DNA of 64,000 nt from a virus. This document shows positions 1-64,000 of this stretch, in pieces. The DNA is taken from the IMG/VR virus record IMGVR_UViG_3300032297_000372, positions 27,614 to 91,613 of that record. One strand, written 5' to 3'. The position numbers and the translations under genes were made by a program. Below the pieces are notes generated by a model. The model worked only from the letters and a program-made list of their open reading frames with translations, ran no database searches and was not told the DNA's origin. Positions within the stretch are counted from its first letter, which is position 1. Every line of letters starts with the position of its first letter.

Positions 1-5
1 TGAAA

Positions 6-443
6 TTAAATACCTAAATCCTTTTCCGTTATTACTTTAAACTTCCAACCTTTATCTATACAGTATTCATTAGCGTATTTCCACTTAGCCTGATTTACCG
101 CATACGTCATGGCTTCTTTAATAAACTTCTGAGTTTTCTTTCTTTGGGTGGGCATTCTGGTCTGAACTTCTGGTTTTACCTCAAGTACATATGTGGTAAT
201 CTTGTTATTTTTATCTCTTACCTTAATAATAAAGTCTGGAAAGTACCGATGAACTCTACCGTCAACGGGATTTAGATAAGGAATGACCAACTCTTCAGAA
301 GCAAAGTAAACGATGTCTGGATGGTCGTCCAACCACTTTAGGACTAGTAGCTCCCATGAGCTTCTGTAGATCACATTGTCAGGATCACCAGCATACTTTT
401 GCCTATTTTTTACTTTATATCTTCCTTGTTTATAATGTGCCAT
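6..443 (-). CDS. gp4: Head completion nuclease (T4 gp4-like, TnsA-like PD-(D/E)xK fold)
   Basis: Motifs KYAGDPDNVIYRSSWE, HRYFPDF, EVKP and NQAKW are typical of gp4. The gene is divergent from gp48/gp53, as in T4-like phages. Confidence 0.9.
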   Translation of the reverse strand: MAHYKQGRYKVKNRQKYAGDPDNVIYRSSWELLVLKWLDDHPDIVYFASEELVIPYLNPVDGRVHRYFPDFIIKVRDKNNKITTYVLEVKPEVQTRMPTQRKKTQKFIKEAMTYAVNQAKWKYANEYCIDKGWKFKVITEKDLGI

Positions 444-467
444 TTGCGGTAATTTAGAAATTTGTAG

Positions 468-475
468 TATAAATA
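468..475 (+). promoter_or_regulatory. T4-type late promoter TATAAATA
   Basis: Exact TATAAATA in the intergenic gap, 24 nt before the gp48 ATG. Confidence 0.8.
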
Positions 476-499
476 TAGGTATTCAACCTAGGATTATGT

Positions 500-1759
500 A
501 TGCCAATTTTCAATCTTTTAGATGTTTCCGTTCAGGACAGTAAACGAAACCTGGAGGTAGCATCATCTTCAAATTTCGTTGGTGATTATAGTACATCATC
601 TAGAAGATATCCTATCGATGTTGGTACAAGTTCTGACAAAGGACATTATATGGTATTTCATATTAATGTTCAGAAAAAAACTAAGTACAATCAAGATTAT
701 GAATATTCTTCTGACGAGCCAACTATATTTGCTTCAAGAGCGAGAACAGCAGCAGAAGCTGGAACCTCTACAAGCGTGGCGGATGCTGGTGGACAAGCAT
801 TAGAGACTGGTATTAAACTTGCTGAAGGTACCGGTAAAGCAATACAAAACTATACTTCCGGTTTAGTTAATAACGCAGAGTCATTATCAGCTAAACAAAA
901 AGCAATGGCTGGCGGAGCAATCGACACAGCTTCTTCATTTTCTTCAGGCGCTTCTAGTTTTCTAAAAGAATCACGTTCGAATTTAAATCAAGCTGGTTTT
1001 ATGAGAACGATTAGAAGAACTAAAGATACTATTGCATTGTACATGCCAGATACATTGGCATTTACACAAAATCAAAATTATGGTCAAGTTGGATTTGGTG
1101 GAGGACTTCTTGCTGCAGCTGCGGCAGGTGCATCAGCATTAAATAGATTTAAAGGAATGCCTGCTGATAAAATTGCCAATGAACTTGGACAAAACTTAAC
1201 TCCATTTTTGGCAGCAGCATTACAAGACCCTCAATTAAAAGCATTAGCTACTGGAGCGTTTGGTACAGTTGTTAATCCTCAATTAGAAGCAGTTTATACT
1301 ACACCCGATTTTAGAAGTTTTAGTTTTGAATTTATGTTTTACCCAAGATCGCAAAGAGAAGCTCTAGAAGTGCATGAAATTATTCGATTGTTTAAATTTC
1401 ACCAAGCACCAGAAGTTCTCTCATCTAAATTTGCAGGTGGTGTTGGTGGTTTCTTTTTAGTACCACCTTCTGAATTTGATATTCAATTCTATTACAACGG
1501 TAGAGAAAATCCAAACATACCTAGAATATCTACATGTGCATTAACTAGCATGTCTGTAGATTATTCACCGAATGGTTTTGCTACATATGAAACATTGTCA
1601 TCGAAACCTACCGTAGGCGGTACAGGTACGCCAGTTGCTATGAGAATGAATTTGCAGTTTAAAGAACTCGAAATACTCACTAAGTCTAATTTTAGAAAAT
1701 CTGAAAACCAACAGAATCAAGATGCTGGAATAACTCCTATTCCGAATAACTTTGCGTAG
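500..1759 (+). CDS. gp48: Baseplate tail tube cap (gp48-like)
   Basis: Motifs IALYMP, VNPQLE..Y..PDFRSFSFEFMFYPRS, PPSEFDIQFY and CALTSMSVDYSPNG; position in the baseplate module. Confidence 0.85.
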   Translation: MPIFNLLDVSVQDSKRNLEVASSSNFVGDYSTSSRRYPIDVGTSSDKGHYMVFHINVQKKTKYNQDYEYSSDEPTIFASRARTAAEAGTSTSVADAGGQALETGIKLAEGTGKAIQNYTSGLVNNAESLSAKQKAMAGGAIDTASSFSSGASSFLKESRSNLNQAGFMRTIRRTKDTIALYMPDTLAFTQNQNYGQVGFGGGLLAAAAAGASALNRFKGMPADKIANELGQNLTPFLAAALQDPQLKALATGAFGTVVNPQLEAVYTTPDFRSFSFEFMFYPRSQREALEVHEIIRLFKFHQAPEVLSSKFAGGVGGFFLVPPSEFDIQFYYNGRENPNIPRISTCALTSMSVDYSPNGFATYETLSSKPTVGGTGTPVAMRMNLQFKELEILTKSNFRKSENQQNQDAGITPIPNNFA

Positions 1760-1764
1760 AAAAA

Positions 1765-2412
1765 ATGGCAAAATTTTACAAATACTATCCTAAAACACAA
1801 TATTATATTGATGAAGAATCCACTTCGGTTGATACTTTAACCAATCTAACAACGTTTTTTAGTTTCGAACAGGATTTTAAAAATAATTCAGTGGTGTTTG
1901 ATACGTATTCAGTACAAGAGAATGAAACACCTGAAATATTAGCACATAAGTTTTATGGCTCATCCGAAAAACATTGGATTATTTTATTGATGAACGATAT
2001 AGTTAATCCATTATCAGATTGGCCTTTACCTTCTACTAGTTTAGAAAAGTATATTGATGTTAAGTATCGTGCAGCTTCTTATGCCAATAATTCAAATGTT
2101 GGTACAGGCACAACTTGGGCAAGAACTAACACTTACGGTTATTTTGTAACCGAGTCAAAGAAAAACTCTAATAATCAAGTTGTCGATTCAGTCACATATC
2201 AAGTGAATGCTGCAACTTATGCTAATACATCAACAAACACATCAACATATACATTACAGAGTGGTGATGTATATACATTCTTAGTAAGTAAAGAAACTAA
2301 AACTTATTATCAATATGAAGATGAATTGAACGAATCAAAACGAGAGATTAAAATATTGAAACCTGATTTTGTCGGTACTGTAGATCAAGAATTTCGTAAT
2401 ATAATGACATGA
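1765..2412 (+). CDS. gp53: Baseplate wedge protein (gp53-like, LysM-like)
   Basis: Motifs ETPEILAHKFYGSSEKHWIILLMN..DWP and YEDELNESKREIKILKP. Confidence 0.88.
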   Translation: MAKFYKYYPKTQYYIDEESTSVDTLTNLTTFFSFEQDFKNNSVVFDTYSVQENETPEILAHKFYGSSEKHWIILLMNDIVNPLSDWPLPSTSLEKYIDVKYRAASYANNSNVGTGTTWARTNTYGYFVTESKKNSNNQVVDSVTYQVNAATYANTSTNTSTYTLQSGDVYTFLVSKETKTYYQYEDELNESKREIKILKPDFVGTVDQEFRNIMT

Positions 2413-3752
2413 GTGAAACTACAATAACACAACCTTCGCAGTTTGTTATAGAAGAACTTTCTATAATAACCAAACGAGAGCAAATACTTGATATTACAGC
2501 AATGTATGTTGAGATAGATATTTTTGACAGCATCTATTCACCATGTATTACGGGTAGCATTCTTATACAAGATTCGGTTAACTTGTCTGAGAAATTGTTA
2601 TTCGATGGTTCTGAAGTATTACGAATGAAGATTAGTAAATCTGAGAACTTTGTGTCGATAGAAAAATCATTTAGAATCTACAAACAAAGTGAGAGGAAAA
2701 ACGTATCACAAACAAGTGAAAGTTATATTCTGTATTTCTGTTCAGAAGAGTTGGTCTTGTCTGAACAAATGAAACTATCAAAATCATTCACTACAACATA
2801 CTCTGAGGCTGCACTTAGAATAATGTCTCAGTATTTGGGAATAACGGCAAAGAATTTAGGTGCTTTTAAAGATTCACAAGGTATTAGAAAAATATCTATA
2901 CCGACTTTGACCCCATTAGAATCGATACGTTGGTGTGCATCTAAAGCCTTAGATGAAAATCTTTCTCCGTGTTTTTTGTTTTTTGAAAATCGAGATGGGT
3001 ATAATTTTACCTCATTGAATCAAATTTACAGCAGACCTAATATTGTCAATGTCAATCTTACAGTAAAAAATTTAAGTGATTCAACTCAATTTGAACATTT
3101 GCGTGGTGTTAAACATTTTGAAGTGAAAAAACAAAATAACTTTTTAGACAATGTTAGAAAAGGTGTATATGCTGGTACATTTATTGGGTTTGATCCATTA
3201 ACAAAAACCATAACTGTGGAGAATTTAGATTATGCTGACCATTACAATACTATTCCTAATCATCTTAATAAGAGTCCTTTATTAACAGAAATAGAGAATC
3301 GTGTAGGTTTAAAAAATACAGAAATGTTTAATTCCAAAATTGTAATTCATCCTTTTCAAACATCGAGACGAGATAGTTCTTTTATTAAAACCGGTGATAG
3401 TGAGTCTATTACATTTTTAGAAATGACCGAAAAGATTAAGTTTCAAAGATCCGCAATATTCGACTCTTTGAATACAAGACAAATAAAAATGGTATTAAAT
3501 GGTGATTTTGATATAACATGTGGTAGAAGTATTGGTGTATTTGTTCCCACTAGAGGTTATAAATCAGAAGATGAAGATTCTTATGATAAATCTTTAACTG
3601 GAAACTATTTAATAACTGCAACTAGGCATATACTTAAAGCAAAAAATAACATGCATGAAGTGGTCGTTGAAGCTGTAACAGATTCGACTAATTCTACTGA
3701 AAATAAAAATGCATATTATTCTAGCTCACGTATGCAAACTATATCAGGTTAA
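2409..3752 (+). CDS. Baseplate hub protein (gp27/phage protein D-like)
   Basis: Segments IDIFDSIYSPCITGSILIQDSVNL, FLFFENRDGYNF and GNYLITATRH; lies between gp53 and gp5. Confidence 0.65.
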   Translation: MSETTITQPSQFVIEELSIITKREQILDITAMYVEIDIFDSIYSPCITGSILIQDSVNLSEKLLFDGSEVLRMKISKSENFVSIEKSFRIYKQSERKNVSQTSESYILYFCSEELVLSEQMKLSKSFTTTYSEAALRIMSQYLGITAKNLGAFKDSQGIRKISIPTLTPLESIRWCASKALDENLSPCFLFFENRDGYNFTSLNQIYSRPNIVNVNLTVKNLSDSTQFEHLRGVKHFEVKKQNNFLDNVRKGVYAGTFIGFDPLTKTITVENLDYADHYNTIPNHLNKSPLLTEIENRVGLKNTEMFNSKIVIHPFQTSRRDSSFIKTGDSESITFLEMTEKIKFQRSAIFDSLNTRQIKMVLNGDFDITCGRSIGVFVPTRGYKSEDEDSYDKSLTGNYLITATRHILKAKNNMHEVVVEAVTDSTNSTENKNAYYSSSRMQTISG

Positions 3753-3754
3753 AA

Positions 3755-5119
3755 ATGGCTCACGATTATAGACTTAATAATTTTTGGTACGGTGTTGTTG
3801 AAGATAATAAAGATCCTTCAGCTTTAGGAAGAGTTAGAGTTCGTAGATTAGATCAAACACCTGATCGACAACAACTTCCTACAGGTTCTTTGCCATGGTC
3901 TGTTGCTTTTGAAAATTGTTCATTACAATTAAATGATTTTGTTTATGGTAATTATCTTGATGACACAGGCACTTTAAACGTACAAGGTAAATATACCGGT
4001 GAATTGTCTTTGCCGGCTAATGACACATCAATTAATATTGTTAATAATTACTACAAAAAAGTTTGGCAACACTATCCAATCGCAATGCAAGAGTTGTATA
4101 AAGCTGGTGTTCCTAGAGATTTAAATTGGCTGAAACTTAGGGAAGATTTGCATAGAGATCCTGTTGGATTAGTTATCTTCGAAAAAACGCTTAGAAAAGT
4201 TTATGAAGAAATTGATACAACTGAAGATAAGAAAAAGTCGAGATATGATTACATCAAAAATGTTTTAAATAATTATTCCACTTACAAATTTAATGACATT
4301 CAAATAAAAATATTATTATCGAGAAATGAAAATCCTGGTTGGGGTGTAACTCCTTCTATTGCTGAAGCACTCATAGATCCAACATCACCTTACGGAACAA
4401 TTACAAGTGCATCTCAATTTCATGGTTGTGGTGCTATTGCTCCATTAGCTTCAGCTGCCAAAAGTATGTCTAGTACATCTGACCTAGATAGAGGTAATGG
4501 AAATCCAAATAACAATCCTGCATATAAAGGTTCAACAGTTGAATTAGCAGATAAAAATAGAGTGCATGTTTGTAGTATATCACAATCAACAAAACAAGCA
4601 ATCTATGAATTTGTTTTATTAGTTCGACAAGCTGTTGCAGCAATACGTGATAAATTAGAAGCTGCTTTTGCTAGTGAGTCTGCATCTCCATTATTGCAAA
4701 CTATACGAAATAAAATACGAAAGTTTGCTAGAGAATTAAAACGAATTCTAAAACTTGTAAAGATAATTAAGAAGTTAGTTACGGCAATACAAGAATTGAT
4801 TAAACTTGCCGCAGAAATTTTAAAATGGATATTATCTTTACCTGCGATTCTTGCATCTATTGTGGCTCAGTGTGCATCTGAATTGATTTCAGAACTCAAG
4901 TCGGCAATTGCTGGTGGTATTGTAAGTGGTATTGTGAGTGATACACAACCTCCAACAATTATAGATAGATTCTCCGATTCATTTCAAAACGTGCAAGATC
5001 AATTTGATGCTACAGCAAATGCAACACAAGATTTTTTCAATGGAATATCTTCACCAGATGTAGAATCGGATATATTATCTCAAAACATGACTACTGATTT
5101 AACAACCTTTCAAGCTTAA
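3755..5119 (+). CDS. gp5 N-terminal OB-fold protein with helical C-terminal extension (split gp5, part 1)
   Basis: N-terminal WYGVVEDNKDPSALGRVRVR...LPW is the gp5/VgrG OB signature. No lysozyme motif is recognisable. Confidence 0.7.
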   Translation: MAHDYRLNNFWYGVVEDNKDPSALGRVRVRRLDQTPDRQQLPTGSLPWSVAFENCSLQLNDFVYGNYLDDTGTLNVQGKYTGELSLPANDTSINIVNNYYKKVWQHYPIAMQELYKAGVPRDLNWLKLREDLHRDPVGLVIFEKTLRKVYEEIDTTEDKKKSRYDYIKNVLNNYSTYKFNDIQIKILLSRNENPGWGVTPSIAEALIDPTSPYGTITSASQFHGCGAIAPLASAAKSMSSTSDLDRGNGNPNNNPAYKGSTVELADKNRVHVCSISQSTKQAIYEFVLLVRQAVAAIRDKLEAAFASESASPLLQTIRNKIRKFARELKRILKLVKIIKKLVTAIQELIKLAAEILKWILSLPAILASIVAQCASELISELKSAIAGGIVSGIVSDTQPPTIIDRFSDSFQNVQDQFDATANATQDFFNGISSPDVESDILSQNMTTDLTTFQA

Positions 5120-5128
5120 TATAAAATT

Positions 5129-6058
5129 ATGACAATTAATACCAATACATATCTTGACAATAGACCTGAAGGTATTGAAACGTGGATTGAACCCGAATCT
5201 CAATTAAAATATTCTAAACATCCTCACAATAAAGTTATAGCACAAACACCATCAGGCAGTTCATTTCATATGGACTCAACACCTGAATATGAACATCACC
5301 GAATACAACATCGATCAGGTTCTTATACAGAAGTGCAGAATGACGGTACTGAAGTACATAAAATTGTAGGTGATGGATATGAAATTATATCTAAAAATAA
5401 AAATGTATTAATTAAAGGTTATTGTAACATTACCATTGAGGGTAATTGTACAATGCATGTTAAAGGTGATTATGTCCAACGTATTGATGGAGATTTTTTC
5501 CAAGAAATTCGAGGAGATTCCACAACATATGTTGCTGGAGATTGTTCAGTAAGTTCTTCCGGTGATATGGATTTATCTGTAGGTGGTTTGTTAAGTGATA
5601 TAACACTTTCATCATCTGAGGGAGTTCAAGTGCATGGTGACTTAGATGTAACAGGTAAAATTGCTACTAAAAGTGACATACACGCTGAAAAAAATATTAC
5701 ATCATCACAAAAAGTAACTTCGATTATGGGTCTTGCTACTATGGGAGGTTTAAGTATAGGAGGAATTCCGGCAGACTTAAATACTCCAGCCCCTGGTTTT
5801 ATTGTTGGAGCAATTCAATTGGATGTTCCTACGATTAATGCAATTAACATTAAAACTGAGGCTTTAGAAACTAATTTTATGACATGCACATCATCAATCG
5901 CAACTGGTTCTTTATTTTCTCCAGGAATTGTTGATGCTGCTATCATAGCTGATTTGGGCGGTACATTGGGTACTCTAAGAAGTAGATACAATTCTCACTT
6001 ACATGGCGGTGTAGAACCAGGTGCTGGGTTTACAAGTGCCACCACAGCAGCGGCTTAA
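5129..6058 (+). CDS. Baseplate central spike beta-helix (split gp5, part 2) with C-terminal HxH apex
   Basis: HPHNKV..TPSGSSFHMDSTP..E..RIQHRSGSYTE followed by VxG beta-helix repeats. Ends in YNSHLHGGV. Confidence 0.78.
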   Translation: MTINTNTYLDNRPEGIETWIEPESQLKYSKHPHNKVIAQTPSGSSFHMDSTPEYEHHRIQHRSGSYTEVQNDGTEVHKIVGDGYEIISKNKNVLIKGYCNITIEGNCTMHVKGDYVQRIDGDFFQEIRGDSTTYVAGDCSVSSSGDMDLSVGGLLSDITLSSSEGVQVHGDLDVTGKIATKSDIHAEKNITSSQKVTSIMGLATMGGLSIGGIPADLNTPAPGFIVGAIQLDVPTINAINIKTEALETNFMTCTSSIATGSLFSPGIVDAAIIADLGGTLGTLRSRYNSHLHGGVEPGAGFTSATTAAA

Positions 6059-6067
6059 GGAAAATAA

Positions 6068-6883
6068 ATGAGTGTATCTAGTAGAGTACCTGTTAATTTT
6101 GATACTGATAAATTTGGTGATATTATTACCATCAGTGAAGCAAATCGCAAGTATTTAAATCTAAACATAACTAGCGTTGCAACTTGGCAAAAAGATGATT
6201 TGGCCAATAATTCTGTTAGTAGAGATGATTATTTCTTTAATCCTGTAAGTGCAAACGTAGGATCCATGAGCGCAAATGTAATTTCTATTATTGCAATTGT
6301 TAATAATGATCCTAGTAATGTTTTTCCCACAATACCTACAGAGATTGCAGGATTGTCTGCTGCTGCAAATGGATTGTTTAATGAGATAACTTGTTTCACA
6401 GAACATACAAATAGAATGTCAGGTTTAACCGCAGCCAACTCTATATCAAATGTATTTTATCCAGATCAATCGATGGTAATATCGACAACTACATCAGCAT
6501 TCAATATTGTTGCTGGTTCTGATGGTGTTACTGATAAATCTATAGTTATGGGTGCTTTTACTAGTTTGTTTATAAATGATGAGATATCATCAAATGCCAG
6601 AATCTTAGGTTCTGATTATGCAAATATAGTTTCTTCAATTGTAGGTATTGTGAGTACTATGAACGCAGGAGATATTACTGCAATTAATGTACATATTAAT
6701 ACAGCAAATACTTTGTTAAATCAAAGAAGAACTGCCGATTACAATCATTATTTGGCTTGCAAGAGTTTACAATCTGATTATTCTTTCTTAAATAGCATAA
6801 AAAATACCGTTTCGGCAGGTCAAAGTTTAATGGTTAATTTGACAGGAACTCAAAAATTAAAGGATATTCTGGCAAATACCTGA
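6068..6883 (+). CDS. Hypothetical protein in the baseplate module
   Basis: 271-aa ORF with an AAGGA Shine-Dalgarno, filling the gap between gp5 and gp25. Family not recognised. Confidence 0.6.
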   Translation: MSVSSRVPVNFDTDKFGDIITISEANRKYLNLNITSVATWQKDDLANNSVSRDDYFFNPVSANVGSMSANVISIIAIVNNDPSNVFPTIPTEIAGLSAAANGLFNEITCFTEHTNRMSGLTAANSISNVFYPDQSMVISTTTSAFNIVAGSDGVTDKSIVMGAFTSLFINDEISSNARILGSDYANIVSSIVGIVSTMNAGDITAINVHINTANTLLNQRRTADYNHYLACKSLQSDYSFLNSIKNTVSAGQSLMVNLTGTQKLKDILANT

Positions 6884-6890
6884 ATAAATA
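6883..6890 (+). promoter_or_regulatory. Late promoter-like AATAAATA
   Basis: Lies 4 nt upstream of the gp25 ATG. Confidence 0.55.
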
Positions 6891-6894
6891 AGAC

Positions 6895-7299
6895 ATGGCA
6901 CTCGTAACTACCCAAATACCGCAGAGATATAAAGACTTGGATTTGAGCTTTACTGCTCATCCAATCAAAAAGGACGTCAATACGTTTGTCGATGATACTG
7001 CTATTATCAATTCGATTAAGAACTTAATATTGACAAACCACTACGAAAGACCTTTCAATCCAGACCTAGGTTCAAATGTTCGTAAGTTGTTATTTGAAAA
7101 TATAGATGCCGTGACTGCAATTATGATAGAACGTGAGATAACTCAGACTATCGCAAACTTTGAACCTAGAGTAAATGTAATTGGAACGACTGTAATACCA
7201 GACTATACAAATAATGGTTTTACCGTACAATTATATTTCAGTATAATCAACCGAACAGAGCCAATAACAATTAATTTCTTCCTAGAACGAGCACGATAA
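6895..7299 (+). CDS. gp25: Baseplate wedge subunit gp25
   Basis: YKDLDLSF, SIKNLILTNHYERPFNPDLGS..LLFE and FEPRV are the gp25/GPW family signature. Confidence 0.93.
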   Translation: MALVTTQIPQRYKDLDLSFTAHPIKKDVNTFVDDTAIINSIKNLILTNHYERPFNPDLGSNVRKLLFENIDAVTAIMIEREITQTIANFEPRVNVIGTTVIPDYTNNGFTVQLYFSIINRTEPITINFFLERAR

Positions 7300-9374
7300 T
7301 GGCAAATAGATTAAAAGTAACGGAACTTGATTTTGACCAGATTAAGACCAACTTAAAAAACTTTTTAAAACAACAAAGTGAATTTACAGATTACGATTTC
7401 GAAGGTGCTGGTCTAAATGTTCTTTTAGATATCTTAGCATATAATACTCACTACAATGCGTATTATTTAAACATGATTGCTAACGAATCTTTCATGCACA
7501 CCGCATTATTGAGAAATTCAGTTGTTGCTCATGCTAAAAAATTAGGTTATACTCCAAGATCAGTTGCAGCCGCAAAAGCAAATATCGACTTCACCGTTGT
7601 TACTGCCTCATCTACTCCAGAATCTTTGACTTTACCTAGAGGTTATAAGTTTATTTCGAATGCCATCGATGGTGTTCCCTATACGTTTGTCACATTAGAA
7701 GATGTAGTTGTGCAAAAAACAGCAAACAATTTTGTGTTTGGTGATTTAGATATTTACGAAGGGCAATTAGTAACTTATGGGTTTACTCACAGCGAATCAA
7801 GTAATCCTAAACAATCATTCAATCTACCCGATGCAAACATTGATACCTCTACATTAACTGTAGTTGTACGTCAGTCTGTTTCAAATACACAATCGTCAAT
7901 CTATAGTTTAGCTACGGATATTTTATCAGTAACATCCACATCTGAAGTTTATTACTTACAAGAAAGTCAAAACCAAACTTATGACATTTATTTTGGTGAC
8001 GATATCTTAGGTAAAAAATTACCTGACGGTGCAGTTGTAACTGTAAACTATCTAAAAACAAGCGGCCAAAATGCAAACAAATCCTCAGACTTTGTTGCAA
8101 CTCAAGCGTTAAATTCATATTCAAACTTTAATATCGTTGTCAATTCTGCCGCATCTGGTGGTAAAGAACGTGAGACTGTTGACGAGATTAAATTTGCCGC
8201 ACCATTACAGTTTACTTCACAGAATCGTGCAGTAACAAAGAACGATTATATTAAATTAATACAACAAAAATACCCTTACTTTGATGCCGTAAATATTTGG
8301 GGTGGTGAAGAGAACGAACCACCAGTTTATGGTAAAGTATTCATATCAGCAAAACCTGCAAATGGGTTTGAACTAACAACAACCGAAAAAGAACATGTTG
8401 TTGAGAATGTACTTAAACCAATCAGTATTTTAACTGTTCGTCCTGAAATTATCGATGTAGATTATAATTTTATTAAAGTATATTCTACTATTTACTATGA
8501 TCCAACAAAAACTCTATTGAATTTGAACATTTTAGAGAACACGGTAAGAACAAAGATACAAAACTTCTGTACATCGAACCTAAATAAATTTAATTCATTG
8601 TTTAAATCTTCTGGATTAAGAACATCAATTGATTCTTCGGATAATTCTATTCTTTCTAACGAATTAGAGATATTCTTATCGAAAAGATTTAATCCAACAT
8701 TAAATGCTAGTAACGATTACATATTAGATTTTGGTGTAGAATTATCAAGAGGTACAACACTAGATAACTTCTACTCATCACCTAACTTCACAATGATGGA
8801 TGAAAATGGTGTTCAGAGATCGTGTTTCTTTGAAGAAGTTCCATCATCATTTACTGGTGTTGAATCGATTACTATATTGAATCCAGGTATTAATTATACC
8901 TCAACACCTACAGTTGAAATTGTTGGTGATGGTACAGGTGCTACTGCTACAGCAGTGATTGTAAATTCAAAATTGCAATCGATTAAAGTTAATACTCCTG
9001 GTATTGGTTATACCACAGCTATTGTTAGAATTACTGGTGGCGGTGGTATTTTAGGAGAAGCTAAGGCTGTATTGGAGAATAGATATGGCCAAATTAGAAT
9101 TTCTTATTTTAAACCAGATGAAGTTACTAATCAAAGTACAAAAAATGTTTTATTACCTTTAGCAAATGGTGGCGTTGTCGGTTCTATAGATTATCTATTA
9201 GGTAAAATAACCATAAATGACTTTGCTCCTTTAGGCATAGATAATGCATTAGGTATAATGACTATTAACGTTAGACCTAAGTCGTCAGTATTTTATTCAC
9301 AGAAAAATAAAATGTTGGCTTTTGACATAGAAGACCCGACAAGTGCAGTTGTTACATTAAAAGCTATAAAGTAA
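7299..9374 (+). CDS. gp6: Baseplate wedge subunit gp6
   Basis: Motifs LDFDQIKTNLKNFL, DYDFEGAGLNVLLDILAYNTHY, QNRAVTKNDY and WGGEEN.PP.YGKVFIS. Confidence 0.93.
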   Translation: MANRLKVTELDFDQIKTNLKNFLKQQSEFTDYDFEGAGLNVLLDILAYNTHYNAYYLNMIANESFMHTALLRNSVVAHAKKLGYTPRSVAAAKANIDFTVVTASSTPESLTLPRGYKFISNAIDGVPYTFVTLEDVVVQKTANNFVFGDLDIYEGQLVTYGFTHSESSNPKQSFNLPDANIDTSTLTVVVRQSVSNTQSSIYSLATDILSVTSTSEVYYLQESQNQTYDIYFGDDILGKKLPDGAVVTVNYLKTSGQNANKSSDFVATQALNSYSNFNIVVNSAASGGKERETVDEIKFAAPLQFTSQNRAVTKNDYIKLIQQKYPYFDAVNIWGGEENEPPVYGKVFISAKPANGFELTTTEKEHVVENVLKPISILTVRPEIIDVDYNFIKVYSTIYYDPTKTLLNLNILENTVRTKIQNFCTSNLNKFNSLFKSSGLRTSIDSSDNSILSNELEIFLSKRFNPTLNASNDYILDFGVELSRGTTLDNFYSSPNFTMMDENGVQRSCFFEEVPSSFTGVESITILNPGINYTSTPTVEIVGDGTGATATAVIVNSKLQSIKVNTPGIGYTTAIVRITGGGGILGEAKAVLENRYGQIRISYFKPDEVTNQSTKNVLLPLANGGVVGSIDYLLGKITINDFAPLGIDNALGIMTINVRPKSSVFYSQKNKMLAFDIEDPTSAVVTLKAIK

Positions 9375-12300
9375 ATGTCTATCAATTATCTATCACCTCT
9401 AGTAGAAAAACAATTACCTGGATTTGTCCGTGAGGAGAATCCAAACTTCGTCACATTTTTGGAGAAATATTATGAGTGGATGGAGACTAGTGGTAAACCA
9501 ATATACGAAAACTATAATTTATTAAACGCTAAAGATATTGATTTAGCTAATGATTATTTTATAAAACAAATTAAAGAAGAATTATTGCCTTCTTTTCCGG
9601 AAGAGATTCTATTAGACGATGTTAAGTTTCTAAAGACAATTAATCAATTCTACAGGTCAAAAGGTACACCAGATTCTATTAAATTTTTGTTTAAAGTTCT
9701 TTATAATGAAAACATAGACATTTATTTCCCTTCTAATGACATTCTAAAATTATCTGATGGTAAATGGGTATTGCCATTAGCATTACGAGTTGAAACTGCC
9801 GATCCTAATATATTCAACTTAGTAAAAACTCAAATACGTGGTACAACTTCAGATGCTACGGCTATAGTTGAGAAAGTAGTAAGCTCTGTAGATAGAGCAT
9901 TGGGTATTCAATACATCGAATTATTTGTTTCCAATATTAATCGTTTATTCGCAACTGGTGAAACATTAACTGCATCTTATTTTGACGGTGAAGATACTAT
10001 CACCGTTAATTCAAAACTCATCGGTTCTTTATCCGAAATCAAAATTGATCCTAAGAATCGTGGATTGTTTTACAAAGATAATGATCCACGTGGACTGTTT
10101 TATTATCCAGAAGATATTGAAATACAATACGGCGGTGATCCGGTAACTTTTGTTGGTGGTTTAAATGAAGAAGAAGGATCGAAAGCTCAACCTGCTGAGG
10201 CGGTTGTTGGTGAAGTTCTAAAAGGACAAATTAACGAGATCATCACCGTAGATGGTGGTTTTGGTTTCCGTAGATCGATATACCCCAATACATCTATCAT
10301 TGATTTTAAAGGTGGATTTGCTTCTGGTAGATTGGGTCAAGAATCTAAAGCAGAAATTATTTTGGTTGATGAGAAGAATTATCGTACACTCAATGTTAGT
10401 AATATTGAGATACAATCATTTTTTTCCAATACAATCAACTCGATTGATAATGTTGCTAATAACAAAACTATCAATGAGATCACTACAAAACAATCTTTAA
10501 ACTTATATTCAATCGCATTCTTATCTGCGGTTTCTTCTGGTGGTGGATATAGCTCTAGACCAGATATTGAAACATATAGTTTATATAATGAATCCATAGA
10601 TGATGAATTAGTTATATCTTCTGCATTTGTTACTCGCAAAACTAACATCATACGTGACAGCACACAAGATTTAACTCAATCGTTAGAAAAAGGCGATTTA
10701 ATTCGTTTGTTTGTTAAGAATAGATTTGAACAAGTAGAGACTGTACAAGAAGTAACATCGAATACCTTGACGATTGGTAGTTCATTTGAAACCAACATCA
10801 ACAATCTTCAAGTTTATAAAGTACATAGAAGAAACTTAACTCAATTAGGTTCTTTAGGTAGAATTCGAGTTGTCAATGGTGGTAGTAACTATAACGTTGG
10901 TGACTATTTAATATTCACTTCAAATGGCCGAGGTTATGGCGCAAATGCACAAGTAACTCAAGTCTTTGCTGGTAATAACGGTATTAAAGCTGCCGAATTC
11001 AATGAATCTTCTGCCTATGTTAGAGGTGGTGAAGGTTATACACTTGCAGATTTACCAACAATAACTATCAATAGTGTAACAGGATCAAATGCTCAGTTGG
11101 TTATTCCTGAGATATTAGGTGATGGTGAGAAAGTAGAATTATCTACAAGTAGAATTGGTGCAGTCTCGAAGATCAAGGTTATTAGTTATGGTTACGATTA
11201 CACTTCAGCACCTATAGTATCTTTAAGAAATGCAGATTTATATCTCAGTAATGTAACTGAAGGACTTTTATTTACATCTAATTCAAGAGTATATCAAGGT
11301 ACATCAAATACGAATACAACATTCGAAGCTTATTTTGATAAGTATGTTACAGGTAATTCACATGTACGTATTTTCAATTACATTGGTACTTTTGATGATA
11401 CAAAACAATTAAAGTCATTTGATAATACGATTAGTGCAGACATTTATGATTATGTTTTCTTCGGAAACGGTAAAGCGAAGGCCACTGCTAAATTTGAAAA
11501 CGGTTTGATTCGTTATCCAGGTATTTACTTGAATGAAGACGGTCAACCAAGTTCAGAGAAAAGATTCCAAGATGCCAATAAGTATCATAATTTTTCATAT
11601 GTTATTAACACTGAAAACGACTATAAGAAATTCTCAAAAACATTATCGGATGTTTTACATCCAGCAGGAACAAAATCTTTTGTAACTCGTATAAAGAAAT
11701 TCGATAATGATGTTGCTAGCTTAATAATCACAAGTAATAATTATATAACTACTCCCTTGTCTAATACATTTAACGTTTTTGTCGGAACAGGCATTGCTGT
11801 GGTCACAGGCAGTTCAGCCAATGTCAACTTAGCATCTTCAATTTCTGTTGGCGACACTATTGTTTTCCGTAATCTTTTAAAGACTTTAAACGGTACAGTA
11901 TCATATGTTTCTGGTTCAAATACCATAACAGGTAATGGTACAAACTTTATCAATGACATTTATGATGGTCAAGTAATTAGATTAGTTTCTGGAAATAGTG
12001 AAGTTGTGGCTTATGTCACCAATGCTAATTCAATAATAACACAGAATACTTTAACGTCAACTGTATCAAACGGAACTATTTCTCTATACTATGATGAAGT
12101 TGATACTGTAACTTTTGTAAACTCGAATACTATTTTCGTATCTACAATATTCCCATCTAGTGGTTCTTTTGTTTCTGCTAATCTGAAGATAGACCTTGGT
12201 GCAGCATCATCGTTACGTGATATAAGAATTAGTACTGATATTCCTTCTATAAATCTTTATGCTGGTGAAGCAAATAACTTCACACCTGTTACTGCATCTG

Positions 12301-15300
12301 GTGGTATTGGTGGTATTGCCGGATATTTAATAAGTCCTATATTGCCTGATGGATTAGTATTGATTTCTTCTAATGGTAATATTCGTGGAACACCTACAGT
12401 AATCAGAACTCCAACAACATATACTATTACTGCTTATGATAGAAGAAGTCGTGGCGCAAATGCAACATTTACTTTAGGGGTTACACCACAACCATTAGTA
12501 GCTTTACGGTCAATTGCATCTCGAACAATAAGTGCTAATACATTAGCCACAACATTTAGACCAGTAATACCATCTGGCGGTTATGGTAGTGTCAGATATA
12601 CCGTTACTCCATCATTACCATCTGGAGTAACTTTTGATACGTTTACAGGTAATCTTGGCGGTATACCTTCAGTATTAAGAGCTGCTAATACATACACTAT
12701 AAGTTTAGTTGATGATGTAGGTCAAACTTCAAGTAATACATTCTCACTAACTGTAAACGCATTACCAGTAATAACATCAACAATAATATCATCTAGAACA
12801 TTAACTGCAAATATTAGCAACGCATTTACACCTATAACTGCCACCGGTGGTTATGGTGGATTAACTTATAACATTGCGCCAAGTTTACCAACAGGATTGA
12901 CATTTGATACTGCTAATGGATACATCTTTGGAAATACTGAGACAACTCTAATTGCCAATACATTTACTATAACTGCAAATGACGGAACTGGTCAATCAAC
13001 AAGTAATACATTTAATTTAACTGTAAGTTTACCAACACCAATAACAGCAAGTCTGATTATTGATACTAGAACATTAACAGCTAACATTGCTAATTCGTTC
13101 ACACCTGTAACTGCAACTGGTGGATATGGAAACTTGACCTATAGTATTTCGCCAAGTTTACCAACAGGATTAACATTTAATACCTCGAACGGTTATATTA
13201 CTGGTGTTACTTCAGTATTGTCATCTAACACATCATACACTATAAGTTTGGTTGATGAATACATACCAGTTCAAACAGCTTCTAACACATTCTTCATGAA
13301 TGTAGCTCCACCTGCGTTAACAAGTACTATGGCATTAGTAACTCGAAACTTGATAACAAATAGTGCGAACAGTTTTGAAACATTAACAGCTTCTGGTGGT
13401 TATGGTCAAATAACTTATAGTATTAATCCTGCTCTGCCGTCAGGACTTTCACTGAATACATCTAACGGTTTCATATCAGGAACTCCATCGGCGAATACAA
13501 ATTTAACAACTTACACCGTAACTGCTAATGATGGAGTTGGTCAAACAACAAGTAATACATTCACAATGAAAGTATATACTCAGTTATTGACTAGATCATT
13601 GATCGCATCTAGAATTTTAAATACTAATGTTGCTAATAGTTTCTTACCAGTTATTGCCGTAGGTCCATCTACATCAGGCGGTAGCGCAAATGCCTATTAT
13701 TTTGATGGTGCCAATAGTGGTTTTGTAATAAGAGACTGGTATAATGCTTATCAAATATTTGAAACTGATAACAGTCGTGTTGATGATTTTACAGTTGAAT
13801 TCTGGATTAAAGCAAATGCTGCAAGTCAAACCGCCAACGCTACTATAATACAAACTGATTTTAATTATAAAACTCAACTAGAAATTGCAGTTGGTTCTGA
13901 TATTACTGGTGGTGCAGGTAGAATATCATTCTCACCTCTAGCCATAGTAGAAACTGCTAATAGTGGTTACTATGGTGAACCTACTGGTTTGAAGATAAGT
14001 ACACCTGGTAATTACTTAGATGATATATGGCATCATGTTGCTTGTGTGAGATATAACGATACAGGTTACATATATGTTGACGGTGTGTTAGTTGCTAATA
14101 GTGCTGCTGGTGCTTGGGATGCGGCCGCACTATATCCTGACGATTATTATTTTGTAGGTTCTGATTTTTATATTGGCCGAGCAGGTCGTTCTGGAGTCTA
14201 TCCAGAATTTGAATTACAGGCCGATAATACTTTTGCTGGTTATTTAAGTAATTTTAGAATTTCAAATACAGCAGTATATACAACTACATTTACTCCTTCA
14301 ACAACTCAATTAACCAGAACAGTAAATACTGCAATATTATTGAATCAAACAACAATTGTCAATAACGGCAGCGCCAGCTTTGGTAGCATTGCTGCTAAAA
14401 CCGTATTACCAACAGTTACTACAGATACGACTGTATTCAGCGCACCTAGCGTTAATTTAACTACAGGTGTAACTTATAGCATTGCACCAAGTTTACCAAC
14501 AGGTTTGACATTTGATACTGCTAATGGATTCATTACGGGTAATTCAGCTCAAACTGTAATTGCTAATACTTACACAGTTTCAGTTAGTGATGAAAGCGGA
14601 CAGGTAAATAGCAATACATTTATAATGAGTGTTGTACCTACTTTAGTTCTGAATACAGGTATACCATTTAAGTCATTGGCAGCAAATAGTGCAGATGCAT
14701 TTACACCAGCAAATGTTTCTGGTGGTGCAACACCATACACATATAGCATTACACCAAGTGTACCTACAGGTTTATCGTTCAACACATCTAATGGTTATAT
14801 TAATGGAGCTGCTTCGGTATTATCAGTTAATACCAGTTACACAATAAATGTAACAGATTATCTCTCACAGACAGTTTCAAATACATTCACCATGAATGTT
14901 GCAGCTTCAGCCTTAACAAGTACTATGGCATTATCGTCTAAGAACTTAACAATAGGCATTGCTAATAGTTTCAACACATTAACAGCTTCTGGTGGTTACG
15001 GAACAATAACTTATAACATTGCACCTTCATTACCAGCAGGTTTAACATTCAATATTTCAACTGGTCTAATATCTGGAACAGCATCAGCTAATACAAACTT
15101 AACAACATACACCGTAACTGCTAATGATGGAGTTGGTCAAACAACAAGTAATACCTTCACAATGCAAGTGTATTATCCTTTAGCGACTAGAACATTGGTT
15201 GCAACTAAAACTTTAAATACTAATGTTGCTAATAGTTTCTTGCCGATCATTGCAGTGTCGGGTTCAACATCCGAAACTTCAAACGTATATTATTTCAACG

Positions 15301-18300
15301 GCACATCACAAGGTCTCAGATTACCAACTACAAGTAATTTAGATTTTGGTTCTGGTGATTTTACAGTTGAATTCTGGATGAAGGCTGGAAGCAGTCAAAA
15401 AACTTATGCAATGATTACTGATGCACTTGGTAGTAACGATAAAGTTGGTATTGGTGTTGGTATAAACGATGGTAATACAGCAGGTTACTTACGATTTAGA
15501 GCACAATCTTCGGCCGTTAAGATTTCAAGTACAACATACGTTTTAGATAACCAATGGCATCACATTGCTTGCGTTAAGTCTGGTAACAATGGTTATGTAT
15601 TTGTTGATGGTGTATTAGAGACAAGTACTTCTTCATGGTCTGGTGTAACTAACGCATCATTAAGTGATGGCCAGATTGGTCGTTCACGTTTTAGTTCTGG
15701 TACCTCTAATGATAACCAATATACTGGTTATATTTCTAACTTTAGAATTATTAAAGGAACTGCTTTATATACCAGTTCATTCTCGGTACCGACAACCGTA
15801 CCAAGTGCAATTGCTAATACCCAATTATTACTCACCAGTGCCAATGGAGCAATCGATAGTAGTAATAACGGATTTACATTAACGGCAAAAACAGTATTAC
15901 CAACAGTTTCTACAGACTCAGAAGTATTATCTGGAGCGAGTTTAAATTTAACTACAGGTGTAACTTATAGCATTTCTCCAAGTTTACCAACAGGATTAAC
16001 ATTCGATACTGCTAATGGATTTATCACTGGTAATACGGCACAAACAATAATTGCCAATACTTACACAGTTTCAGTTAGTGATACTTCCGGCCAAACGGCA
16101 AGTAATACATTTATAATGAATGTTGTTCCAACACTAACTGTGACTACAGGTATTTTATTCAATTCACTAATAGCAAATTCTGAATATGCGTTTACACCTG
16201 CAAATGGAGTTTCTGGTATAACTCCATACACTTATAGCATTTCTCCAAGTTTACCAACAGCATTAACATTTGATACGGCTAATGGTTATATTAGTGGAAC
16301 TGCTACCGTATTGTCATCTAATACCAATTACACAATAACAGTAATTGATGATGTTTCACAGATAGCTTCAAATACATTTACTATGAATGTTGTTAGTCCG
16401 GCATTAACAAGTACTATGGCATTATCTTCTAGGAATTTAAGAACAGGTGTTGCTAATAGTTTCGAAACATTAACAGCTTCTGGTGGTTACGGAACAATAA
16501 CATACAGTATCAGTCCAAGTTTACCATCAGGACTTTCACTGAATACATCTAATGGTTTCATATCAGGAACAGCTACATCGAATACAAGTTTAACAACATA
16601 CACCGTAACTGCAACTGACGAAGGAAGTCGAACGACAAGCAATACATTTACAATGCAAGTGTTTGCAGAGTTATCCACTGTAACATTAGTTTCTTCTAAA
16701 CTGTTTACAAATGTTTCTAATAGTTTCGTACCAGTTATTGCAGTATCTAACTATACGATATCAAATACAACAAATTCAACTGCAAATGTTTATAGCTTTG
16801 ATGGCACATCACAAGGTCTCAGGTTACCAACCACAAGTAATTTACAATTTGGTTCTGACGACTTTACTATTGAATTCTGGATGAAGGCTGATAGTATTCA
16901 GGAACCATATGCTACCATTATGGATGCTACCAACGATAACACAGGAACTGGTATTGGTGTTGGTTATAATGGTACTGGTACTCCTAGTAAGTTAAATTTC
17001 TTTGGTCAAGGTTATGTTGCACCCACATTATCTAGTACAACTACTGTTACAAATAACGTATGGTACCATATTGCCTGCGTCAAATCTGGTAGCAATGCAT
17101 ATTTGTTTGTTAACGGTGTACTCGAAGCAAACTCAATCGGTGGATGGTCTGGCGTAAATGCTGCAACAATGAGTGATGGCCAGATTGGTCGTTCACGTTA
17201 CGGTTCTGGTGATTCGAATGATAACACATACACTGGTTTACTATCCAATATTAGAATTATTAAAGGAACTGCTTTATATACCAGTTCATTCTCGGTACCG
17301 ACAACCGTACCAACTACAATTGCTAATACTCAATTACTATTAACTGGCGCTAACGCAGCAATCGATAGTAGTAATAACGGATTTACATTAACGGCAAAAT
17401 ATATATTACCTACAGGCATCACAGATTCATCATTCTTAGTTGTTGCTGGTGAATCACAAAATGCAACCGTGAATTTAACTACAGGTGTAACTTACAGTAT
17501 CAGTCCAAGTTTACCTGAAGGAATAATATTGAATACATCCAATGGTTATATTAGTGGATACGCATCAACAGAAATAATTGCTAATACTTACACCATAACT
17601 GTTAATGACGTTACTGGACAAACAGCAAGTAATACATTTGTGATGAGTGTTATTTTACCAATAAGTACCACGACCATAGTCTCTAAAACATTAACAACTA
17701 ATATCGCTAACTCATTTACACCTGTAACAGCTGAAGGTTATGGCAATGTAACATATAGTATTTCACCAACTTTACCAACAGGATTAACATTTGATACTGC
17801 TAACGGTTTTGTAACAGGATCAACAGAATTTAATACGAACTTAACAACATACACTGTAACTGCAAGTGATGAATTAAGTCAAACCGCAAGTAATACATTT
17901 ATTATGAAAGTTTATCAAACTTTGACAGCTTACACATTGATACCTTTTAGAAGTTTTGCTCCAAATACAGCTAATAGCTTCTTACCGGTTAGTGTATTGT
18001 CGGGAACATCAGAAGGTTCTGCATCAGTAAATGTGTATTACTTTGACGGTGTAAACAAAGCCTTTAAATTACCAGCCACAAGTGATTTAGCATTTGGTTC
18101 TAGTGATTTTACCATTGAATTCTGGATGAAGGGTTCACCTATTCAAGACTACTATGCTATTATTATGGATGCAGGTTATTGGGGTAGTGTACTCAAAATA
18201 CAATTTAATGAATCCACTCAAGACGGTTCTATAATATTTAATCCAGATCAAAACTCAGTAGGTCCTTTAGCATCAACAACACTATTAAACGATGAAACTT

Positions 18301-21300
18301 GGCACCATATTGCTTGTGTTAAATCTGGAAATAATGGTTATTTGTTTGTTGATGGTGTACTAGAAGATAGTGCAACTGGTTGGAGTAGTATAAATTCCAC
18401 AATGAGTGAAGGTATAATTGGTAGATCAAATTATGCAAATGCTACTCTTAGTGATAATGCATATACAGGTTATCTCAAAAATATTAGAATATTAAAAGGT
18501 ACAGCATTATACACAAGTACATTTACACCTCCATCAACAGTAAGCGCAATCGCAAATACAGTTTTATTAGTAAACGGATCAACAATTACTGATAGTAGTA
18601 ATCTAGCTTTATCATTCACTGCAATTACTGTACTGCCTAGTATATCTACAGAAACAATAGGAGCAACATATGAAACGGGCAATTTAACTTACAGTATCGC
18701 ACCAAGTTTACCAACAGGATTAACACTCAATACTGCTAATGGATTTATCACCGGTAATACAGCACAAACAATAATTGCCAATACTTACACAGTTTCAATT
18801 GGTGATGAAATTGGACAATCATCAAGCAACACTTTCGTAATGAGTATTGTAACTCCATTAAGCATGAGTACAAGTGATACTGAATTATCTGTTGGTATTG
18901 GATCTAGTTTTAGTTCTACACCTGCAACAGCAACAGGTGGTGTTGGAACAATAACTTATAGTATAGACGGATTAGGTGGCAATACTTTACCTTACGGATC
19001 TACGATAAATTCATCTAATGGTAGAATTTCGGGATTAGTCGCTGTCGAACCTGGAAGAGCAGCTAATGCATATCCATTATTAAGTACGATTAAAGTAGTT
19101 GCTAATGATAGTTCTAGCCAGCAAGCTTCAAGTGCTAATATACAATTTACTGTTCGTGGTCCATCAGTACCAACATCAATTACAAGTAGAGCTGTTCGAA
19201 GTGTTATAGCAAATACAACATATGCATCAATCAATATTGGTGTAGTGACTGGTGGTTTAGGAGACCTGAAGGGATACATTGTACCTGTATCTCTTGGAGA
19301 ATCAAATGCTGCTCTGCATCCATTAGCGTTCTCAAATGCTGTTCCGGGTATGACATGGACATTTGATCCTGCATCTAACACAGTATTCGTTTCAGGCACA
19401 CCAACAAAAGCAATTGGTTTCCAATATGGTGTAACAAATAATTTCTTAGGTATACTCATCGAGCCATCAACAACTAGAAGTTTTTATATTCAAGGATTCG
19501 ATGGAACTAGAAATAGTGGTAAAGGATTTAATAGTAGTTTCGAGTTCAACGTTCAAGCATCACAATTCTATGCTAATACAACAACATCAGTTGTAGTGTT
19601 TAATACGAAAACCTCGAATACATTTACACCTATAACCGTATCTGGTGGTTATGGAGTAAATGGAAAAATAACATTCGCATTATCTGGAAATACATTGCCT
19701 GCTGGATTATCATTCAGTAATTCTAATGGTGCAATTACAGGTACAGTTTCAAATGTTTATGTTTCGAATACATTTACAATAACTGCTAATGACGATTCCT
19801 TCCAATCAGCATCGAATACATTTACATTACGAGTTGATGCTAGCCCATTAGGAACCATATTATCCGAATCAACAAAAACTCTTGCGTTAAATACTGCAAC
19901 GAATTTCACAGTGGTAACAGCAACAGGTGGTGCTGGAATAATAAGCTTTGCTTTAAGTGGTAATACTTTACCTAGCGGTTTAACATTTGAAACTTCTAAC
20001 GGTGCAATTATAGGTACACCAACAGTTCTATTAACTGGAAATACCTATACAATTACAGCGAGTGATTCTGTAAGTAATACATCTGCACAAACTTTTGTGT
20101 TGATTGTTGAAGAGCCAGTATTTAAATATCAGTTAGCTGATGGTGGTTGGATTGCTGATGCTTCTCCTTTAGCTTCTCCAATTTCTTTAGCTACAGTAAG
20201 TCAAACTGGATCACCAACTACAACCAATTCTCCGACAATCAGTACAGATACACCAGCGACTGCGAATGCTTATAGTTTAAATACAGTGTTTACTAAGTTA
20301 TTCTACTCAGGAACTAATACTGGATACTTCTTAAATACCGCACCAAATCCAGCATACACATTAGGAAATAGTGATTTTACTGTTGAAGCTTGGGTTAAAT
20401 TAACAAACTCCACTTTTGGTCGAGAACAGTTATTGGTAAGAAAAGGTACATTATGGGATTATAGTATGGAAGGTGGTGATCCTGCTACCGCTACCGAATT
20501 TACAACATCAAATTCAACAGCAATAGTGAGACTGTCTGAGTATGGTTCTAGGAACGCACAATTCGATCCGTTCTTTAATGTAGATGCATATGATAATTAT
20601 GATATAGCAACTTATAGTGGAAAATGGACGCATTTTGCTTTAGTATTTAAGGCTAACACATCAGGCACTACTATTTCAGGAACTAATGATGTGGATGCGG
20701 GTACAGTAACAATCTTCCTCAATGGTCGACCATATTATACTGAACTTGTACCTTACGCATATGGTGACAATACCATACAAGTTACGGATCCTAGTTTATA
20801 TAATATTGATTTTGGTGGAAATACAGGATTTAATTTTGCACAAACATTAGGTAAAATTTATAAACTGAAAATAAGTGATAAAGTTGTTTATCCTGTTAAT
20901 GAATATTTCACACCTACGCCTGATTATGGTGTAGATTCTAATACATTATTCTTCCTAGATGTTGCAGATTCAAGTAATAATTACTACACAAATGCTAATA
21001 ATTATACTTCGCAGATTAAACTTGTTGATTTTGTGGCTAATACTATGGTAAATCTCGAAAATAATAATGAAGATTCTTTAGCTAATACTATTACTTTAAG
21101 TGCAGATATACCTTCTGGAGGAAATATCAGTAGTAATAGTTCTCAGACTACAGCTAATGGAAGTGGGTTTGGTTGGTTTATCCAAAACTATTATTATAGT
21201 TATCTTAATAAAGCTGTTTATAATGTGTATAGTCAGAATTGGACAGTAGAATCATGGTTTAAGTGGTCAACATCAAATTTTGCCAATACACAACAACAGG

Positions 21301-21815
21301 GAACTTTATCTCAAAGTTTTAGTCAATTCGACTTAGCAACATCCTCCGCCACAGGAGCAAATGCTAACGGTGTAATGTCTTTATCAATATATGATGTGAC
21401 AACTGAAGCAGGTTCAAATAAAGGTAAAACTTACACGATGGAAGGTATATCATATAACTACGAAACCGCTGATAATACTTGGCATCATTTGGCTTTTGTT
21501 TATGAATATCCTAATCTTTGGGTTTATATTGACGGTCAACCTAGATCAAATGTTATAACAAACAAACAAGATATTAATCTAAGTACTGGAGTAAGAACAA
21601 CAAACAACAGTATCAATCAAGAAAATACGAGAATGAATACGGATGGCTCCGCACTCAACATTGGTATGTTCCCAGGCAAAATCTATAAGTATCGATTCAG
21701 TAATACTGCGGTATATACTGGAAATACATCATTTACACCTTCAGCATCATATGGTGTAACTCCAAATACAGTATTCATGTTAGGAACTAGAGAATATCGT
21801 GATTACAATGTATAA
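9375..21815 (+). CDS. gp7: Giant baseplate wedge initiator gp7-like protein with about 18 putative Ig (He_PIG-like) repeats and 6 LamG/concanavalin A-like domains
   Basis: The N-terminal ~780 aa carry gp7 motifs (QLPGFVRE..FVTFLEKYYEW, FYRSKGT..SIKFLFKVLY, QDANKYHNFSYVI..LHPAG). They are followed by repeats of YSIxPSLPxGLxFxTxNGxIxG and LamG motifs DFTxEFW...WHHIACV..YVDG. The gene lies between gp6 and gp8. Confidence 0.8.
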   Translation: MSINYLSPLVEKQLPGFVREENPNFVTFLEKYYEWMETSGKPIYENYNLLNAKDIDLANDYFIKQIKEELLPSFPEEILLDDVKFLKTINQFYRSKGTPDSIKFLFKVLYNENIDIYFPSNDILKLSDGKWVLPLALRVETADPNIFNLVKTQIRGTTSDATAIVEKVVSSVDRALGIQYIELFVSNINRLFATGETLTASYFDGEDTITVNSKLIGSLSEIKIDPKNRGLFYKDNDPRGLFYYPEDIEIQYGGDPVTFVGGLNEEEGSKAQPAEAVVGEVLKGQINEIITVDGGFGFRRSIYPNTSIIDFKGGFASGRLGQESKAEIILVDEKNYRTLNVSNIEIQSFFSNTINSIDNVANNKTINEITTKQSLNLYSIAFLSAVSSGGGYSSRPDIETYSLYNESIDDELVISSAFVTRKTNIIRDSTQDLTQSLEKGDLIRLFVKNRFEQVETVQEVTSNTLTIGSSFETNINNLQVYKVHRRNLTQLGSLGRIRVVNGGSNYNVGDYLIFTSNGRGYGANAQVTQVFAGNNGIKAAEFNESSAYVRGGEGYTLADLPTITINSVTGSNAQLVIPEILGDGEKVELSTSRIGAVSKIKVISYGYDYTSAPIVSLRNADLYLSNVTEGLLFTSNSRVYQGTSNTNTTFEAYFDKYVTGNSHVRIFNYIGTFDDTKQLKSFDNTISADIYDYVFFGNGKAKATAKFENGLIRYPGIYLNEDGQPSSEKRFQDANKYHNFSYVINTENDYKKFSKTLSDVLHPAGTKSFVTRIKKFDNDVASLIITSNNYITTPLSNTFNVFVGTGIAVVTGSSANVNLASSISVGDTIVFRNLLKTLNGTVSYVSGSNTITGNGTNFINDIYDGQVIRLVSGNSEVVAYVTNANSIITQNTLTSTVSNGTISLYYDEVDTVTFVNSNTIFVSTIFPSSGSFVSANLKIDLGAASSLRDIRISTDIPSINLYAGEANNFTPVTASGGIGGIAGYLISPILPDGLVLISSNGNIRGTPTVIRTPTTYTITAYDRRSRGANATFTLGVTPQPLVALRSIASRTISANTLATTFRPVIPSGGYGSVRYTVTPSLPSGVTFDTFTGNLGGIPSVLRAANTYTISLVDDVGQTSSNTFSLTVNALPVITSTIISSRTLTANISNAFTPITATGGYGGLTYNIAPSLPTGLTFDTANGYIFGNTETTLIANTFTITANDGTGQSTSNTFNLTVSLPTPITASLIIDTRTLTANIANSFTPVTATGGYGNLTYSISPSLPTGLTFNTSNGYITGVTSVLSSNTSYTISLVDEYIPVQTASNTFFMNVAPPALTSTMALVTRNLITNSANSFETLTASGGYGQITYSINPALPSGLSLNTSNGFISGTPSANTNLTTYTVTANDGVGQTTSNTFTMKVYTQLLTRSLIASRILNTNVANSFLPVIAVGPSTSGGSANAYYFDGANSGFVIRDWYNAYQIFETDNSRVDDFTVEFWIKANAASQTANATIIQTDFNYKTQLEIAVGSDITGGAGRISFSPLAIVETANSGYYGEPTGLKISTPGNYLDDIWHHVACVRYNDTGYIYVDGVLVANSAAGAWDAAALYPDDYYFVGSDFYIGRAGRSGVYPEFELQADNTFAGYLSNFRISNTAVYTTTFTPSTTQLTRTVNTAILLNQTTIVNNGSASFGSIAAKTVLPTVTTDTTVFSAPSVNLTTGVTYSIAPSLPTGLTFDTANGFITGNSAQTVIANTYTVSVSDESGQVNSNTFIMSVVPTLVLNTGIPFKSLAANSADAFTPANVSGGATPYTYSITPSVPTGLSFNTSNGYINGAASVLSVNTSYTINVTDYLSQTVSNTFTMNVAASALTSTMALSSKNLTIGIANSFNTLTASGGYGTITYNIAPSLPAGLTFNISTGLISGTASANTNLTTYTVTANDGVGQTTSNTFTMQVYYPLATRTLVATKTLNTNVANSFLPIIAVSGSTSETSNVYYFNGTSQGLRLPTTSNLDFGSGDFTVEFWMKAGSSQKTYAMITDALGSNDKVGIGVGINDGNTAGYLRFRAQSSAVKISSTTYVLDNQWHHIACVKSGNNGYVFVDGVLETSTSSWSGVTNASLSDGQIGRSRFSSGTSNDNQYTGYISNFRIIKGTALYTSSFSVPTTVPSAIANTQLLLTSANGAIDSSNNGFTLTAKTVLPTVSTDSEVLSGASLNLTTGVTYSISPSLPTGLTFDTANGFITGNTAQTIIANTYTVSVSDTSGQTASNTFIMNVVPTLTVTTGILFNSLIANSEYAFTPANGVSGITPYTYSISPSLPTALTFDTANGYISGTATVLSSNTNYTITVIDDVSQIASNTFTMNVVSPALTSTMALSSRNLRTGVANSFETLTASGGYGTITYSISPSLPSGLSLNTSNGFISGTATSNTSLTTYTVTATDEGSRTTSNTFTMQVFAELSTVTLVSSKLFTNVSNSFVPVIAVSNYTISNTTNSTANVYSFDGTSQGLRLPTTSNLQFGSDDFTIEFWMKADSIQEPYATIMDATNDNTGTGIGVGYNGTGTPSKLNFFGQGYVAPTLSSTTTVTNNVWYHIACVKSGSNAYLFVNGVLEANSIGGWSGVNAATMSDGQIGRSRYGSGDSNDNTYTGLLSNIRIIKGTALYTSSFSVPTTVPTTIANTQLLLTGANAAIDSSNNGFTLTAKYILPTGITDSSFLVVAGESQNATVNLTTGVTYSISPSLPEGIILNTSNGYISGYASTEIIANTYTITVNDVTGQTASNTFVMSVILPISTTTIVSKTLTTNIANSFTPVTAEGYGNVTYSISPTLPTGLTFDTANGFVTGSTEFNTNLTTYTVTASDELSQTASNTFIMKVYQTLTAYTLIPFRSFAPNTANSFLPVSVLSGTSEGSASVNVYYFDGVNKAFKLPATSDLAFGSSDFTIEFWMKGSPIQDYYAIIMDAGYWGSVLKIQFNESTQDGSIIFNPDQNSVGPLASTTLLNDETWHHIACVKSGNNGYLFVDGVLEDSATGWSSINSTMSEGIIGRSNYANATLSDNAYTGYLKNIRILKGTALYTSTFTPPSTVSAIANTVLLVNGSTITDSSNLALSFTAITVLPSISTETIGATYETGNLTYSIAPSLPTGLTLNTANGFITGNTAQTIIANTYTVSIGDEIGQSSSNTFVMSIVTPLSMSTSDTELSVGIGSSFSSTPATATGGVGTITYSIDGLGGNTLPYGSTINSSNGRISGLVAVEPGRAANAYPLLSTIKVVANDSSSQQASSANIQFTVRGPSVPTSITSRAVRSVIANTTYASINIGVVTGGLGDLKGYIVPVSLGESNAALHPLAFSNAVPGMTWTFDPASNTVFVSGTPTKAIGFQYGVTNNFLGILIEPSTTRSFYIQGFDGTRNSGKGFNSSFEFNVQASQFYANTTTSVVVFNTKTSNTFTPITVSGGYGVNGKITFALSGNTLPAGLSFSNSNGAITGTVSNVYVSNTFTITANDDSFQSASNTFTLRVDASPLGTILSESTKTLALNTATNFTVVTATGGAGIISFALSGNTLPSGLTFETSNGAIIGTPTVLLTGNTYTITASDSVSNTSAQTFVLIVEEPVFKYQLADGGWIADASPLASPISLATVSQTGSPTTTNSPTISTDTPATANAYSLNTVFTKLFYSGTNTGYFLNTAPNPAYTLGNSDFTVEAWVKLTNSTFGREQLLVRKGTLWDYSMEGGDPATATEFTTSNSTAIVRLSEYGSRNAQFDPFFNVDAYDNYDIATYSGKWTHFALVFKANTSGTTISGTNDVDAGTVTIFLNGRPYYTELVPYAYGDNTIQVTDPSLYNIDFGGNTGFNFAQTLGKIYKLKISDKVVYPVNEYFTPTPDYGVDSNTLFFLDVADSSNNYYTNANNYTSQIKLVDFVANTMVNLENNNEDSLANTITLSADIPSGGNISSNSSQTTANGSGFGWFIQNYYYSYLNKAVYNVYSQNWTVESWFKWSTSNFANTQQQGTLSQSFSQFDLATSSATGANANGVMSLSIYDVTTEAGSNKGKTYTMEGISYNYETADNTWHHLAFVYEYPNLWVYIDGQPRSNVITNKQDINLSTGVRTTNNSINQENTRMNTDGSALNIGMFPGKIYKYRFSNTAVYTGNTSFTPSASYGVTPNTVFMLGTREYRDYNV
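15742..17399 (+). repeat. Perfect intragenic direct repeats between LamG2 and LamG3 of gp7
   Basis: 63 nt are identical at 15742-15804 and 17251-17313, and 43 nt at 15848-15890 and 17357-17399. Both pairs have a 1509-nt offset. Confidence 0.85.
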
Positions 21816-21840
21816 TATTAAAATACCTTTGAAAAAATTA

Positions 21841-21848
21841 AATAAATA
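21841..21848 (+). promoter_or_regulatory. Late promoter-like AATAAATA
   Basis: Intergenic, 5 nt before the gp8 ATG. Confidence 0.65.
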
Positions 21849-21853
21849 GAACT

Positions 21854-23194
21854 ATGTCAACTATAATAACCACAAATTTTTCAACTGAAATCGCACAACA
21901 ATTCTATAATCTTATGGATGTTAGTGCTAACGATTATCTTCCTGATGATAGAAAATCATACCTCTATTGTGCTGTGGGTAGAGAATTGCCATGGAATGAA
22001 GGACAAGAAATTGAGCCAACACCAGGTCAATCGACAAGAGATTTAATTGAATACTATGATGAAGGTATTGTCGCTAAGCGAATGACATTAAACGATGTAA
22101 GTTTTGTTATTCCTAGAATTGACTGGACTTCCAATACAGCATATGCACAATATGGATGTACTGTATGTCCTATTAACACCAATTTTTATGTATTGAATTC
22201 TAAACGACAAGTTTTTAAATGTTTAGACAACAATGGTGGTATAAATTCTACGTATGAACCTGAGATTACTTTATCAACCACTTCATTAGAAGAACCTTAT
22301 TTTGTTACAGGTGATGGTTATAAATGGAAATACCTATACACATTAACCACATCACAACAAGAAAAATACTTAACCGAACGTTGGATGCCGGTTACATACA
22401 ATAGATTCGTCAGAAATGCTGCTATTAATAGGAGCATAGATATTGTAAGAATTACAAATGCTGGTAATAACTATGTCGATGGTTCTTTACAATCAATTAT
22501 AAGTATCGATGGTGATGGTGGCGGCGCTGTTCTAAGAGCAAATGTAATCAACGGACATGTCTCAGAAATAATTATACAAGACAGAGGTTTAGGTTATACT
22601 AAGGCAAATTTAATATTTACTGATGTTGCCGGCGGTATAGGTTCAAATGCTGCAGCTAGCGTAGTGTTATCACCACAAAACGGTCATGGATATAATCCAG
22701 CACAAGAATTATATGCAAACACCATCATGTTTAATGTTGATTTTGATGGATCGGAGTCTGGAGTTTATCCAGTAGAAAATGATTTTCGTTTAGTTTATAT
22801 AATTAAAAATCCTTATAAAGCCGGAACATTAGAACTTGCAGATTCAAACATATACACTTTGTACACAAAAGTAGATGTTTCACCAGGTATTGGTGATTAC
22901 AATGATGACGAATATGTTTTCCAAGGTGATTCTTTTGATGAAGCAACTTTTAGAGGAACTGTAATTTCATTTGATGAAGCTGCAAATCAATTATATCTAA
23001 ATGATATAAGAGGCACATACAATAACAACATACCACTTAAAGGCAATCTAAGTGGTGCGATTAGAATTGCTTTAGCAAAAACAGATCCGACATTAGCATT
23101 ATATACTGGTGATATACTGCATGTTTCAGAGATAATACCGATTTCTAGAAGTGAAAACCAAAAAGACAGAATAAAATTCATACTAAGTTTTTAG
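21854..23194 (+). CDS. gp8: Baseplate wedge subunit gp8
   Basis: Motifs VIPRIDWT, FYVLNS..VFKCLDNN, TGDGYKWKYLYT and the C-terminal RSENQKDRIKFILSF. Confidence 0.9.
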   Translation: MSTIITTNFSTEIAQQFYNLMDVSANDYLPDDRKSYLYCAVGRELPWNEGQEIEPTPGQSTRDLIEYYDEGIVAKRMTLNDVSFVIPRIDWTSNTAYAQYGCTVCPINTNFYVLNSKRQVFKCLDNNGGINSTYEPEITLSTTSLEEPYFVTGDGYKWKYLYTLTTSQQEKYLTERWMPVTYNRFVRNAAINRSIDIVRITNAGNNYVDGSLQSIISIDGDGGGAVLRANVINGHVSEIIIQDRGLGYTKANLIFTDVAGGIGSNAAASVVLSPQNGHGYNPAQELYANTIMFNVDFDGSESGVYPVENDFRLVYIIKNPYKAGTLELADSNIYTLYTKVDVSPGIGDYNDDEYVFQGDSFDEATFRGTVISFDEAANQLYLNDIRGTYNNNIPLKGNLSGAIRIALAKTDPTLALYTGDILHVSEIIPISRSENQKDRIKFILSF

Positions 23195-23207
23195 TAACGA
23201 GGAATAA

Positions 23208-26200
23208 ATGACAAAACTTTTCAATTTTGACCCATATAACGATGATTTTGATGAAGATAAAAACTTCATGCGTCTATTGTTTAGACCGGGTTATGCATTA
23301 CAAGCAAGAGAACTAACACAATTACAAACCATTTTATCGAGTCAGATTGAAAAGTTTGGTAACCATATCTTTCAGAACGGTAGTCCAATTACTGGCGGTA
23401 AAATCTCTCTTGATGATAGAGCTAACTATGTTATTTTAGAAACTCAATATTCAGGTGCAGATATTTCTTTAGATTTGTTCCTGAACACAACTGTTGTCAG
23501 TTATAACTCAACTAAAAATGTTCGTGCTAAAGTTATTGCTATTGATAATAATACCAATACAACACCTGTGATGATTGTTAAGTATTTGAGTGGTGATAGA
23601 TTTGCTGAGACTGATGAGATAAAAGTTGTAGGTCAAAATTTATTTGCTCAAGTTAGAGCCAATGATGCTGTTGGTCGTTCTTACGTTGCCAGCATTCAAG
23701 AAGGTGTTTATTTCTTCAAAGGACAATTTGTCAAAGTTGTTCCAGAATTTCTAGTATTAGAACCATTCTATCGTGTAGGTAATAACTCTACTGTTATCAA
23801 CAAACAACCATCATACAAAATTGGTATTGAATTCGATGAATTGGTTATCGATGAAGTTGATGATGCTTCTTTATTGGATCCTGCACAAGGATCATTTAAC
23901 TATCAAGCACCAGGTGCTACTAGATTTAAAGTCGATACTCGTTTGTCTAAGAGAACATTAGATTCTGCTGACGAATCTTCATTCTTTGAAGTTATTCGTT
24001 TAGTTAACGGTGTAAAAACTAAAGAGATTGATTATCCAATTTACAGTGAATTGGAAAAGACATTGGCTCGCAGAACATTTGAAGAATCTGGTAACTATAC
24101 TGTTGATCCTTTTGTTCTTTCAATGCAAGAAGATTGGCAAGATCCAGCAAATAACAATGTTGTTAATGCTGATTATTTTTCTGCTATTCTCGATCCAGGT
24201 AAAGCATATGTTGGTGGTTATGAATTTCAAACAATTGCACCAACAGTATTAGGTATTCCAAGAGCAAGAGCTACATCTAACGTTTCTGATTACGATGTGC
24301 CTACTTCATATGGTAGTTATGTTTTTGTTAAGAACGTTTCTAAAACATTAGATGTTACTTCTTTCCCACAATTAGATATACATTGCGTTTCAGCTGAAAA
24401 AATCGATACATCATCTACAGCAAAATATGATTCTACTAAAATAGGAACATTACGTGCTAACATGTTGAAATATGATGATGCAACATCTAGAGCTGATGGG
24501 CTAACTCATATTCACAGAATGCATGTGTTTCAAGTTAACACATCTTCAATCATAGGTACTACTGCGGCATCAGCATCTACAAATACTGTAGTTAAGTTGC
24601 CAACTTCATTTACTGCTAATGGTGGTATTAACGCATATGCAAATATGTACTTTAGAATCACTGATGGTGCTGGTCTTGCAGTTGCACCTATTCTGATTGA
24701 ATCTTCTAACAATGCTAATTTGACAATTACATTGCAATCTGCATTACCTTTTATTCCTGCATCAAATGCTTTCTCTATTGATGCTGACTTTTATAGAGCA
24801 GAAGGTTTTTCGGTTAAGAGTGGTACATCATTAACATTCTCAGCAAACGTTGATAGTTCATCAAAAGATACAGATGGTTTCTCTTTAATTACTGAAAAGA
24901 GTAGAGAGAATGCTGTATTTGATTTGCCATTTGAAGCTATCAAACAAGGCACTATTGATAATTTCGATTTCTATGCCACAAAATTATATTCAAATAAAGT
25001 TTCTAATTTAGGCGGAACAATTTCTTTCGCACCTAACGGTACAGATACTTTTGCTTTTGCTGGTTCAGCTGGTGTTTTAGGTCAAACAACAATTTTGAAT
25101 AACATTATTTGTTTTGTTCGACCAGAAACAAATGCGAACGTTCAATTTGGTATCTACCCAAATACAATTTTAAGTTTAGCAAATTCAAACTTCACCGTTA
25201 CTGCTGTTGGTGATGGTTCGTTGACATTTGACATTAGAGTTCCTGCAACTTATGTTGATTTCTTAATTAAGACTAAAGTTAATAATGCAGAAGCTGGTGC
25301 AACTGGTGCTATTCGTTCTAAGACACTGCGACCATCATTAAGTGCTGCTGAAGATTTGCATGTTAAAGTTCCTTACAATTTAAAACCTGCTGGTACAGAT
25401 TTAGAAAGATTAACATCATCAAATACAGGAACAGTAACAACATTTACTGGTGGTTATGTTTTTGAAACTGTTGGTGCTACATTCTTTGACACAACTAGTG
25501 CGATGGCAGATTTGAAAACACCAGGTAAAGCAGTAAGTTTACAAGTACCTGATATTTTCGAAATCGTTAGAATTACCGACTCACGTACCAACACCACAAA
25601 TGTTACAACTGCAATGTTGACGAGTGACGACCATGATGTCACATCACACTATGAATTTGATAATGGCCAAAGAAGAACACATTACGATCACGCTACTATA
25701 CGTCTAAAACGTGGTTATAGTTCGCCTATCGGATCAACTTTATTGGTGCAATACAAATACTACGCACATGGGTTATCACCACAAAATAGTGGATTGTTTA
25801 CTGTAGATTCTTATCCAGGTGATTATGCTGATATTCCATTATTTAATGACAAAGAGGGTAATCGATTAATTTCAGCACGAGGATTTTTAGACTTTAGACC
25901 TACGAGAGCTATTGCAGGAACAACAATTGCAAACGGTGTTAATGCTGATCCGGATGAAGTTGCGGAATTATCTTTTGAACATTATCTATCACGTATCGAT
26001 CAAATCGTTGTTAAACCTTCAAAAGAAATTGGTGTAATACAGGGGCAACCAGGTGTTAAGCCTGTACAACCTACCGTATCTGGTGATGATATGTTGATAT
26101 ACACACTGTATATCCCACCATATACTGATGATGTAAAAGTAATTCGTGCAGATTTCAAAAATAACCGTAGATTCACCATGAGTGATATCGGTGCGTTTGA

Positions 26201-29200
26201 AAATCGTATTAAAGGTTTAGAATATTATGTTGCTCTGAACGCACTTGAGAAAAATGCAAATGATTCAAAAGTTCTAGATGCCAATGGTTTAGAAAGATCG
26301 AAATATGGTATTCTAGTAGATAACTTTACTTCAACAGATGTACAAGCATCTTACAGTGATGTTAGTTTTGACAATCGTTGCTTAGTAGAAAACGGTGAGT
26401 TGAAACCAGCCTCATTAATGCGTACATTTAAATTAGATTTTGATGAAGATGCTTCTTCTGGTAATTATGCTGCTGTTGGTGTAGCCGATAAGAAAACATT
26501 AATGTTGGCATATTCAACAACAGAAATGGTTAAACAACCTTACGCTACTAAAACTGTTCCTGTTGCTGGTGCCATTTATGGTAACTTTAACGGAAAGATG
26601 AAACTTTTCCCAGAATTTACCATGGAAAGTGACATCGATAAAACAGCAAGAGTTACATTGAATTCTGTTCAAGGATTAGAAAATGCATTTAATTTCGTTA
26701 ATGAGGCATTTCAATTTATAAGTGATGCAAATCCTACATGGGTAAATGATGCTAACAATCCTTTCGCAAAAGTTGTAGATTCTAAATGGTTCGAAACAGT
26801 ATCAACTGTTACTAATCAAACCGTAGGCCTTGGTGGTAATGTTTTTGGTAATCAACAAATTACTACAGACCGTGTTTACATTTCAAAAGGCGCCACACTA
26901 AGTCAAGAACAATTTGGTGTTTCAACCAGCGAAACTAAAATTGGCGATTTCGTTACTGATGTTTCTATCAACCCATATTTGAAGCCTAGAGCTATTACAT
27001 TTATCTCTAATGCTCTTCGCCCATTCACAAGATTCTATTCATTCTTTGATGGTACAGCTGTAGATAACTTTATCGTTATTCCTAATAAAGTATATTTGGG
27101 TGCGAACACAGAATTCTCTGATGGTGAGGTAGCACTTTTAGCAAATAATACTGGTGAATTAGCTACTCAATTGAATAGTTGGTTGGCTGGTGGAACAGCT
27201 TTCAATTTAGTTCGTGTAGTTAATTCAATACCGGGAACAAATACAGTTTCAATTGTTAATGAAACTGGTTTAGCATTAACTGGTAAATATCTAAAAGGAT
27301 TGACATCACTAAAAGAAGGTTACATATCTACTTTAGTTGAACATAAGTCTGGTATAACACGAACCTTAACATCAAATACTATTACATTAGCTTCAGATGC
27401 TCCTTCTGTTAATATTGCTGGTAACACAATATACTTCATACACGAAGCCTCAACTGAAGAGGGTAGAGGTTCTTCTTATACAATTACAAACTATAATACA
27501 ACAACTAAAGTTGCTAATATTTCAGGTACACTCAGTACCACAGATGCAGCTTCAAATAGTTGGATATATTCTATAGGTACAAACATAACAAATAAACATG
27601 GAGATATTGCTGGTGTATTCTACCCACCAGCAGCAACATTCCGTACAGGCGAAAGAAAACTACGATTAACAGAATCATTCAACAACACTTATGATTTAGA
27701 TTCTATTTCATTTACTGAAAAGACTTTTGTATCTTCAGGTGTAACTGTTAACAAAACAACTTTAGTTGATACAGTTTACAATGTGGATGTTGGTGTTAAA
27801 GTTGTAGGTACAGCTACTTCAGCAATCTTACAATCTACCGCTTCTGAAAGTAGAATTACAAGTACATGGCGAGTTGACCCATTAGCACAAACTTTCTTTG
27901 TTGATCCTTCAGTATATCCAAATGGATTAACAATGTCTAGTGTTAATGTATTCTTTAGTTCTAAAGATGATGATTTGCCCGTATCAGTACAAATCCGACC
28001 TACAATTAATGGATTACCTTCTTCCGATTTCTGGTATCCTGAATCTGTTGTTGTTAAAAATCCTAATGATGTTACTATTACTTCAGCTCCTGATGCGGAT
28101 GATTTAACAACATCAACTGAGTTTACTTTCCCTTCTCCTGTTTTCTTAAAACCAGGTCTGTACGCACTAGTTGTATTGTGTGATAGTCCTGATTACATAG
28201 TATGGACAGCAGAAAAAGGACAAACAACCACAGGCGGTCAGTACGTTTCAATTAATCCTTATGTTGGTACATTGTACAAATCTCAAAACTCTATGGAATA
28301 TGTTCCATATATTAATGAAGATTTGATGTTTGTTTTGAATAGATGTGTGTTTACAACAGATCCAGCAAACTTCGTATTAAGAACTCCAAACTTTGATAGA
28401 AAGTATAACATCGATAAGTTTAGATTGCTTGATCGAGGAATATCATTACTTTCAAATGAAGCTTTCTCTGCAAGTTATTCTTTCATTTCTAAACCTGTAG
28501 ATGGTGTTAAAGAAACGGTATATAGAACTATTGAGCCAAGAGTAACTTACTATATGGGTGACGATACAAAATATGCTATTGGGTATAGAAGAAAAGAAGT
28601 TCAGAATTCTGGCGATTTCATGATTAAATATCAAATTTCTACCAATGATCCTGCCGTTTCACCGATGGTATCTTTAGAAGCTATGCACTTAAATGCATGG
28701 GAAAACTTCATCGACAATGCTGAAATTAATGAAGAAGATTTTAATATCATATCACCAGGTTCTGGTTATGCAAATTCGAATACAGTTACAATCTCATCAA
28801 CTACAGGTTCGGGTGCTTTAGTTTATCTGAATGTTGATCCTAGTGGTAACGTTTTAAGTTTGAATGTTGCTGCAAGCGGTACAGGTTATTTGGATGACTT
28901 TAGTATTTCAGTTCCAGTAACTGCTTCAAATGCTTCTATTGTATTGAATAGTGAATATGATAGTTCTGGCGGTCCATGTTTAGCAAGATACATTACAAAA
29001 CCAATTACTCTTGCTGATGGTTTTGATGCTGGCGATATAAGAATATTCTTATCAGCAAATAAACCGACTGGTACAGAAGTTACTGTTTTTGCTAAAATTC
29101 TATCTTCATCTGATAGCACTCCATTTAAAGATAGAGGTTATCAGAAATTAGAATGCTTCAATCCAACAAACTTTGCTACAACTAAAGAAAATGAATTTAT

Positions 29201-29375
29201 AGAATATGAATTCAGACCTTCTTTGACAGAAGATAATATAACTTACACAGCCGATAACGGAATTATTTACGATAATTTTAAAACATTCTCAATTAAAATT
29301 GTCATGACTTCCCTCGATCCTTCAGTTATTCCGAGAGTCAAAGATTTAAGGATAATTGCTTTACCGGCAGGTTAA
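23208..29375 (+). CDS. VrlC-like large virion structural protein
   Basis: Motifs PYNDDFDEDKNF.RLLFRPGYALQARELTQLQTIL, LARRTFEESGNY, DPLAQTFFV and the C-terminal PRVKDLRIIAL, typical of the VrlC-like proteins of T4-like cyanophages. Confidence 0.85.
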   Translation: MTKLFNFDPYNDDFDEDKNFMRLLFRPGYALQARELTQLQTILSSQIEKFGNHIFQNGSPITGGKISLDDRANYVILETQYSGADISLDLFLNTTVVSYNSTKNVRAKVIAIDNNTNTTPVMIVKYLSGDRFAETDEIKVVGQNLFAQVRANDAVGRSYVASIQEGVYFFKGQFVKVVPEFLVLEPFYRVGNNSTVINKQPSYKIGIEFDELVIDEVDDASLLDPAQGSFNYQAPGATRFKVDTRLSKRTLDSADESSFFEVIRLVNGVKTKEIDYPIYSELEKTLARRTFEESGNYTVDPFVLSMQEDWQDPANNNVVNADYFSAILDPGKAYVGGYEFQTIAPTVLGIPRARATSNVSDYDVPTSYGSYVFVKNVSKTLDVTSFPQLDIHCVSAEKIDTSSTAKYDSTKIGTLRANMLKYDDATSRADGLTHIHRMHVFQVNTSSIIGTTAASASTNTVVKLPTSFTANGGINAYANMYFRITDGAGLAVAPILIESSNNANLTITLQSALPFIPASNAFSIDADFYRAEGFSVKSGTSLTFSANVDSSSKDTDGFSLITEKSRENAVFDLPFEAIKQGTIDNFDFYATKLYSNKVSNLGGTISFAPNGTDTFAFAGSAGVLGQTTILNNIICFVRPETNANVQFGIYPNTILSLANSNFTVTAVGDGSLTFDIRVPATYVDFLIKTKVNNAEAGATGAIRSKTLRPSLSAAEDLHVKVPYNLKPAGTDLERLTSSNTGTVTTFTGGYVFETVGATFFDTTSAMADLKTPGKAVSLQVPDIFEIVRITDSRTNTTNVTTAMLTSDDHDVTSHYEFDNGQRRTHYDHATIRLKRGYSSPIGSTLLVQYKYYAHGLSPQNSGLFTVDSYPGDYADIPLFNDKEGNRLISARGFLDFRPTRAIAGTTIANGVNADPDEVAELSFEHYLSRIDQIVVKPSKEIGVIQGQPGVKPVQPTVSGDDMLIYTLYIPPYTDDVKVIRADFKNNRRFTMSDIGAFENRIKGLEYYVALNALEKNANDSKVLDANGLERSKYGILVDNFTSTDVQASYSDVSFDNRCLVENGELKPASLMRTFKLDFDEDASSGNYAAVGVADKKTLMLAYSTTEMVKQPYATKTVPVAGAIYGNFNGKMKLFPEFTMESDIDKTARVTLNSVQGLENAFNFVNEAFQFISDANPTWVNDANNPFAKVVDSKWFETVSTVTNQTVGLGGNVFGNQQITTDRVYISKGATLSQEQFGVSTSETKIGDFVTDVSINPYLKPRAITFISNALRPFTRFYSFFDGTAVDNFIVIPNKVYLGANTEFSDGEVALLANNTGELATQLNSWLAGGTAFNLVRVVNSIPGTNTVSIVNETGLALTGKYLKGLTSLKEGYISTLVEHKSGITRTLTSNTITLASDAPSVNIAGNTIYFIHEASTEEGRGSSYTITNYNTTTKVANISGTLSTTDAASNSWIYSIGTNITNKHGDIAGVFYPPAATFRTGERKLRLTESFNNTYDLDSISFTEKTFVSSGVTVNKTTLVDTVYNVDVGVKVVGTATSAILQSTASESRITSTWRVDPLAQTFFVDPSVYPNGLTMSSVNVFFSSKDDDLPVSVQIRPTINGLPSSDFWYPESVVVKNPNDVTITSAPDADDLTTSTEFTFPSPVFLKPGLYALVVLCDSPDYIVWTAEKGQTTTGGQYVSINPYVGTLYKSQNSMEYVPYINEDLMFVLNRCVFTTDPANFVLRTPNFDRKYNIDKFRLLDRGISLLSNEAFSASYSFISKPVDGVKETVYRTIEPRVTYYMGDDTKYAIGYRRKEVQNSGDFMIKYQISTNDPAVSPMVSLEAMHLNAWENFIDNAEINEEDFNIISPGSGYANSNTVTISSTTGSGALVYLNVDPSGNVLSLNVAASGTGYLDDFSISVPVTASNASIVLNSEYDSSGGPCLARYITKPITLADGFDAGDIRIFLSANKPTGTEVTVFAKILSSSDSTPFKDRGYQKLECFNPTNFATTKENEFIEYEFRPSLTEDNITYTADNGIIYDNFKTFSIKIVMTSLDPSVIPRVKDLRIIALPAG

Positions 29376-29376
29376 T

Positions 29377-29607
29377 ATGAGAGTTAGAGTAGAAGGTACA
29401 CACTTCGTTAAAGACACCAAGACAACCGCACTGTTAGCTACTAACCGTGCGGTTTTGGCCGAGAATGAAGCTAGAAAAAAATTAGGTGAGAGAATAACTG
29501 GTAAAAATGAAGAGATAAATAGTTTAAAATCTCAAGTTAATACCTTAACTGAAGATATGTCCGAAATAAAAAAGATGTTACAGATTCTCTTAGAAAAGAA
29601 CAATTAA
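29377..29607 (+). CDS. Small coiled-coil hypothetical protein downstream of vrlC
   Basis: The ATG at 29377, just after the vrlC stop, is more plausible than the TTG at 29356. C-terminal heptads EINSLKSQVNTLTEDMSEIKKMLQILL. Confidence 0.7.
   Translation: MRVRVEGTHFVKDTKTTALLATNRAVLAENEARKKLGERITGKNEEINSLKSQVNTLTEDMSEIKKMLQILLEKNN
29514..29521 (+). promoter_or_regulatory. Late promoter-like GATAAATA inside the small ORF
   Basis: About 95 nt upstream of the tail fibre gene at 29617. Confidence 0.45.
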
Positions 29608-29616
29608 AGGTTTAAG

Positions 29617-32600
29617 ATGCCAATTTCACAAATCGAAAATATAACAAGAACTAATACCATTGATGAATGGAGAATACAGACTAATAAATCTGCCTCTGAT
29701 TTAAATGATCTTGGTTTTTCATCATATGATAAAACGCAAGGTACTTTGATTATATCAAATACTGCGTCATTACGAATTACTGCATCAGGAACTCCTTTTG
29801 AGGTTGTTAATAGTGTTCTCTTTCAGAATAATCTATCGTTAGCAAATAACTTTTATCTAGGTACTGTAGGCACTCCAACAGGTAATGCTATTATTGGTGG
29901 TACAGTAAGTATTGGTGGTTCAGGTGCAACTTCATTAAATGTCGCTAATGGTGTAACTGTTGGTACAGATTTAGCGGTAACTAGAAATATTTCTGCATCA
30001 AACGCTGCTTTTAGTAATCACATAACAGTAGCAAACAACATAACAGCCTCAGGCATTCTTCGTTTACCTGGAACGGTTGCAGAAAAAGGAAATGTAATAT
30101 ATGCAAATTCTGGTTCAGCTTATATTAATACAGTTTTTGCATCAACAATTAATTCAGCAAACGTAGCTTCAGATAACGTAAGAGCATTGCAAGCAACCTT
30201 TGACGTTCTGAACCTTATTGGTTTAGGCACAATGTTAAATTTGCAGGTTTTCAATGATGCGTTCTTAGTTGATATTATTGCTACAGGTAACAGTTATTTT
30301 GATGTTGCTAATGTTCGTTCATTAACAGTTAACTCTTCAGCAAACATAGTAACATTATCTTCGAATACTTCTACGATTAATAACGCAATCTTAGGAAATG
30401 CCACTGTAACACGAGCTAACGTCACAAACATGACGGTAGACCAAACAGGTAATGTTGTAACTTTAATTTCGAATCTATCATTAATCAATACTGCAAATAT
30501 TTTAATAACAAATGCAAACGTTGGTAATATTCGTAACTTTAGTTTAGGTACTGGTAGTATTACAACAGCTGCAATAGAAAATCAAACTTTCAATGTTGCC
30601 GTTGGTAACACAAGCACAATACAATCAGCAAACATTGTTACATTACAATCTAATCAAGCGACAATCAATACTGGTAATGTAACAAGAATCTTTGCTTCTA
30701 ATGCAAATGTAAGTACAGTAAACGTTTCCTCATTAGTAGATGTTACTACTGGTGGTTTAGTTAGAGTTGCTGCTGGTGCTTCTCCAGAAACAACTGTATT
30801 GCAAGTTGCAGGTAAAACTAACTTAGCTAACGTAGTTATTGACGGCAATTTAACTGTATCGGGTGCGTTCACACAAACCGGAACTGTAAACTTCCAGATT
30901 CAGTCTTTCTTATTGAATGCAAATACGGCTACAAATCTTGATGCTTCGATTATTAATAAGAGAGCTCTAGGTGATAATGCTATTATTAATTGGGACGAAT
31001 CTGTAGATCAGTGGAAGATTTCTACAGGTAATACATACTCACAATTAAACAGAATACTCGATGCTGGTCAATTATCATCACAAGTAACTAATACAAGTAT
31101 TACTGATGTCGCAACTCCTGCTGCGGTTAACACAGTACATACGATTTCTATTACTGCAAGTCATTATGCCAATGCAGCATTCTTACAAGCAAATACTCCT
31201 AGTCACGTATCGAATAGTGCGTCTAGTTATGCTAACTCTGCATTCTTGCAAGCGAATACTCCGAGTCATGTATCTAACTCTGCGGCACTCTATGCTAACG
31301 CAGCCTTTATAGTTGCAAACACACCAACTCATGTGGCAAATTCTGCTGCTTTATATGCTAATGCGGCATTTATCGTTGCGAATACACCAAGTCATGTTGC
31401 CAATAGTGCAGGTTTCTATGCTAACGGTGCATTTGTAAAGGCTAATACCGCAGATATCAATGCTAATGCAGCTTCATCATACGCTAATGCGGCATTCACT
31501 CAAGCTAACTCTGCATTCGTATCAGCAACTAACGCTCAACTTGCCGCAGATGCCGCACAAGGAACAGGTTCAGCATCTTACGTTTTAGCAAATACAACTA
31601 CCAATACCGCTTTAGCAGGATTTGCAGTTGCCAACTCCGCAGCACTTTATGCTAATTCAGCTTTCTTGAGAGCTAATAATTCATTGTTAAGTTCTGGCGG
31701 AACAATGACTGGTGATTTAACCATGTCAGGTAGTAACTCGATCAATGCATCAAGAGCTAACATTGCTTTTGATTTATTAGGTGTTAGAACAGGTGCATCT
31801 GGTGCTAGAATTGTGATGAACTATGACATCATTCAATCTGCTGATCCATTGTTCAGAGCATCACTTGTTGTGGATAGAGGTGTAAGTCCTAACGTTGAGA
31901 TTCGTTGGAATGAACCTACAGCAAAATGGCAGTTCACGAATGATGGTTCTACTTACACCGACTTTGGTGGTAGTACCGCACCTGCCGTTGCCGGAGGTAC
32001 AAATAGACAGATTCTAGTACAGACTGGTGTAGGTGCAACAGGTTTCATTGATGCTCCTTCAACTGCTAATAGATACTTACAATGGACAGGATCAGCATTT
32101 ACTTGGGCTGAGGTACCTAGTGCAGACTTAACTGAACTGAGTGCAAGTAATCTAACATCTGGTACTATACCTGCGGCTAGAATGCCGGCAACTGGTTCTT
32201 TTGGATTTAATATTACAGGTAGCGCAGGTTCAGCATTGACTGCTGCAACAGCAACAACTGCTACAACAGCAGTCAATGCCACAAATGCAGTAAACATTTC
32301 TGGTGGTAATGTACAAAATGCTTTAGCCTTTACAGTGTTAGGTACTCCAAGTATCGGTGACGGAACATCAACATTCTATAATAGACTTTATATTAGAGAT
32401 GGCGGCACAACAACAAGTAAAACTGATCCTTCAGATACAGCAGCATTAAAAGTTTTAGGTGATATAGCTGTCTCTACTGATGTTTGGGCAACTTTGTTTA
32501 ATGGTACCGCAACATCAGCTCGATATGCTGACTTAGCAGAAAAATATTTACCTGATGCGGATTATCCTGAAGGTACTGTAATGGCCATAGGTGGTGAAAA

Positions 32601-32877
32601 AGAAGTTACTGCCGCTTCTGATGTTGACTTCAGAGCTATAGGTGTGATATCATTGAAACCTGCATTTAGAATGAATGAAAATCTAGAGAACGGTGTTTAT
32701 GTTGCACTGAAAGGTCGAGTGCCTGTACGAGTAAAAGGTGAAATCAAAAAAGGTCAACCTATTGGCACAAGTGATACTTTAGGTGTAGGTAAACTTAATG
32801 CACGTAATCATTTTGCTATTGCATTAGAAACAAAAACAACTGAAGAAGAAGGTGTAATAGAAGCATTAATTCTTTAA
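29617..32877 (+). CDS. Tail fibre protein with C-terminal intramolecular chaperone (peptidase G2/IMC-like autocleavage domain)
   Basis: N-terminal TNTIDEWRIQTN, beta-rich Asn/Thr repeats and YANAAF heptad repeats. The C-terminus reads ARYADLAEKY...GVIS.KPAF.MN...VALKGRVPVRV.G.I.KG. Confidence 0.78.
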   Translation: MPISQIENITRTNTIDEWRIQTNKSASDLNDLGFSSYDKTQGTLIISNTASLRITASGTPFEVVNSVLFQNNLSLANNFYLGTVGTPTGNAIIGGTVSIGGSGATSLNVANGVTVGTDLAVTRNISASNAAFSNHITVANNITASGILRLPGTVAEKGNVIYANSGSAYINTVFASTINSANVASDNVRALQATFDVLNLIGLGTMLNLQVFNDAFLVDIIATGNSYFDVANVRSLTVNSSANIVTLSSNTSTINNAILGNATVTRANVTNMTVDQTGNVVTLISNLSLINTANILITNANVGNIRNFSLGTGSITTAAIENQTFNVAVGNTSTIQSANIVTLQSNQATINTGNVTRIFASNANVSTVNVSSLVDVTTGGLVRVAAGASPETTVLQVAGKTNLANVVIDGNLTVSGAFTQTGTVNFQIQSFLLNANTATNLDASIINKRALGDNAIINWDESVDQWKISTGNTYSQLNRILDAGQLSSQVTNTSITDVATPAAVNTVHTISITASHYANAAFLQANTPSHVSNSASSYANSAFLQANTPSHVSNSAALYANAAFIVANTPTHVANSAALYANAAFIVANTPSHVANSAGFYANGAFVKANTADINANAASSYANAAFTQANSAFVSATNAQLAADAAQGTGSASYVLANTTTNTALAGFAVANSAALYANSAFLRANNSLLSSGGTMTGDLTMSGSNSINASRANIAFDLLGVRTGASGARIVMNYDIIQSADPLFRASLVVDRGVSPNVEIRWNEPTAKWQFTNDGSTYTDFGGSTAPAVAGGTNRQILVQTGVGATGFIDAPSTANRYLQWTGSAFTWAEVPSADLTELSASNLTSGTIPAARMPATGSFGFNITGSAGSALTAATATTATTAVNATNAVNISGGNVQNALAFTVLGTPSIGDGTSTFYNRLYIRDGGTTTSKTDPSDTAALKVLGDIAVSTDVWATLFNGTATSARYADLAEKYLPDADYPEGTVMAIGGEKEVTAASDVDFRAIGVISLKPAFRMNENLENGVYVALKGRVPVRVKGEIKKGQPIGTSDTLGVGKLNARNHFAIALETKTTEEEGVIEALIL

Positions 32878-32878
32878 T

Positions 32879-33352
32879 ATGATAACTATTGATGAGTTTG
32901 AGAATTTTATACAACATGATTTGGTATATGAACAAAAGTTAATTTCTATACTGGATGACCTAGGTCGACAAATTTATATTGATGATCTAGGTCAACTTCA
33001 TTCCAACTACGGTAAAACCGTAAAAGTTGAGGGTATGGAAAAATATAATGCACAAATATATGACACATGTTGTGAATTGCAATACGTATATAATCATAAT
33101 GGTGTCGTGACTTGTCATGCTTTCAGAGCTTATGAAAATTCTGCAAGTTTTGGAACTCATACTGATCCTGATGATGTTTATATACACGTTATTTGGGGAG
33201 AAAAAACTCTTCAAATAAAAGATGAAATTCACATATATCGTTCTGGTGAAAGTGTATTCATACCTTCTAATACCCCACACAAAGCTATAAACGAAAAAGA
33301 ATCTTTAATATTAAGCTTTGGTCTTGAAAAATTTCTAGTAGATAAATTATGA
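32879..33352 (+). CDS. JmjC/cupin_4-like Fe(II)/2OG oxygenase
   Basis: SFGTHTDPDDVYIHVIWGEK...GESVFIPSNTPHKA supplies the HxD...H triad and the Lys typical of JmjC/ROX cupins. Confidence 0.72.
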   Translation: MITIDEFENFIQHDLVYEQKLISILDDLGRQIYIDDLGQLHSNYGKTVKVEGMEKYNAQIYDTCCELQYVYNHNGVVTCHAFRAYENSASFGTHTDPDDVYIHVIWGEKTLQIKDEIHIYRSGESVFIPSNTPHKAINEKESLILSFGLEKFLVDKL

Positions 33353-34407
33353 ATTGGATGTTTTATTTAAAGACCACTGAAACATGTAATTTAAATTGTA
33401 AACATTGTTTCACTAATGGCATTAATGGTCCTAAAATTTTCTGGAATGCCATAAAGATTACTGATTGGATTAAACGTTTCAGAGCATATTACCCATCTAA
33501 TTCTGATTCTATACATTGTGAATTTCACGGTGGTGAGCCGTTTTTAGTTCCTGTTCATGAAATGCGTCATGTGTGGGAAAATTGTAAAGACTTGTGGCCT
33601 GCCATGACTTGGGGAGCAACAACGAATTTAGTATTTAAGATGGATCAAGAACATTATGATTTTATAGAAGAAGCTTTCGATAATAGAATAGGAACTTCTT
33701 GGGATCCTAAAATTAGATTTGCCAATAATAAACAATATAAACTTTGGCATAGTAATGTTAAAAGCCTATTGAATCGTGGCGTAACTGTAAAACTTTTTAT
33801 AAGTGTAACACAAGATACATTAAATATAGAACCCATAGTATTGTTACGTTGGATTCGTAGGTTAGGTGTACAAGAAGTTTCGTTTGAGAGATTAACTCAG
33901 AATGGTAACGCTAAAAAATATCCTGAAATATTTCCTAACAATATTGAACAAGATAACTGGTTTCTAAAATTATACGAACAATCTGAGAAATATGGTGCCA
34001 GAGAATGGTTCGATAATGAATTTTTAGAAGTAATTTATTCAAAATTTGATACCGGATTCTTGAAAGGTGGAACTTTCTGTAGAGATTGTGAAGAAAAGAT
34101 ATTCACTGTAAATGCTGACGGTACATTATCAGGATGCCCAAATTCTGCTCCAGAATTTCAATTTGGACATATAAATGATAATCTGGAAGATGTTATAAAT
34201 AGTGAAAGAAGAATAGAAAATATATCATGTGAACGTAGTAGAGATCCTAGATGTTTTTCATGTGATGTGTTTGAATATTGTGGTGGAGACTGTCATCAAT
34301 TAGAATGGCAAAATGATGTTTGTGGAGCTCCAAAAAGTTTAATGAGATATTTAAAAAATAAACAAAAAAATAAAGTTTGGATATTAAAAAATGGCAACCT
34401 TAACTAA
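33349..34407 (+). CDS. Radical SAM/SPASM domain protein (rSAM-1)
   Basis: CNLNCKHC (CxxxCxxC), FHGGEP, and SPASM-like C..C..NADGTLSGCP...CFSCDVFEYCGGDC...C. Confidence 0.92.
   Translation: MNWMFYLKTTETCNLNCKHCFTNGINGPKIFWNAIKITDWIKRFRAYYPSNSDSIHCEFHGGEPFLVPVHEMRHVWENCKDLWPAMTWGATTNLVFKMDQEHYDFIEEAFDNRIGTSWDPKIRFANNKQYKLWHSNVKSLLNRGVTVKLFISVTQDTLNIEPIVLLRWIRRLGVQEVSFERLTQNGNAKKYPEIFPNNIEQDNWFLKLYEQSEKYGAREWFDNEFLEVIYSKFDTGFLKGGTFCRDCEEKIFTVNADGTLSGCPNSAPEFQFGHINDNLEDVINSERRIENISCERSRDPRCFSCDVFEYCGGDCHQLEWQNDVCGAPKSLMRYLKNKQKNKVWILKNGNLN
34194..34201 (+). promoter_or_regulatory. Perfect T4 late promoter TATAAATA inside rSAM-1, upstream of the 181-aa gene
   Basis: Exact consensus about 190 nt upstream of the ATG at 34391. 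Confidence 0.55.
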
Positions 34408-34936
34408 TAATATTAACCCTCAAAATATCGTTGATAGATTTGCTGATTATGTGACAGCCACAGCTAGTGCAGGAATTACATGGGGAACTAATGCTAAACC
34501 CTTTAGTCAATTTGATGCGGGTTATCTTGGAGGAACAACCGCAGGTAGACCTATTGGTATATCAGGTGGAAATATTTCTGCTGTTGGTGGAACAATCACA
34601 GCTTCAGCAATTTACAACACTCTAGTTAATGAAACCGCACAATATACTTCTATTAGAAGTTTAAGAGCTATTCTACATTTAACCGGATCAGGCAACCAGT
34701 TCGATCAAACAGCTATTGCTTATATGAGTTATGGATCGTATGGGCAGAGTATTGGTTCACCAGCAAATGCTGGCGTCTCAGCAGGATCGACAATAACTAG
34801 TAGTGGTTTAGAATCGCTTTTTAATAATTTAAGATCATCGTATAATACTGCAAGAGCAGCCACAACTACGATAACTGTTACTGTTTGTCACACATCGTGT
34901 CATTCATCCTGCCACGGTTCTAGAGGAAGAAGATAA
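34391..34936 (+). CDS. Putative virion/fibre-tip protein with C-terminal (CHxS)3-RGRR motif; candidate substrate of the radical SAM cluster
   Basis: The body is rich in Gly/Ser/Thr/Ala/Asn like the structural proteins. All three Cys lie in the terminal CHTSCHSSCHGSRGRR (34886-34933). The substrate role is inference. Confidence 0.6.
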   Translation: MATLTNNINPQNIVDRFADYVTATASAGITWGTNAKPFSQFDAGYLGGTTAGRPIGISGGNISAVGGTITASAIYNTLVNETAQYTSIRSLRAILHLTGSGNQFDQTAIAYMSYGSYGQSIGSPANAGVSAGSTITSSGLESLFNNLRSSYNTARAATTTITVTVCHTSCHSSCHGSRGRR

Positions 34937-35652
34937 TGAATATTGTTGAAACTACTGCACCCATCTCGATTGAAAATTTAAAAAAATATTTTAATGACCA
35001 GACTACTTTTTTTGTTATTGATTATAAAGACAGTAGTTTAAAAGGAACAAAACTATTAACATATCTTTCGAATTTAGATATACCTTCTGACATAAACTTT
35101 ACAGGTTGTTCTAGTGATGAATGTTTTGATATGATTAAAGAATACCTACATTCTACAATGATTGTTAATATTCCTGCACTTGAGTCGGCAGTTATCAATA
35201 TATTACATCAAACTAAAAATTTAGTTCCAGTAACAGATAAAAAATTTATTGACGATAATAAAGAAATTTTAGATAAGTGGATTTCAAAACTAGAAAGTTT
35301 ATCCCTATTCAATATGCATATTATTGGAAACGGAATGTTCAAAGAATTTGTTTCTGAGTTTGAAGTCGATGCATCAACTGAATTGATCGGTGTTAATTTT
35401 ATTAGTTTATTAAAGAATGAACATTTTTATTCTTTCTATAATAATACCGATAAAAAATCATTAAAGTTTTATACACATTATTTTAATGATTACATGTTCA
35501 AAGGTAAAAATATGTATTCATATTGGGCTAATGAGAATAATCCTTTATTTTTATTGACATACGGTATTTCAGAAGGCCTTGTAGAAGGAAATTCTTATAA
35601 CTCATACAAACAAAAAACAATCGAGGAATTAGAAAATGTTACACCTGTTTAA
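34936..35652 (+). CDS. Hypothetical protein (radical SAM cluster accessory)
   Basis: 238-aa ORF with a TAATG overlap with the 181-aa gene. No recognised motif. Confidence 0.65.
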   Translation: MNIVETTAPISIENLKKYFNDQTTFFVIDYKDSSLKGTKLLTYLSNLDIPSDINFTGCSSDECFDMIKEYLHSTMIVNIPALESAVINILHQTKNLVPVTDKKFIDDNKEILDKWISKLESLSLFNMHIIGNGMFKEFVSEFEVDASTELIGVNFISLLKNEHFYSFYNNTDKKSLKFYTHYFNDYMFKGKNMYSYWANENNPLFLLTYGISEGLVEGNSYNSYKQKTIEELENVTPV

Positions 35653-36730
35653 TAAAGTTTACTTAGAGTTCGATGATAGAATAGAAAATCATCTAGATCG
35701 AGTTGTTATTTCAGAACAATACGGAGATCAAATGTATGATCTTTTGGAAAAAGCTGTTCTTGGAAAATTAATACTATATGGTAAAAGTTTCGAAGAAGTT
35801 GTTGGTGACGACTTTTTAGGATTCATAAAATCAATAAAAGAATATGGTGATAACTCTGGTAAAAAAATCATTATTTTCTGTGATAGAACTTCATACAAAA
35901 AATTTATGGCTCATTGGTTTAGATCAACATTACCTAATTTAGATTATGACGGATTTAAAACTATTGTAGATCATACGATTTATAATCAACGAATAATTTC
36001 GAATACCCAACTATCTTCAATGTTCAGTGTTAATCTAAATTCACTATGGGAAGATTTGGATGATATCGAATCTGCGTGGGCAAACGCACAATCTGTAAAT
36101 AGAACCTCGTTGAAATCTTTGAATTTAAATCATACATATGAATTTTTATTATCAACTTATTTGTCTGGTGATAATTCACATAAAGAAGCCTTGAAAAAAA
36201 CATTGCACATGTTTTTACGCCGTTGGTTTATAGAAATGTTTGTTGACAATCGACAAATGGTTTTATTGAATCTTAATAACCATAAATTCTTAAGCACATT
36301 TAATATTGATCCTAAATTGATAGATTTAACTCGTTTAGATCCTTTAGATGTAATAGAACAATTTGAATCTTACTCCGATGATGAAATATGGGAGAGAGAT
36401 GAGAATGCTTATGGTAAATGTAAATTGGAAGGTTTGAGTGAAGAAAAATGTCTAAAGTTGATGGACACTTTATATAATGTTTTTGAAAAATTTGAGGGTA
36501 TGCAAATCGACCGTAGTGTTTTTGGAATTAGAAAATATGTTACTTTAACAACTCGTGAAAGTATAACAGATGCTGAGATGGATGACATATTGGATTTTGT
36601 TATCAATAATCCTTTCGACACTTCTCTAGTTCCACGTGTTGATTTTCAAAATGTTAATTTCACTTTAGTGCAATATTTTCTGACTCAAAAATACAATAAA
36701 AAAGATATATCGAAATATAGATTGTTGTAA
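35636..36730 (+). CDS. Hypothetical protein (radical SAM cluster accessory)
   Basis: 364-aa ORF overlapping the previous stop, with a GAGGA Shine-Dalgarno upstream. No confident family. Confidence 0.65.
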   Translation: MLHLFNKVYLEFDDRIENHLDRVVISEQYGDQMYDLLEKAVLGKLILYGKSFEEVVGDDFLGFIKSIKEYGDNSGKKIIIFCDRTSYKKFMAHWFRSTLPNLDYDGFKTIVDHTIYNQRIISNTQLSSMFSVNLNSLWEDLDDIESAWANAQSVNRTSLKSLNLNHTYEFLLSTYLSGDNSHKEALKKTLHMFLRRWFIEMFVDNRQMVLLNLNNHKFLSTFNIDPKLIDLTRLDPLDVIEQFESYSDDEIWERDENAYGKCKLEGLSEEKCLKLMDTLYNVFEKFEGMQIDRSVFGIRKYVTLTTRESITDAEMDDILDFVINNPFDTSLVPRVDFQNVNFTLVQYFLTQKYNKKDISKYRLL

Positions 36731-36731
36731 A

Positions 36732-37784
36732 ATGCGTGATTTTATTATTGAACGTAAACGTGATATTGAACAAGAATATACTTTACATCTTTTTGAATAT
36801 TGTAATTTAAGATGTTCTTTTTGTTGGCAAGACCATGAAAATACAATTGGAATTGATACTGTAATTGAAAAATTAATTCCAATTGAAAAATTCTTACAAA
36901 CAGAAACTCGCCATTCAGTAATATTTAATGTTATGGGTGGTGAGGTTTTTGCTCCAAAAATATTCAATACCGATCTACTCAATGCCTATAAAGAATTAAT
37001 ATCAGGCATAAAACAACTTGAAGGTAAATACAATAAAAAGATAAAGTTAAATTGGGTTACTAATTTAGTTACCGATAAGATCGATCTTATAGAGTCTCTT
37101 TTATCTTTTTCAGAATCGGTCAAGCTTGAATCTAATCTCGTAACATCTTACGACCCTCGTGGCAGGTTTAATGTTAATGACTTCTTAACGTTTAAGAAGA
37201 ATATGGAATACTTTGGTAAACGTATTACATGCATAAGTATGTTGTTGAGTTCGCCTAATATAGATTACATACTTAAAGATAGAGACAATTATTTCAAAAA
37301 GTTGTATAATGAAGGTTATTACATATATTTTGATTACTATATGCCTGACGAATCTGCGGAGTTTCAATCACCTACAGATCAACAACTGAGAGATGTTTTT
37401 AGACATTTTATTGATAATTATCCCAATGTATATCCTATTAAAGATTGGATACAAAATGAAACTAATTATGCATCATGTAGAACGAGTAAATTAATACTTG
37501 CAGACGGAACGATGTGTAATTGTGGTAATTTAGTACAAGATGAAAAAGTTATAAAATTTTATTCATCTAAAATACAAAAAATGGATAACTCAGAAATTGA
37601 AAATAATTTCTTAGAAAAATATGATTGTGTTTCGTGTGAGTATCTAGATAGATGTAGTTTTGGTTGTTTCATGCAACATGATTATAAATTTAGGGAAGAA
37701 CTTGATGAGTGTGTCTATAAACTTACGCACAGATACATCGATGATGTTAGATTACAACGAGGAAGAAAAGCCTCTATCGGTTGA
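36732..37784 (+). CDS. Radical SAM/SPASM domain protein (rSAM-2)
   Basis: CNLRCSFC, MGGEV, and C-terminal SCRTSK..ADGTMCNC...CVSCEYLDRCSFGC...C. Confidence 0.9.
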   Translation: MRDFIIERKRDIEQEYTLHLFEYCNLRCSFCWQDHENTIGIDTVIEKLIPIEKFLQTETRHSVIFNVMGGEVFAPKIFNTDLLNAYKELISGIKQLEGKYNKKIKLNWVTNLVTDKIDLIESLLSFSESVKLESNLVTSYDPRGRFNVNDFLTFKKNMEYFGKRITCISMLLSSPNIDYILKDRDNYFKKLYNEGYYIYFDYYMPDESAEFQSPTDQQLRDVFRHFIDNYPNVYPIKDWIQNETNYASCRTSKLILADGTMCNCGNLVQDEKVIKFYSSKIQKMDNSEIENNFLEKYDCVSCEYLDRCSFGCFMQHDYKFREELDECVYKLTHRYIDDVRLQRGRKASIG

Positions 37785-38280
37785 TGTACCTAAACATATT
37801 GAAGTTTCGTTAGATACTGTACCAATTGCATATCCTTATTTGCCACGATTATGTGGTAGGCAAGGATATGTTTTTATGTGGCATACTACACGTGACGTGG
37901 AACCAGATTTATATGATTTATCACAAAGTGTAAAAGATGAAGAACAGTGGTTTACTACTAAGGATCCAAACGGTATCGAAAAAGTTTTATCTCTTGTACA
38001 TGAATATGATGATGAAGTCGTTATTGGTTGTGTAAAATCCGCAGGTTATTTAAAACACAAGCCTAACGAATATATCAATAAACTAATAAAGAGTGCCTGG
38101 AAAGATTTAATATCTATATTCGGTCATAAGAGAATTATTTGTCCTAGCGGTTCGTATTTACAGTATGTGCATTTGTGTCTTAACCAGAAAAAAATACCTC
38201 ACACACCATATTCCAAAAAGTTAATGATGAGAAATAAATTTTATAGAGATGGTTACTATTGGATTCGAGACGGTCGTTAA
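37741..38280 (+). CDS. Hypothetical protein (radical SAM cluster accessory)
   Basis: The ORF track starts it at 37660. The in-frame ATG at 37741/37744 gives a smaller overlap with rSAM-2. Its stop overlaps the next ATG (TAATG). Confidence 0.6.
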   Translation: MMLDYNEEEKPLSVDVPKHIEVSLDTVPIAYPYLPRLCGRQGYVFMWHTTRDVEPDLYDLSQSVKDEEQWFTTKDPNGIEKVLSLVHEYDDEVVIGCVKSAGYLKHKPNEYINKLIKSAWKDLISIFGHKRIICPSGSYLQYVHLCLNQKKIPHTPYSKKLMMRNKFYRDGYYWIRDGR

Positions 38281-38717
38281 TGATATTACATAATATTCTC
38301 ACAAATGAAGAGTGTAAATTTATATTGAATATTTTAATAGACAAATATCCAGAGCTATTACATTCGAATAATCATATTGAAACAGAAGATGAATCTTTAA
38401 ATTTCATCACAATGATACCTAAAAGTCATGTTGAAAATTTAGGCAATCCTTTGTGCCTTGTACTATTAAGTACTGTTAATGATAGAAGTGATTATGCAGG
38501 AAAAGAATGGCATGTGGATGGTGATCCTGATGAGACAAGTGTAATTTTATATTTAAATGGTAATAATGAAAGTGGTGGAGAATTTGTAACCGAAACGGAT
38601 AAGTATAAATTCGATATTGGATCGATGATAGTTCTTCGTTCTGATAAACTACATAAAGTAGAACCTTACAATAATGATAATGCAAGGATCGCTATAAAAT
38701 GGAAATTTAAATCATAG
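38280..38717 (+). CDS. 2OG-Fe(II) oxygenase (prolyl-4-hydroxylase-like)
   Basis: WHVD...SVILYLN...GGEF...LHKVEP.....RIAI shows the HxD...H...R pattern. The start is moved to the ATG at 38280. Confidence 0.82.
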   Translation: MILHNILTNEECKFILNILIDKYPELLHSNNHIETEDESLNFITMIPKSHVENLGNPLCLVLLSTVNDRSDYAGKEWHVDGDPDETSVILYLNGNNESGGEFVTETDKYKFDIGSMIVLRSDKLHKVEPYNNDNARIAIKWKFKS

Positions 38718-39743
38718 ATGGATTTGATAATTAAGCCTACCGAAAGGTGTAATTTTAAATGCACTTTTTGTTCGAGTACAAATATAACTGAAGATAAGTC
38801 TATGGAGTTAGACTTAAATTATATCTATGAATTCTTAAAACGTTTTCCCGAAACCAATACTATAATTGTTAATGGCGGCGATCCATTAATGATGGATCCT
38901 CAATACTATTGGGATTTAATCAAACACCTGGATGAGATTGGTTCACATTCTACCATCTCTTTCACCAGTAATCTTTGGCCATTTTATAAAAATCCTAACA
39001 AATGGAAAGACTTATTTAATCATCCACGAATGGGAGTGACCACATCTTTTCAGTATGGTGGAGGTAGATTGAAAGGTGATCTATCTGAATTTACTGAAGA
39101 AGATTTTTGGAAATGTAGTAATGCGATGTTAGAACATTGTGGTTATAGGCCAGATTTTATTAGTGTTATCACTGAAGAGAATGAACATCAAGCTATCAAG
39201 AATGTAGAACTTGCTAAACGCATGAGTGTTGAATGCAAACTTAACTATGCAATGAGTAGTGGTCCCCCAGTTAAATTTAAAGGCATCATAATGGGACAAC
39301 AAGGTAAACCATATTTGCTAGCAAACATCTATGAAATATATGTTGAGATATGGAAAAAAGGATTATATCCTTGGGAATTTAACACTAAACAGATGATGAA
39401 ACGATTGAAGGGTATGAGTACTTGTTGCCCTCAAAATAGAGAATGTGATGGTGGAATTAGAACATTACAACCATCAGGAGATTATTATTCTTGTGGAGCC
39501 TTTGGAGATGATAAACAATTTCCTATAAATTTTAAACAAGAAATGAATGGGTCTAAAATTTTCCCTATCCGTTCTATTCAAGAATTACAAACCATGACAG
39601 ATGACTGTTATACTTGTCCTATGTTTGAGATATGTAACGGTTGTAAAAAAACTATTAAAGACCATAAAGATTATGGTTTGGCAGAAACCCATTGCCGTAA
39701 AATGAAAACACTATCAAATGATATTATACAATCTAATCAATAA
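38718..39743 (+). CDS. Radical SAM/SPASM domain protein (rSAM-3)
   Basis: IKPTERCNFKCTFC, NGGDP, and CCPQNREC...PSGDYYSC...CYTCPMFEICNGC...HC. Confidence 0.92.
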   Translation: MDLIIKPTERCNFKCTFCSSTNITEDKSMELDLNYIYEFLKRFPETNTIIVNGGDPLMMDPQYYWDLIKHLDEIGSHSTISFTSNLWPFYKNPNKWKDLFNHPRMGVTTSFQYGGGRLKGDLSEFTEEDFWKCSNAMLEHCGYRPDFISVITEENEHQAIKNVELAKRMSVECKLNYAMSSGPPVKFKGIIMGQQGKPYLLANIYEIYVEIWKKGLYPWEFNTKQMMKRLKGMSTCCPQNRECDGGIRTLQPSGDYYSCGAFGDDKQFPINFKQEMNGSKIFPIRSIQELQTMTDDCYTCPMFEICNGCKKTIKDHKDYGLAETHCRKMKTLSNDIIQSNQ

Positions 39744-40236
39744 AGGATATTATCTTTGTAGAGATAATGAACCATTTCAATTTATAGATATCAACACGAT
39801 TGAATGGACAGATAAAGGTACTATACCATTAAGAATGGTTAAAAGAACTGAGTATGTAGAACAAATACTTTCAACTACACAAAAATTTCTGGCTGAGAAA
39901 TATGTTCGACCGATATTTGGTGATTATCACATGGACTATTGCGATCTTGTCAATGGTATGGATGATAATGTTTATGAGTGGCATAATGATTATGAGGAAG
40001 GCAAAGTAAATCTTGGTATACTTTTGTACTTCTCAGATACAGATGAAGAAATCGGTAGCGGTATCGGATTTAGAAATCCTGAAACCAAAATAGAACATGA
40101 CTTTTTTTATCCAAAATCTGGTGATGTATGTTTTCTAAATCATACCACCAAATTCGAACATAGAGTAACTAAACAAAAAATACCAATTCCTAGAATAGTA
40201 GCAAGTTTCCATTATCATGTTGACTCTCTCAATTAA
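39718..40236 (+). CDS. 2OG-Fe(II) oxygenase
   Basis: WHND...LLYFSD...YPKSGDVCFLN...FEHRV......RIVASF. Confidence 0.8.
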   Translation: MILYNLINKGYYLCRDNEPFQFIDINTIEWTDKGTIPLRMVKRTEYVEQILSTTQKFLAEKYVRPIFGDYHMDYCDLVNGMDDNVYEWHNDYEEGKVNLGILLYFSDTDEEIGSGIGFRNPETKIEHDFFYPKSGDVCFLNHTTKFEHRVTKQKIPIPRIVASFHYHVDSLN

Positions 40237-41146
40237 TCCTTGGTATTACTGTAACTATAGATGTGAATTTTGTTACTTAACCGAAGAACAATTATCAGAT
40301 AAAAAATTACTTGATCTTGATCGTTTATCTGAAATGCTTGCGGAAGTTTCTTCACAGTCTAAAATTATGATGGTCGATCTGTATGGTGGAGAATTAGGTT
40401 TACTTCCGAAAGATTATTGGAATTCTTTGATCGACTTACTACACATTTACGGTATATACGATATCAACCTAATAACAAATCTTTCGATGGTTAATGATAT
40501 TACCACAGATGAAAGAGTTTATACCTCGGTCAGTTTTGATTTTGAAGCACGTGAAGACTACCAAAGGGTTTGGCGAAATATGGCCATGTTGAATAAACCT
40601 TTTTCGATTTTGATGTTAGCTTCTCCGAATCTTATTATTAAAGACGTTGGTGAAATGATACAGACTCTTAACGTTCTTAAAAATTTAGAATCTGTTGAAA
40701 TTAAACCCTACAGTACTAATCAGAGTAATCAATTAAACATTAAATACAGTGAATATGAATCTTTTGTGCAAAAGTGGATTACTTATTCTGATAAAAACTT
40801 TTCATTTACAAATGAACTATTGATCGAATCTGTTCTTGATAAAACTCGAAACAGTTTTTCTGACGATCACATTTACATTACTCCAGAAGGTAAATACGGT
40901 GTTTTAGAGTTCGATCTAAATGATAATGAATTCTTTTTGGAATACGATACGTTAGACGAATATTGGCAATGGTGTGAAAAGGAAAAGCATAGAGTTGGGT
41001 TGAATAAATATTGTTCGAATTGCGATTATTACGGTAATTGTTTATCTGAACATTTACGTGAAGTGAAATCGTTGGATGAAAGTTGTAATGGATTTAAAAA
41101 CCTTATAGATTGGTATAAGAATGATCGATTCGGAATGGAAAATTAG
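40217..41146 (+). CDS. Radical SAM protein with atypical auxiliary-cluster domain (rSAM-4)
   Basis: CNYRCEFC, LYGGE, ITNLS, and C-terminal CSNCDYYGNCLSEH...SC. Confidence 0.88.
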   Translation: MLTLSINPWYYCNYRCEFCYLTEEQLSDKKLLDLDRLSEMLAEVSSQSKIMMVDLYGGELGLLPKDYWNSLIDLLHIYGIYDINLITNLSMVNDITTDERVYTSVSFDFEAREDYQRVWRNMAMLNKPFSILMLASPNLIIKDVGEMIQTLNVLKNLESVEIKPYSTNQSNQLNIKYSEYESFVQKWITYSDKNFSFTNELLIESVLDKTRNSFSDDHIYITPEGKYGVLEFDLNDNEFFLEYDTLDEYWQWCEKEKHRVGLNKYCSNCDYYGNCLSEHLREVKSLDESCNGFKNLIDWYKNDRFGMEN

Positions 41147-41537
41147 ACAAGAAATATTTCATCGATTAAACACAAATCATGATGATGATTTAAAATTACA
41201 TCATGTTGTTATTGATGAAGATATCATTCAATCTTCTATAAAATATTTTACAACCACAGAATTGGGGTGGGTATATCCAGCAAAAAGTTATGTTGTCGGT
41301 ATATGTTATGCGAGATGGATTAGTCATTATTTTCAAGAAAGTTTTTATGAGGTCTTAGATGACCCTTCATTATTATATAATAATGATCCTTATTTTGTGC
41401 CTTATAAAGACGATAAATATACTTATGATTGTATAATATCTCAGATAGGTCTAGACTTTGACGAATCGTGTGGTATTATACCAGATATTAAAAGTTATTT
41501 TTTGAAAGAGTTTCAATTAGATGAATCATGGGTTTAA
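41121..41537 (+). CDS. Hypothetical protein (radical SAM cluster accessory)
   Basis: 138-aa ORF overlapping both neighbours, with segments YPAKSYVVGICYA and LLYNNDPYFVPY. Confidence 0.62.
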   Translation: MIDSEWKIRQEIFHRLNTNHDDDLKLHHVVIDEDIIQSSIKYFTTTELGWVYPAKSYVVGICYARWISHYFQESFYEVLDDPSLLYNNDPYFVPYKDDKYTYDCIISQIGLDFDESCGIIPDIKSYFLKEFQLDESWV

Positions 41538-42096
41538 TGACTTTTGGCCAACTACTTTTTATCAGGGTAAAATAGAAGATGATAAAATTTTAGAAGACTT
41601 GGCTAATGAATTTTTTTCTATAAGAAACTTTGACCAAGATTATTCTGAGAAGAATAGTTTTAATTTATTCGACCTAAAGACAGACTCAATTTTAAAATTT
41701 AAAAATGATATAGTTTATCCTGCGTTTAAACTATACCTGAGTAAAGTTTTTAATCAAAATATAGATGATTTTGGTTACAAGATGAAGTCTTGGTTTAACC
41801 AGTCTAGTCTACCTAGTCATAATCATTCTGGCGCACATTTAAGTGCAGTTTTTTATATTTTGTGTAGTAACCGAATAGATGAAGGAAATATCATATTCAC
41901 GGATCCTAGAAGCAATTCGAATCGTGGATACCCGTTGAGTTTTCAAAATATTTTTGAGCCGGTAGTATATCAACCGGTGATGGGAGACTTTATAGTCTTT
42001 CCTAGTTTTGTGTATCATTATGTTAGTGCTTGTTCGTCAACTCATAGATTATGTGTCCCAGTAGATTTATTTTTAGAAAATAAAAAGGTAAAATAG
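41521..42096 (+). CDS. Putative 2OG-Fe(II) oxygenase (TIGR02466/2OG-FeII_Oxy_5-like)
   Basis: SWFN...HNHSGAHLSAVFY...GNIIFTDPR...GDFIVFPSFVYHYV......RLCV. Confidence 0.82.
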   Translation: MNHGFNDFWPTTFYQGKIEDDKILEDLANEFFSIRNFDQDYSEKNSFNLFDLKTDSILKFKNDIVYPAFKLYLSKVFNQNIDDFGYKMKSWFNQSSLPSHNHSGAHLSAVFYILCSNRIDEGNIIFTDPRSNSNRGYPLSFQNIFEPVVYQPVMGDFIVFPSFVYHYVSACSSTHRLCVPVDLFLENKKVK

Positions 42097-42109
42097 ACTA
42101 CTTCGTTTG

Positions 42110-42117
42110 ACTAAATA
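42110..42117 (+). promoter_or_regulatory. Late promoter variant ACTAAATA
   Basis: In the intergenic gap where structural genes resume. Followed by an AGGAG Shine-Dalgarno and the GTG at 42138. Confidence 0.55.
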
Positions 42118-42137
42118 GACAATAAAAAGGAGTTATT

Positions 42138-42470
42138 GTGGCTGAATTTGTAGAACTGACATTAGAACAAGGTGCGACTTTTAATACTGTTATCACGGTA
42201 AGTGATGGTACTGGAGTTAGTCAAAATCTATCTGGATATACTGCCAGATCACAAATGCGTAAATCGTATTATTCTTCCACTAAACAAGACTTCACAGTTT
42301 CAGTTACATCACCTGGCAGTGGCGAAATCACCATGTCTATGAGTGCTGCTAACACCGCAAATTTAACCGCAGGAAGATACGTATATGATGTAGAGATAGA
42401 TAATGGAGCAGGTGCTATAACTCGAATATTTGAAGGTATTATAACAGTATTACCTAATGTCACGAGATAA
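42138..42470 (+). CDS. Small virion structural protein (BppU/collar-like fibre adaptor)
   Basis: LEQGATF..LSGYTARSQMRKSY...TANLTAGRYVYDVEI...RIFEGIITV.P.VT is a common small structural protein of T4-like phages. Confidence 0.7.
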   Translation: MAEFVELTLEQGATFNTVITVSDGTGVSQNLSGYTARSQMRKSYYSSTKQDFTVSVTSPGSGEITMSMSAANTANLTAGRYVYDVEIDNGAGAITRIFEGIITVLPNVTR

Positions 42471-42473
42471 AAA

Positions 42474-42677
42474 ATGCCAATACAAATTCAAGTAAAACCT
42501 CAAAAGACAACAGTTGCATCGGTCACTGTTGCACAGACAGCAAATCTTGCAATGCAACAGATATCAAATGTTGTAGTTCCTAACAATATAGCTGATGGAT
42601 TTGTTTTAACCTACGAAGCTTCCTCTGGTAAGTTCGTATTTAAAAACGTCCCTCCTGTAACTGGCGGATCTTTCTAA
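42474..42677 (+). CDS. Small hypothetical structural protein
   Basis: 67 aa, containing DGFVLTYEASSGKF and ending in GGSF. Tightly packed between its neighbours. Confidence 0.6.
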   Translation: MPIQIQVKPQKTTVASVTVAQTANLAMQQISNVVVPNNIADGFVLTYEASSGKFVFKNVPPVTGGSF

Positions 42678-42678
42678 C

Positions 42679-45600
42679 GTGGCTACCTCATTAGTAATAA
42701 AATATTCCGTAGCGAATAACGCTCCTGCGGCCGGCAGTTTGTTTGCAGGTGAACAGGCATATTCGTTTGTTTCTGATGTATTGTTTATAGGACATCCAGA
42801 TGGTTCTGTACAGAACACTGGTGGTTATTACTACACTCAGATTATAGATTCTAGAACAACTCAAGCAATTCCAAATACACTAGTACTAAGAACAGCACAA
42901 GGTAATATTGTAGCTAATAGTTTTGTTGGTACAGTTACAGGTAGTCTTTTCGGAACTGCAAATGCGGCTAGAGTATTAGCAAACACCATCACAATGACTT
43001 TGACTGGCGATGCAAATGCCAGAATAACAACCAATGGGTCAGGTAATAACAGTTACGTATTAACATTGAATACGACTGGAGTTGTAGCAGGAACATACGG
43101 TGGTGCATCTAACATTCCTGTGTTTACAGTCGATGAAAAAGGACGTTTAACTCAGGTAGCAAATGCTGCTATTTCAGTTGCAAGTGAAGCTTATACTATT
43201 AGTGCTTATAGTACTGCAAATAATGCTTTTCATAAGGCAAATGCTGCGTTTGAAGCTGCCAATGCAGCAACACCACAATTTGCTCAAGGTGCATATAATA
43301 CTGCTAATGCGGCTTTTATAGCCGCAAATACTCCAAGTCACGTTGCGAATTCATCAGCAGTATATGCTAATGGTGCATTTGCAGCTGCTAATAATGCAAA
43401 CGCAAGATCAATAAGTGCAGGTATATACGCTAATGCGGCATTTGCATTGGCAAATTCTTTTGGTGGTACAACCGATGCATTAGCTAGAACTCGTGCAAAT
43501 GCTTCTTTTGAACAAGCCAATGGAGCAAGTCAATATGCAAATTCGGCATTCAATCAAGCAAACATAGCATATTCATTAGCCAATTCAGTTTATGCACCAA
43601 CACTAGCAGCACTCGAAACTGTAAACCTACTTGCATCAAATCAAGCAAATATTTCTTTCAATACGGCATCGGTTAGTGCTAATGCTTCTGGTGCGTTTGA
43701 TAAGGCAAATGCAGCCTTTGCGGTTGCGAATACAAAGTTTAATACAACTGGTGGTACAATTACAGGTAACATGGTTGTTGCTGGTAATCTAACGGTCAGT
43801 GGAAATATAACGTATGTAAACACCAATGAGTTAAACATTGGTGATAATATCATTACACTCAATGCAGATTTACCAACATCGACTGCACCAACACAAGATT
43901 CTGGTATAGAAGTTAATCGTGGTAGTTCTGCAAATGTGGCATTTAAATGGAGTGAATCTGCACAGAAATGGCAGTACACAACCGATGGTACAGTTTATAA
44001 CAACGTTGCTTCTGAACTAGCAGGAATATATGCTAATGCAGCATTCGCCAAGGCTAATACTGCAATCTCTGATGCTGCTATTGCTGCTGGCGCAGCTGCA
44101 GCTGCCGAAGCTTTAGTTTCTACTGTTGATGGTAAGTTAAATGTATTAGATGCTAAAGCAAATACAATTTTTGTACGTGCAAATACTCCAAGTGGTACTG
44201 CAAACTCAGCTGCAATATATGCTAATGCTGCTTTTGATAAAGCAAACTTAGCCGATCCTATTAGAATTAATTTAGCATTTAACTCTGCAAATGCTTCTTT
44301 TGATACTGCTAACCTTGCATTATCTACAGCAAGAAATTCTTCTAATGTTGCTAATGCTGCGAGTGATGCAGCAAACAATGTTACTAATGCATATAATCAA
44401 GCAAATGCTGCCTTTAATACAGCTAACACGGCAAGAAGTATTGCTCTAGCGGCATTCGGAAAAGCAAACTCAGTTATTGATTTTGCAAACGGAAATACGG
44501 CATTAAATGTTGCGAATGATGCAAGTTCAACCGCCAATCTAGCTATTAATTTGGCAAGTTATGCTGCTAATACTGTAAATAGTGCTTTAGGTGGAACTGG
44601 TTTAACCTCATATGCAGCCAATACAGCTAATGCTGCCTTTGCTGCGGCAAACGGAAAACTATCATTAACTGGTGGTACAATCACTGGTGATTTGCGAGTT
44701 GACGGTAATGTAACTTTTAATGGTTCATCCGCAACACTTGATGTATCTACATTAAGAATTCGAGACGATCAAATTGATTTAGCTTATAATCAATCGGGTG
44801 TACCAACACAAAATGTAGGATTTAGAGTTATACGTGGAGATGAACCTCCTGTACAATTACGATGGAATGAATCTGATAATCAGTGGGAATTTACTAACGA
44901 TGGTATAACATTTAATGCTTTAGGTTCTGGTATTGCTGTTGCCGCTAATACAGCTAATGCATCTTTCATTACTGCTAATTCTGCTACCATATATGCTAAT
45001 GCTGCTTTCGTAACATCTAATTCAGCAGCAGTCTATGCTAATAGTTCTTTTATCACTGCTAATTCAGCCGCAATATATTCTAATGCCGCCTTTGAAGCAG
45101 CCAATTCAGCAGCAACTTATTCTAACTCTTCATTTGCAGTATCTAATTCAGCTGCAATATACGCCAATAGTTCTTTTAGTGTATCTAATTCTGCTGCGAT
45201 ATATTCTAATGCTGCTTTCATAGCATCTAATTCAGCATCAGTATATGCTAATGCCGCATTCGCAGCTGCAAACGGTAAGTTTAGTAGTTCAGGTGGAACA
45301 GTAACGGGTAATGTAATTATTACTGGAGACTTAGGTCTTGTTTCTAACACTATACTATTAAACTCTGATTTAGATTCTTTGGCTATTCCATTCGAAGATT
45401 CTGGAATTAAAGTCAACCGTGGCACTGCAATAAATGTAGCTTTACTGTGGAATGAAACTGTAGATTCTTGGCAACTTACCGATGATGGTGTTAACTATGC
45501 GAACATAGCATTAGAATCTGCTGATGTATATTCAAATGCTGCATATTTAACGGCTAATGCGAGTTTCTTACAAGCAAATGCATCTTTCTTTCACGCAAAT

Positions 45601-48600
45601 GCTGGATTCGAAGTTGCTAATAGTGCAGGTTTCTATGCCAACGGTGCCTTTACAGGTGCAAACACCGCAAATACAAATGCAATAAACACGAGTAGATATG
45701 CTAACAGTGCATATGCAGTTGCTAATAGTGCATCTATTTACGCTAACGGCGCATTTACATCCGCTAATACAGCAGATGTAAAAGGTACTAGTGCGGGTCA
45801 TTATGCCAACGGTGCATTCACAACCGCAAACACCGCACTCGATAAAGCCACAAGTGGTAGTAACTACGCCAACGCTGCCTTCACTACTGCAAATACAGCA
45901 GACGACAGATCAATATCAGGTTCTAATTATGCTAACGGTGCATTTACTGCTGCTAATACTGCGGATACTAAAGCTGTAAATTCAGGTCATTACGCTAACG
46001 CTTCATTTACAACTGCTAACACGGCTGATGATAGAAGTACTAGTGCTGCGAATTATGCCAACTCTTCTTTCCTTGCTGCCAATACCGCAGATACTAAAGC
46101 AACAAGTGCTGGTAACTATACTAACGCAGCATTCACTTCAGCTAACACAGCAGATGATAAAGGTTCTAGTGCGGGTTTCTATGCTAATGGTGCATTCTTA
46201 GCAGCTAATACTGCTGACAGTAAAGCAATAAGTGCTGGTAACTACGCTAATAGTTCTTTCATAGTTGCTAACGCTGGTGGTATAATTGCTGTCAGTGCCG
46301 GTAGTTACGCTAATGCAGCATTCATAAGTGCGAACACCGCAGACGCTAAAGCTGTTGAAGCAAGTAATTATGCTAACGGTGCCTTCACTGCTGCAAATAC
46401 GTCTGACGCTAAAGCCACAAGTGCTGGTAATTATGCTAATGGATCGTTTACTAGAGCAAACTCTTCTGGCGATTATGCCAACTCTTCTTTCGCTGCAGCC
46501 AATACTGCTGATGCTAAAGGTACCAGTGCTGGCAATTACGCTAATGCATCGTTCTCTACAGCTAACACGGCATTAGATAAAGGAACAAGTGCTGGTGAAT
46601 ATGCTAACAGTTCTTTCTTTAAAGCCAATGCATCTGGTACATTAGCACAGGAAGCATTTGATCGAGCAAATACGAAATTCAATACTTCTGGTGGTACGAT
46701 AACAGGTAACGTTAGTGTTACTGGCGACCTTACTGTTACTGGAAATATTTCATATTCAGGCAATGTAACTTCTGTTGCTATTTCAGGTAATACAGGTAGT
46801 TTCTTTGGATATGCTGCGAATGGATTTAATGCGTTATATGCTGGTATACCTTCAGGATATCTAACACAACCTCAGATTGTATTTCAAGTTAGTGCTAACT
46901 ATGATGGTTATTCAGCGATTGGAATTCAGAATATTAATCCAGGTCCCAACTCATCAGGTGACCTGTTTATCACAGCTGATAATGGAACATCAGTAGATAC
47001 TTACTTAGATTTAGGTTTAGCAAGTAGCACTTATAACTATGAAGGTTTTGAAATAATTAAACCTAATGATGGTTACTTTATCGTTTCTGGTAATACAACT
47101 ACTGGTGGTGGTAATGTAATTATAGGCACAGGTTTAGTAAATGATATTTTATTTACTACTAATGGATTTACAGATACAAATGTAGTGATGAGAATAACGG
47201 CAGCTAATAATGTTGTTATTCTGCCGACTGTTCCTAGTATATCAAAAACAACTGGTGCATTAACAGTTGCTGGTGGTGTGGGTATTCAAGGCAATGTTTA
47301 TGCTGATGCAATCTATACTGATAACTACTATTTCAATAATGGTACTTTGTTATCAACACTATCAAACGCTGCATTCGAGAAAGCAAATTCAGCTGGTAAC
47401 TATGCTAACTCGGCTTTTGGTAAATCAAACACAAATGCAAGTGATATTACAACAGTATCATATTATACAAATTCAGCATTCTCTGTAGCTAACACGGCCA
47501 GTTCCACATCTATTAGTGCAGGTAATTATGCTAATGCAGCATTTGCTTTAGCTAATAGTGGTGGCGCAGGCGCAACTCCATTTTACGCTAATGCGGCTTT
47601 TGTTGCGGCCAATACTGCTGATGAGAAGGCAGTTAATGCAGGTTTCTATGCTAATGGTGCCTTTACTACTGCTAACACGGCTGACGCAAAAGGCACAAGC
47701 GCTGGTCATTATGCCAATGGTTCCTTTGCTGCTGCAAACACCGCAGATGGCAAGGCAGTTAATGCTGGTAATTATGCCAATGCTGCCTTTGCTTTAGCGA
47801 ACACTGGAGGTTCAGGTGCAACTCCATTCTATGCTAATGCAGCTTTCTCTAAGGCAAATACTGCCGACACCAATGCAATTAATGCTGGTTATTATGCAAA
47901 TGCATCATTCTTAACAGCCAACACCGCAGACGATAGAAGTACCAGTGCTGCAAATTATGCCAATGGTTCGTTCACATCAGCAAACACCGCAGATGGTAAA
48001 GCAGTAAATGCGGGTCATTACGCTAACGCTTCATTTACAACTGCTAACACGGCTGATAATAGAAGTACTAGTGCTGCGAATTATGCCAATGGTGCATTCG
48101 CACAATCAAACACAGCAACAACTAATGCTTCGACCGCTGACAGTAAAGCAGTCAATGCTGGTAACTATGCTAATGGTGCTTTCTCTAAGGCTAATACAGC
48201 TGACGATAGAGGAACAAGTGCAGGATTATATGCCAATGGTGCATTTGCTCTATCTAATACAAATTCTTTTAATCTAATAGGAGCATCTAGTTATGCCAAT
48301 GGTGCTTTCGCCAAGGCTAATACTGTCGCCACAGATTCTTACAATGCTGGTAATTATGGTAATACTGCATTTGCTTATGCTAATACTGCATTAGATCAGT
48401 CTGCAAGTGCTGGTTTTTATGCTAATGGTGCATACGCTACAGCAAATACAGCTAACACAAATGCGATTAATGCTGGTAATTATGCCAATGCTGCATTCAC
48501 TTTAGCAAACACATTATCTTCTGGATCGGCAGATCCTTGGGGTAGAATACAAGCTAACTTAGCATATAATACTGCGAACACAGCAGATGCTAAAGGTACT

Positions 48601-49044
48601 AGTGCTGGTAATTATGCAAATGGTGCCTTTACTCAGGCCAATACCGCAACTACCAATGCTGCAACAGCAGATGGTAAGGCCGTCAATGCTGGTAATTACG
48701 CTAACGCTGCATTTGCAGTTGCTAACTCCGCAGCATCAGGTTCAGTAGATTCTACTGCAAGAAGTATTGCTAACTCAGCCGGATTCTATGCTAACGGAGC
48801 ATTTACTTCAGCGAACAATAGAGTTCTAAAAGTTGGTGATACTATTAGTGGTAATTTGAATATCACTTCGAATATAGTTTCAACAAGTCCTAATACCGGT
48901 TCTTTGATGGTTACTGGTGGTGTTGGTGTCTCAGGTAGTGTTTATGTTGGAAATAAAATTGGTTTTTCAAATACATCCAATGTAAGTATTGTTTATCAAT
49001 ATTACAATACATCAACAAATAGTTTAGACACGGTGTTTGGATAA
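42679..49044 (+). CDS. Long tail fibre-like protein with Ala/Asn heptad (14/21-aa) repeats
   Basis: N-terminal PAAGSLFAGEQAYS..LFIG fibre head motif and dozens of GxYANxAFxxANTADxKAxxA repeats interrupted by GGTITG...WNE...WQ modules. Confidence 0.78.
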   Translation: MATSLVIKYSVANNAPAAGSLFAGEQAYSFVSDVLFIGHPDGSVQNTGGYYYTQIIDSRTTQAIPNTLVLRTAQGNIVANSFVGTVTGSLFGTANAARVLANTITMTLTGDANARITTNGSGNNSYVLTLNTTGVVAGTYGGASNIPVFTVDEKGRLTQVANAAISVASEAYTISAYSTANNAFHKANAAFEAANAATPQFAQGAYNTANAAFIAANTPSHVANSSAVYANGAFAAANNANARSISAGIYANAAFALANSFGGTTDALARTRANASFEQANGASQYANSAFNQANIAYSLANSVYAPTLAALETVNLLASNQANISFNTASVSANASGAFDKANAAFAVANTKFNTTGGTITGNMVVAGNLTVSGNITYVNTNELNIGDNIITLNADLPTSTAPTQDSGIEVNRGSSANVAFKWSESAQKWQYTTDGTVYNNVASELAGIYANAAFAKANTAISDAAIAAGAAAAAEALVSTVDGKLNVLDAKANTIFVRANTPSGTANSAAIYANAAFDKANLADPIRINLAFNSANASFDTANLALSTARNSSNVANAASDAANNVTNAYNQANAAFNTANTARSIALAAFGKANSVIDFANGNTALNVANDASSTANLAINLASYAANTVNSALGGTGLTSYAANTANAAFAAANGKLSLTGGTITGDLRVDGNVTFNGSSATLDVSTLRIRDDQIDLAYNQSGVPTQNVGFRVIRGDEPPVQLRWNESDNQWEFTNDGITFNALGSGIAVAANTANASFITANSATIYANAAFVTSNSAAVYANSSFITANSAAIYSNAAFEAANSAATYSNSSFAVSNSAAIYANSSFSVSNSAAIYSNAAFIASNSASVYANAAFAAANGKFSSSGGTVTGNVIITGDLGLVSNTILLNSDLDSLAIPFEDSGIKVNRGTAINVALLWNETVDSWQLTDDGVNYANIALESADVYSNAAYLTANASFLQANASFFHANAGFEVANSAGFYANGAFTGANTANTNAINTSRYANSAYAVANSASIYANGAFTSANTADVKGTSAGHYANGAFTTANTALDKATSGSNYANAAFTTANTADDRSISGSNYANGAFTAANTADTKAVNSGHYANASFTTANTADDRSTSAANYANSSFLAANTADTKATSAGNYTNAAFTSANTADDKGSSAGFYANGAFLAANTADSKAISAGNYANSSFIVANAGGIIAVSAGSYANAAFISANTADAKAVEASNYANGAFTAANTSDAKATSAGNYANGSFTRANSSGDYANSSFAAANTADAKGTSAGNYANASFSTANTALDKGTSAGEYANSSFFKANASGTLAQEAFDRANTKFNTSGGTITGNVSVTGDLTVTGNISYSGNVTSVAISGNTGSFFGYAANGFNALYAGIPSGYLTQPQIVFQVSANYDGYSAIGIQNINPGPNSSGDLFITADNGTSVDTYLDLGLASSTYNYEGFEIIKPNDGYFIVSGNTTTGGGNVIIGTGLVNDILFTTNGFTDTNVVMRITAANNVVILPTVPSISKTTGALTVAGGVGIQGNVYADAIYTDNYYFNNGTLLSTLSNAAFEKANSAGNYANSAFGKSNTNASDITTVSYYTNSAFSVANTASSTSISAGNYANAAFALANSGGAGATPFYANAAFVAANTADEKAVNAGFYANGAFTTANTADAKGTSAGHYANGSFAAANTADGKAVNAGNYANAAFALANTGGSGATPFYANAAFSKANTADTNAINAGYYANASFLTANTADDRSTSAANYANGSFTSANTADGKAVNAGHYANASFTTANTADNRSTSAANYANGAFAQSNTATTNASTADSKAVNAGNYANGAFSKANTADDRGTSAGLYANGAFALSNTNSFNLIGASSYANGAFAKANTVATDSYNAGNYGNTAFAYANTALDQSASAGFYANGAYATANTANTNAINAGNYANAAFTLANTLSSGSADPWGRIQANLAYNTANTADAKGTSAGNYANGAFTQANTATTNAATADGKAVNAGNYANAAFAVANSAASGSVDSTARSIANSAGFYANGAFTSANNRVLKVGDTISGNLNITSNIVSTSPNTGSLMVTGGVGVSGSVYVGNKIGFSNTSNVSIVYQYYNTSTNSLDTVFG
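45985..48089 (+). repeat. 77-nt direct repeat (one mismatch) inside the 2121-aa fibre gene
   Basis: 45985-46061 and 48013-48089 differ at a single position (GAT/AAT). Confidence 0.8.
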
Positions 49045-49958
49045 TGCCAACAACTATTTCTAAATTATTTCCAACAGGAGTATTACAAACAACTGTTGAT
49101 CTTGATGAGGTTACTATACCAAAAAGTGGCAGTGCAGCAATTTCCGAGTCTCCAAGGAGATACTTGAGTGTACCAGCAAATTCAGCATTTACTTTAGGCA
49201 CAAACAATCATACTATTGAGTTTTGGATGTATCAAACAAGTCGAGGAGGTTATGATACTCCTTTCTCTTATTTTGGTGGCGCAACTCAACAAGCTACAAA
49301 TAACTACTATTTAAATGTCGGAACTAATTATTTTGGATTACTCTTGGGTGGTGCTGGTAGTTGGGCAGTTATTTTTTCATTAGGAACTCTGCCTTCTTTA
49401 AATCAATGGCATCATTATGCTATTGTGCGTAACGGATCAACTTTTACCGTGTATGTTGATGGCATCAGTAGAGGTTCTGCAACCAGTTTACAAAGTATTT
49501 CGGCTCAAGGCACAGGTGGTTCAATGACTATAGGTGCATATGATAACGGAGGTGCAACGCCAATTACAGGTTACATTACTAATTTTAGATATGTTAATGG
49601 AATAGCAGTTTATACTGGTAATTTTTCTGTTCCTAAATCCTGTTTAACTAGAGTTCAAACATCTTCAGCAAACATTGCTGCTATTACTGGAACAGAAACT
49701 AAATTACTATTAACACATGCTGAAAATACTACATTATTAACAGATTCGAGTGTGAATAATTTTACAGTTACTAATAATAATAGTGTTACTTGGAGTTCAT
49801 TTTCACCACCATTGACTAAAATAAGGGTTTCTCCCACAGCAATATATTCTACCGAATTTGACGAAGTTAATCTAGATATATCTGTTGCTGAAAGAAAAAA
49901 CTATGATGGTACATACCAAGTTTCTGGTTATTTGGATGAAACTTTTACTGAATTATAA
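49044..49958 (+). CDS. LamG/concanavalin A-like lectin domain protein
   Basis: HTIEFWMY...NQWHHYAIVRNGSTFTVYVDG...GYITNFRYVNGIAVYTGNF, similar to the gp7 LamG units. Confidence 0.8.
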   Translation: MPTTISKLFPTGVLQTTVDLDEVTIPKSGSAAISESPRRYLSVPANSAFTLGTNNHTIEFWMYQTSRGGYDTPFSYFGGATQQATNNYYLNVGTNYFGLLLGGAGSWAVIFSLGTLPSLNQWHHYAIVRNGSTFTVYVDGISRGSATSLQSISAQGTGGSMTIGAYDNGGATPITGYITNFRYVNGIAVYTGNFSVPKSCLTRVQTSSANIAAITGTETKLLLTHAENTTLLTDSSVNNFTVTNNNSVTWSSFSPPLTKIRVSPTAIYSTEFDEVNLDISVAERKNYDGTYQVSGYLDETFTEL

Positions 49959-49962
49959 GTGA

Positions 49963-49970
49963 AATAAATA
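49963..49970 (+). promoter_or_regulatory. Late promoter AATAAATA
   Basis: Intergenic, upstream of the ATG at 49999. Confidence 0.68.
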
Positions 49971-49998
49971 GTTAATCATTTAAACGAAAAGTACAAAA

Positions 49999-52575
49999 AT
50001 GGCATTACTTAAAGACGGCACAAGAATTTACGGAACATTATACGCCAACACCGCAGTTGTGACTGGTGGGATTAATGTTGCTCCTCAAATTGAATCATCA
50101 TTTTCGCAGGCTAACTCTGCCTTCATAGTTGCGAATACACCAAGTCATGTTGCTAATAGTGCAGGATTTTATGCTAATGGTGCATTTTTATCGGCTAATG
50201 CGGCTAGTAACTATGCCAATGGTGCCTTCACTCAAGCAAATACAGGAACTACTAATGCTGCTACGGCTGATGGTAAGGCAGTTAATGCTGGTAATTACGC
50301 AAATGGTGCCTTCACTGCCGCCAACACAGCAGATGGTAAGGCCGTCAATGCTGGAAACTATGCTAATGCTGCCTTTACACAAGCAAATGCAGGAAGCACA
50401 TCATCAACCACTGTGGGTAATTATGCTAATGCTGCCTTTGTTGTTGCTAATACAGCTGACGATAAAGCAACTAGTGCCGGCAACTACGCTAATGGTGCCT
50501 TCGCATTAGCTAATACATTATCATCGGGATCGATTGATCCTTGGGGTAGAATACAAGCAAACTTAGCATATAATACAGCCAATACTGCTGATGCTAAAGG
50601 TACCAGTGCTGGCAATTACGCTAACTCAGCATTCTCACTTGCAAATAATAAATTCAATACTTCAGGCGGTACAATTACGGGTGATGTTGCAATCACAGGT
50701 AATTTTACTGTTACTGGTTGTACTACGACATTAACAGTAAATACATTACAAGTACAAGATAATTTTATAGATTTAAATTATAATGTTGTTGGTGTTCCTT
50801 CATTAGATGCTGGTGTTAGGGTTGTTCGTGGTTCTTCTAATCCTACTTTCTTACATTGGAACGAAACTACAGATAAATGGCAGTTTAGTAATGATGGTTC
50901 AACTTATGCAAATATGGGTTCTGATTCTGCTGAGAGTTATGCTAACTCAGCATTCTTACGAGCCAATACTCCAAGTCATGTAGCAAACTCAGCCGCAATA
51001 TATGCTAATGCTGCTTTTGCTTTAGCAAATACATTATCTGGATCAGCAGATCAATTTGCTCGTGATAATTCAAATGCAGCATTTTCTAAGGCCAACACAG
51101 CAGATACTAATGCTTCAACAGCCGACGGTAAGGCAGTTAATGCTGGTAATTACGCAAATGGTGCCTTTACACAGGCTAATACCGCAACTACTAATGCTGC
51201 TACGGCTGATGGTAAGGCAGTTAATGCTGGTAATTACGCAAATGGTGCCTTCACTGCCGCCAACACAGCAGATGGTAAGGCCGTCAATGCTGGAAACTAT
51301 GCAAATGGTTCGTTCACTGCTGCCAATACTGCTGATGCTAAAGGCACAAGTGCAGGTTTCTATGCCAATGGATCCTTTACTGCTGCGAATACGGCTGATG
51401 CTAAAGGTACGAGTGCTGGTATTTACGCTAATGCGGCTTTTGAAAAAGCCAATAGTGTTACTGGTACTCCTGGTGGTACTGATACTCAAGTTCAATTTAA
51501 TGATGGCGGAACAACTTTTGCAGGAAATACTAATCTAACTTTCAATAAAACTACAGGAATTTTAAGCACAAAATTATTAACTGTTACAAATTCTGATGGT
51601 GATGAAGGTGGTGAAATATTATTAGGTAAACCTGTAACTAATTCTACAATAGCTGGTACTGGCGTAACGATTGATATCTATCGGAACAAATTAAGAATTT
51701 TTGAACAAGGTGGATCAGCTAGAGGATTCTTTTTAGATATTACTTCTGGTGGTGGCGGTGTTAGTACAGACTTAAACGCTGGTGGTTTTGGTGAAGATGC
51801 ATATGCAAGAAGCACAGCAAACTCAGCTGGAGCATATGCTAATGCTGCTTTTGCACAGGCAAACACTGGTGGTGCTGGTACAGATCAGTTTGCTCGTGAT
51901 AATTCAAACGCTGCTTTTATTACTGCAAATACAGCCGATGCAAAAGGCACTAGTGCTGGTAATTATGCTAATGCTGCTTTTGCACAGGCAAATACTGGTG
52001 GTGCAGGCACAGATACTTGGTCTAGAGTACAAGCAAACTTAGCTTACAGTACAGCAAATTCAGCTGCAGCATATGCTAATGCTGCTTTTGCGGTTGCTAA
52101 TACCGGTGGAGGTGGTGGTGCAGATGCATGGGCAAGAATACAGGCAAACTTAGCATACAATGCTGCTAACAGTGTTGCAGGTCAAGCTTCAGCTAATACA
52201 AATGTTAGAACATATACAGGTGATAACACTACAGTAGCATTTGCTGTTACTGAGAATATGAATGCTAATAATATAATCGTGTTCACCAACGGTCTAGCAC
52301 AAAGACCTGTAATCGATTATACCATAGCTGCAAACACTTTAACATTCGTAACTGCACCACAAACTGGCGAATCTATTTCTATTAGAGAATTAACCGCATC
52401 TATTGATACAACTTATGTAGCATCAAATACTTCTAAATGGGCAGGACAAGTACCTGCCACAATTCAAGTCGCTATTGATAGACTTGCAAATTCTGTTTAT
52501 GAATTAAATGCTAACACACCAATCAGCACATCAATAATTGCTACAGCAGCTGCAATGGCAATTGCTTTAGGTTAG
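49999..52575 (+). CDS. Tail fibre-like protein with the same Ala/Asn heptad repeats
   Basis: GNYANGAFTAANTADGKAVNA repeats, PGGTDTQVQFND and YTGDNTT..F..VFTNGLAQRP..DY modules. Ends in AMAIALG. Confidence 0.75.
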   Translation: MALLKDGTRIYGTLYANTAVVTGGINVAPQIESSFSQANSAFIVANTPSHVANSAGFYANGAFLSANAASNYANGAFTQANTGTTNAATADGKAVNAGNYANGAFTAANTADGKAVNAGNYANAAFTQANAGSTSSTTVGNYANAAFVVANTADDKATSAGNYANGAFALANTLSSGSIDPWGRIQANLAYNTANTADAKGTSAGNYANSAFSLANNKFNTSGGTITGDVAITGNFTVTGCTTTLTVNTLQVQDNFIDLNYNVVGVPSLDAGVRVVRGSSNPTFLHWNETTDKWQFSNDGSTYANMGSDSAESYANSAFLRANTPSHVANSAAIYANAAFALANTLSGSADQFARDNSNAAFSKANTADTNASTADGKAVNAGNYANGAFTQANTATTNAATADGKAVNAGNYANGAFTAANTADGKAVNAGNYANGSFTAANTADAKGTSAGFYANGSFTAANTADAKGTSAGIYANAAFEKANSVTGTPGGTDTQVQFNDGGTTFAGNTNLTFNKTTGILSTKLLTVTNSDGDEGGEILLGKPVTNSTIAGTGVTIDIYRNKLRIFEQGGSARGFFLDITSGGGGVSTDLNAGGFGEDAYARSTANSAGAYANAAFAQANTGGAGTDQFARDNSNAAFITANTADAKGTSAGNYANAAFAQANTGGAGTDTWSRVQANLAYSTANSAAAYANAAFAVANTGGGGGADAWARIQANLAYNAANSVAGQASANTNVRTYTGDNTTVAFAVTENMNANNIIVFTNGLAQRPVIDYTIAANTLTFVTAPQTGESISIRELTASIDTTYVASNTSKWAGQVPATIQVAIDRLANSVYELNANTPISTSIIATAAAMAIALG
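50247..51302 (+). repeat. 117-nt perfect direct repeat inside the 858-aa fibre gene
   Basis: 50247-50363 is identical to 51186-51302. Confidence 0.88.
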
Positions 52576-52576
52576 A

Positions 52577-52584
52577 GATAAATA
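52577..52584 (+). promoter_or_regulatory. Late promoter GATAAATA
   Basis: Intergenic, followed by a GGAG Shine-Dalgarno and the ATG at 52611. Confidence 0.65.
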
Positions 52585-52610
52585 AAAGATAATTTTGGAG
52601 AAATAATAGA

Positions 52611-55523
52611 ATGGCAAAACGGCATATATTGAAATACGTTTTTACACCAGGTAATGCTGGTGTAGGTACGATTAGAATTCCAGGTAAATACGACTTGGAT
52701 GATTTGTTACTTATTACGAATACAACAGACAACGTTATACTTTATAACTTTGCGGATTCGGCCTATGCAGGAACAACAGCAGTTTATACAACAGCTGCTC
52801 TAGATGCATTTCCTAATCTATTACAAGGCAATGGCGGTTACACTACAATCACATTAGGTGTAAATACCACAGGCCAAAGTTCTGGAGATAAACTACAGAT
52901 TTTTGTAAGTGTTGAAGATGAAAGTTTTAGACCTTATAGATTTGGTACAGACGCTATTGAACGTATGCGTGTATCGACACCACAATCTTTAATTGATGCT
53001 GACTTTGAATATGGACTTCAACCAACCAAATGGGCAGGTTACGGAACAATTAGAGGTTATCCTAGTATATACGAATTACCTGGTGTTGATCTTGTCGTTG
53101 CTACAGTTACAACTGACTACACTACAACAAGTACAACTAACAGTTTAATCAATGTAGGATTTACTACAGCACATGGTTTATATCCAAGTAATACAGGAAT
53201 TAGTGTTTCTGGATTAAATAGAGGTGTTGCAGGTTTTAGTAGAGCTGACGGTAACTTCGTAGTCAACACTGTAACAACTCCAACAAATATTACTTATTTT
53301 GCTCGAGGTATAGTAGGAACAGTAAATGGACAAAGTTTATATGGTGATGATACTGTAGCTAAACGTGGGGCATTTTATAGTGGATCAACTATACCAGTTA
53401 CCACTATGTCTAGTGATGGATTAAATCCATCAACAATAACAGTAACTACCACTTCACAACATGGGCTATTACCGGGAATGTCAATTTATGCCGCAGTATC
53501 TACAGGAACAAATCCTGCCTTTGCTACCGGACCATTTATTGTATTGACTGTTCCTTCTCCTACAACTTTTACGTATCTAGCTAGAGCTGGTGCTGCGGTT
53601 TCTGGTATATCTGGATTTACGTTATACGCTCTTTCTAATTCAAAACTTTTACATAGACCTTTTGACGGCGGCGTAACTTTACAGACAAGTAGTCCTTCAT
53701 ATGGTGCAACTGTAGTCCGTCAAAGTAAAAAATATTTTAGATATCAATCAGGTAAAGGATTTTTGTGGTCAACAGGTACTTTATTTAAACCAAACTATGA
53801 TACGTTAAATGTTCAGGCTTCAGGAACAACTGTAGGTTCTGTTATTACAGTTACCACAGATGATGCCGATCACGGTATGCAAGCAAATGCTAACATTAGA
53901 TTAGATGGTATATCAACATCTGGTTACGAAGGTTATTATAATGTAGCCTCAGTTCTTAATGACTATCAGTTTACAGTAAATGCAACAAGTGTATTAGGTT
54001 CAACTATAGCATCATTGAATGCTGTATCTAAAACTTATCTAACAGGATGGCAAGGCGCCAGTGTTCGTGCTGGTCTTTTTGATGAACAGAACGGATTATT
54101 CTGGGAATATGATGGTAACACCTTATACGCTGTTAGACGTTCTGCCACAAATCAATTAACAGGAACTATTCAAGTTGTACAAAATTCCAATCAATTAATT
54201 GGAGCTAATACTCGTTTTGGTGAACAAGTTCGAGCTGGAGATAAAATTGTTCTTCGTGGTATGACTCATTTTGTTTCTAATGTTGCTAATGCCACTTTAA
54301 TGTTTGTTACTCCAGATTATCGTGGAGCTTCTGCTAGTGGTGTTCGAGGAAGTTTAATTACTGAAACTAGAATACCACAAAGCGACTTTAATATTGATAC
54401 CATTGACGGAAATGGACCAAGTGGTTTCAACATTGATTTAAATAAAATGCAGATGATGGGTATTCAATATACTTGGTACGGTGCAGGTTTTGCTGACTTC
54501 ATGTGTCGTGGTGCTGATGGTAATTGGGTCTTCGCACATAGAATTAAAAACAATAACGTTAACAATGAAGCTTACATGCGTTCTGGTAACTTGCCAGTTC
54601 GATACAGTATTGAGAACGATAGTCCTACAACCTATTTAACTTCTGCAATGGATAATAGTCAAACAACTATTCCTGTAGCAGAGACTAGATATTTCCCGAA
54701 TTCAGGTACAGTTTGGATTGAGGGTGAAGCAATTTACTTCTCAGGTAAAAGCACATCATCTGGTCCAGGAAATTTAACAGGTTGTGTACGTGCTGCATCA
54801 ATGACTGTATATCAATTGGGCGTAACTAATACAGTATCGGGAGGTGCAGCTGCTGCTCATACTAATAATGCAGGTGTTATATTGATTAGTAATACTGCTA
54901 GTCCAACATTGAATCATTGGGGTTCTGCGCTGATTATGGATGGTGGTTATGATGCTGATCGTGGTTATATTTTCAACTATCAAAAAGCACAAGCATCTTT
55001 AACAACAACTAACCAAACTGCATTCTTAATTCGTTTAGCACCTAGTGTTTCGAACAGTCAAGTTGGTGCTCTAGGTGTAAAAGACTTGTTAAATCGAAGT
55101 CAATTACTGTTAGAAGAAATTGCAGTTTCAGTTCACGGTGCAGGATCAACACCAGGTTCAGTTATTGTTGAAGGTGTTCTTAATCCTAAAAACTTGAATA
55201 CAGCTACATGGACAAACTTAACACCAGAAGCTGCTGGCGGTCAACCTAGTTTTGCTCAAGTATCAACATCATTCACTTGGATATCAGGAACATTTGCTTT
55301 ACCTGGAGAACAAGTTTTTGCGTTTACTGGACCTACAGATACCGGTGGTGCTAGTAAAGAGGTATTAAATCTAGGAAAGTTGAAAGAATTATCTGGTTCA
55401 CCTTTAGGTGGCGACTTTAAATATCCTGACGGTTCTGATATTTTAGCTGTCAATATTCGTTTATCAGCAGGTACAGCTTCAAACTCAATATTACTACTTC
55501 GTTGGTCAGAAGCACAAGCGTAA
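52611..55523 (+). CDS. Large beta-rich virion structural protein (cyanophage-type)
   Basis: Segments LLLITNTTDNVILYNF, DAIERMRVSTPQSLIDADFEYGLQPTKW, RQSKKYFRYQSGKG and the C-terminal WSEAQA; lies before the neck genes. Confidence 0.6.
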   Translation: MAKRHILKYVFTPGNAGVGTIRIPGKYDLDDLLLITNTTDNVILYNFADSAYAGTTAVYTTAALDAFPNLLQGNGGYTTITLGVNTTGQSSGDKLQIFVSVEDESFRPYRFGTDAIERMRVSTPQSLIDADFEYGLQPTKWAGYGTIRGYPSIYELPGVDLVVATVTTDYTTTSTTNSLINVGFTTAHGLYPSNTGISVSGLNRGVAGFSRADGNFVVNTVTTPTNITYFARGIVGTVNGQSLYGDDTVAKRGAFYSGSTIPVTTMSSDGLNPSTITVTTTSQHGLLPGMSIYAAVSTGTNPAFATGPFIVLTVPSPTTFTYLARAGAAVSGISGFTLYALSNSKLLHRPFDGGVTLQTSSPSYGATVVRQSKKYFRYQSGKGFLWSTGTLFKPNYDTLNVQASGTTVGSVITVTTDDADHGMQANANIRLDGISTSGYEGYYNVASVLNDYQFTVNATSVLGSTIASLNAVSKTYLTGWQGASVRAGLFDEQNGLFWEYDGNTLYAVRRSATNQLTGTIQVVQNSNQLIGANTRFGEQVRAGDKIVLRGMTHFVSNVANATLMFVTPDYRGASASGVRGSLITETRIPQSDFNIDTIDGNGPSGFNIDLNKMQMMGIQYTWYGAGFADFMCRGADGNWVFAHRIKNNNVNNEAYMRSGNLPVRYSIENDSPTTYLTSAMDNSQTTIPVAETRYFPNSGTVWIEGEAIYFSGKSTSSGPGNLTGCVRAASMTVYQLGVTNTVSGGAAAAHTNNAGVILISNTASPTLNHWGSALIMDGGYDADRGYIFNYQKAQASLTTTNQTAFLIRLAPSVSNSQVGALGVKDLLNRSQLLLEEIAVSVHGAGSTPGSVIVEGVLNPKNLNTATWTNLTPEAAGGQPSFAQVSTSFTWISGTFALPGEQVFAFTGPTDTGGASKEVLNLGKLKELSGSPLGGDFKYPDGSDILAVNIRLSAGTASNSILLLRWSEAQA

Positions 55524-55542
55524 TCACTTTAAAGATAAAAAC

Positions 55543-56499
55543 ATGGCACAAATTACTACAAGAGCTGAATTTAAAAATTACTGTATGCGCCGTTTAGGTT
55601 GGCCAGTAATTCAAATTAATGTAGATGATGACCAAATTGAAGATCGTATTGATGATGCTTTACAGTTCTTTCATGACTATCATTTTGATGGTTGTGAAAA
55701 GATTTACATGAAGCATCGTTTTACACAAGAAGATATTGATCGTAGATGGATTTATTGTCCAGACTCGGTACTATTTGTGCATTCTGTTTTACCTTTTGAT
55801 GATTCAAATTCTTCAGTTAATATGTTTGATTTGAGATATCAATTAAGATTACATGATTTATATGACTTCACCTCAGTATCTTATGTGTCTTATGAGATTA
55901 CCATGCAACATATTCGTACATTGAATCTGTTGTTTTCTGGTACTCCACAATTCAGATTTAATAGATTGCAGAATCGATTGATGTTAGATATTGATTGGTC
56001 AAGAGATGCTACTGTAGGTGAATATGTAATTATTGAATGTTATCGTAAACTTGATCCTGACACTATCACCTTAACTGGAACATTAACAGGTACAAATACT
56101 TCGAATGTGATGACAGGTACAGGTACAAAGTTTGACCAAGAAATTATAGAAAATGATTTCATAACTTTATCAGATGGACAATCAGTTCAAGTTAATAGAA
56201 TAATTTCACCAACACAGATTTATATTACAGGTAATTTAACAAGTAATATTGCTTCAGTTACTATGACTAAAGCTGGATTTACAGATGTTTGGAATGATCG
56301 ATTCATAAAACAATATGCAACTGCTAAGATCAAAGAACAATGGGGTTCTAACCTCAAGAAATTTGGTGGCATTCAAATGCCAGGTGGTGTTACTTTAAAT
56401 GGTAAAGAAATCTATGATGAAGCTGTTTTAGAGATTACTAAAATAGAAGATGAGATGCAGATGTATAACGTACTGCCCAATGAAATCATGATGGGTTAA
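55543..56499 (+). CDS. gp13: Neck protein gp13
   Basis: YCMRRLGWPVIQINVDDDQIEDRIDDALQFF and KEQWGSNLKKFGGIQMPGGVTLNG. Confidence 0.93.
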   Translation: MAQITTRAEFKNYCMRRLGWPVIQINVDDDQIEDRIDDALQFFHDYHFDGCEKIYMKHRFTQEDIDRRWIYCPDSVLFVHSVLPFDDSNSSVNMFDLRYQLRLHDLYDFTSVSYVSYEITMQHIRTLNLLFSGTPQFRFNRLQNRLMLDIDWSRDATVGEYVIIECYRKLDPDTITLTGTLTGTNTSNVMTGTGTKFDQEIIENDFITLSDGQSVQVNRIISPTQIYITGNLTSNIASVTMTKAGFTDVWNDRFIKQYATAKIKEQWGSNLKKFGGIQMPGGVTLNGKEIYDEAVLEITKIEDEMQMYNVLPNEIMMG

Positions 56500-56500
56500 G

Positions 56501-57448
56501 ATGGCAACAAACTTTTATTTTAATAACTTTCCTGCCAATCAAGTAACCGAGGAACAACTTTTAGTTGAAGATTTGGTTATTGAAGCAATGCAAATATATG
56601 GCATGGATGTTTATTATTTACCAAGAACATCTCGTGATCCTGACGGTGAAGATATGTTATATGGTGAAGATACTCTGAAACAATATGTTAGTGCAGTTCC
56701 AATTGAAATATATTTGGAAAATGTCACTGGTATGGATGGTGACCAAGATTTTATTTCTAAGTTTGGTTTAGAAATACGTGATGAAATTAAAGTATTAGTA
56801 TCTCGTAGAAGATTTAAACATGAAATAGGTACTGCCAATTACAATGTTGCTAGAATTGGTGGGTTAACAGCAGCTAATAATACTGCACCAAAAAGACCTA
56901 GAGAAGGTGATTTAATTTTCATACCTTTATTACGTGGTTTCTTTGAGATTACTTTTGTAGAACATGAAAACGATCAAGCAATGTTTTACACTTTAGGTCG
57001 TGGCCGTGGTGGTAATGTTTATGTTTATGCATTAACTCTCAAACAATTTGTAATGTCGGATGAAATTATAAACACAGGTCGCAGTGAAATTGACGATCAA
57101 GCATTCGACTATTATCGTAAGACGAGATTGCCTGTAACTGTAGGTTCAGGTACATATTTGCAAGGTGAGATTGTTTATCAAGGTTCAACTTTAGCCAATG
57201 CTAATGCTCAAGCCATAGTACATACATGGACTGGTAATTATGTGGATGTCATTCGAGTAAATGGTTCATTCGCTAATGGAGAATTCTTAAAAGGAAATAC
57301 CAGTGGTGCGGTTTATACTACCTATGCACCAGACGATATGTCAGTATTTGATAATACATTTGAAGATGCTACAGATAATTATAGAATAGAAACCGAAGGT
57401 GAAGGCATTATCGACTTCACAGAACATAACCCATTTGGTGAGCCATAA
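56501..57448 (+). CDS. gp14: Neck protein gp14
   Basis: EQLLVEDLVIEAMQIYGMDVYYLPR, SKFGLEIRDE, RPREGDLIF.P and DFTEHNPFGE. Confidence 0.93.
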   Translation: MATNFYFNNFPANQVTEEQLLVEDLVIEAMQIYGMDVYYLPRTSRDPDGEDMLYGEDTLKQYVSAVPIEIYLENVTGMDGDQDFISKFGLEIRDEIKVLVSRRRFKHEIGTANYNVARIGGLTAANNTAPKRPREGDLIFIPLLRGFFEITFVEHENDQAMFYTLGRGRGGNVYVYALTLKQFVMSDEIINTGRSEIDDQAFDYYRKTRLPVTVGSGTYLQGEIVYQGSTLANANAQAIVHTWTGNYVDVIRVNGSFANGEFLKGNTSGAVYTTYAPDDMSVFDNTFEDATDNYRIETEGEGIIDFTEHNPFGEP

Positions 57449-58227
57449 TGTTACATAACGAGTTTTTTTATAATAGAACAATTAGAAAAATTGTTGTGGC
57501 ATTTGGTACAATTTTCAACGACTTACAAATCATTAGATTTACTAAAGCAGGCGTAGAGAAAGAAAGAATTCGAGTACCATTATCTTATGGTTCTAAAGAG
57601 AAATACATGACTCGACTTTTGGCAGATCCAGATTTACTCAAGTCTGTCAATACGGTTGTTCCTAGAATTTCATTTGACATGACTGGAATGGCATATGATC
57701 CTTCCAGAAAACAAATAACAACTGTTAAAAACTTTGCAACTAACAATTCTGCGACAACTTTGAAGTCTCAACGTATGCCTGTACCATATACGTTTGATTT
57801 TTCGATGTCGATTTATGTTAGAAATACTGAAGACGGTACACAAATACTAGAACAAATATTGCCATTCTTTACACCAGATTATACTGTATCTGTTAAATTT
57901 AATCCTACGATGGGTGATGCTGGTACTAAAGATATGCCTATTACATTGAATTCAGTATCTAATGAGGTTGATTATGAAGGTGATATGGCTTCAACCAGAT
58001 TAATTATTTGGAACTTAGAATTTACAGCAAGAAGTTTCATATGGCCTGCCATCAAAGAAGAATCTTATATTCGTAATGCAAATTCTAATGTCTATATTGA
58101 AACTACAACAACTAGTAATGTGACGACTAGTAATGTGGCTTTATTCTTTCATACTGAATCTGATAATGCTGCGGCAATGATAGATGATGAATTTGGGTTT
58201 GCGGATACTATAACTTACTTAGTTTAA
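57448..58227 (+). CDS. gp15: Tail sheath stabiliser/completion protein gp15
   Basis: FYNRTIRKIVVAFGTIFN, VPLSYG.KEKY, PRISF and QILEQILPFFTP. Confidence 0.93.
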   Translation: MLHNEFFYNRTIRKIVVAFGTIFNDLQIIRFTKAGVEKERIRVPLSYGSKEKYMTRLLADPDLLKSVNTVVPRISFDMTGMAYDPSRKQITTVKNFATNNSATTLKSQRMPVPYTFDFSMSIYVRNTEDGTQILEQILPFFTPDYTVSVKFNPTMGDAGTKDMPITLNSVSNEVDYEGDMASTRLIIWNLEFTARSFIWPAIKEESYIRNANSNVYIETTTTSNVTTSNVALFFHTESDNAAAMIDDEFGFADTITYLV

Positions 58228-58236
58228 TATATAATT

Positions 58237-58617
58237 ATGAAAAAATTAAATGAAAAATTATCAGAAGTTTTTGATGTGGAACCTATACAAGTTGAAAGTA
58301 ACATTGTCGAGGTCAAAGAACCTATAGAAGATGATGCGGATTTTGCTCGTCAGAATATTAGAGAATTGATAGATAAAGGTAACAAAGCAGTTGACGGTAT
58401 TCTTAATGTTGCCAAAGAATCTGAAAAGGCGAGAGATTATGAAGTCGCTGCCAATCTAATTAAAAGTCTTTCTGATTTGAATAAAGATTTAATGGAGATT
58501 CAGAAACGTAAGAAAGATTTGACAGGTAAAAAGAATGATGGTCCTATCAATGTTGATAAGGCTGTGTTCGTAGGTTCAACTAACGAATTAATGAAACTTT
58601 TAAAAGATAATAAATAG
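58237..58617 (+). CDS. gp16: Terminase small subunit gp16
   Basis: DDADFARQNIRELI...ARDYEVAANLIK...AVFVGSTNELMKLL; position between gp15 and gp17. Confidence 0.88.
   Translation: MKKLNEKLSEVFDVEPIQVESNIVEVKEPIEDDADFARQNIRELIDKGNKAVDGILNVAKESEKARDYEVAANLIKSLSDLNKDLMEIQKRKKDLTGKKNDGPINVDKAVFVGSTNELMKLLKDNK
58609..58616 (+). promoter_or_regulatory. Late promoter-like AATAAATA upstream of dps
   Basis: Overlaps the end of gp16, 8 nt before the dps ATG. Confidence 0.5.
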
Positions 58618-58624
58618 GACTAAT

Positions 58625-59059
58625 ATGGAAACATTAATAACACAATTAAAAACTATTCTAGGAACAAACTTTGCTTTGTATTTTAAAGCACATTCGTTTC
58701 ATTGGAATATCGAAGGTTCAAACTTTCCACAATACCATGGTTTTCTAGGTGATTTCTACGAATCTGTTTTCGATCAGACAGATACTATTGCAGAACATAT
58801 TCGTCAATTAGATGCATATGCCCCTACATCTTTAGGAAGAATGTTAGAGTTATCTGATATACCAGAAACAACTAATATTCCACCAGCACTTGCAATGATA
58901 AGTGAATTAAAGAATGACAATGATCGTTTCATCATTCATCTACGTGCAGGTATTGTTGCTGCTGATGAAGCTGGTGAACCCGCAGTTTCTAATTTCTTGC
59001 AAGACATTTTAGCTAATCACCAAAAACACGCATGGATGTTACGTAGTATTATAAAATAA
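58625..59059 (+). CDS. dps: Dps family ferritin-like protein
   Basis: KAHSFHWNIEGSNFPQYH.FLGDFYE...DTIAEHIRQL...KHAWMLRS contains both Dps signature regions with ferroxidase His/Asp/Glu. Confidence 0.92.
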   Translation: METLITQLKTILGTNFALYFKAHSFHWNIEGSNFPQYHGFLGDFYESVFDQTDTIAEHIRQLDAYAPTSLGRMLELSDIPETTNIPPALAMISELKNDNDRFIIHLRAGIVAADEAGEPAVSNFLQDILANHQKHAWMLRSIIK

Positions 59060-60693
59060 TGAATGATGGTTATCTTGGTAATGTAAACCTTAAACGGGTT
59101 GGTGTCGAACTTTCATACACAGAGGAACAGGTAGCAGAAATATTAAAATGCTCCCAAGACCCCGTACATTTTATTAAAACTTATGTAAAGATTGTTCATG
59201 TTGATAAAGGCCTTGTTCCTTTTGACATGTGGAATTTCCAAGAAGATATGGTAAGTACCTTCAAGGATAATCGATTCATCATATGTAAAATGCCTCGACA
59301 GGTTGGAAAAACAACCACAACGGTCGGTTATATGTTGTGGTCTGTTTTATTCAGCGAGAATTATGTTGTAGGTATTCTTGCAAACAAAGGTCAATTAGCA
59401 CGTGACATTCTTGCTAAAATTCAATTAGCATACGAACATCTACCTTTATGGTTACAACAAGGTATCATTACTTGGAATAAAGGTAACATAGAACTAGAAA
59501 ACGGCTCGAAGATTTTTGCATATGCAACTTCTGCTGCTGGTGTCCGTGGTGGTACATTTAACTTAATCTTCTTAGATGAGTTTGCGTTCGTACCACATAA
59601 CATGGCACAAGAATTCTTCATGTCAACGTATCCTGTTATCTCTTCTGGTAAAACATCTAAAGTAATTATCGTTTCAACTCCTACCGGATTGAATCAATTC
59701 TATAAGATGTGGACAGATGCAATTGAAAAGAGATCAATGTATGTTCCTGTTGAAGTACATTGGTCTATGGTTCCAGGTCGAGATGCGAAGTGGCGAGATG
59801 AAACTATTCGGAATACCAGTGAAGAACAGTTTAGGCAAGAATTTGAAACTGAATTTATTGGTTCTACGGCAACATTGATCTCTGGTGTGAAGTTGAGATC
59901 ACTTGCGTTTCACACTCCTGTTAAGTCGGAGGACGGTCTGGACATCTATGAAATGCCACAGAAAGGTCACATGTACGTTTCATGTGTTGACTGCTCCGAA
60001 GGTGTCAACCAAGACTATTCTACAATCAATGTGGTTGACGTAACTCAAATACCGTACAGACAAGTGGCAAAATACCGTAGTAATAAGTTGCCTTTATTAT
60101 TGTTTCCGACGGTTATCTATTCGTTATCTAAAAGGTACAATGAGGCCTTTGCTTTAATTGAAACGAATAATATAGGTCAACAAGTGGTAGATGTGTTGCA
60201 TTATGACTTAGAATACGAAAACATCTACAAAATTGAACATCACCACATTAAAGGTCAAAGTATATCTGGTGGTTTTAAACGTGCGACTTCTTTTGGTTTG
60301 AGAACCACCAAATCCGTTAAAAAGATTGGATGTGCAAACTTAAAGACACTTATCGAATCTGATAAATTAATTATTAATGACTTTGACACCATTGCAGAAT
60401 TAAATACTTTTGCTAGGGTTAAAGATTCGTATGCTGCTGAAGAAGGTAATTATGACGACCTAGTTATGGGACTAGTTCAGTTTGCGTGGCTTGCAGCGCA
60501 GAATTATTTTAGAGATAGTACAAATATTGATATTCGTAGAGTTCTGGTTGAAGAAAACAACATGAGTGCAGAAGAAGACTTATTGCCAGTTGGTATTATA
60601 GATGATGGAAGACCAGAACCTACGGTTGATAGTAAAGGTATGGCATGGTATGACGATATAAGGGGTCAAGGATATACTCCCTCAAATTTCTAA
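59059..60693 (+). CDS. gp17: Terminase large subunit gp17
   Basis: Walker A PRQVGKTT, Walker B LIFLDEFAF, motif IIVSTP, QEFETEF and the nuclease motif DDLVM. Confidence 0.96.
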   Translation: MNDGYLGNVNLKRVGVELSYTEEQVAEILKCSQDPVHFIKTYVKIVHVDKGLVPFDMWNFQEDMVSTFKDNRFIICKMPRQVGKTTTTVGYMLWSVLFSENYVVGILANKGQLARDILAKIQLAYEHLPLWLQQGIITWNKGNIELENGSKIFAYATSAAGVRGGTFNLIFLDEFAFVPHNMAQEFFMSTYPVISSGKTSKVIIVSTPTGLNQFYKMWTDAIEKRSMYVPVEVHWSMVPGRDAKWRDETIRNTSEEQFRQEFETEFIGSTATLISGVKLRSLAFHTPVKSEDGLDIYEMPQKGHMYVSCVDCSEGVNQDYSTINVVDVTQIPYRQVAKYRSNKLPLLLFPTVIYSLSKRYNEAFALIETNNIGQQVVDVLHYDLEYENIYKIEHHHIKGQSISGGFKRATSFGLRTTKSVKKIGCANLKTLIESDKLIINDFDTIAELNTFARVKDSYAAEEGNYDDLVMGLVQFAWLAAQNYFRDSTNIDIRRVLVEENNMSAEEDLLPVGIIDDGRPEPTVDSKGMAWYDDIRGQGYTPSNF

Positions 60694-60696
60694 AAA

Positions 60697-60704
60697 CATA
60701 AATA
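60697..60704 (+). promoter_or_regulatory. Late promoter CATAAATA
   Basis: Intergenic, followed by an AAGGAG Shine-Dalgarno and the gp18 ATG. Confidence 0.7.
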
Positions 60705-60750
60705 CAACATAAAATAGAATTACTAAAGCCTGATAAAAGGAGATTAAACC

Positions 60751-62442
60751 ATGGCATTTCAATTATCACCAGGTGTAAATGTCTCAGAGATTGACTTAAC
60801 AACGGTCATTCCCTCTGTAGCTACTACTATCGGTGGTTTTGCCGGTAATTTCAACTGGGGTCCAGTTAATGAAATTACTTCCATTAATAATGAACTTCAG
60901 TTGGTTGAGCGTTTTGGCAAACCTGACGGTAACACATTTACATCGTTTTTCACAGCAGCAAACTTCCTTGCTTATGGAAGCAATTTAAAATTAGTACGTT
61001 CGGTTGGAGCCAGCGCAAAAAACGCTGTCGATAACGGAACTGGACCGGTCATTTTAAATGAAACTGATTACATAGATAATCATTCTAGTGGATCAGGAAC
61101 ACAATTTTTCGCAGCAAAATATCCAGGCACTTTAGCAAATGGCATTCGTATCGAAATTTGTGATGCTAACAATACCGTATTTAATGCTTGGACATATAAG
61201 AATCAATTTGATACTTCACCTTCAGCTTCTGATTATGCATCTTTACAGATTCCTGGTGGTTCTTCAAATGACGAAATTCATATCATAGTTTTAGATGCTA
61301 CTGGTAAAATTACTGGTACTGCAAACACCGTATTAGAAAAATATGGATTTGTATCTAAAGCTTCTGATGCTAAAAATACAGACGGTACATCAAATTATTA
61401 TAAAGATGTTATCAATAATAAATCAAAATATTTGTGGTGGTTAAAACATCCTACAGTAGGTACAAATTGGGGTACAACAGTAGCCGCTCAAGGAGAAGCT
61501 GGTTTTGATAAGTCTGCCGAGATTATCGGATACACTTTAGCTGGCGGTGTAGATGCTGCTCCAGTTTCAGCTAATGTACAAACATCTTTTGCTTTGTTCA
61601 ATAATTCAGATTCAGTAGATATTTCTTTATTGATGGCTGGTCCATATACAGATGCAACTACAGTTAATAACTTAATTAGCCTTGTTGATGATCGTAAAGA
61701 TTGTATGTTATTTGTTTCTCCACCTTCAACAGACGTTATTGATAATGCTGATTCGGAAGCTTTAGCAATATCAAATCTAATCACTACTTTAACTCCAAGT
61801 TCATATGTTGTAATCGACTCTGCTTGGAAATATCAGTACGACAAATATAGTGACGTTTATCGTTGGATACCTTTAAATGCTGATATCGCAGGTCTATGTG
61901 CTAGAACAGATATACAAAGAGATCCATGGTTCTCACCAGCAGGTTTAAATAGAGGACAAATTAAGAATGTAGTTAAACTTTCATGGAATCCTAAGAAATC
62001 TGAACGTGATATGATCTATAAAGCTGGTATTAATCCAGTAGTTACATTCCCAGGTGAAGGTACAATTCTTTATGGTGATAAGACTTTCCAAAATAGACCT
62101 TCAGCATTTGATCGTATTAACGTTCGCCGTTTATTCTTGATCTTAGAGAAGACAATTGCTAAGGCATCACGTTCAACTCTATTTGAATTCAACGATGAAT
62201 TTACAAGAGCTCAGTTTGTAAATCTTGTAGAGCCATACTTGCGTGATATTCAAGGTCGCCGTGGCATCTATGACTACCGTGTTGTTTGCGATACAACAAA
62301 TAATACACCAGAAGTTATAGATCAGAATCAATTTGTAGGTGACATTTATATTAAACCAGCTCGTTCGATTAATTTCATACAACTCAACTTTGTAGCAGTA
62401 CGTACAGGTGTTGCGTTCAATGAAATAGTCGGAAAATTCTAA
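60751..62442 (+). CDS. gp18: Tail sheath protein gp18
   Basis: SPGVNVSEIDLT, PWFSPAGLNRG, SAFDRINVRRLF and YIKPARSINFIQLNF. Confidence 0.96.
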   Translation: MAFQLSPGVNVSEIDLTTVIPSVATTIGGFAGNFNWGPVNEITSINNELQLVERFGKPDGNTFTSFFTAANFLAYGSNLKLVRSVGASAKNAVDNGTGPVILNETDYIDNHSSGSGTQFFAAKYPGTLANGIRIEICDANNTVFNAWTYKNQFDTSPSASDYASLQIPGGSSNDEIHIIVLDATGKITGTANTVLEKYGFVSKASDAKNTDGTSNYYKDVINNKSKYLWWLKHPTVGTNWGTTVAAQGEAGFDKSAEIIGYTLAGGVDAAPVSANVQTSFALFNNSDSVDISLLMAGPYTDATTVNNLISLVDDRKDCMLFVSPPSTDVIDNADSEALAISNLITTLTPSSYVVIDSAWKYQYDKYSDVYRWIPLNADIAGLCARTDIQRDPWFSPAGLNRGQIKNVVKLSWNPKKSERDMIYKAGINPVVTFPGEGTILYGDKTFQNRPSAFDRINVRRLFLILEKTIAKASRSTLFEFNDEFTRAQFVNLVEPYLRDIQGRRGIYDYRVVCDTTNNTPEVIDQNQFVGDIYIKPARSINFIQLNFVAVRTGVAFNEIVGKF

Positions 62443-62448
62443 TAAATA
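62441..62448 (+). promoter_or_regulatory. Late promoter AATAAATA
   Basis: Overlaps the gp18 stop; AGGAG Shine-Dalgarno and gp19 ATG downstream. Confidence 0.7.
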
Positions 62449-62469
62449 GAGAGATAGGAGAAAATACAA

Positions 62470-63015
62470 ATGGCTTTTAATGTAAACGAATTCCGCTCTC
62501 AGATGCAAGGTGACGGTGCCCGCCCAAATTTATTTGAGGTGAGTATGCCGTTTCCTGCATTCGCATTGCCTGGAACAGCACAAACAAAATTAACATTTAT
62601 GTGTAAGACTGCACAATTACCTGGTTCAACTGTTAACATGGTGCCTGTGCAGTATTTTGGTCGTGAATTAAAATTTGCAGGTAACAGAACTTTCGCAGAC
62701 TGGTCTATCACCGTTATTAACGATGAAGACTTTATCATACGTAATGCATTCGAACGTTGGATGAATGGTCTAAATAGCCATAGTCTAAATCTTCGTAATG
62801 CAGCTGCAACTTCACCTACAGGTTATACTGTTGATGGTGATGTTAAACAGTTTGCAAAGAGTGGCGAAACAATCAAAAGGTATAAATTTCTTGGATTGTT
62901 TCCAACAGATTTATCAGCGATTGATGTGGATTGGGGTTCCAACGATACGATTGAAGAATTCACAGTGAATCTTTCATATCAATGGTGGGAATCAGTTGAA
63001 GACGGTGTTGCTTAA
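62470..63015 (+). CDS. gp19: Tail tube protein gp19
   Basis: GARPNLFEV, CKTAQLPGS, GRELKFAGNRTFADW.ITVINDEDF and IEEFTVNLSYQWW. Confidence 0.95.
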   Translation: MAFNVNEFRSQMQGDGARPNLFEVSMPFPAFALPGTAQTKLTFMCKTAQLPGSTVNMVPVQYFGRELKFAGNRTFADWSITVINDEDFIIRNAFERWMNGLNSHSLNLRNAAATSPTGYTVDGDVKQFAKSGETIKRYKFLGLFPTDLSAIDVDWGSNDTIEEFTVNLSYQWWESVEDGVA

Positions 63016-63018
63016 TAG

Positions 63019-63044
63019 AAGGAAGAGCTTTGCTCTTCCTTTTA
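63019..63044 (+). terminator. Rho-independent terminator after gp19
   Basis: AAGGAAGAGC-TTT-GCTCTTCCTT forms a perfect 10-bp hairpin running into a short T tract. Confidence 0.8.
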
Positions 63045-63064
63045 TCCTATAGGATTATTATATT

Positions 63065-64000
63065 GTGGCTATAAAACTTTTTGGTTTTACTTTAGGTAAA
63101 AAAGATATTGTTCAGGTTCAACAACCTGAGCAAGCTTCTTTTGCACTTCCCACCGAATCTATTGATGACGGTGCGGTTACTATTACCTCTAATGCGTACT
63201 ATGGTACGTATGTAGATTTAGAAGGTTCGGTTCGTAATGAACTTGAACTTATTACTCGTTATAGAGAAATGGCCAATCATCCAGAATGTGAGATGGCTAT
63301 TGATGAGATTGTTAATGAAGCAATCACACATACAGAAGATGGTAAAGTTGTTGATATTATCGTAGATAAATTAAAACAACCAGATTCTATTAAGAAGAAA
63401 ATCATCGATGAGTTTGAAACAATTCTTCGAATGGTTAATTTCAGCAACTTAGCTGATGATTTGTTTAAGCGTTGGTACATCGATGGTAGAATTTACTATC
63501 ATATCGTTGTTGATGAGAGCAATCCAAAAGAAGGTATTAAAGAATTACGATACATTGACCCACGTAAGATTCGTAAGGTACGTGAGATTAAAAAAGACCG
63601 AGATCCAAAAACTGGTGCCAATGTAATCAAATCTATCGCAGAATACTATGTGTATAATGACAAAGGTACAAATACACAAACATATACTGCACAAGTTAAT
63701 AACGGTTTAAGAATTGCACCTGATGCGGTAATTAATGTCAATTCAGGTTTGATGGATGCAAAAAACACTTTTGTTATTTCGTATCTACACAAAGCAATTA
63801 AACCTTTAAATCAATTGCGAATGATTGAAGATGCAATTGTTATTTACAGACTATCGAGAGCACCAGAACGTAGAATATTTTATATTGACGTAGGTAATTT
63901 ACCAAAAGGTAAAGCTGAACAATATTTACGTGACGTTATGGTGAAGTATAGAAATAAAATGGTTTACGATGCATCGACTGGTGAACTGAGAGATGACCGT
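63065..64000 (+). CDS. gp20: Portal vertex protein gp20 (partial, runs off the window)
   Basis: Read manually from the GTG at 63065: MAIKLFGFTLG...LITRYREMANHPECEMAIDEIVNEAI...WYIDGR...ELRYIDPRKI...SYLHKAIKPLNQLRMIEDAIVIYRLSRAPERRIFYIDVGNLPK. Confidence 0.95.
   Translation, partial: MAIKLFGFTLGKKDIVQVQQPEQASFALPTESIDDGAVTITSNAYYGTYVDLEGSVRNELELITRYREMANHPECEMAIDEIVNEAITHTEDGKVVDIIVDKLKQPDSIKKKIIDEFETILRMVNFSNLADDLFKRWYIDGRIYYHIVVDESNPKEGIKELRYIDPRKIRKVREIKKDRDPKTGANVIKSIAEYYVYNDKGTNTQTYTAQVNNGLRIAPDAVINVNSGLMDAKNTFVISYLHKAIKPLNQLRMIEDAIVIYRLSRAPERRIFYIDVGNLPKGKAEQYLRDVMVKYRNKMVYDASTGELRDDR

Follow-up and report, generated by a model that had tools for sequence, protein, structure and literature searches.

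Gene content of the cassette

The window, the whole 64-kb stretch of DNA analyzed here, comes from an uncultured marine T4-like phage and carries thirteen tightly packed plus-strand ORFs (g1 to g13) spanning positions 32879-42096 (Table 1). Neighbors overlap by 1-44 nt or are separated by gaps of 0-1 nt, and g1 starts 1 nt past the stop codon of the fiber ORF, so that the layout bears out a sequence-only reading that had described thirteen co-oriented, abutting genes directly 3' of a tail fiber gene. The cassette encodes four radical SAM enzymes, a cupin/JmjC protein, three 2OG-type oxygenases, four proteins of no known family, and g3, the Cys-His-tailed protein. As the same reading had stated, protease and exporter domains are absent: Pfam and NCBIfam searches found neither among the thirteen genes, nor does either occur in the conserved core set described below.

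Table 1. Coordinates of the cassette, its leading fiber gene, and associated sites in the window.
Feature	Position	Strand	Length	Remarks
ATAAATA late-promoter-like site	29515..29521	+		5' of fiber gene
Tail-fiber-like protein	29617..32877	+	1086 aa	PHROG tail fiber match at 946-1057
g1, cupin/JmjC-like Fe(II) oxygenase	32879..33352	+	157 aa	core member
g2, radical SAM/SPASM enzyme A	33349..34407	+	352 aa	always adjoins tail protein
ATAAATA inside TATAAATA	34195..34201	+		within g2, 190 nt 5' of g3
g3, Cys-His-tailed protein	34391..34936	+	181 aa	proposed substrate and virion component
g3 tail, CHTSCHSSCHGSRGRR	34886..34933	+		stop codon directly after
g4, no known family	34936..35652	+	238 aa	tail protein's universal partner
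g5, no known family	35636..36730	+	364 aa	in 96-100% of complete loci
g6, radical SAM/SPASM-like enzyme B	36732..37784	+	350 aa	CX3CX2C 24-31, C-terminal CX2CX5CX3C cluster
g7, no known family	37741..38280	+	~179 aa	accessory; probable ATG 37741
g8, 2OG-Fe(II) oxygenase	38280..38717	+	~145 aa	accessory; from ATG 38280
g9, radical SAM/SPASM-like enzyme C	38718..39743	+	341 aa	most conserved gene of the set
g10, probable 2OG-Fe(II) oxygenase	39718..40236	+	172 aa	accessory
g11, radical SAM enzyme D	40217..41146	+	309 aa	reduced, twitch-like auxiliary Cys set
g12, no known family	41121..41537	+	138 aa	core member
g13, 2OG-Fe(II) oxygenase	41521..42096	+	191 aa	2OG-FeII_Oxy_5, 1.9e-11, 44.7 bits

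The late-promoter-like heptamer ATAAATA occurs at 12 sites in the window, all on the plus strand, against 40.7 expected on both strands, and most of these lie 10-35 nt 5' of gene starts. The site ahead of the fiber gene may drive both that gene and the cassette. The longer sequence TATAAATA, found at 2 sites in the 64 kb where 11.6 are expected, places another ATAAATA within g2, possibly an extra late promoter for the substrate gene g3. We infer late timing of the cassette from its operon structure and the ATAAATA sites; the late promoter said to follow the last gene proved to be only a CTAAATA-like near match after 42096.

All four radical SAM enzymes (g2, g6, g9, and g11) carry CX3CX2C near the N-terminus, and all four, g6 included, have one-to-one orthologs in the phages RSL2 and Atu_ph07. 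The Pfam model Radical_SAM scores above cutoff for g9 only, and the SPASM model TIGR04085 for g2 only (36.1 bits). Of the C-terminal cysteine clusters claimed earlier for all four, a SPASM-type cluster is found in g2, g6, and g9, while g11 (CX3CX2C at 12-19) has just five C-terminal Cys. In g2, CX3CX2C at 13-20 is joined by the full seven-Cys SPASM pattern; among named families it comes nearest to PapB, DynA, and anSME, each far under its cutoff, and its profile matches CteB (5wgg). The g9 protein is 57-64% identical in 12 cultured jumbo phages, has 304 relatives in IMG/VR, and in a profile comparison matches anSME from end to end (4k36-39; E = 1.3e-6), and g11 shows 47-54% identity in RSL2 and Atu_ph07. 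The named relatives closest to these enzymes (PapB, DynA, anSME, CteB, SuiB) are peptide or protein maturases.

Three of the four oxygenases proposed earlier score above Pfam cutoffs: g1 (Cupin_2, 39.1 bits, 6.3e-10; JmjC_2, 27.9 bits, 1.8e-6), g8 (2OG-FeII_Oxy_3, 28.0 bits, cutoff 27), and g13. The fourth, g10, has H89-x-D91 and reaches 23.2 bits against the same 2OG-FeII_Oxy_3 cutoff of 27. The triad residues are HTD at 94-96 with H134 in g1, and H85-x-D87 with H132 in g8, whose most likely start, ATG 38280, lies in a TAATG start overlap. The cupin is present in 92% of complete loci and 40% identical in RSL2; g13 occurs in about 90% of complete loci.

The count of four proteins outside any Pfam or NCBIfam family (g4, g5, g7, and g12) also held. 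Where the downstream DNA was long enough, the first of these was found in 65 of 66 loci, and every complete locus seeded with g9 (100%) has it; for its AF2 model (pLDDT 88.8) the searches returned no known fold and no family. For g5 the Atlas gives a weak DUF6138 lead (0.89). By contrast with these near-universal genes, g7, whose start was read from the sequence, is in just 7-31% of complete loci. Present in 93-100% of complete loci and also in bacterial clusters, g12 shows 40-43% identity in RSL2 and Atu_ph07.

A Cys-His tail tracked by radical SAM genes

AF2 models g3 as a compact alpha/beta body, residues 1-166, with a flexible tail (overall pLDDT 91, pTM 0.83; tail pLDDT about 55), a fold that is not a fiber and lends no support to the earlier description of the protein as structural-looking. 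No PDB fold match for g3 was found (best Z 3.8, best Foldseek E-value 0.43), and in BFVD it matches only its own uncharacterized family, which includes Atu_ph07 gp170. Homologous protein clusters number at least 1132, all unnamed.

The tail consists of three C-H-x-S units followed by RGRR. Across the family the bodies vary while the signature (C-H-x-S/N/Q/A)x3-R-x-R-R-stop is near-invariant; it was found in at least 120 IMG/VR loci, and a stop codon follows immediately in 149 of 149 copies. Among 56 aligned homologs (21-79% identity) the sole invariant columns are C, H, and S, three times over, and R, R, R. Because the 166 distinct 48-nt versions of the tail use both Cys, both His, all six Ser, and all six Arg codons, selection on it acts at the protein level, and the tail appears from these comparisons to be the selected element of the g3 family. 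At position 4 of the repeat, Ser is swapped for N, Q, or A with enzyme content unchanged, so this Ser is not an obligatory reaction site. The approximately 50 residues before the tail are common to the two main body families, and g3-type bodies are conserved within their families.

Seeding searches with the tail motif found at least one radical SAM-like ORF in 96 of the 102 loci with enough flanking sequence, and loci with at least 8 kb downstream had three to eight. Independent seeding with g9 found an ORF ending in (CHxx)3RxRR-stop 3.4-8.4 kb upstream in 59 of 62 loci. Radical SAM clusters lacking the tail protein, named beforehand as counterevidence to modification of a virion protein, are rare (1-3 of the 62). 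At locus L183, g2 is followed by g4 and the tail gene is absent.

A core set, comprising the tail protein, g4, the cupin, the four radical SAM lineages, and g12, is common to jumbo phages (RSL2, Atu_ph07, and others) and the chromosomes of Bdellovibrio-like predators. Hundreds of phages carry the gene set, as do some bacterial predators, and its presence on the predator chromosomes removes the idea of a phage-only system. The Campylobacter CP220-type radical SAM genes suggested as a precedent are absent among homologs in 50,697 phage records. No paper describing the gene set was found; new here are the tail signature as a family mark, its linkage to radical SAM genes, the spread of the core set, and, described below, the fiber neighbor and the link to Atu_ph07 virion proteomics.

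The same data bear on a reading that we consider unlikely but the least so of the alternatives, in which the unmodified tail, with its three Cys and three His, is a metal or iron-sulfur site. The radical SAM enzymes and oxygenases would then act on the fiber, another virion protein, or a small molecule, and g3 would be a structural metal-binding part or an electron donor to the radical SAM enzymes, which require a reductant. Metals are classically bound by Cys/His repeats, strict invariance is confined to the C-H dyads while position 4 tolerates N, Q, and A, and there are phage fibers, such as T4 gp37, whose His motifs bind metal ions. That reading, however, leaves unexplained why three to eight SPASM-type maturases, with peptide- or protein-acting relatives, track the tail so closely, and the tail is predicted to be disordered, with no preformed site.

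An autoproteolytic fiber as frequent neighbor

The fiber ends in an autoproteolytic intramolecular chaperone (IMC) domain of the Peptidase_G2 type, ~130 residues long, and at 74 loci this domain is conserved in the protein encoded immediately 5' of the cassette. Model PF11962 is matched by 41 of 46 aligned fiber members, with a best E-value of 9.6e-9, although the window's own copy reaches only 0.024. A profile of the domain matches phi29 gp12 and the Dpo31 chaperone domain; the phi29 pre-neck appendage gp12 and Dpo31-type tailspikes share the C-terminal Peptidase_G2 self-cleaving chaperone of the cassette-leading fiber. We know of no description of these proteins in company with a radical SAM cassette or a Cys-His-tailed partner.

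In 49 of 64 phage loci the gene immediately ahead of the cassette, on the same strand, encodes a G2 IMC fiber, which accompanies either tail-body family and also occurs close to the Atu_ph07 cluster. Because it is missing in 15 of the 64 and in all bacterial loci, the fiber link is not universal, and the proposal that the genes are confined to fiber modules fails for RSL2-type phages and bacterial chromosomes, which have no G2-type fiber. Bacterial clusters adjoin proteins with a Peptidase_S74 chaperone domain.

It is very improbable that the enzymes serve nucleic-acid or nucleotide chemistry and occupy a structural region by coincidence. Annotations and comments in published genomes lean that way, and both 2OG oxygenases and radical SAM enzymes are known in nucleotide-modification pathways, but the nearest named relatives here are not nucleic-acid enzymes. 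The linkage to the tailed protein is strict and that to fiber genes frequent, the genes are tightly packed 3' of a fiber gene, and the same set adjoins fiber-like proteins in bacterial chromosomes.

Virion evidence from Atu_ph07

Published proteomics of purified Atu_ph07 virions detected the tail protein gp170 by eight peptides (35% coverage), with the C-terminal peptide not reported, while the enzymes were not found and none of gp165, gp168, gp169, gp171, and gp172 was detected. Virion presence thus comes from one homolog, in a phage other than that of the window, and a distant one: its body and that of g3 are not alignable by BLAST, and their folds match at E = 5.7e-6. The computed mass of gp170, 31.89 kDa, equals the published table value exactly. 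In the gel, gp170 peaks in fragment 1, as do proteins of 76-139 kDa, whereas other well-supported 25-35 kDa proteins peak in fragments 7-13. The 66-kDa gp176 peaks among proteins of 50-56 kDa, which fits loss of the chaperone domain.

An electron donor would not be expected to turn up in virions with good peptide coverage when the enzymes themselves do not. The same finding weighs on a true RiPP pathway, in which the g3 body would serve as an extended leader and the 16-residue tail, once modified, would be cleaved off and freed during infection as, for example, a toxin, a metallophore, or a signal. Such a pathway would suit the pairing of a conserved core with a variable body that resembles a leader, the presence of SPASM maturases, and a shared pre-tail region resembling a recognition sequence. 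We nonetheless judge it improbable: the whole protein is found in Atu_ph07 virions, the body is a confidently folded domain of ~165 residues, conserved within families, and neither the thirteen genes nor the conserved core supplies a protease or exporter.

Comparison with known systems

The closest known system, of which the cassette is not a member, is the HXS antiphage system, in which HxsA, with His-Xaa-Ser repeats, is matured by the radical SAM enzymes HxsB and HxsC with the small partner HxsD (TIGR03976-03979; Li et al., Nat Commun 2026, PMC13128918). In both, a folded protein rather than a short peptide bears short His-x-Ser-containing repeats, more than one radical SAM enzyme is accompanied by non-enzymatic partners, and the mature protein works outside the cytoplasm in the contest of phage and host. 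Sequence likeness is weak: HxsB scores 27.6 bits for g2 and HxsC 31.2 bits for g9, an order of magnitude under the family cutoffs (370 and 268). The cassette differs in its C-H-x-S repeats with invariant Cys, exactly three in number, at the extreme C-terminus and followed by RxRR, in its four or more radical SAM enzymes plus cupin and 2OG oxygenases, and in being borne by the attacker, phage or predatory bacterium, with the protein ending in the virion. Neither HxsD nor a peptidoglycan-binding domain was found in the cassette.

With anSME (PDB 4K36-39) and other whole-protein radical SAM/SPASM maturases such as QhpD the enzymes share a minimal architecture, radical SAM plus SPASM, that lacks a fused recognition domain, and protein substrates whose target residues are Cys or Ser. 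However, g2 scores 40.5 against a TIGR03942 cutoff of 349, the g3 tail lacks the C/S-x-P/A-x-R sulfatase motif, and anSME works alone where the cassette has four paralogous enzymes. The ranthipeptide/SCIFF maturases PapB and CteB and Haft's CXXX-repeat system (TIGR04115) involve repeated Cys-led four-residue units, PapB acting on C-x-x-x-D/E, and these SPASM enzymes bond the sulfur of a Cys to a side chain close by. Among named families g2 matches PapB best (51.4 bits) and CteB is among the best solved matches, but scores fall far under the cutoffs (340 and 350), the g3 tail has no acidic acceptor residue, the substrate, a folded protein of 18-32 kDa, stays in the virion, and the cassette has no leader protease or exporter.

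Proposed maturation pathway

We favor, as the probable explanation, a RiPP-like post-translational maturation of the disordered C-terminal tail of g3, which would be a virion protein and probably fiber-associated. The earlier proposal that the enzymes act on a virion protein and not in metabolism finds support in the co-occurrence of tail and radical SAM genes, the frequent IMC-fiber neighbors, and the presence of gp170 in virions that lack the enzymes; the crosslinking, hydroxylation, metal binding, and fiber-tip position also proposed are putative.

In the proposed pathway, the cassette would be transcribed late, jointly with the fiber gene ahead of g1. The four radical SAM enzymes would represent four orthologous lineages of a peptide- or protein-modifying SPASM/twitch clade, each abstracting hydrogen from tail residues to install a modification; the likeliest outcome would be cross-links, thioether or other, that engage the three Cys and the neighboring His. 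The cupin/JmjC protein and the variable 2OG oxygenases would provide oxidative tailoring, such as hydroxylation of His or Arg. It counts against this explanation that oxygen-sensitive radical SAM enzymes would be paired, awkwardly, with 2OG oxygenases, which depend on O2. As recognition or scaffold partners, g4, g5, and g12 may read the ~50 residues before the tail. Rather than being freed as a peptide, the tail would stay on a matured protein built into the virion, an incorporation shown for the Atu_ph07 homolog. The matured protein would probably join a fiber whose C-terminal chaperone domain has cleaved itself off. On the virion it could possibly serve in adhesion, in metal binding, or as a covalent staple.

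Gene content of the cassette

The window is taken from a 91.6-kb IMG/VR viral contig estimated to be about 52% complete, and the structural module of a T4-like myovirus extends across it, with baseplate tube cap, hub and wedge proteins, several fibre-like giants and the large terminase. The phage appears to be an uncultured marine T4-like virus, since its terminase is only about 54% identical to the counterparts in pelagiphage HTVC008M and in marine cyanophages. Thirteen ORFs, g1 to g13, form a cassette that takes up 9 kb of this genome, the first beginning 1 nt past the stop codon of a 1086-aa fibre gene and all being joined by small overlaps or gaps of 0-1 nt. The content proposed in the sequence-only reading was borne out: four radical SAM (rSAM) enzymes (g2, g6, g9 and g11), a cupin/JmjC protein (g1), 2OG oxygenases (g8, g10 and g13), four proteins belonging to no family (g4, g5, g7 and g12), and g3, a 181-aa protein with a Cys-His tail. 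The 2121-aa member of the three giant structural ORFs contains many short Ala/Asn-rich 'ANxAF'-like repeats.

Features of the window, with positions in nucleotides
Feature	Position	Strand	Remark
Giant structural ORF	9375-21815		4146 aa; wedge protein
Giant structural ORF	23208-29375		2055 aa
Small ORF	29356-29607		about 80 aa
Fibre gene	29617-32877		1086 aa
Cassette, g1-g13	32879-42096	+	13 ORFs
Two small ORFs	42138-42677		110 aa and 67 aa; 3' of the cassette
Giant structural ORF	42679-49044		2121 aa
ATAAATA site preceding the fibre gene	29515	+	
ATAAATA sites inside the cassette	34195, 41004, 41413	+	
ATAAATA sites elsewhere	469, 6884, 21842, 49964, 52578, 58610, 60698, 62442	+	

A near-invariant tail on divergent proteins

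The protein g3 ends in CHTSCHSSCHGSRGRR. RSL2 ORF068 and Atu_ph07 gp170, encoded at the same cassette position in two jumbo phages, cannot be aligned to g3 by BLAST, yet their 16-residue ends are identical to its own except at the 'x' positions. A tblastn search of phage records with g3 found no match, divergence of the bodies being too rapid for it, and homologues were instead located from their position and with a degenerate DNA pattern describing the tail. That pattern occurs at 120 or more IMG/VR loci, where by our own estimate the chance expectation is well below one. The tail is strictly C-terminal, standing directly before the stop codon in 149 of 149 copies, on proteins of 124-309 aa. 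It is also invariant across the family: in 56 aligned homologues with 21-79% identity, no column is invariant other than the Cys, His and Ser of the three repeats and the three Arg residues that follow. The 166 distinct DNA versions of the tail use both Cys, both His, all six Ser and all six Arg codons, so selection has acted on the peptide and not on the DNA.

A profile search with the g3 family returned at least 1132 protein clusters, all unnamed and none with a Pfam domain. Two main families of bodies are recognised, one of about 190 aa (the window type) and one of about 128 aa (often in tandem pairs), alongside several small ones. When profiles of the two main ones were compared, the alignment covered the tail and about 50 residues preceding it, a stretch that could be a shared recognition element. 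The structural model of g3 (pLDDT 91, pTM 0.83) has a compact alpha/beta body (residues 1-166) and a low-confidence tail, which is presumably flexible. The body matched no fold in the PDB (best Foldseek E 0.43; best Z 3.8 in a wide VIA-align search), the g3 and g4 profiles found nothing among PDB sequences, and g3 belongs to no family in Pfam or NCBIfam; its matches in BFVD were solely uncharacterised phage proteins, Atu_ph07 gp170 among them. A fibre-like or gp38-adhesin-like fold was considered for g3 and rejected, the model being compact alpha/beta and no fibre or adhesin fold having been matched.

Co-occurrence of the tail with radical SAM enzymes

Profiles made from the 13 window proteins were used to label all ORFs in the loci compared. 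Among viral loci seeded by the tail motif and having enough flank, at least one rSAM-like ORF was found in 96 of 102 and g4 in 65 of 66; those with at least 8 kb downstream contained three to eight rSAM-like ORFs each. An independent test was seeded from the rSAM g9, which has at least 304 relatives in IMG/VR, and was restricted to the 62 loci whose upstream sequence is 6.5 kb or longer. The strict tail was present in 41 of these, and 18 more have a tail whose repeat position 4 is N, Q or A instead. The co-occurrence of rSAMs and tail, which the sequence-only reading had set out to be checked, is therefore upheld in 59 of 62 loci. Of the remaining three, one is truncated by a contig end, in another the genes are ordered differently and run off the locus, and L183 is the single locus that appears to have no tail gene. 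Given the variants, the invariant part of the tail is better written (C-H-x-x)x3-R-x-R-R. Ser is usual at repeat position 4 without being required, and its replacement by N, Q or A was accompanied by no missing enzyme or other change of enzyme content in the g9-seeded loci. In the 40 g9-seeded loci of at least 18 kb, g4, g6 and g11-type rSAMs were present in 100%, g2 and g5 in 96-100% each, g12 in 93-100%, g1 in about 92% and g13 in about 90%, while g8 (36-50%) and g7 (7-31%) were rarer.

Linkage of the tail to several SPASM-type rSAMs and to g4 is thus near-obligate. One rival explanation, in which the invariant Cys and His residues bind metal unmodified and the enzymes act elsewhere, has to be weighed against this linkage. 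In the explanation we favor, the tail would be the substrate of the cassette enzymes, and the modification would consist of Cys- and His-centred cross-links together with oxidative tailoring.

Both RSL2 and Atu_ph07 encode one-to-one counterparts of g1, g2, g4, g6, g9, g11 and g12, at 28-62% identity. Across 50,697 deposited phage genomes, g9 and g4 were found in the same 15 records, representing 12 cultured jumbo phages that infect Ralstonia, Burkholderia, Agrobacterium, Sinorhizobium and Pseudomonas; the carriers include Atu_ph07, RSL2/RSF1, the FLC phages, SURPRISE13, Phosso and pPa_SNUABM_DT01. No Campylobacter phage is among the 15 records: the rSAM genes of Campylobacter CP220-type phages, mentioned in the sequence-only reading, were not among the g9 or g4 matches in the collection, and megablast of the cassette against the same collection gave no match.

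Atu_ph07 gp164 (RefSeq numbering; L002:9080-9994), the fourth rSAM of that phage, seems to be annotated too short: its CDS, labelled 'hypothetical', starts at 9281, and g11 aligns at 54% over residues 1-306 to L002:9080-9991. RSL2 ORF073 (L001:6822-7358), inside the cassette at an accessory-gene position, is annotated as 'dihydrofolate reductase', a label that recurs in the FLC phages and SURPRISE13. Four loci (L047, L062, L107 and L028) have tandem tail genes of about 128 aa with their own divergent rSAM set, plus a second enzyme block of the window type (g1, g2/g9, two g11, g12 and g6); with two blocks on one contig, a single phage can carry two versions of the kit.

Enzymes and helper proteins

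All four rSAMs have the CX3CX2C cluster-binding motif near the N-terminus (g2 residues 13-20, g6 24-31, g9 11-18, g11 12-19), and only g9 passes the Pfam Radical_SAM cutoff (36.0 against 29.5). The full SPASM Cys pattern (…C…CX2CX5CX3C…C) is found in g2, which scores 36.1 against the TIGR04085 cutoff of 27; g6 and g9 have variant SPASM patterns and score under that cutoff (20.6 and 23.3), and g11 has a reduced, twitch-like C-terminal set of five Cys (C253, C266, C269, C275, C290). The best named matches, all far under curated cutoffs, were PapB (ranthipeptide thioethers), DynA, anSME, YhhB and the SPASM domain for g2, and DynA, MoaA and HxsC for g9. Single-sequence searches of the PDB with g2 and g9 returned nothing. 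The g2-family profile matches CteB and other peptide maturases, and the g9-family profile aligns full length with anSME at E 1.3e-6, an alignment that indicates a shared clade and not membership. With named matches so far below cutoffs and family profiles matching CteB and anSME, the rSAMs belong to the peptide- and protein-modifying SPASM/twitch clade, outside all its named families.

The oxygenase assignments vary in strength. The cupin/JmjC protein g1 scores 39.1 for Cupin_2 (cutoff 27.2) and 27.9 for JmjC_2 (cutoff 22); against the Pfam 2OG oxygenase cutoff of 27, g8 scores 28.0 and g13 44.7, with g10 below it at 23.2. HxD motifs occur in g1, g8 and g10, and a regular-expression search found no HxD/E in g13. 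No family in Pfam or NCBIfam was found for g4, g5, g7 or g12. Fold searches with the g4 model (pLDDT 88.8) found no known fold, only a generic 58-residue beta-alpha-beta match at Z 5.0, and complex prediction for g3 with g4 (alignments A1 and A2) scored 0.00, which speaks neither for nor against binding. The Protein Atlas offered sub-threshold leads only, DUF6138 (0.89) for g5 and DUF3806 (0.87-0.88) for g12. As first noticed in the bare sequence, the 13 genes include no protease or transporter domain.

A tailed protein in virions of Atu_ph07

Virion evidence for the tailed protein comes from one homologue, Atu_ph07 gp170, through gel-slice ESI-MS/MS of purified particles by Attai et al. 2018 (PMC6102473); papers on SURPRISE13 and pPa_SNUABM_DT01 report no virion proteomics. 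Gp170 is listed in Table S5 of that study as a hypothetical protein of 31.89 kDa, with 8 unique peptides and 35.16% coverage (PMC6102473). The mass computed from translated gp170 is also 31.89 kDa, so the numbering matches. The neighbouring enzymes and helpers gp165, 168, 169, 171 and 172 are absent from the virion list (PMC6102473).

Gp170 was detected in gel fragments 1-9 with its maximum in fragment 1, where proteins of 76-139 kDa peak, whereas proteins of 25-35 kDa with at least three peptides peak in fragments 7-13; gp321 and gp616, both poorly supported, share the fragment 1 peak (PMC6102473). After boiling in SDS, gp170 thus migrates as a much larger species than proteins of similar mass, a behaviour that would fit an SDS-stable oligomer or a covalent conjugate. 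The g3 protein of the present phage would be a fibre-associated virion protein.

Relation to described systems

The nearest described system in concept is HXS, a bacterial antiphage system in which the rSAMs HxsB and HxsC, with the partner HxsD, mature the HxS-repeat protein HxsA, leaving +8 Da on an SHRSS motif (PMC13128918). Scores with the HxsB/HxsC equivalog models were far lower than the cutoffs (TIGR03978, 27.6 against 370 for g2; TIGR03977, 31.2 against 267.9 for g9), and no match to HxsD was found among g4, g5, g7 and g12. HxsA proteins have tandem contiguous His-Xaa-Ser repeats, N-terminal processing and a peptidoglycan-binding domain; g3 does not fit this description, and its repeats, unlike those of HxsA, are four-residue C-H-x-S units at the C-terminus. 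The cassette thus differs from HXS in motif, enzyme number, accessory oxygenases, carrier and product fate. The anSME model TIGR03942 gave 40.5 bits against a cutoff of 349, and the tail does not contain the anSME target CxPxR or SxPxR (C/S-x-P/A-x-R). Scores were 51.4 against 340 for the PapB ranthipeptide maturase (NF047865) and 23.7 against 350 for the CXXX-repeat maturase (TIGR04115); the tail is formally CXXX three times over but, unlike the CX3(D/E) of PapB, has no acidic acceptor.

A second rival explanation, that the product is a released RiPP peptide, would suit enzymes of a clade that modifies peptides. A classical RiPP system has a short leader precursor, a leader protease, usually an exporter, and a released product. 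The cassette differs on each point, the precursor being a folded 181-aa protein, no protease or transporter domain being encoded, and a homologue being kept in virions. The papers found on the carrier jumbo phages give gene lists only and describe neither the tail motif nor a function; auxiliary metabolism, the guess made in genome papers, is the explanation least compatible with the data. Returning to modification of a virion protein, rSAM/SPASM maturation of a ribosomal protein is known, and a virion protein as the apparent target is, as far as we have found, unprecedented.

Clusters in predatory bacteria

The tail pattern is present in prokaryotic assemblies too. Some of these matches are phage contigs binned into MAGs, and six, not C-terminal, were discarded as chance. 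About a dozen occur in Bdellovibrionota (Halobacteriovoraceae, Bacteriovoracaceae and Pseudobdellovibrionaceae) and one more in a Flavobacteriaceae genome, several of these matches being on contigs of 0.2-1.3 Mb. A Halobacteriovoraceae contig of 1.29 Mb has a full set: g1, g2, the tail protein, g4, g5, g6, g10, two of g11 type, g12 and g13. This cluster is flanked by genes for acyl-CoA dehydrogenase, serine dehydratase, YchF, an Mrp/NUBPL ATPase, PBP1 and a lytic transglycosylase, and with such housekeeping flanks it is not a prophage; the system is present on bacterial chromosomes.

Adjoining the same cluster is a 413-aa protein (L156:12168-13406, minus strand) with a C-terminal Peptidase_S74 intramolecular chaperone (IMC) domain and a hydrophobic N-terminus that we read as pilin- or prepilin-like. 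The three other genomes examined (L158, L161 and L163) encode homologues of it at most a few kb from the cluster. These neighbours of bacterial clusters are 336-413 aa long and have the hydrophobic, prepilin-like N-terminus in common, and the S74 domain was found in the one tested, that of 413 aa. The combination of a prepilin-like N-terminus and an S74 chaperone looks like a pilus-anchored fibre.

In a sample of 301 Bdellovibrionota genomes, g4 was present in 11. A quick maximum-likelihood tree of g4, built from 68 rows after every second viral row had been omitted, groups the 11 cellular copies together (SH-aLRT 91) and, with a midpoint root, nests them among viral rows near Atu_ph07. The topology would fit a single transfer between phages and cells, in one direction or the other.

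Fibre context, timing and proposed role

The last 130 or so residues of the 1086-aa fibre represent a conserved C-terminus, found in 74 loci on the protein encoded immediately before the cassette; these upstream proteins span 194-2824 aa and are always on the same strand. Of the aligned members of this family, 41 of 46 match PF11962 (best E 9.6e-9), the fibre of the window itself giving E 0.024 and 14.5 bits against a cutoff of 25, and the family profile matches the phi29 pre-neck appendage protein and the Dpo31 tailspike chaperone domain (3gqh, 6qz9, 3suc, 28nb). By homology, the family is assigned to the Peptidase_G2 IMC autoproteolytic domain, with self-cleavage predicted. Viral loci with 3 kb or more of upstream sequence number 64, and in 49 of them a G2-type fibre directly precedes the cassette; the 15 without one include the RSL2/RSF1 type and several other groups. 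The fibre adjacency first seen in the window therefore stands as a frequent link, found across both body families and in about three quarters of phage loci, and not as a universal one.

A G2-domain fibre also lies a few genes upstream of the Atu_ph07 cluster. The G2-domain fibre gp176 (66.07 kDa, 14 peptides) peaks in fragment 4, among proteins of 50-56 kDa, whereas Atu_ph07 proteins of 61-77 kDa peak in fragments 2-3 (PMC6102473). Such migration would fit loss of the chaperone domain of about 14 kDa.

ATAAATA is the core of T4-type late promoters. All 12 sites in the window lie on the plus, coding strand, against 40.7 expected on both strands, so that the motif is both strongly depleted and fully strand-biased; TATAAATA was observed twice against 11.6 expected. 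The ATAAATA sites are mostly 10-35 nt 5' of gene starts, the pattern expected of T4-type late promoters. Their placement there, and before the fibre gene, makes late co-expression of cassette and fibre gene plausible, and the cassette would be expressed late.

Sharing of the kit by phages and predatory bacteria points to a role in attacking Gram-negative cells. The fullest form of this idea, which we offer as speculation and consider rather improbable as a whole, is that unrelated phage lineages and Bdellovibrio-like predators share a dedicated rSAM pathway that turns the Cys-His tail into a new covalent structure, whether a cross-linked, metal- or redox-active 'warhead' or a covalent staple, mounted on a cell-attack fibre after self-cleavage of the chaperone domain. 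If true, a virus-particle protein would for the first time be known to undergo enzymatic radical-SAM hypermodification, and viral and bacterial predators would share a tool to bind or breach Gram-negative envelopes. Phage structural proteins are generally thought to mature through folding, proteolysis and assembly; if a conserved set of four to nine rSAMs serves one virion protein, enzymatic radical covalent chemistry on the particle would be a new layer. As a compact, nearly fixed candidate substrate for several uncharacterised SPASM enzymes, the tail makes new enzymology likely. The family is ecologically widespread, from marine T4-like phages to soil jumbo phages of plant pathogens, and because cultured carriers exist the question is directly testable.

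Small ORFs recur around the cassette. The small ORF (about 80 aa) found between the fibre genes of 2055 and 1086 aa has counterparts of 72-88 aa at the equivalent position in many related loci, giving the order giant ORF, small ORF, IMC fibre and cassette. On the 3' side, the 110-aa ORF gives a weak LtfC-like beta-sandwich match (E 0.0099), and other loci, L180 and L188 among them, have a similarly sized ORF pair (about 110 and 73-76 aa) between the cassette and the following giant fibre gene.

Follow-up and report, generated by a model that had tools for sequence, protein, structure and literature searches.

The window analysed here, the whole stretch of 64,000 nucleotides from a marine T4-like phage, carries a gene for a small protein that is probably particle-associated and whose Cys-His-x-Ser tail is probably cross-linked or otherwise modified by radical SAM (rSAM) enzymes encoded alongside it. 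We favor a chemically modified particle protein, putative in its modification, because the gene always lies behind an rSAM gene and because a relative was found in purified particles. What we observe is an invariant tail, a strict gene linkage, intact catalytic Cys sets, in the model a folded body with a flexible tail, and one homologue in particles, running at a high apparent mass; we infer the tail's part as substrate, the enzyme responsible, the chemistry, and the role of the product in the particle.

The gene of the CHxS-tail protein (P0001; 34391..34936, plus strand) encodes 181 aa, an approximately 165-aa globular alpha/beta body followed by a 16-residue tail, and the translated open reading frame ends in ...TVTVCHTSCHSSCHGSRGRR*. 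The tail, CHTSCHSSCHGSRGRR, reads C-H-T-S C-H-S-S C-H-G-S R-G-R-R and runs on the same strand from C166, beginning at 34886, to R181, finishing at 34933; conservation, codon usage and low pLDDT make it a putative modified core. It consists of three H-x-S units with a Cys before each, then R-x-R-R, and contains no Asp or Glu. The original prediction placed the motif at 34886–34933, which does cover the 16 tail residues, but the Val included with it sits at 34883–34885. Its open reading frame, Cys and His counts and repeat codons agree with the sequence: all three Cys and three of the four His are in the tail, the fourth His being H96, and the repeats are written tgt cac aca tcg / tgt cat tca tcc / tgc cac ggt tct. 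The whole protein has a pI of 9.2, and its C-terminal tryptic peptide is AATTTITVTVCHTSCHSSCHGSR. No further CH..CH occurs elsewhere in the window in any of the six frames. P0001 has no Pfam match and no NCBIfam family at E ≤ 0.1, and neither a signal peptide nor a peptidoglycan-binding domain was found with Pfam and NCBIfam. A reading of C-x3-C-H as a CX3CH haem-attachment site was dropped, as the protein appears to have no export signal and no linked haem-attachment system.

Within a large family, conservation is highest in the tail. A word search gave 656 matches, and a profile search covering 1.84 billion proteins gave 713 representatives (50% clusters) at E ≤ 1e-3. Tails were scored in the best 150 of the 713, and 135 of these end in C-H-x-[SN]-C-H-x-[SN]-C-H-x-[SNA]-R-x-R-R; a tail not conserved among homologues, which had been named at the outset as evidence against the idea, is thus not what we see. 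When 24 sequences with identities as low as 28% are aligned, 15 columns are invariant, 8 of them within the last 16 residues, and the pattern is kept at 28–37% overall identity and across unrelated phage lineages. Among 88 distinct tail DNAs, Cys is encoded by TGT and TGC, His by CAT and CAC, and Ser and Arg by all six of their codons, with the residues constant. Such fixed residues with free synonymous codons agree with the earlier suggestion of protein-level selection on the repeats. Because the endings match in so many representatives, the invariant columns cluster in the tail and the codons vary, the sequences argue that the pattern exceeds chance. Tail variants without R-x-R-R, with two repeats or fused to a chaperone occur in the family, and of these the gene neighborhoods given below cover the chaperone-fused P0284. 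The cassette is spread over marine T4-like phages, jumbo phages of Ralstonia, Burkholderia, Pseudomonas, Agrobacterium and Sinorhizobium, and Bdellovibrio-like MAGs. Searches of cultured phages with the cassette (megablast) and with P0001 (tblastn) gave no match, and the cultured-phage relatives surfaced with a more distant family member as BLAST query.

The linkage to rSAM genes is equally strict. Of the viral loci, 77 include DNA upstream of the CHxS gene, and in every one the gene immediately before it is of the rSAM/SPASM type: rSAM1 in 76 and, in L097, an rSAM2-like gene standing between rSAM1 and CHxS. The gene unk238 is directly downstream in every locus with room, and identical linkage was found in 9 further loci and in MAG contigs. 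In the reverse direction, an rSAM1 orthologue is present in 15 cultured-phage records, with a CHxS-tail gene directly downstream in 14 of the 14 checked; the remaining record, MF403008.1, duplicates the Atu_ph07 RefSeq entry in GenBank and has the rSAM1 match at identical coordinates. Cultured phages with the rSAM1–CHxS pair include Ralstonia phage RSL2 (CHxS protein ORF068), Agrobacterium phage Atu_ph07 (gp170) and Pseudomonas phage DT01 (pPa_SNUABM_DT01; CHxS protein QTH80265). A cupin gene is upstream in all four cultured-phage regions inspected, and the cassette sits in a baseplate or fiber module in four phage lineages. Homologues lacking rSAM neighbors, also raised originally as potential counterevidence, were seen in none of the 77 viral loci, the 9 additional loci, the MAG contigs or the 14 cultured phages.

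All genes of the cassette are on the plus strand. A gene for a 1086-aa tail-fiber-like protein (29617..32877, plus strand), with PHROG tail-fiber matches at its C-terminus and no Peptidase_S74 at E ≤ 1e-3 in Pfam, ends 1 nt before it. The first cassette gene encodes a cupin/JmjC-like oxygenase (32879..33352; Pfam Cupin_2 6.3e-10, JmjC_2 1.8e-6) and precedes rSAM1 in most loci. rSAM1 (33349..34407) overlaps the CHxS start by 17 nt, and the conserved partner unk238 (34936..35652) is coupled to the CHxS gene by TAATG. The unk238 protein has no invariant Cys, and although its AF2 model reaches a pLDDT of 89.3, nothing informative on its fold or relatives came from a PDB sequence search, the Atlas, AF2, Foldseek or VIA-align. 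Then follow unk364 (35636..36730), without family match and present in most loci; the radical SAM/SPASM paralogue rSAM2 (36732..37784); a 2OG-Fe(II) oxygenase (38259..38717; Pfam PF13640 4.5e-6); rSAM3 (38718..39743), the most conserved rSAM/SPASM paralogue with 55–64% identity across phage lineages; a 2OG-Fe(II) oxygenase-like protein (39718..40236); the radical SAM enzyme rSAM4 (40217..41146), with a reduced (twitch-like) C-terminal Cys set; the conserved cassette protein unk138 (41121..41537; phrog_20737); and another 2OG-Fe(II) oxygenase (41521..42096; phrog_81). No protease or exporter was recognized in the cassette, and PADLOC gave only generic rSAM-core matches to viperin models. Within rSAM1, TATAAATA (34194..34201, plus strand) stands 197 nt ahead of the CHxS start codon position and is a possible internal late promoter. 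It has 2 copies in the 64 kb against 11.6 expected and stands at the identical −197 position in three other loci (L002–L004); it also codes for the conserved residues I-N-S. The motif ATAAATA occurs at 29515, near the tail-fiber-like gene.

Judged by motif and domain, rSAM1 is a full radical SAM/SPASM enzyme and is the first candidate maturase. It has CxxxCxxC at residues 13–20 and a SPASM domain (TIGR04085, 36.1 bits vs. a cut-off of 27), and C13, C17 and C20 as well as C244, C247, C263, C302, C305, C311, C315 and C325 are invariant among nine orthologues. Its nearest solved or named relatives are the protein and peptide maturases anSME, CteB, PapB, DynA and YhhB: among solved structures the rSAM1 profile matches anSME best, and in NCBIfam the best alignments over the full length of rSAM1 and rSAM3 are those to PapB, DynA and YhhB. 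With the cassette enzymes all named maturase models in NCBIfam stay far below their cut-offs, and therefore the reaction is not readable from homology; for the same reason the kinship to SCIFF/ranthipeptides suggested originally does not hold. Predicted complexes of rSAM1 and the CHxS protein with three [4Fe-4S] clusters and SAM gave scores of 0.46, 0.25 and 0.01 (mark 0.32), which weigh neither way on binding.

In the AF2 model of P0001 (pLDDT 86.7, pTM 0.79), the body, with a pLDDT of about 90, is predicted with confidence as a globular alpha/beta fold and not a fiber, and the tail, with a pLDDT of 43–53, as flexible or disordered. No solved structural relative of the body was found with Foldseek against the PDB (nothing at E ≤ 1e-3) or with VIA-align wide (best Z 4.0), and BFVD returned only the CHxS family itself, Atu_ph07 and an uncultured myovirus. 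The carrier had been called virion-like; by its fold, globular and neither fiber-like nor known, it is not.

The link to the phage particle that the same wording implied finds support in published proteomics of one homologue. Atu_ph07 gp170 matches P0001 (hhalign 98.7%, E 3.6e-16) in an alignment covering only the last 73 residues, ends in ...DFCHSSCHASCHNSR and has a computed mass of 31.89 kDa, in agreement with the published table (~32 kDa). The Atu_ph07 virion list includes it (8 unique peptides, 35% coverage; PMC6102473 Table S5; Attai 2018), and the neighboring rSAMs, the cupin and the unk238 homologue gp169 are missing from that table. The peak of gp170 is in gel slice 1, the top slice, which holds proteins of roughly 87–137 kDa, whereas ~30-kDa proteins peak in slice 8 (PMC6102473). 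Migration at so high a mass may be due to an SDS-stable trimer or to aggregation and not to covalent links. The association of the CHxS protein with particles is supported by this one distant homologue, and it is not proven because the Atu_ph07 particles were PEG-purified only and the 131-protein list includes evidently nonstructural proteins, among them a RecA-like protein, SSB and RNR (PMC6102473). The virion proteome of Ralstonia phage RP31 (PMC5468394) was dropped as evidence, the phage having a different rSAM cluster, no CHxS protein and an unrelated virion ORF78; neither the FLC6 nor the S13 paper reports proteomics for the CHxS protein. Domain fusions give a further indication. In the relative P0284, a Peptidase_S74 intramolecular chaperone (1.5e-11) stands right after four CHxS repeats, with rSAM1 adjoining, and other CHxS relatives have an N-terminal Gly_rich_2 domain. 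In known fibers Peptidase_S74 operates only in trimers, and its presence therefore implies trimers; by Pfam, the domain is in the rare relative P0284 only and not in the P0001 of the window.

We propose that the CHxS gene would be expressed late, together with the tail-fiber genes, and that its small globular product would end up on the phage particle. The flexible C-terminal 16 residues, (Cys-His-x-Ser/Asn)x3-Arg-x-Arg-Arg, would be modified post-translationally by the co-encoded rSAM/SPASM enzymes, rSAM1, with its gene overlapping the CHxS start, being the first candidate, and the cupin and 2OG oxygenases may contribute extra tailoring. The folded body would replace a RiPP leader, being recognized by the enzymes and later anchoring the protein in the particle. 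The original prediction of an rSAM core on a folded protein in place of a leader peptide thus stays the best reading, with the tail conserved, the rSAM linkage strict and a homologue in particles. What results would be a basic tip made rigid by cross-links, probably as part of a trimer, with links between chains as a possibility. Candidate chemistries are a thioether, a cross-link from His to Ser/Asn of the kind in triceptides, dynobactin or HxsA, and an anSME-type conversion of Cys to formylglycine. A more specific version has the rSAM enzymes staple the CHxS ladders of three chains together, and perhaps to a fiber, by thioether and/or His-Ser links, so that several unrelated phage lineages would have a RiPP-like pathway acting on a particle protein and a cross-linked basic tip for use at the cell envelope; we regard it as a tentative possibility. 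Since there are four or more rSAM paralogues but one short tail, some of the enzymes may have other substrates. Two counterpoints to our explanation are that oxygen-sensitive rSAM enzymes are odd in phages of aerobic surface-ocean hosts and that Cys plus His is a classic set of metal ligands.

Cys at a four-residue period and aromatic/His-x-(Ser/Asn) are the spacings of thioether- and cyclophane-forming rSAM/SPASM enzymes, and the cores of PapB/freyrasin ranthipeptides, SCIFF/CteB, triceptides and dynobactin DynA are spaced like the CHxS tail. The CHxS system differs from these in that no short leader-plus-core precursor, RRE, protease or exporter was recognized, in reaching none of the cut-offs, and in that its product would remain on a protein of at least 165 residues. 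A RiPP in the strict sense starts as a short precursor whose leader is cut off to free a peptide; the body here is modelled as a folded domain of 165 aa. PapB-type cores pair Cys with Asp/Glu acceptors, which the tail lacks, and the PapB score is 51.4 bits against a cut-off of 340. SCIFF/CteB precursors have ~45 aa and six Cys vs. 181 aa and 3 Cys here, with TIGR03974 at 19.2 bits vs. 425; for triceptides the three H-x-S units fit, with YhhB at 35.7 bits vs. a cut-off of 445 and FxsB and XyeB lower. The anSME substrate motif is (C/S)-x-(P/A)-x-R, and the last tail unit, C-H-G-S-R, has the same Cys-to-Arg spacing but Gly/Ser/Asn at the Pro/Ala position; rSAM1 reaches 40.5 bits against the TIGR03942 cut-off of 349. 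In the pairs of anSME and sulfatases (PDB 4K36–4K39), QhpD and QhpC, and CrpC and CrpA, a leaderless rSAM/SPASM enzyme without N-terminal recognition domain acts on Cys within a short motif that a folded protein carries, as proposed for the cassette, and CrpC puts thioethers on a protein, CrpA (PMC13692751). The cassette differs from these whole-protein maturases in scores of only 32–51 bits vs. cut-offs of 340–350, in a tail without C-x-P/A-x-R or an Asp/Glu acceptor, in several paralogous enzymes, and in a target that is a putative phage-particle protein.

The closest known system is the bacterial HXS defense system, of which the CHxS protein is not a member. HXS consists of the effector HxsA, the rSAM enzymes HxsB and HxsC, and HxsD (Li et al., Nat Commun 2026, PMC13128918). 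HxsA has basic His-x-Ser repeats whose rSAM maturation is required, the S, H and S of SHRSS each being essential, and it binds DNA and blocks phage DNA entry (PMC13128918). Both are folded proteins with basic tandem His-x-Ser units and dedicated rSAM enzymes encoded alongside, in HXS those that mature HxsA. HXS, however, is bacterial and antiphage, whereas the CHxS cassette is carried by phages; the five repeats of HxsA lie near its N-terminal part, and HxsA further has a peptidoglycan-binding domain and periplasmic export, whereas the CHxS protein has three units at the extreme C-terminus, an invariant Cys before each where HxsA has Ser, and R-x-R-R after them; and the cassette has four rSAM enzymes, counted here as SPASM-type, with a cupin and 2OG oxygenases and without HxsD. 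The resemblance to His-Xaa-Ser repeat proteins noted at the start holds for the units, but not as membership: P0001 has no match to the NCBIfam HxsA model (His-Xaa-Ser repeat protein) at E ≤ 0.1, rSAM1 scores 27.6 bits against the HxsB cut-off of 370, rSAM3 31.2 bits against the HxsC cut-off of 267.9, and no cassette protein matches HxsD. The shared units, together with the pI of P0001, would also suit a phage-borne counterpart of the HXS effector, in which a matured basic H-x-S tail would bind DNA and work at the cell envelope, for example in superinfection exclusion or in handling the phage's own DNA end, and would not be a structural tip. We think this improbable, as P0001 has none of the export or wall-binding features and no family match, HxsD is missing with HxsB and HxsC far under their cut-offs, the gene is in the late fiber module and not among early genes, and gp170 is listed in particles.

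The main rival is a metal-binding trimer tip without covalent modification, in which three tails would meet on a three-fold axis, for example as three Cys3His3 sites, and the rSAMs would act on other proteins of the fiber module. Cys and His are equally invariant, Ser/Asn could serve as second-shell residues, and an SDS-stable trimer would account for gp170 in the top gel slice; the alternative gains because of the trimerization evidence, the chaperone of P0284 following immediately after the repeats. Trimeric phage tips have metal sites that serve as parallels (the T4 gp37 His-x-His iron ladder, gp12 zinc, P2 gpV and PAAR), and here too a repeated Cys/His motif ends a protein of a fiber or baseplate module, shared by four lineages, with a fiber-type chaperone in P0284. 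The predicted CHxS fold, however, is not a fiber, beta-helix or PAAR fold, and we know of no metal-binding fiber or spike tip system tied to radical SAM enzymes. A metal tip also leaves unexplained why CHxS overlaps or abuts rSAM1 in every locus and lineage examined, even with quite different fibers, and the four-residue period with conserved Ser/Asn agrees with known rSAM target motifs (H-x-S, Cxxx); more weakly, 32-kDa subunits would make a trimer of 96 kDa, for which a position below slice 1 is expected. On balance we consider this rival unlikely, though less so than the others. The protein might also be a helper of the enzymes and not their substrate, an Fe-S carrier, electron donor or scaffold whose tail of three Cys and three His would supply cluster ligands, and Fe-S assembly genes are also found in rSAM-rich marine T4-like phages (PMC5332604). 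This seems very improbable to us: gp170 is in particles and the enzymes are not, the fusions to fiber-chaperone and Gly-rich structural domains indicate a structural role, the fold is unlike any ferredoxin, flavodoxin or scaffold, and the tail is predicted to be terminal and disordered.

We found no published description of the CHxS tail or cassette, or of rSAM maturation on a phage-particle protein, in the literature. Radical SAM maturation as such has been described on peptides, on a few cellular proteins and, from 2026 on, on a bacterial antiphage effector. The cassette is widespread, with hundreds of family representatives, and its place in these phages is the host-recognition region. Should the tail prove to be modified, the Cys-His-x-Ser unit would carry a new post-translational chemistry, the purpose of many unexplained rSAM genes in marine and jumbo phages would become clear, and Atu_ph07 gp170, RSL2 ORF068 and DT01 would provide cultured systems for the role of the tip in adsorption or DNA delivery. 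Were the stapled tip to prove true, it would count as the first virion component with radical SAM maturation and would mirror, on the viral side, the HXS defense effector of bacteria.

The open reading frame at 34391-34936 (+) encodes a 181-residue product, the CHxS protein, whose translated C-terminus is TVTVCHTSCHSSCHGSRGRR, with C166 starting at 34886 and R181 ending at 34933. As originally predicted, a residue count placed every Cys of the protein (three) in this tail, together with three of its four His, and the window DNA spells its three C-H-x-S units with differing codons. The further claim of selection at the protein level was borne out by 88 distinct tail DNAs: the fixed tail residues are each spelled by the full synonymous codon set, and selection therefore acts on the peptide and not on the DNA. 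We found 656 homologues with a word-based search and, on screening 1.84 billion representatives with a profile, 713 family representatives (E<=1e-3). Among the best 150 of the 713, 135 have the exact C-terminus C-H-x-[SN]-C-H-x-[SN]-C-H-x-[SNA]-R-x-R-R, and the loss of the tail among homologues that would have spoken against the original prediction was thus not seen; deviating tails had two or four units, one added residue before the Arg block, a substituted middle Cys or no R-x-R-R. The last 16 residues hold 8 of the 15 invariant columns in an alignment of 24 sequences reaching down to 28% identity.

The family profile retrieved 80 viral loci, and in all 77 with upstream DNA a radical SAM (rSAM) gene lies directly upstream of the CHxS gene. 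It is rSAM1 in 76, and in locus L097 an rSAM2-like gene is inserted between rSAM1 and the CHxS gene. Directly downstream, every locus with room among the 80 has a homologue of unk238, a conserved partner protein, and the gene order is kept in distant loci with 31-37% identity as well as in 12 MAG contigs. In the reverse test, rSAM1 orthologues were found in 15 cultured-phage records, namely those of Ralstonia RSL2/RSF1-type and Burkholderia FLC6/FLC8/S13 jumbo phages, Agrobacterium Atu_ph07, Sinorhizobium Phosso and Pseudomonas pPa_SNUABM_DT01. A CHxS-tailed gene directly follows rSAM1 in 14 of the 14 records checked (the 15th, MF403008.1, is the GenBank version of the Atu_ph07 RefSeq entry, and its match has identical coordinates), and a cupin gene lies upstream in four of the four regions fetched. 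Homologues without rSAM neighbours, which would have weakened the predicted link, thus appeared in neither direction.

The cassette also occurs in other arrangements. Two contigs from a Rhodobacteraceae bin (L023:7887-8722 and L025:6062-6879) carry two short CHxS-tail genes of 134-140 aa in tandem, and in L025 a cupin-rSAM1-rSAM3-rSAM4 block lies ~4.4 kb downstream, not adjacent. Contigs binned as Bdellovibrionota, predatory Bdellovibrio-like bacteria (L017, L018, L020, L022 and L026), have a second rSAM1-like paralogue behind the CHxS gene, and in L018 a fragment of a bacterial-type AMP-binding enzyme precedes the cassette; these copies may be chromosomal, prophage or mis-binned phage contigs. 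In the cultured jumbo phage pPa_SNUABM_DT01 the cassette (L011:14464-19941) includes six rSAM genes and lies near genes for a Mu gp45-like central spike and a transglycosylase. In the Ralstonia jumbo phages RP12/RP31, four rSAM-like genes form another kind of cluster (in RP31: L107, record 80787-86742) without a CHxS-tail protein, so phage rSAM clusters are not all part of the CHxS cassette.

The source contig (IMG/VR viral, 91.6 kb, rated 52% complete) has a T4-type late region by PHROG matches, with baseplate hub and wedge proteins (one wedge protein of 4146 aa), fibre-like giants, neck, sheath stabiliser and large terminase, the terminase sharing ~54% identity with its counterparts in Pelagibacter phage HTVC008M and cyanomyoviruses; on this evidence we class the virus as an uncultured marine T4-like myovirus. 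The CHxS gene belongs to a co-oriented run of overlapping or abutting genes beginning 1 nt past a 1086-aa fibre-like gene: cupin (32879-33352), rSAM1 (33349-34407), CHxS, unk238 (34936-35652), unk364 (35636-36730), rSAM2 (36732-37784), unk206, a 2OG-Fe(II) oxygenase (2OG), rSAM3 (38718-39743), 2OG, rSAM4 (40217-41146), unk138 (41121-41537), 2OG and then a fibre-assembly-like gene, all on the same strand. The unk206 frame (37660-38280) has a TTG start and overlaps the end of rSAM2 by ~125 nt; it is probably a real gene starting further downstream, because homologues are equally placed in many related loci. The cassette lies between two giant frames, one of 2055 aa (23208-29375) and one of 2121 aa (42679-49044), the latter followed by a 304-aa frame with a Laminin_G_3/concanavalin-like domain (49044-49958), and a 4146-aa frame (9375-21815) lies between baseplate wedge genes in a gp7-like position.

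The motif ATAAATA, found 10-100 nt ahead of most late genes, the fibre gene among them, is likely the late-promoter core of this virus. The sequence TATAAATA occurs only twice in the 64 kb, against 11.6 expected: at 468-475, before the first baseplate gene, and at 34194-34201, inside rSAM1 and 197 nt ahead of the CHxS start. The copy inside rSAM1 recurs at the equivalent position in L002-L004, as the sole copy in 11-20 kb, and may be an internal late promoter boosting the CHxS gene or a mere effect of conserved Ile-Asn-Ser codons.

AlphaFold2 with the family alignment gave a confident alpha/beta globule for the CHxS body (pLDDT 86.7, pTM 0.79) and a tail pLDDT of 43-53. We found no solved structure resembling the body, which as modelled has neither the fold of a fibre nor any known virion fold. 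Two types of fusion in the family are informative. Some relatives carry a Gly_rich_2 domain at the N-terminus. In the rare member P0284 (315 aa, L106:9001-9948), four CHxS units and a Gly/Asp-rich linker are followed, from SDERLK, by a Peptidase_S74 intramolecular chaperone (1.5e-11), and its gene is flanked by rSAM1 and unk238 as elsewhere; rSAM1 and rSAM3 are the only rSAM genes there, and a 2OG oxygenase replaces the cupin. In known fibres this chaperone folds the trimer and then cleaves itself off, and by analogy with this one fusion the CHxS protein is probably trimeric.

The homologue gp170 of Atu_ph07 is listed among the virion proteins of that phage (31.89 kDa, 8 unique peptides, 35% coverage, gel slices 1-9 with a peak in slice 1; PMC6102473, Table S5, Attai et al. 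2018). Its computed mass (296 aa, 31.89 kDa) equals the table entry, the neighbours gp176 and gp177 also agree with their table masses, and hhalign matched its last 73 residues to the CHxS protein with 98.7% probability (E 3.6e-16). The remaining ~30-kDa proteins in the table peak in slice 8, and slice 1 contains proteins of 87-137 kDa. The rSAMs gp165, gp168 and gp171, the cupin gp172 and the unk238 homologue gp169 are not in the table, which lists 131 proteins of PEG-purified particles, some of them non-structural (PMC6102473). This one distant homologue suggests that the family is particle-associated.

The rSAM1 enzyme has a CxxxCxxC motif at residues 13-20, a SPASM domain (36.1 bits, cut-off 27) and no N-terminal recognition domain, its cluster cysteines are all invariant in nine orthologues, and the four paralogues form distinct orthologous groups over phage lineages. 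Among solved structures it matches anSME, 8VPO and CteB best; its best named matches (PapB, DynA, archaeal peptide maturase, anSME and YhhB) scored 35-51 bits against cut-offs of 300-450, and with all named maturase models below cut-off homology assigns no reaction type. One recent precedent for a SPASM enzyme installing a thioether on a protein is CrpC/CrpA (PMC13692751). Pelagimyophage, marine viral genome and jumbo phage papers name rSAM, cupin and 2OG genes merely as accessory, and our literature searches found no published account of the CHxS tail or its rSAM link.

Among published systems, the bacterial HXS defence system comes closest: two rSAM enzymes, HxsB and HxsC, act with HxsD to mature a protein bearing five basic His-x-Ser repeats, which shows a gain of +8 Da on SHRSS and keeps phage DNA from entering (PMC13128918). 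The HXS unit S-H-x-S-S resembles the phage unit C-H-x-S-C, but the CHxS protein has neither an HxsA model match nor a peptidoglycan-binding domain, the cassette lacks HxsD, and its enzymes score far under the HxsB and HxsC cut-offs; an HXS-like DNA gatekeeper seems to us quite improbable. Still less credence goes to an Fe-S or electron helper. The main rival, which we consider unlikely though the least so of the three, takes the gathered Cys and His as an unmodified, metal-binding trimer tip.

We consider it most likely, with moderate confidence, that the CHxS protein is a particle protein, probably trimeric, with its tail modified by rSAM1 and probably by other cassette enzymes, a reading that can hold together with a metal-binding tip. 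The folded body would present the flexible tail to rSAM1, the other rSAM paralogues and the oxygenases would probably act on it too, and Cys, His and/or Ser/Asn would be the residues modified. The matured protein, probably as a trimer, would then become part of the particle close to its fibres or baseplate.
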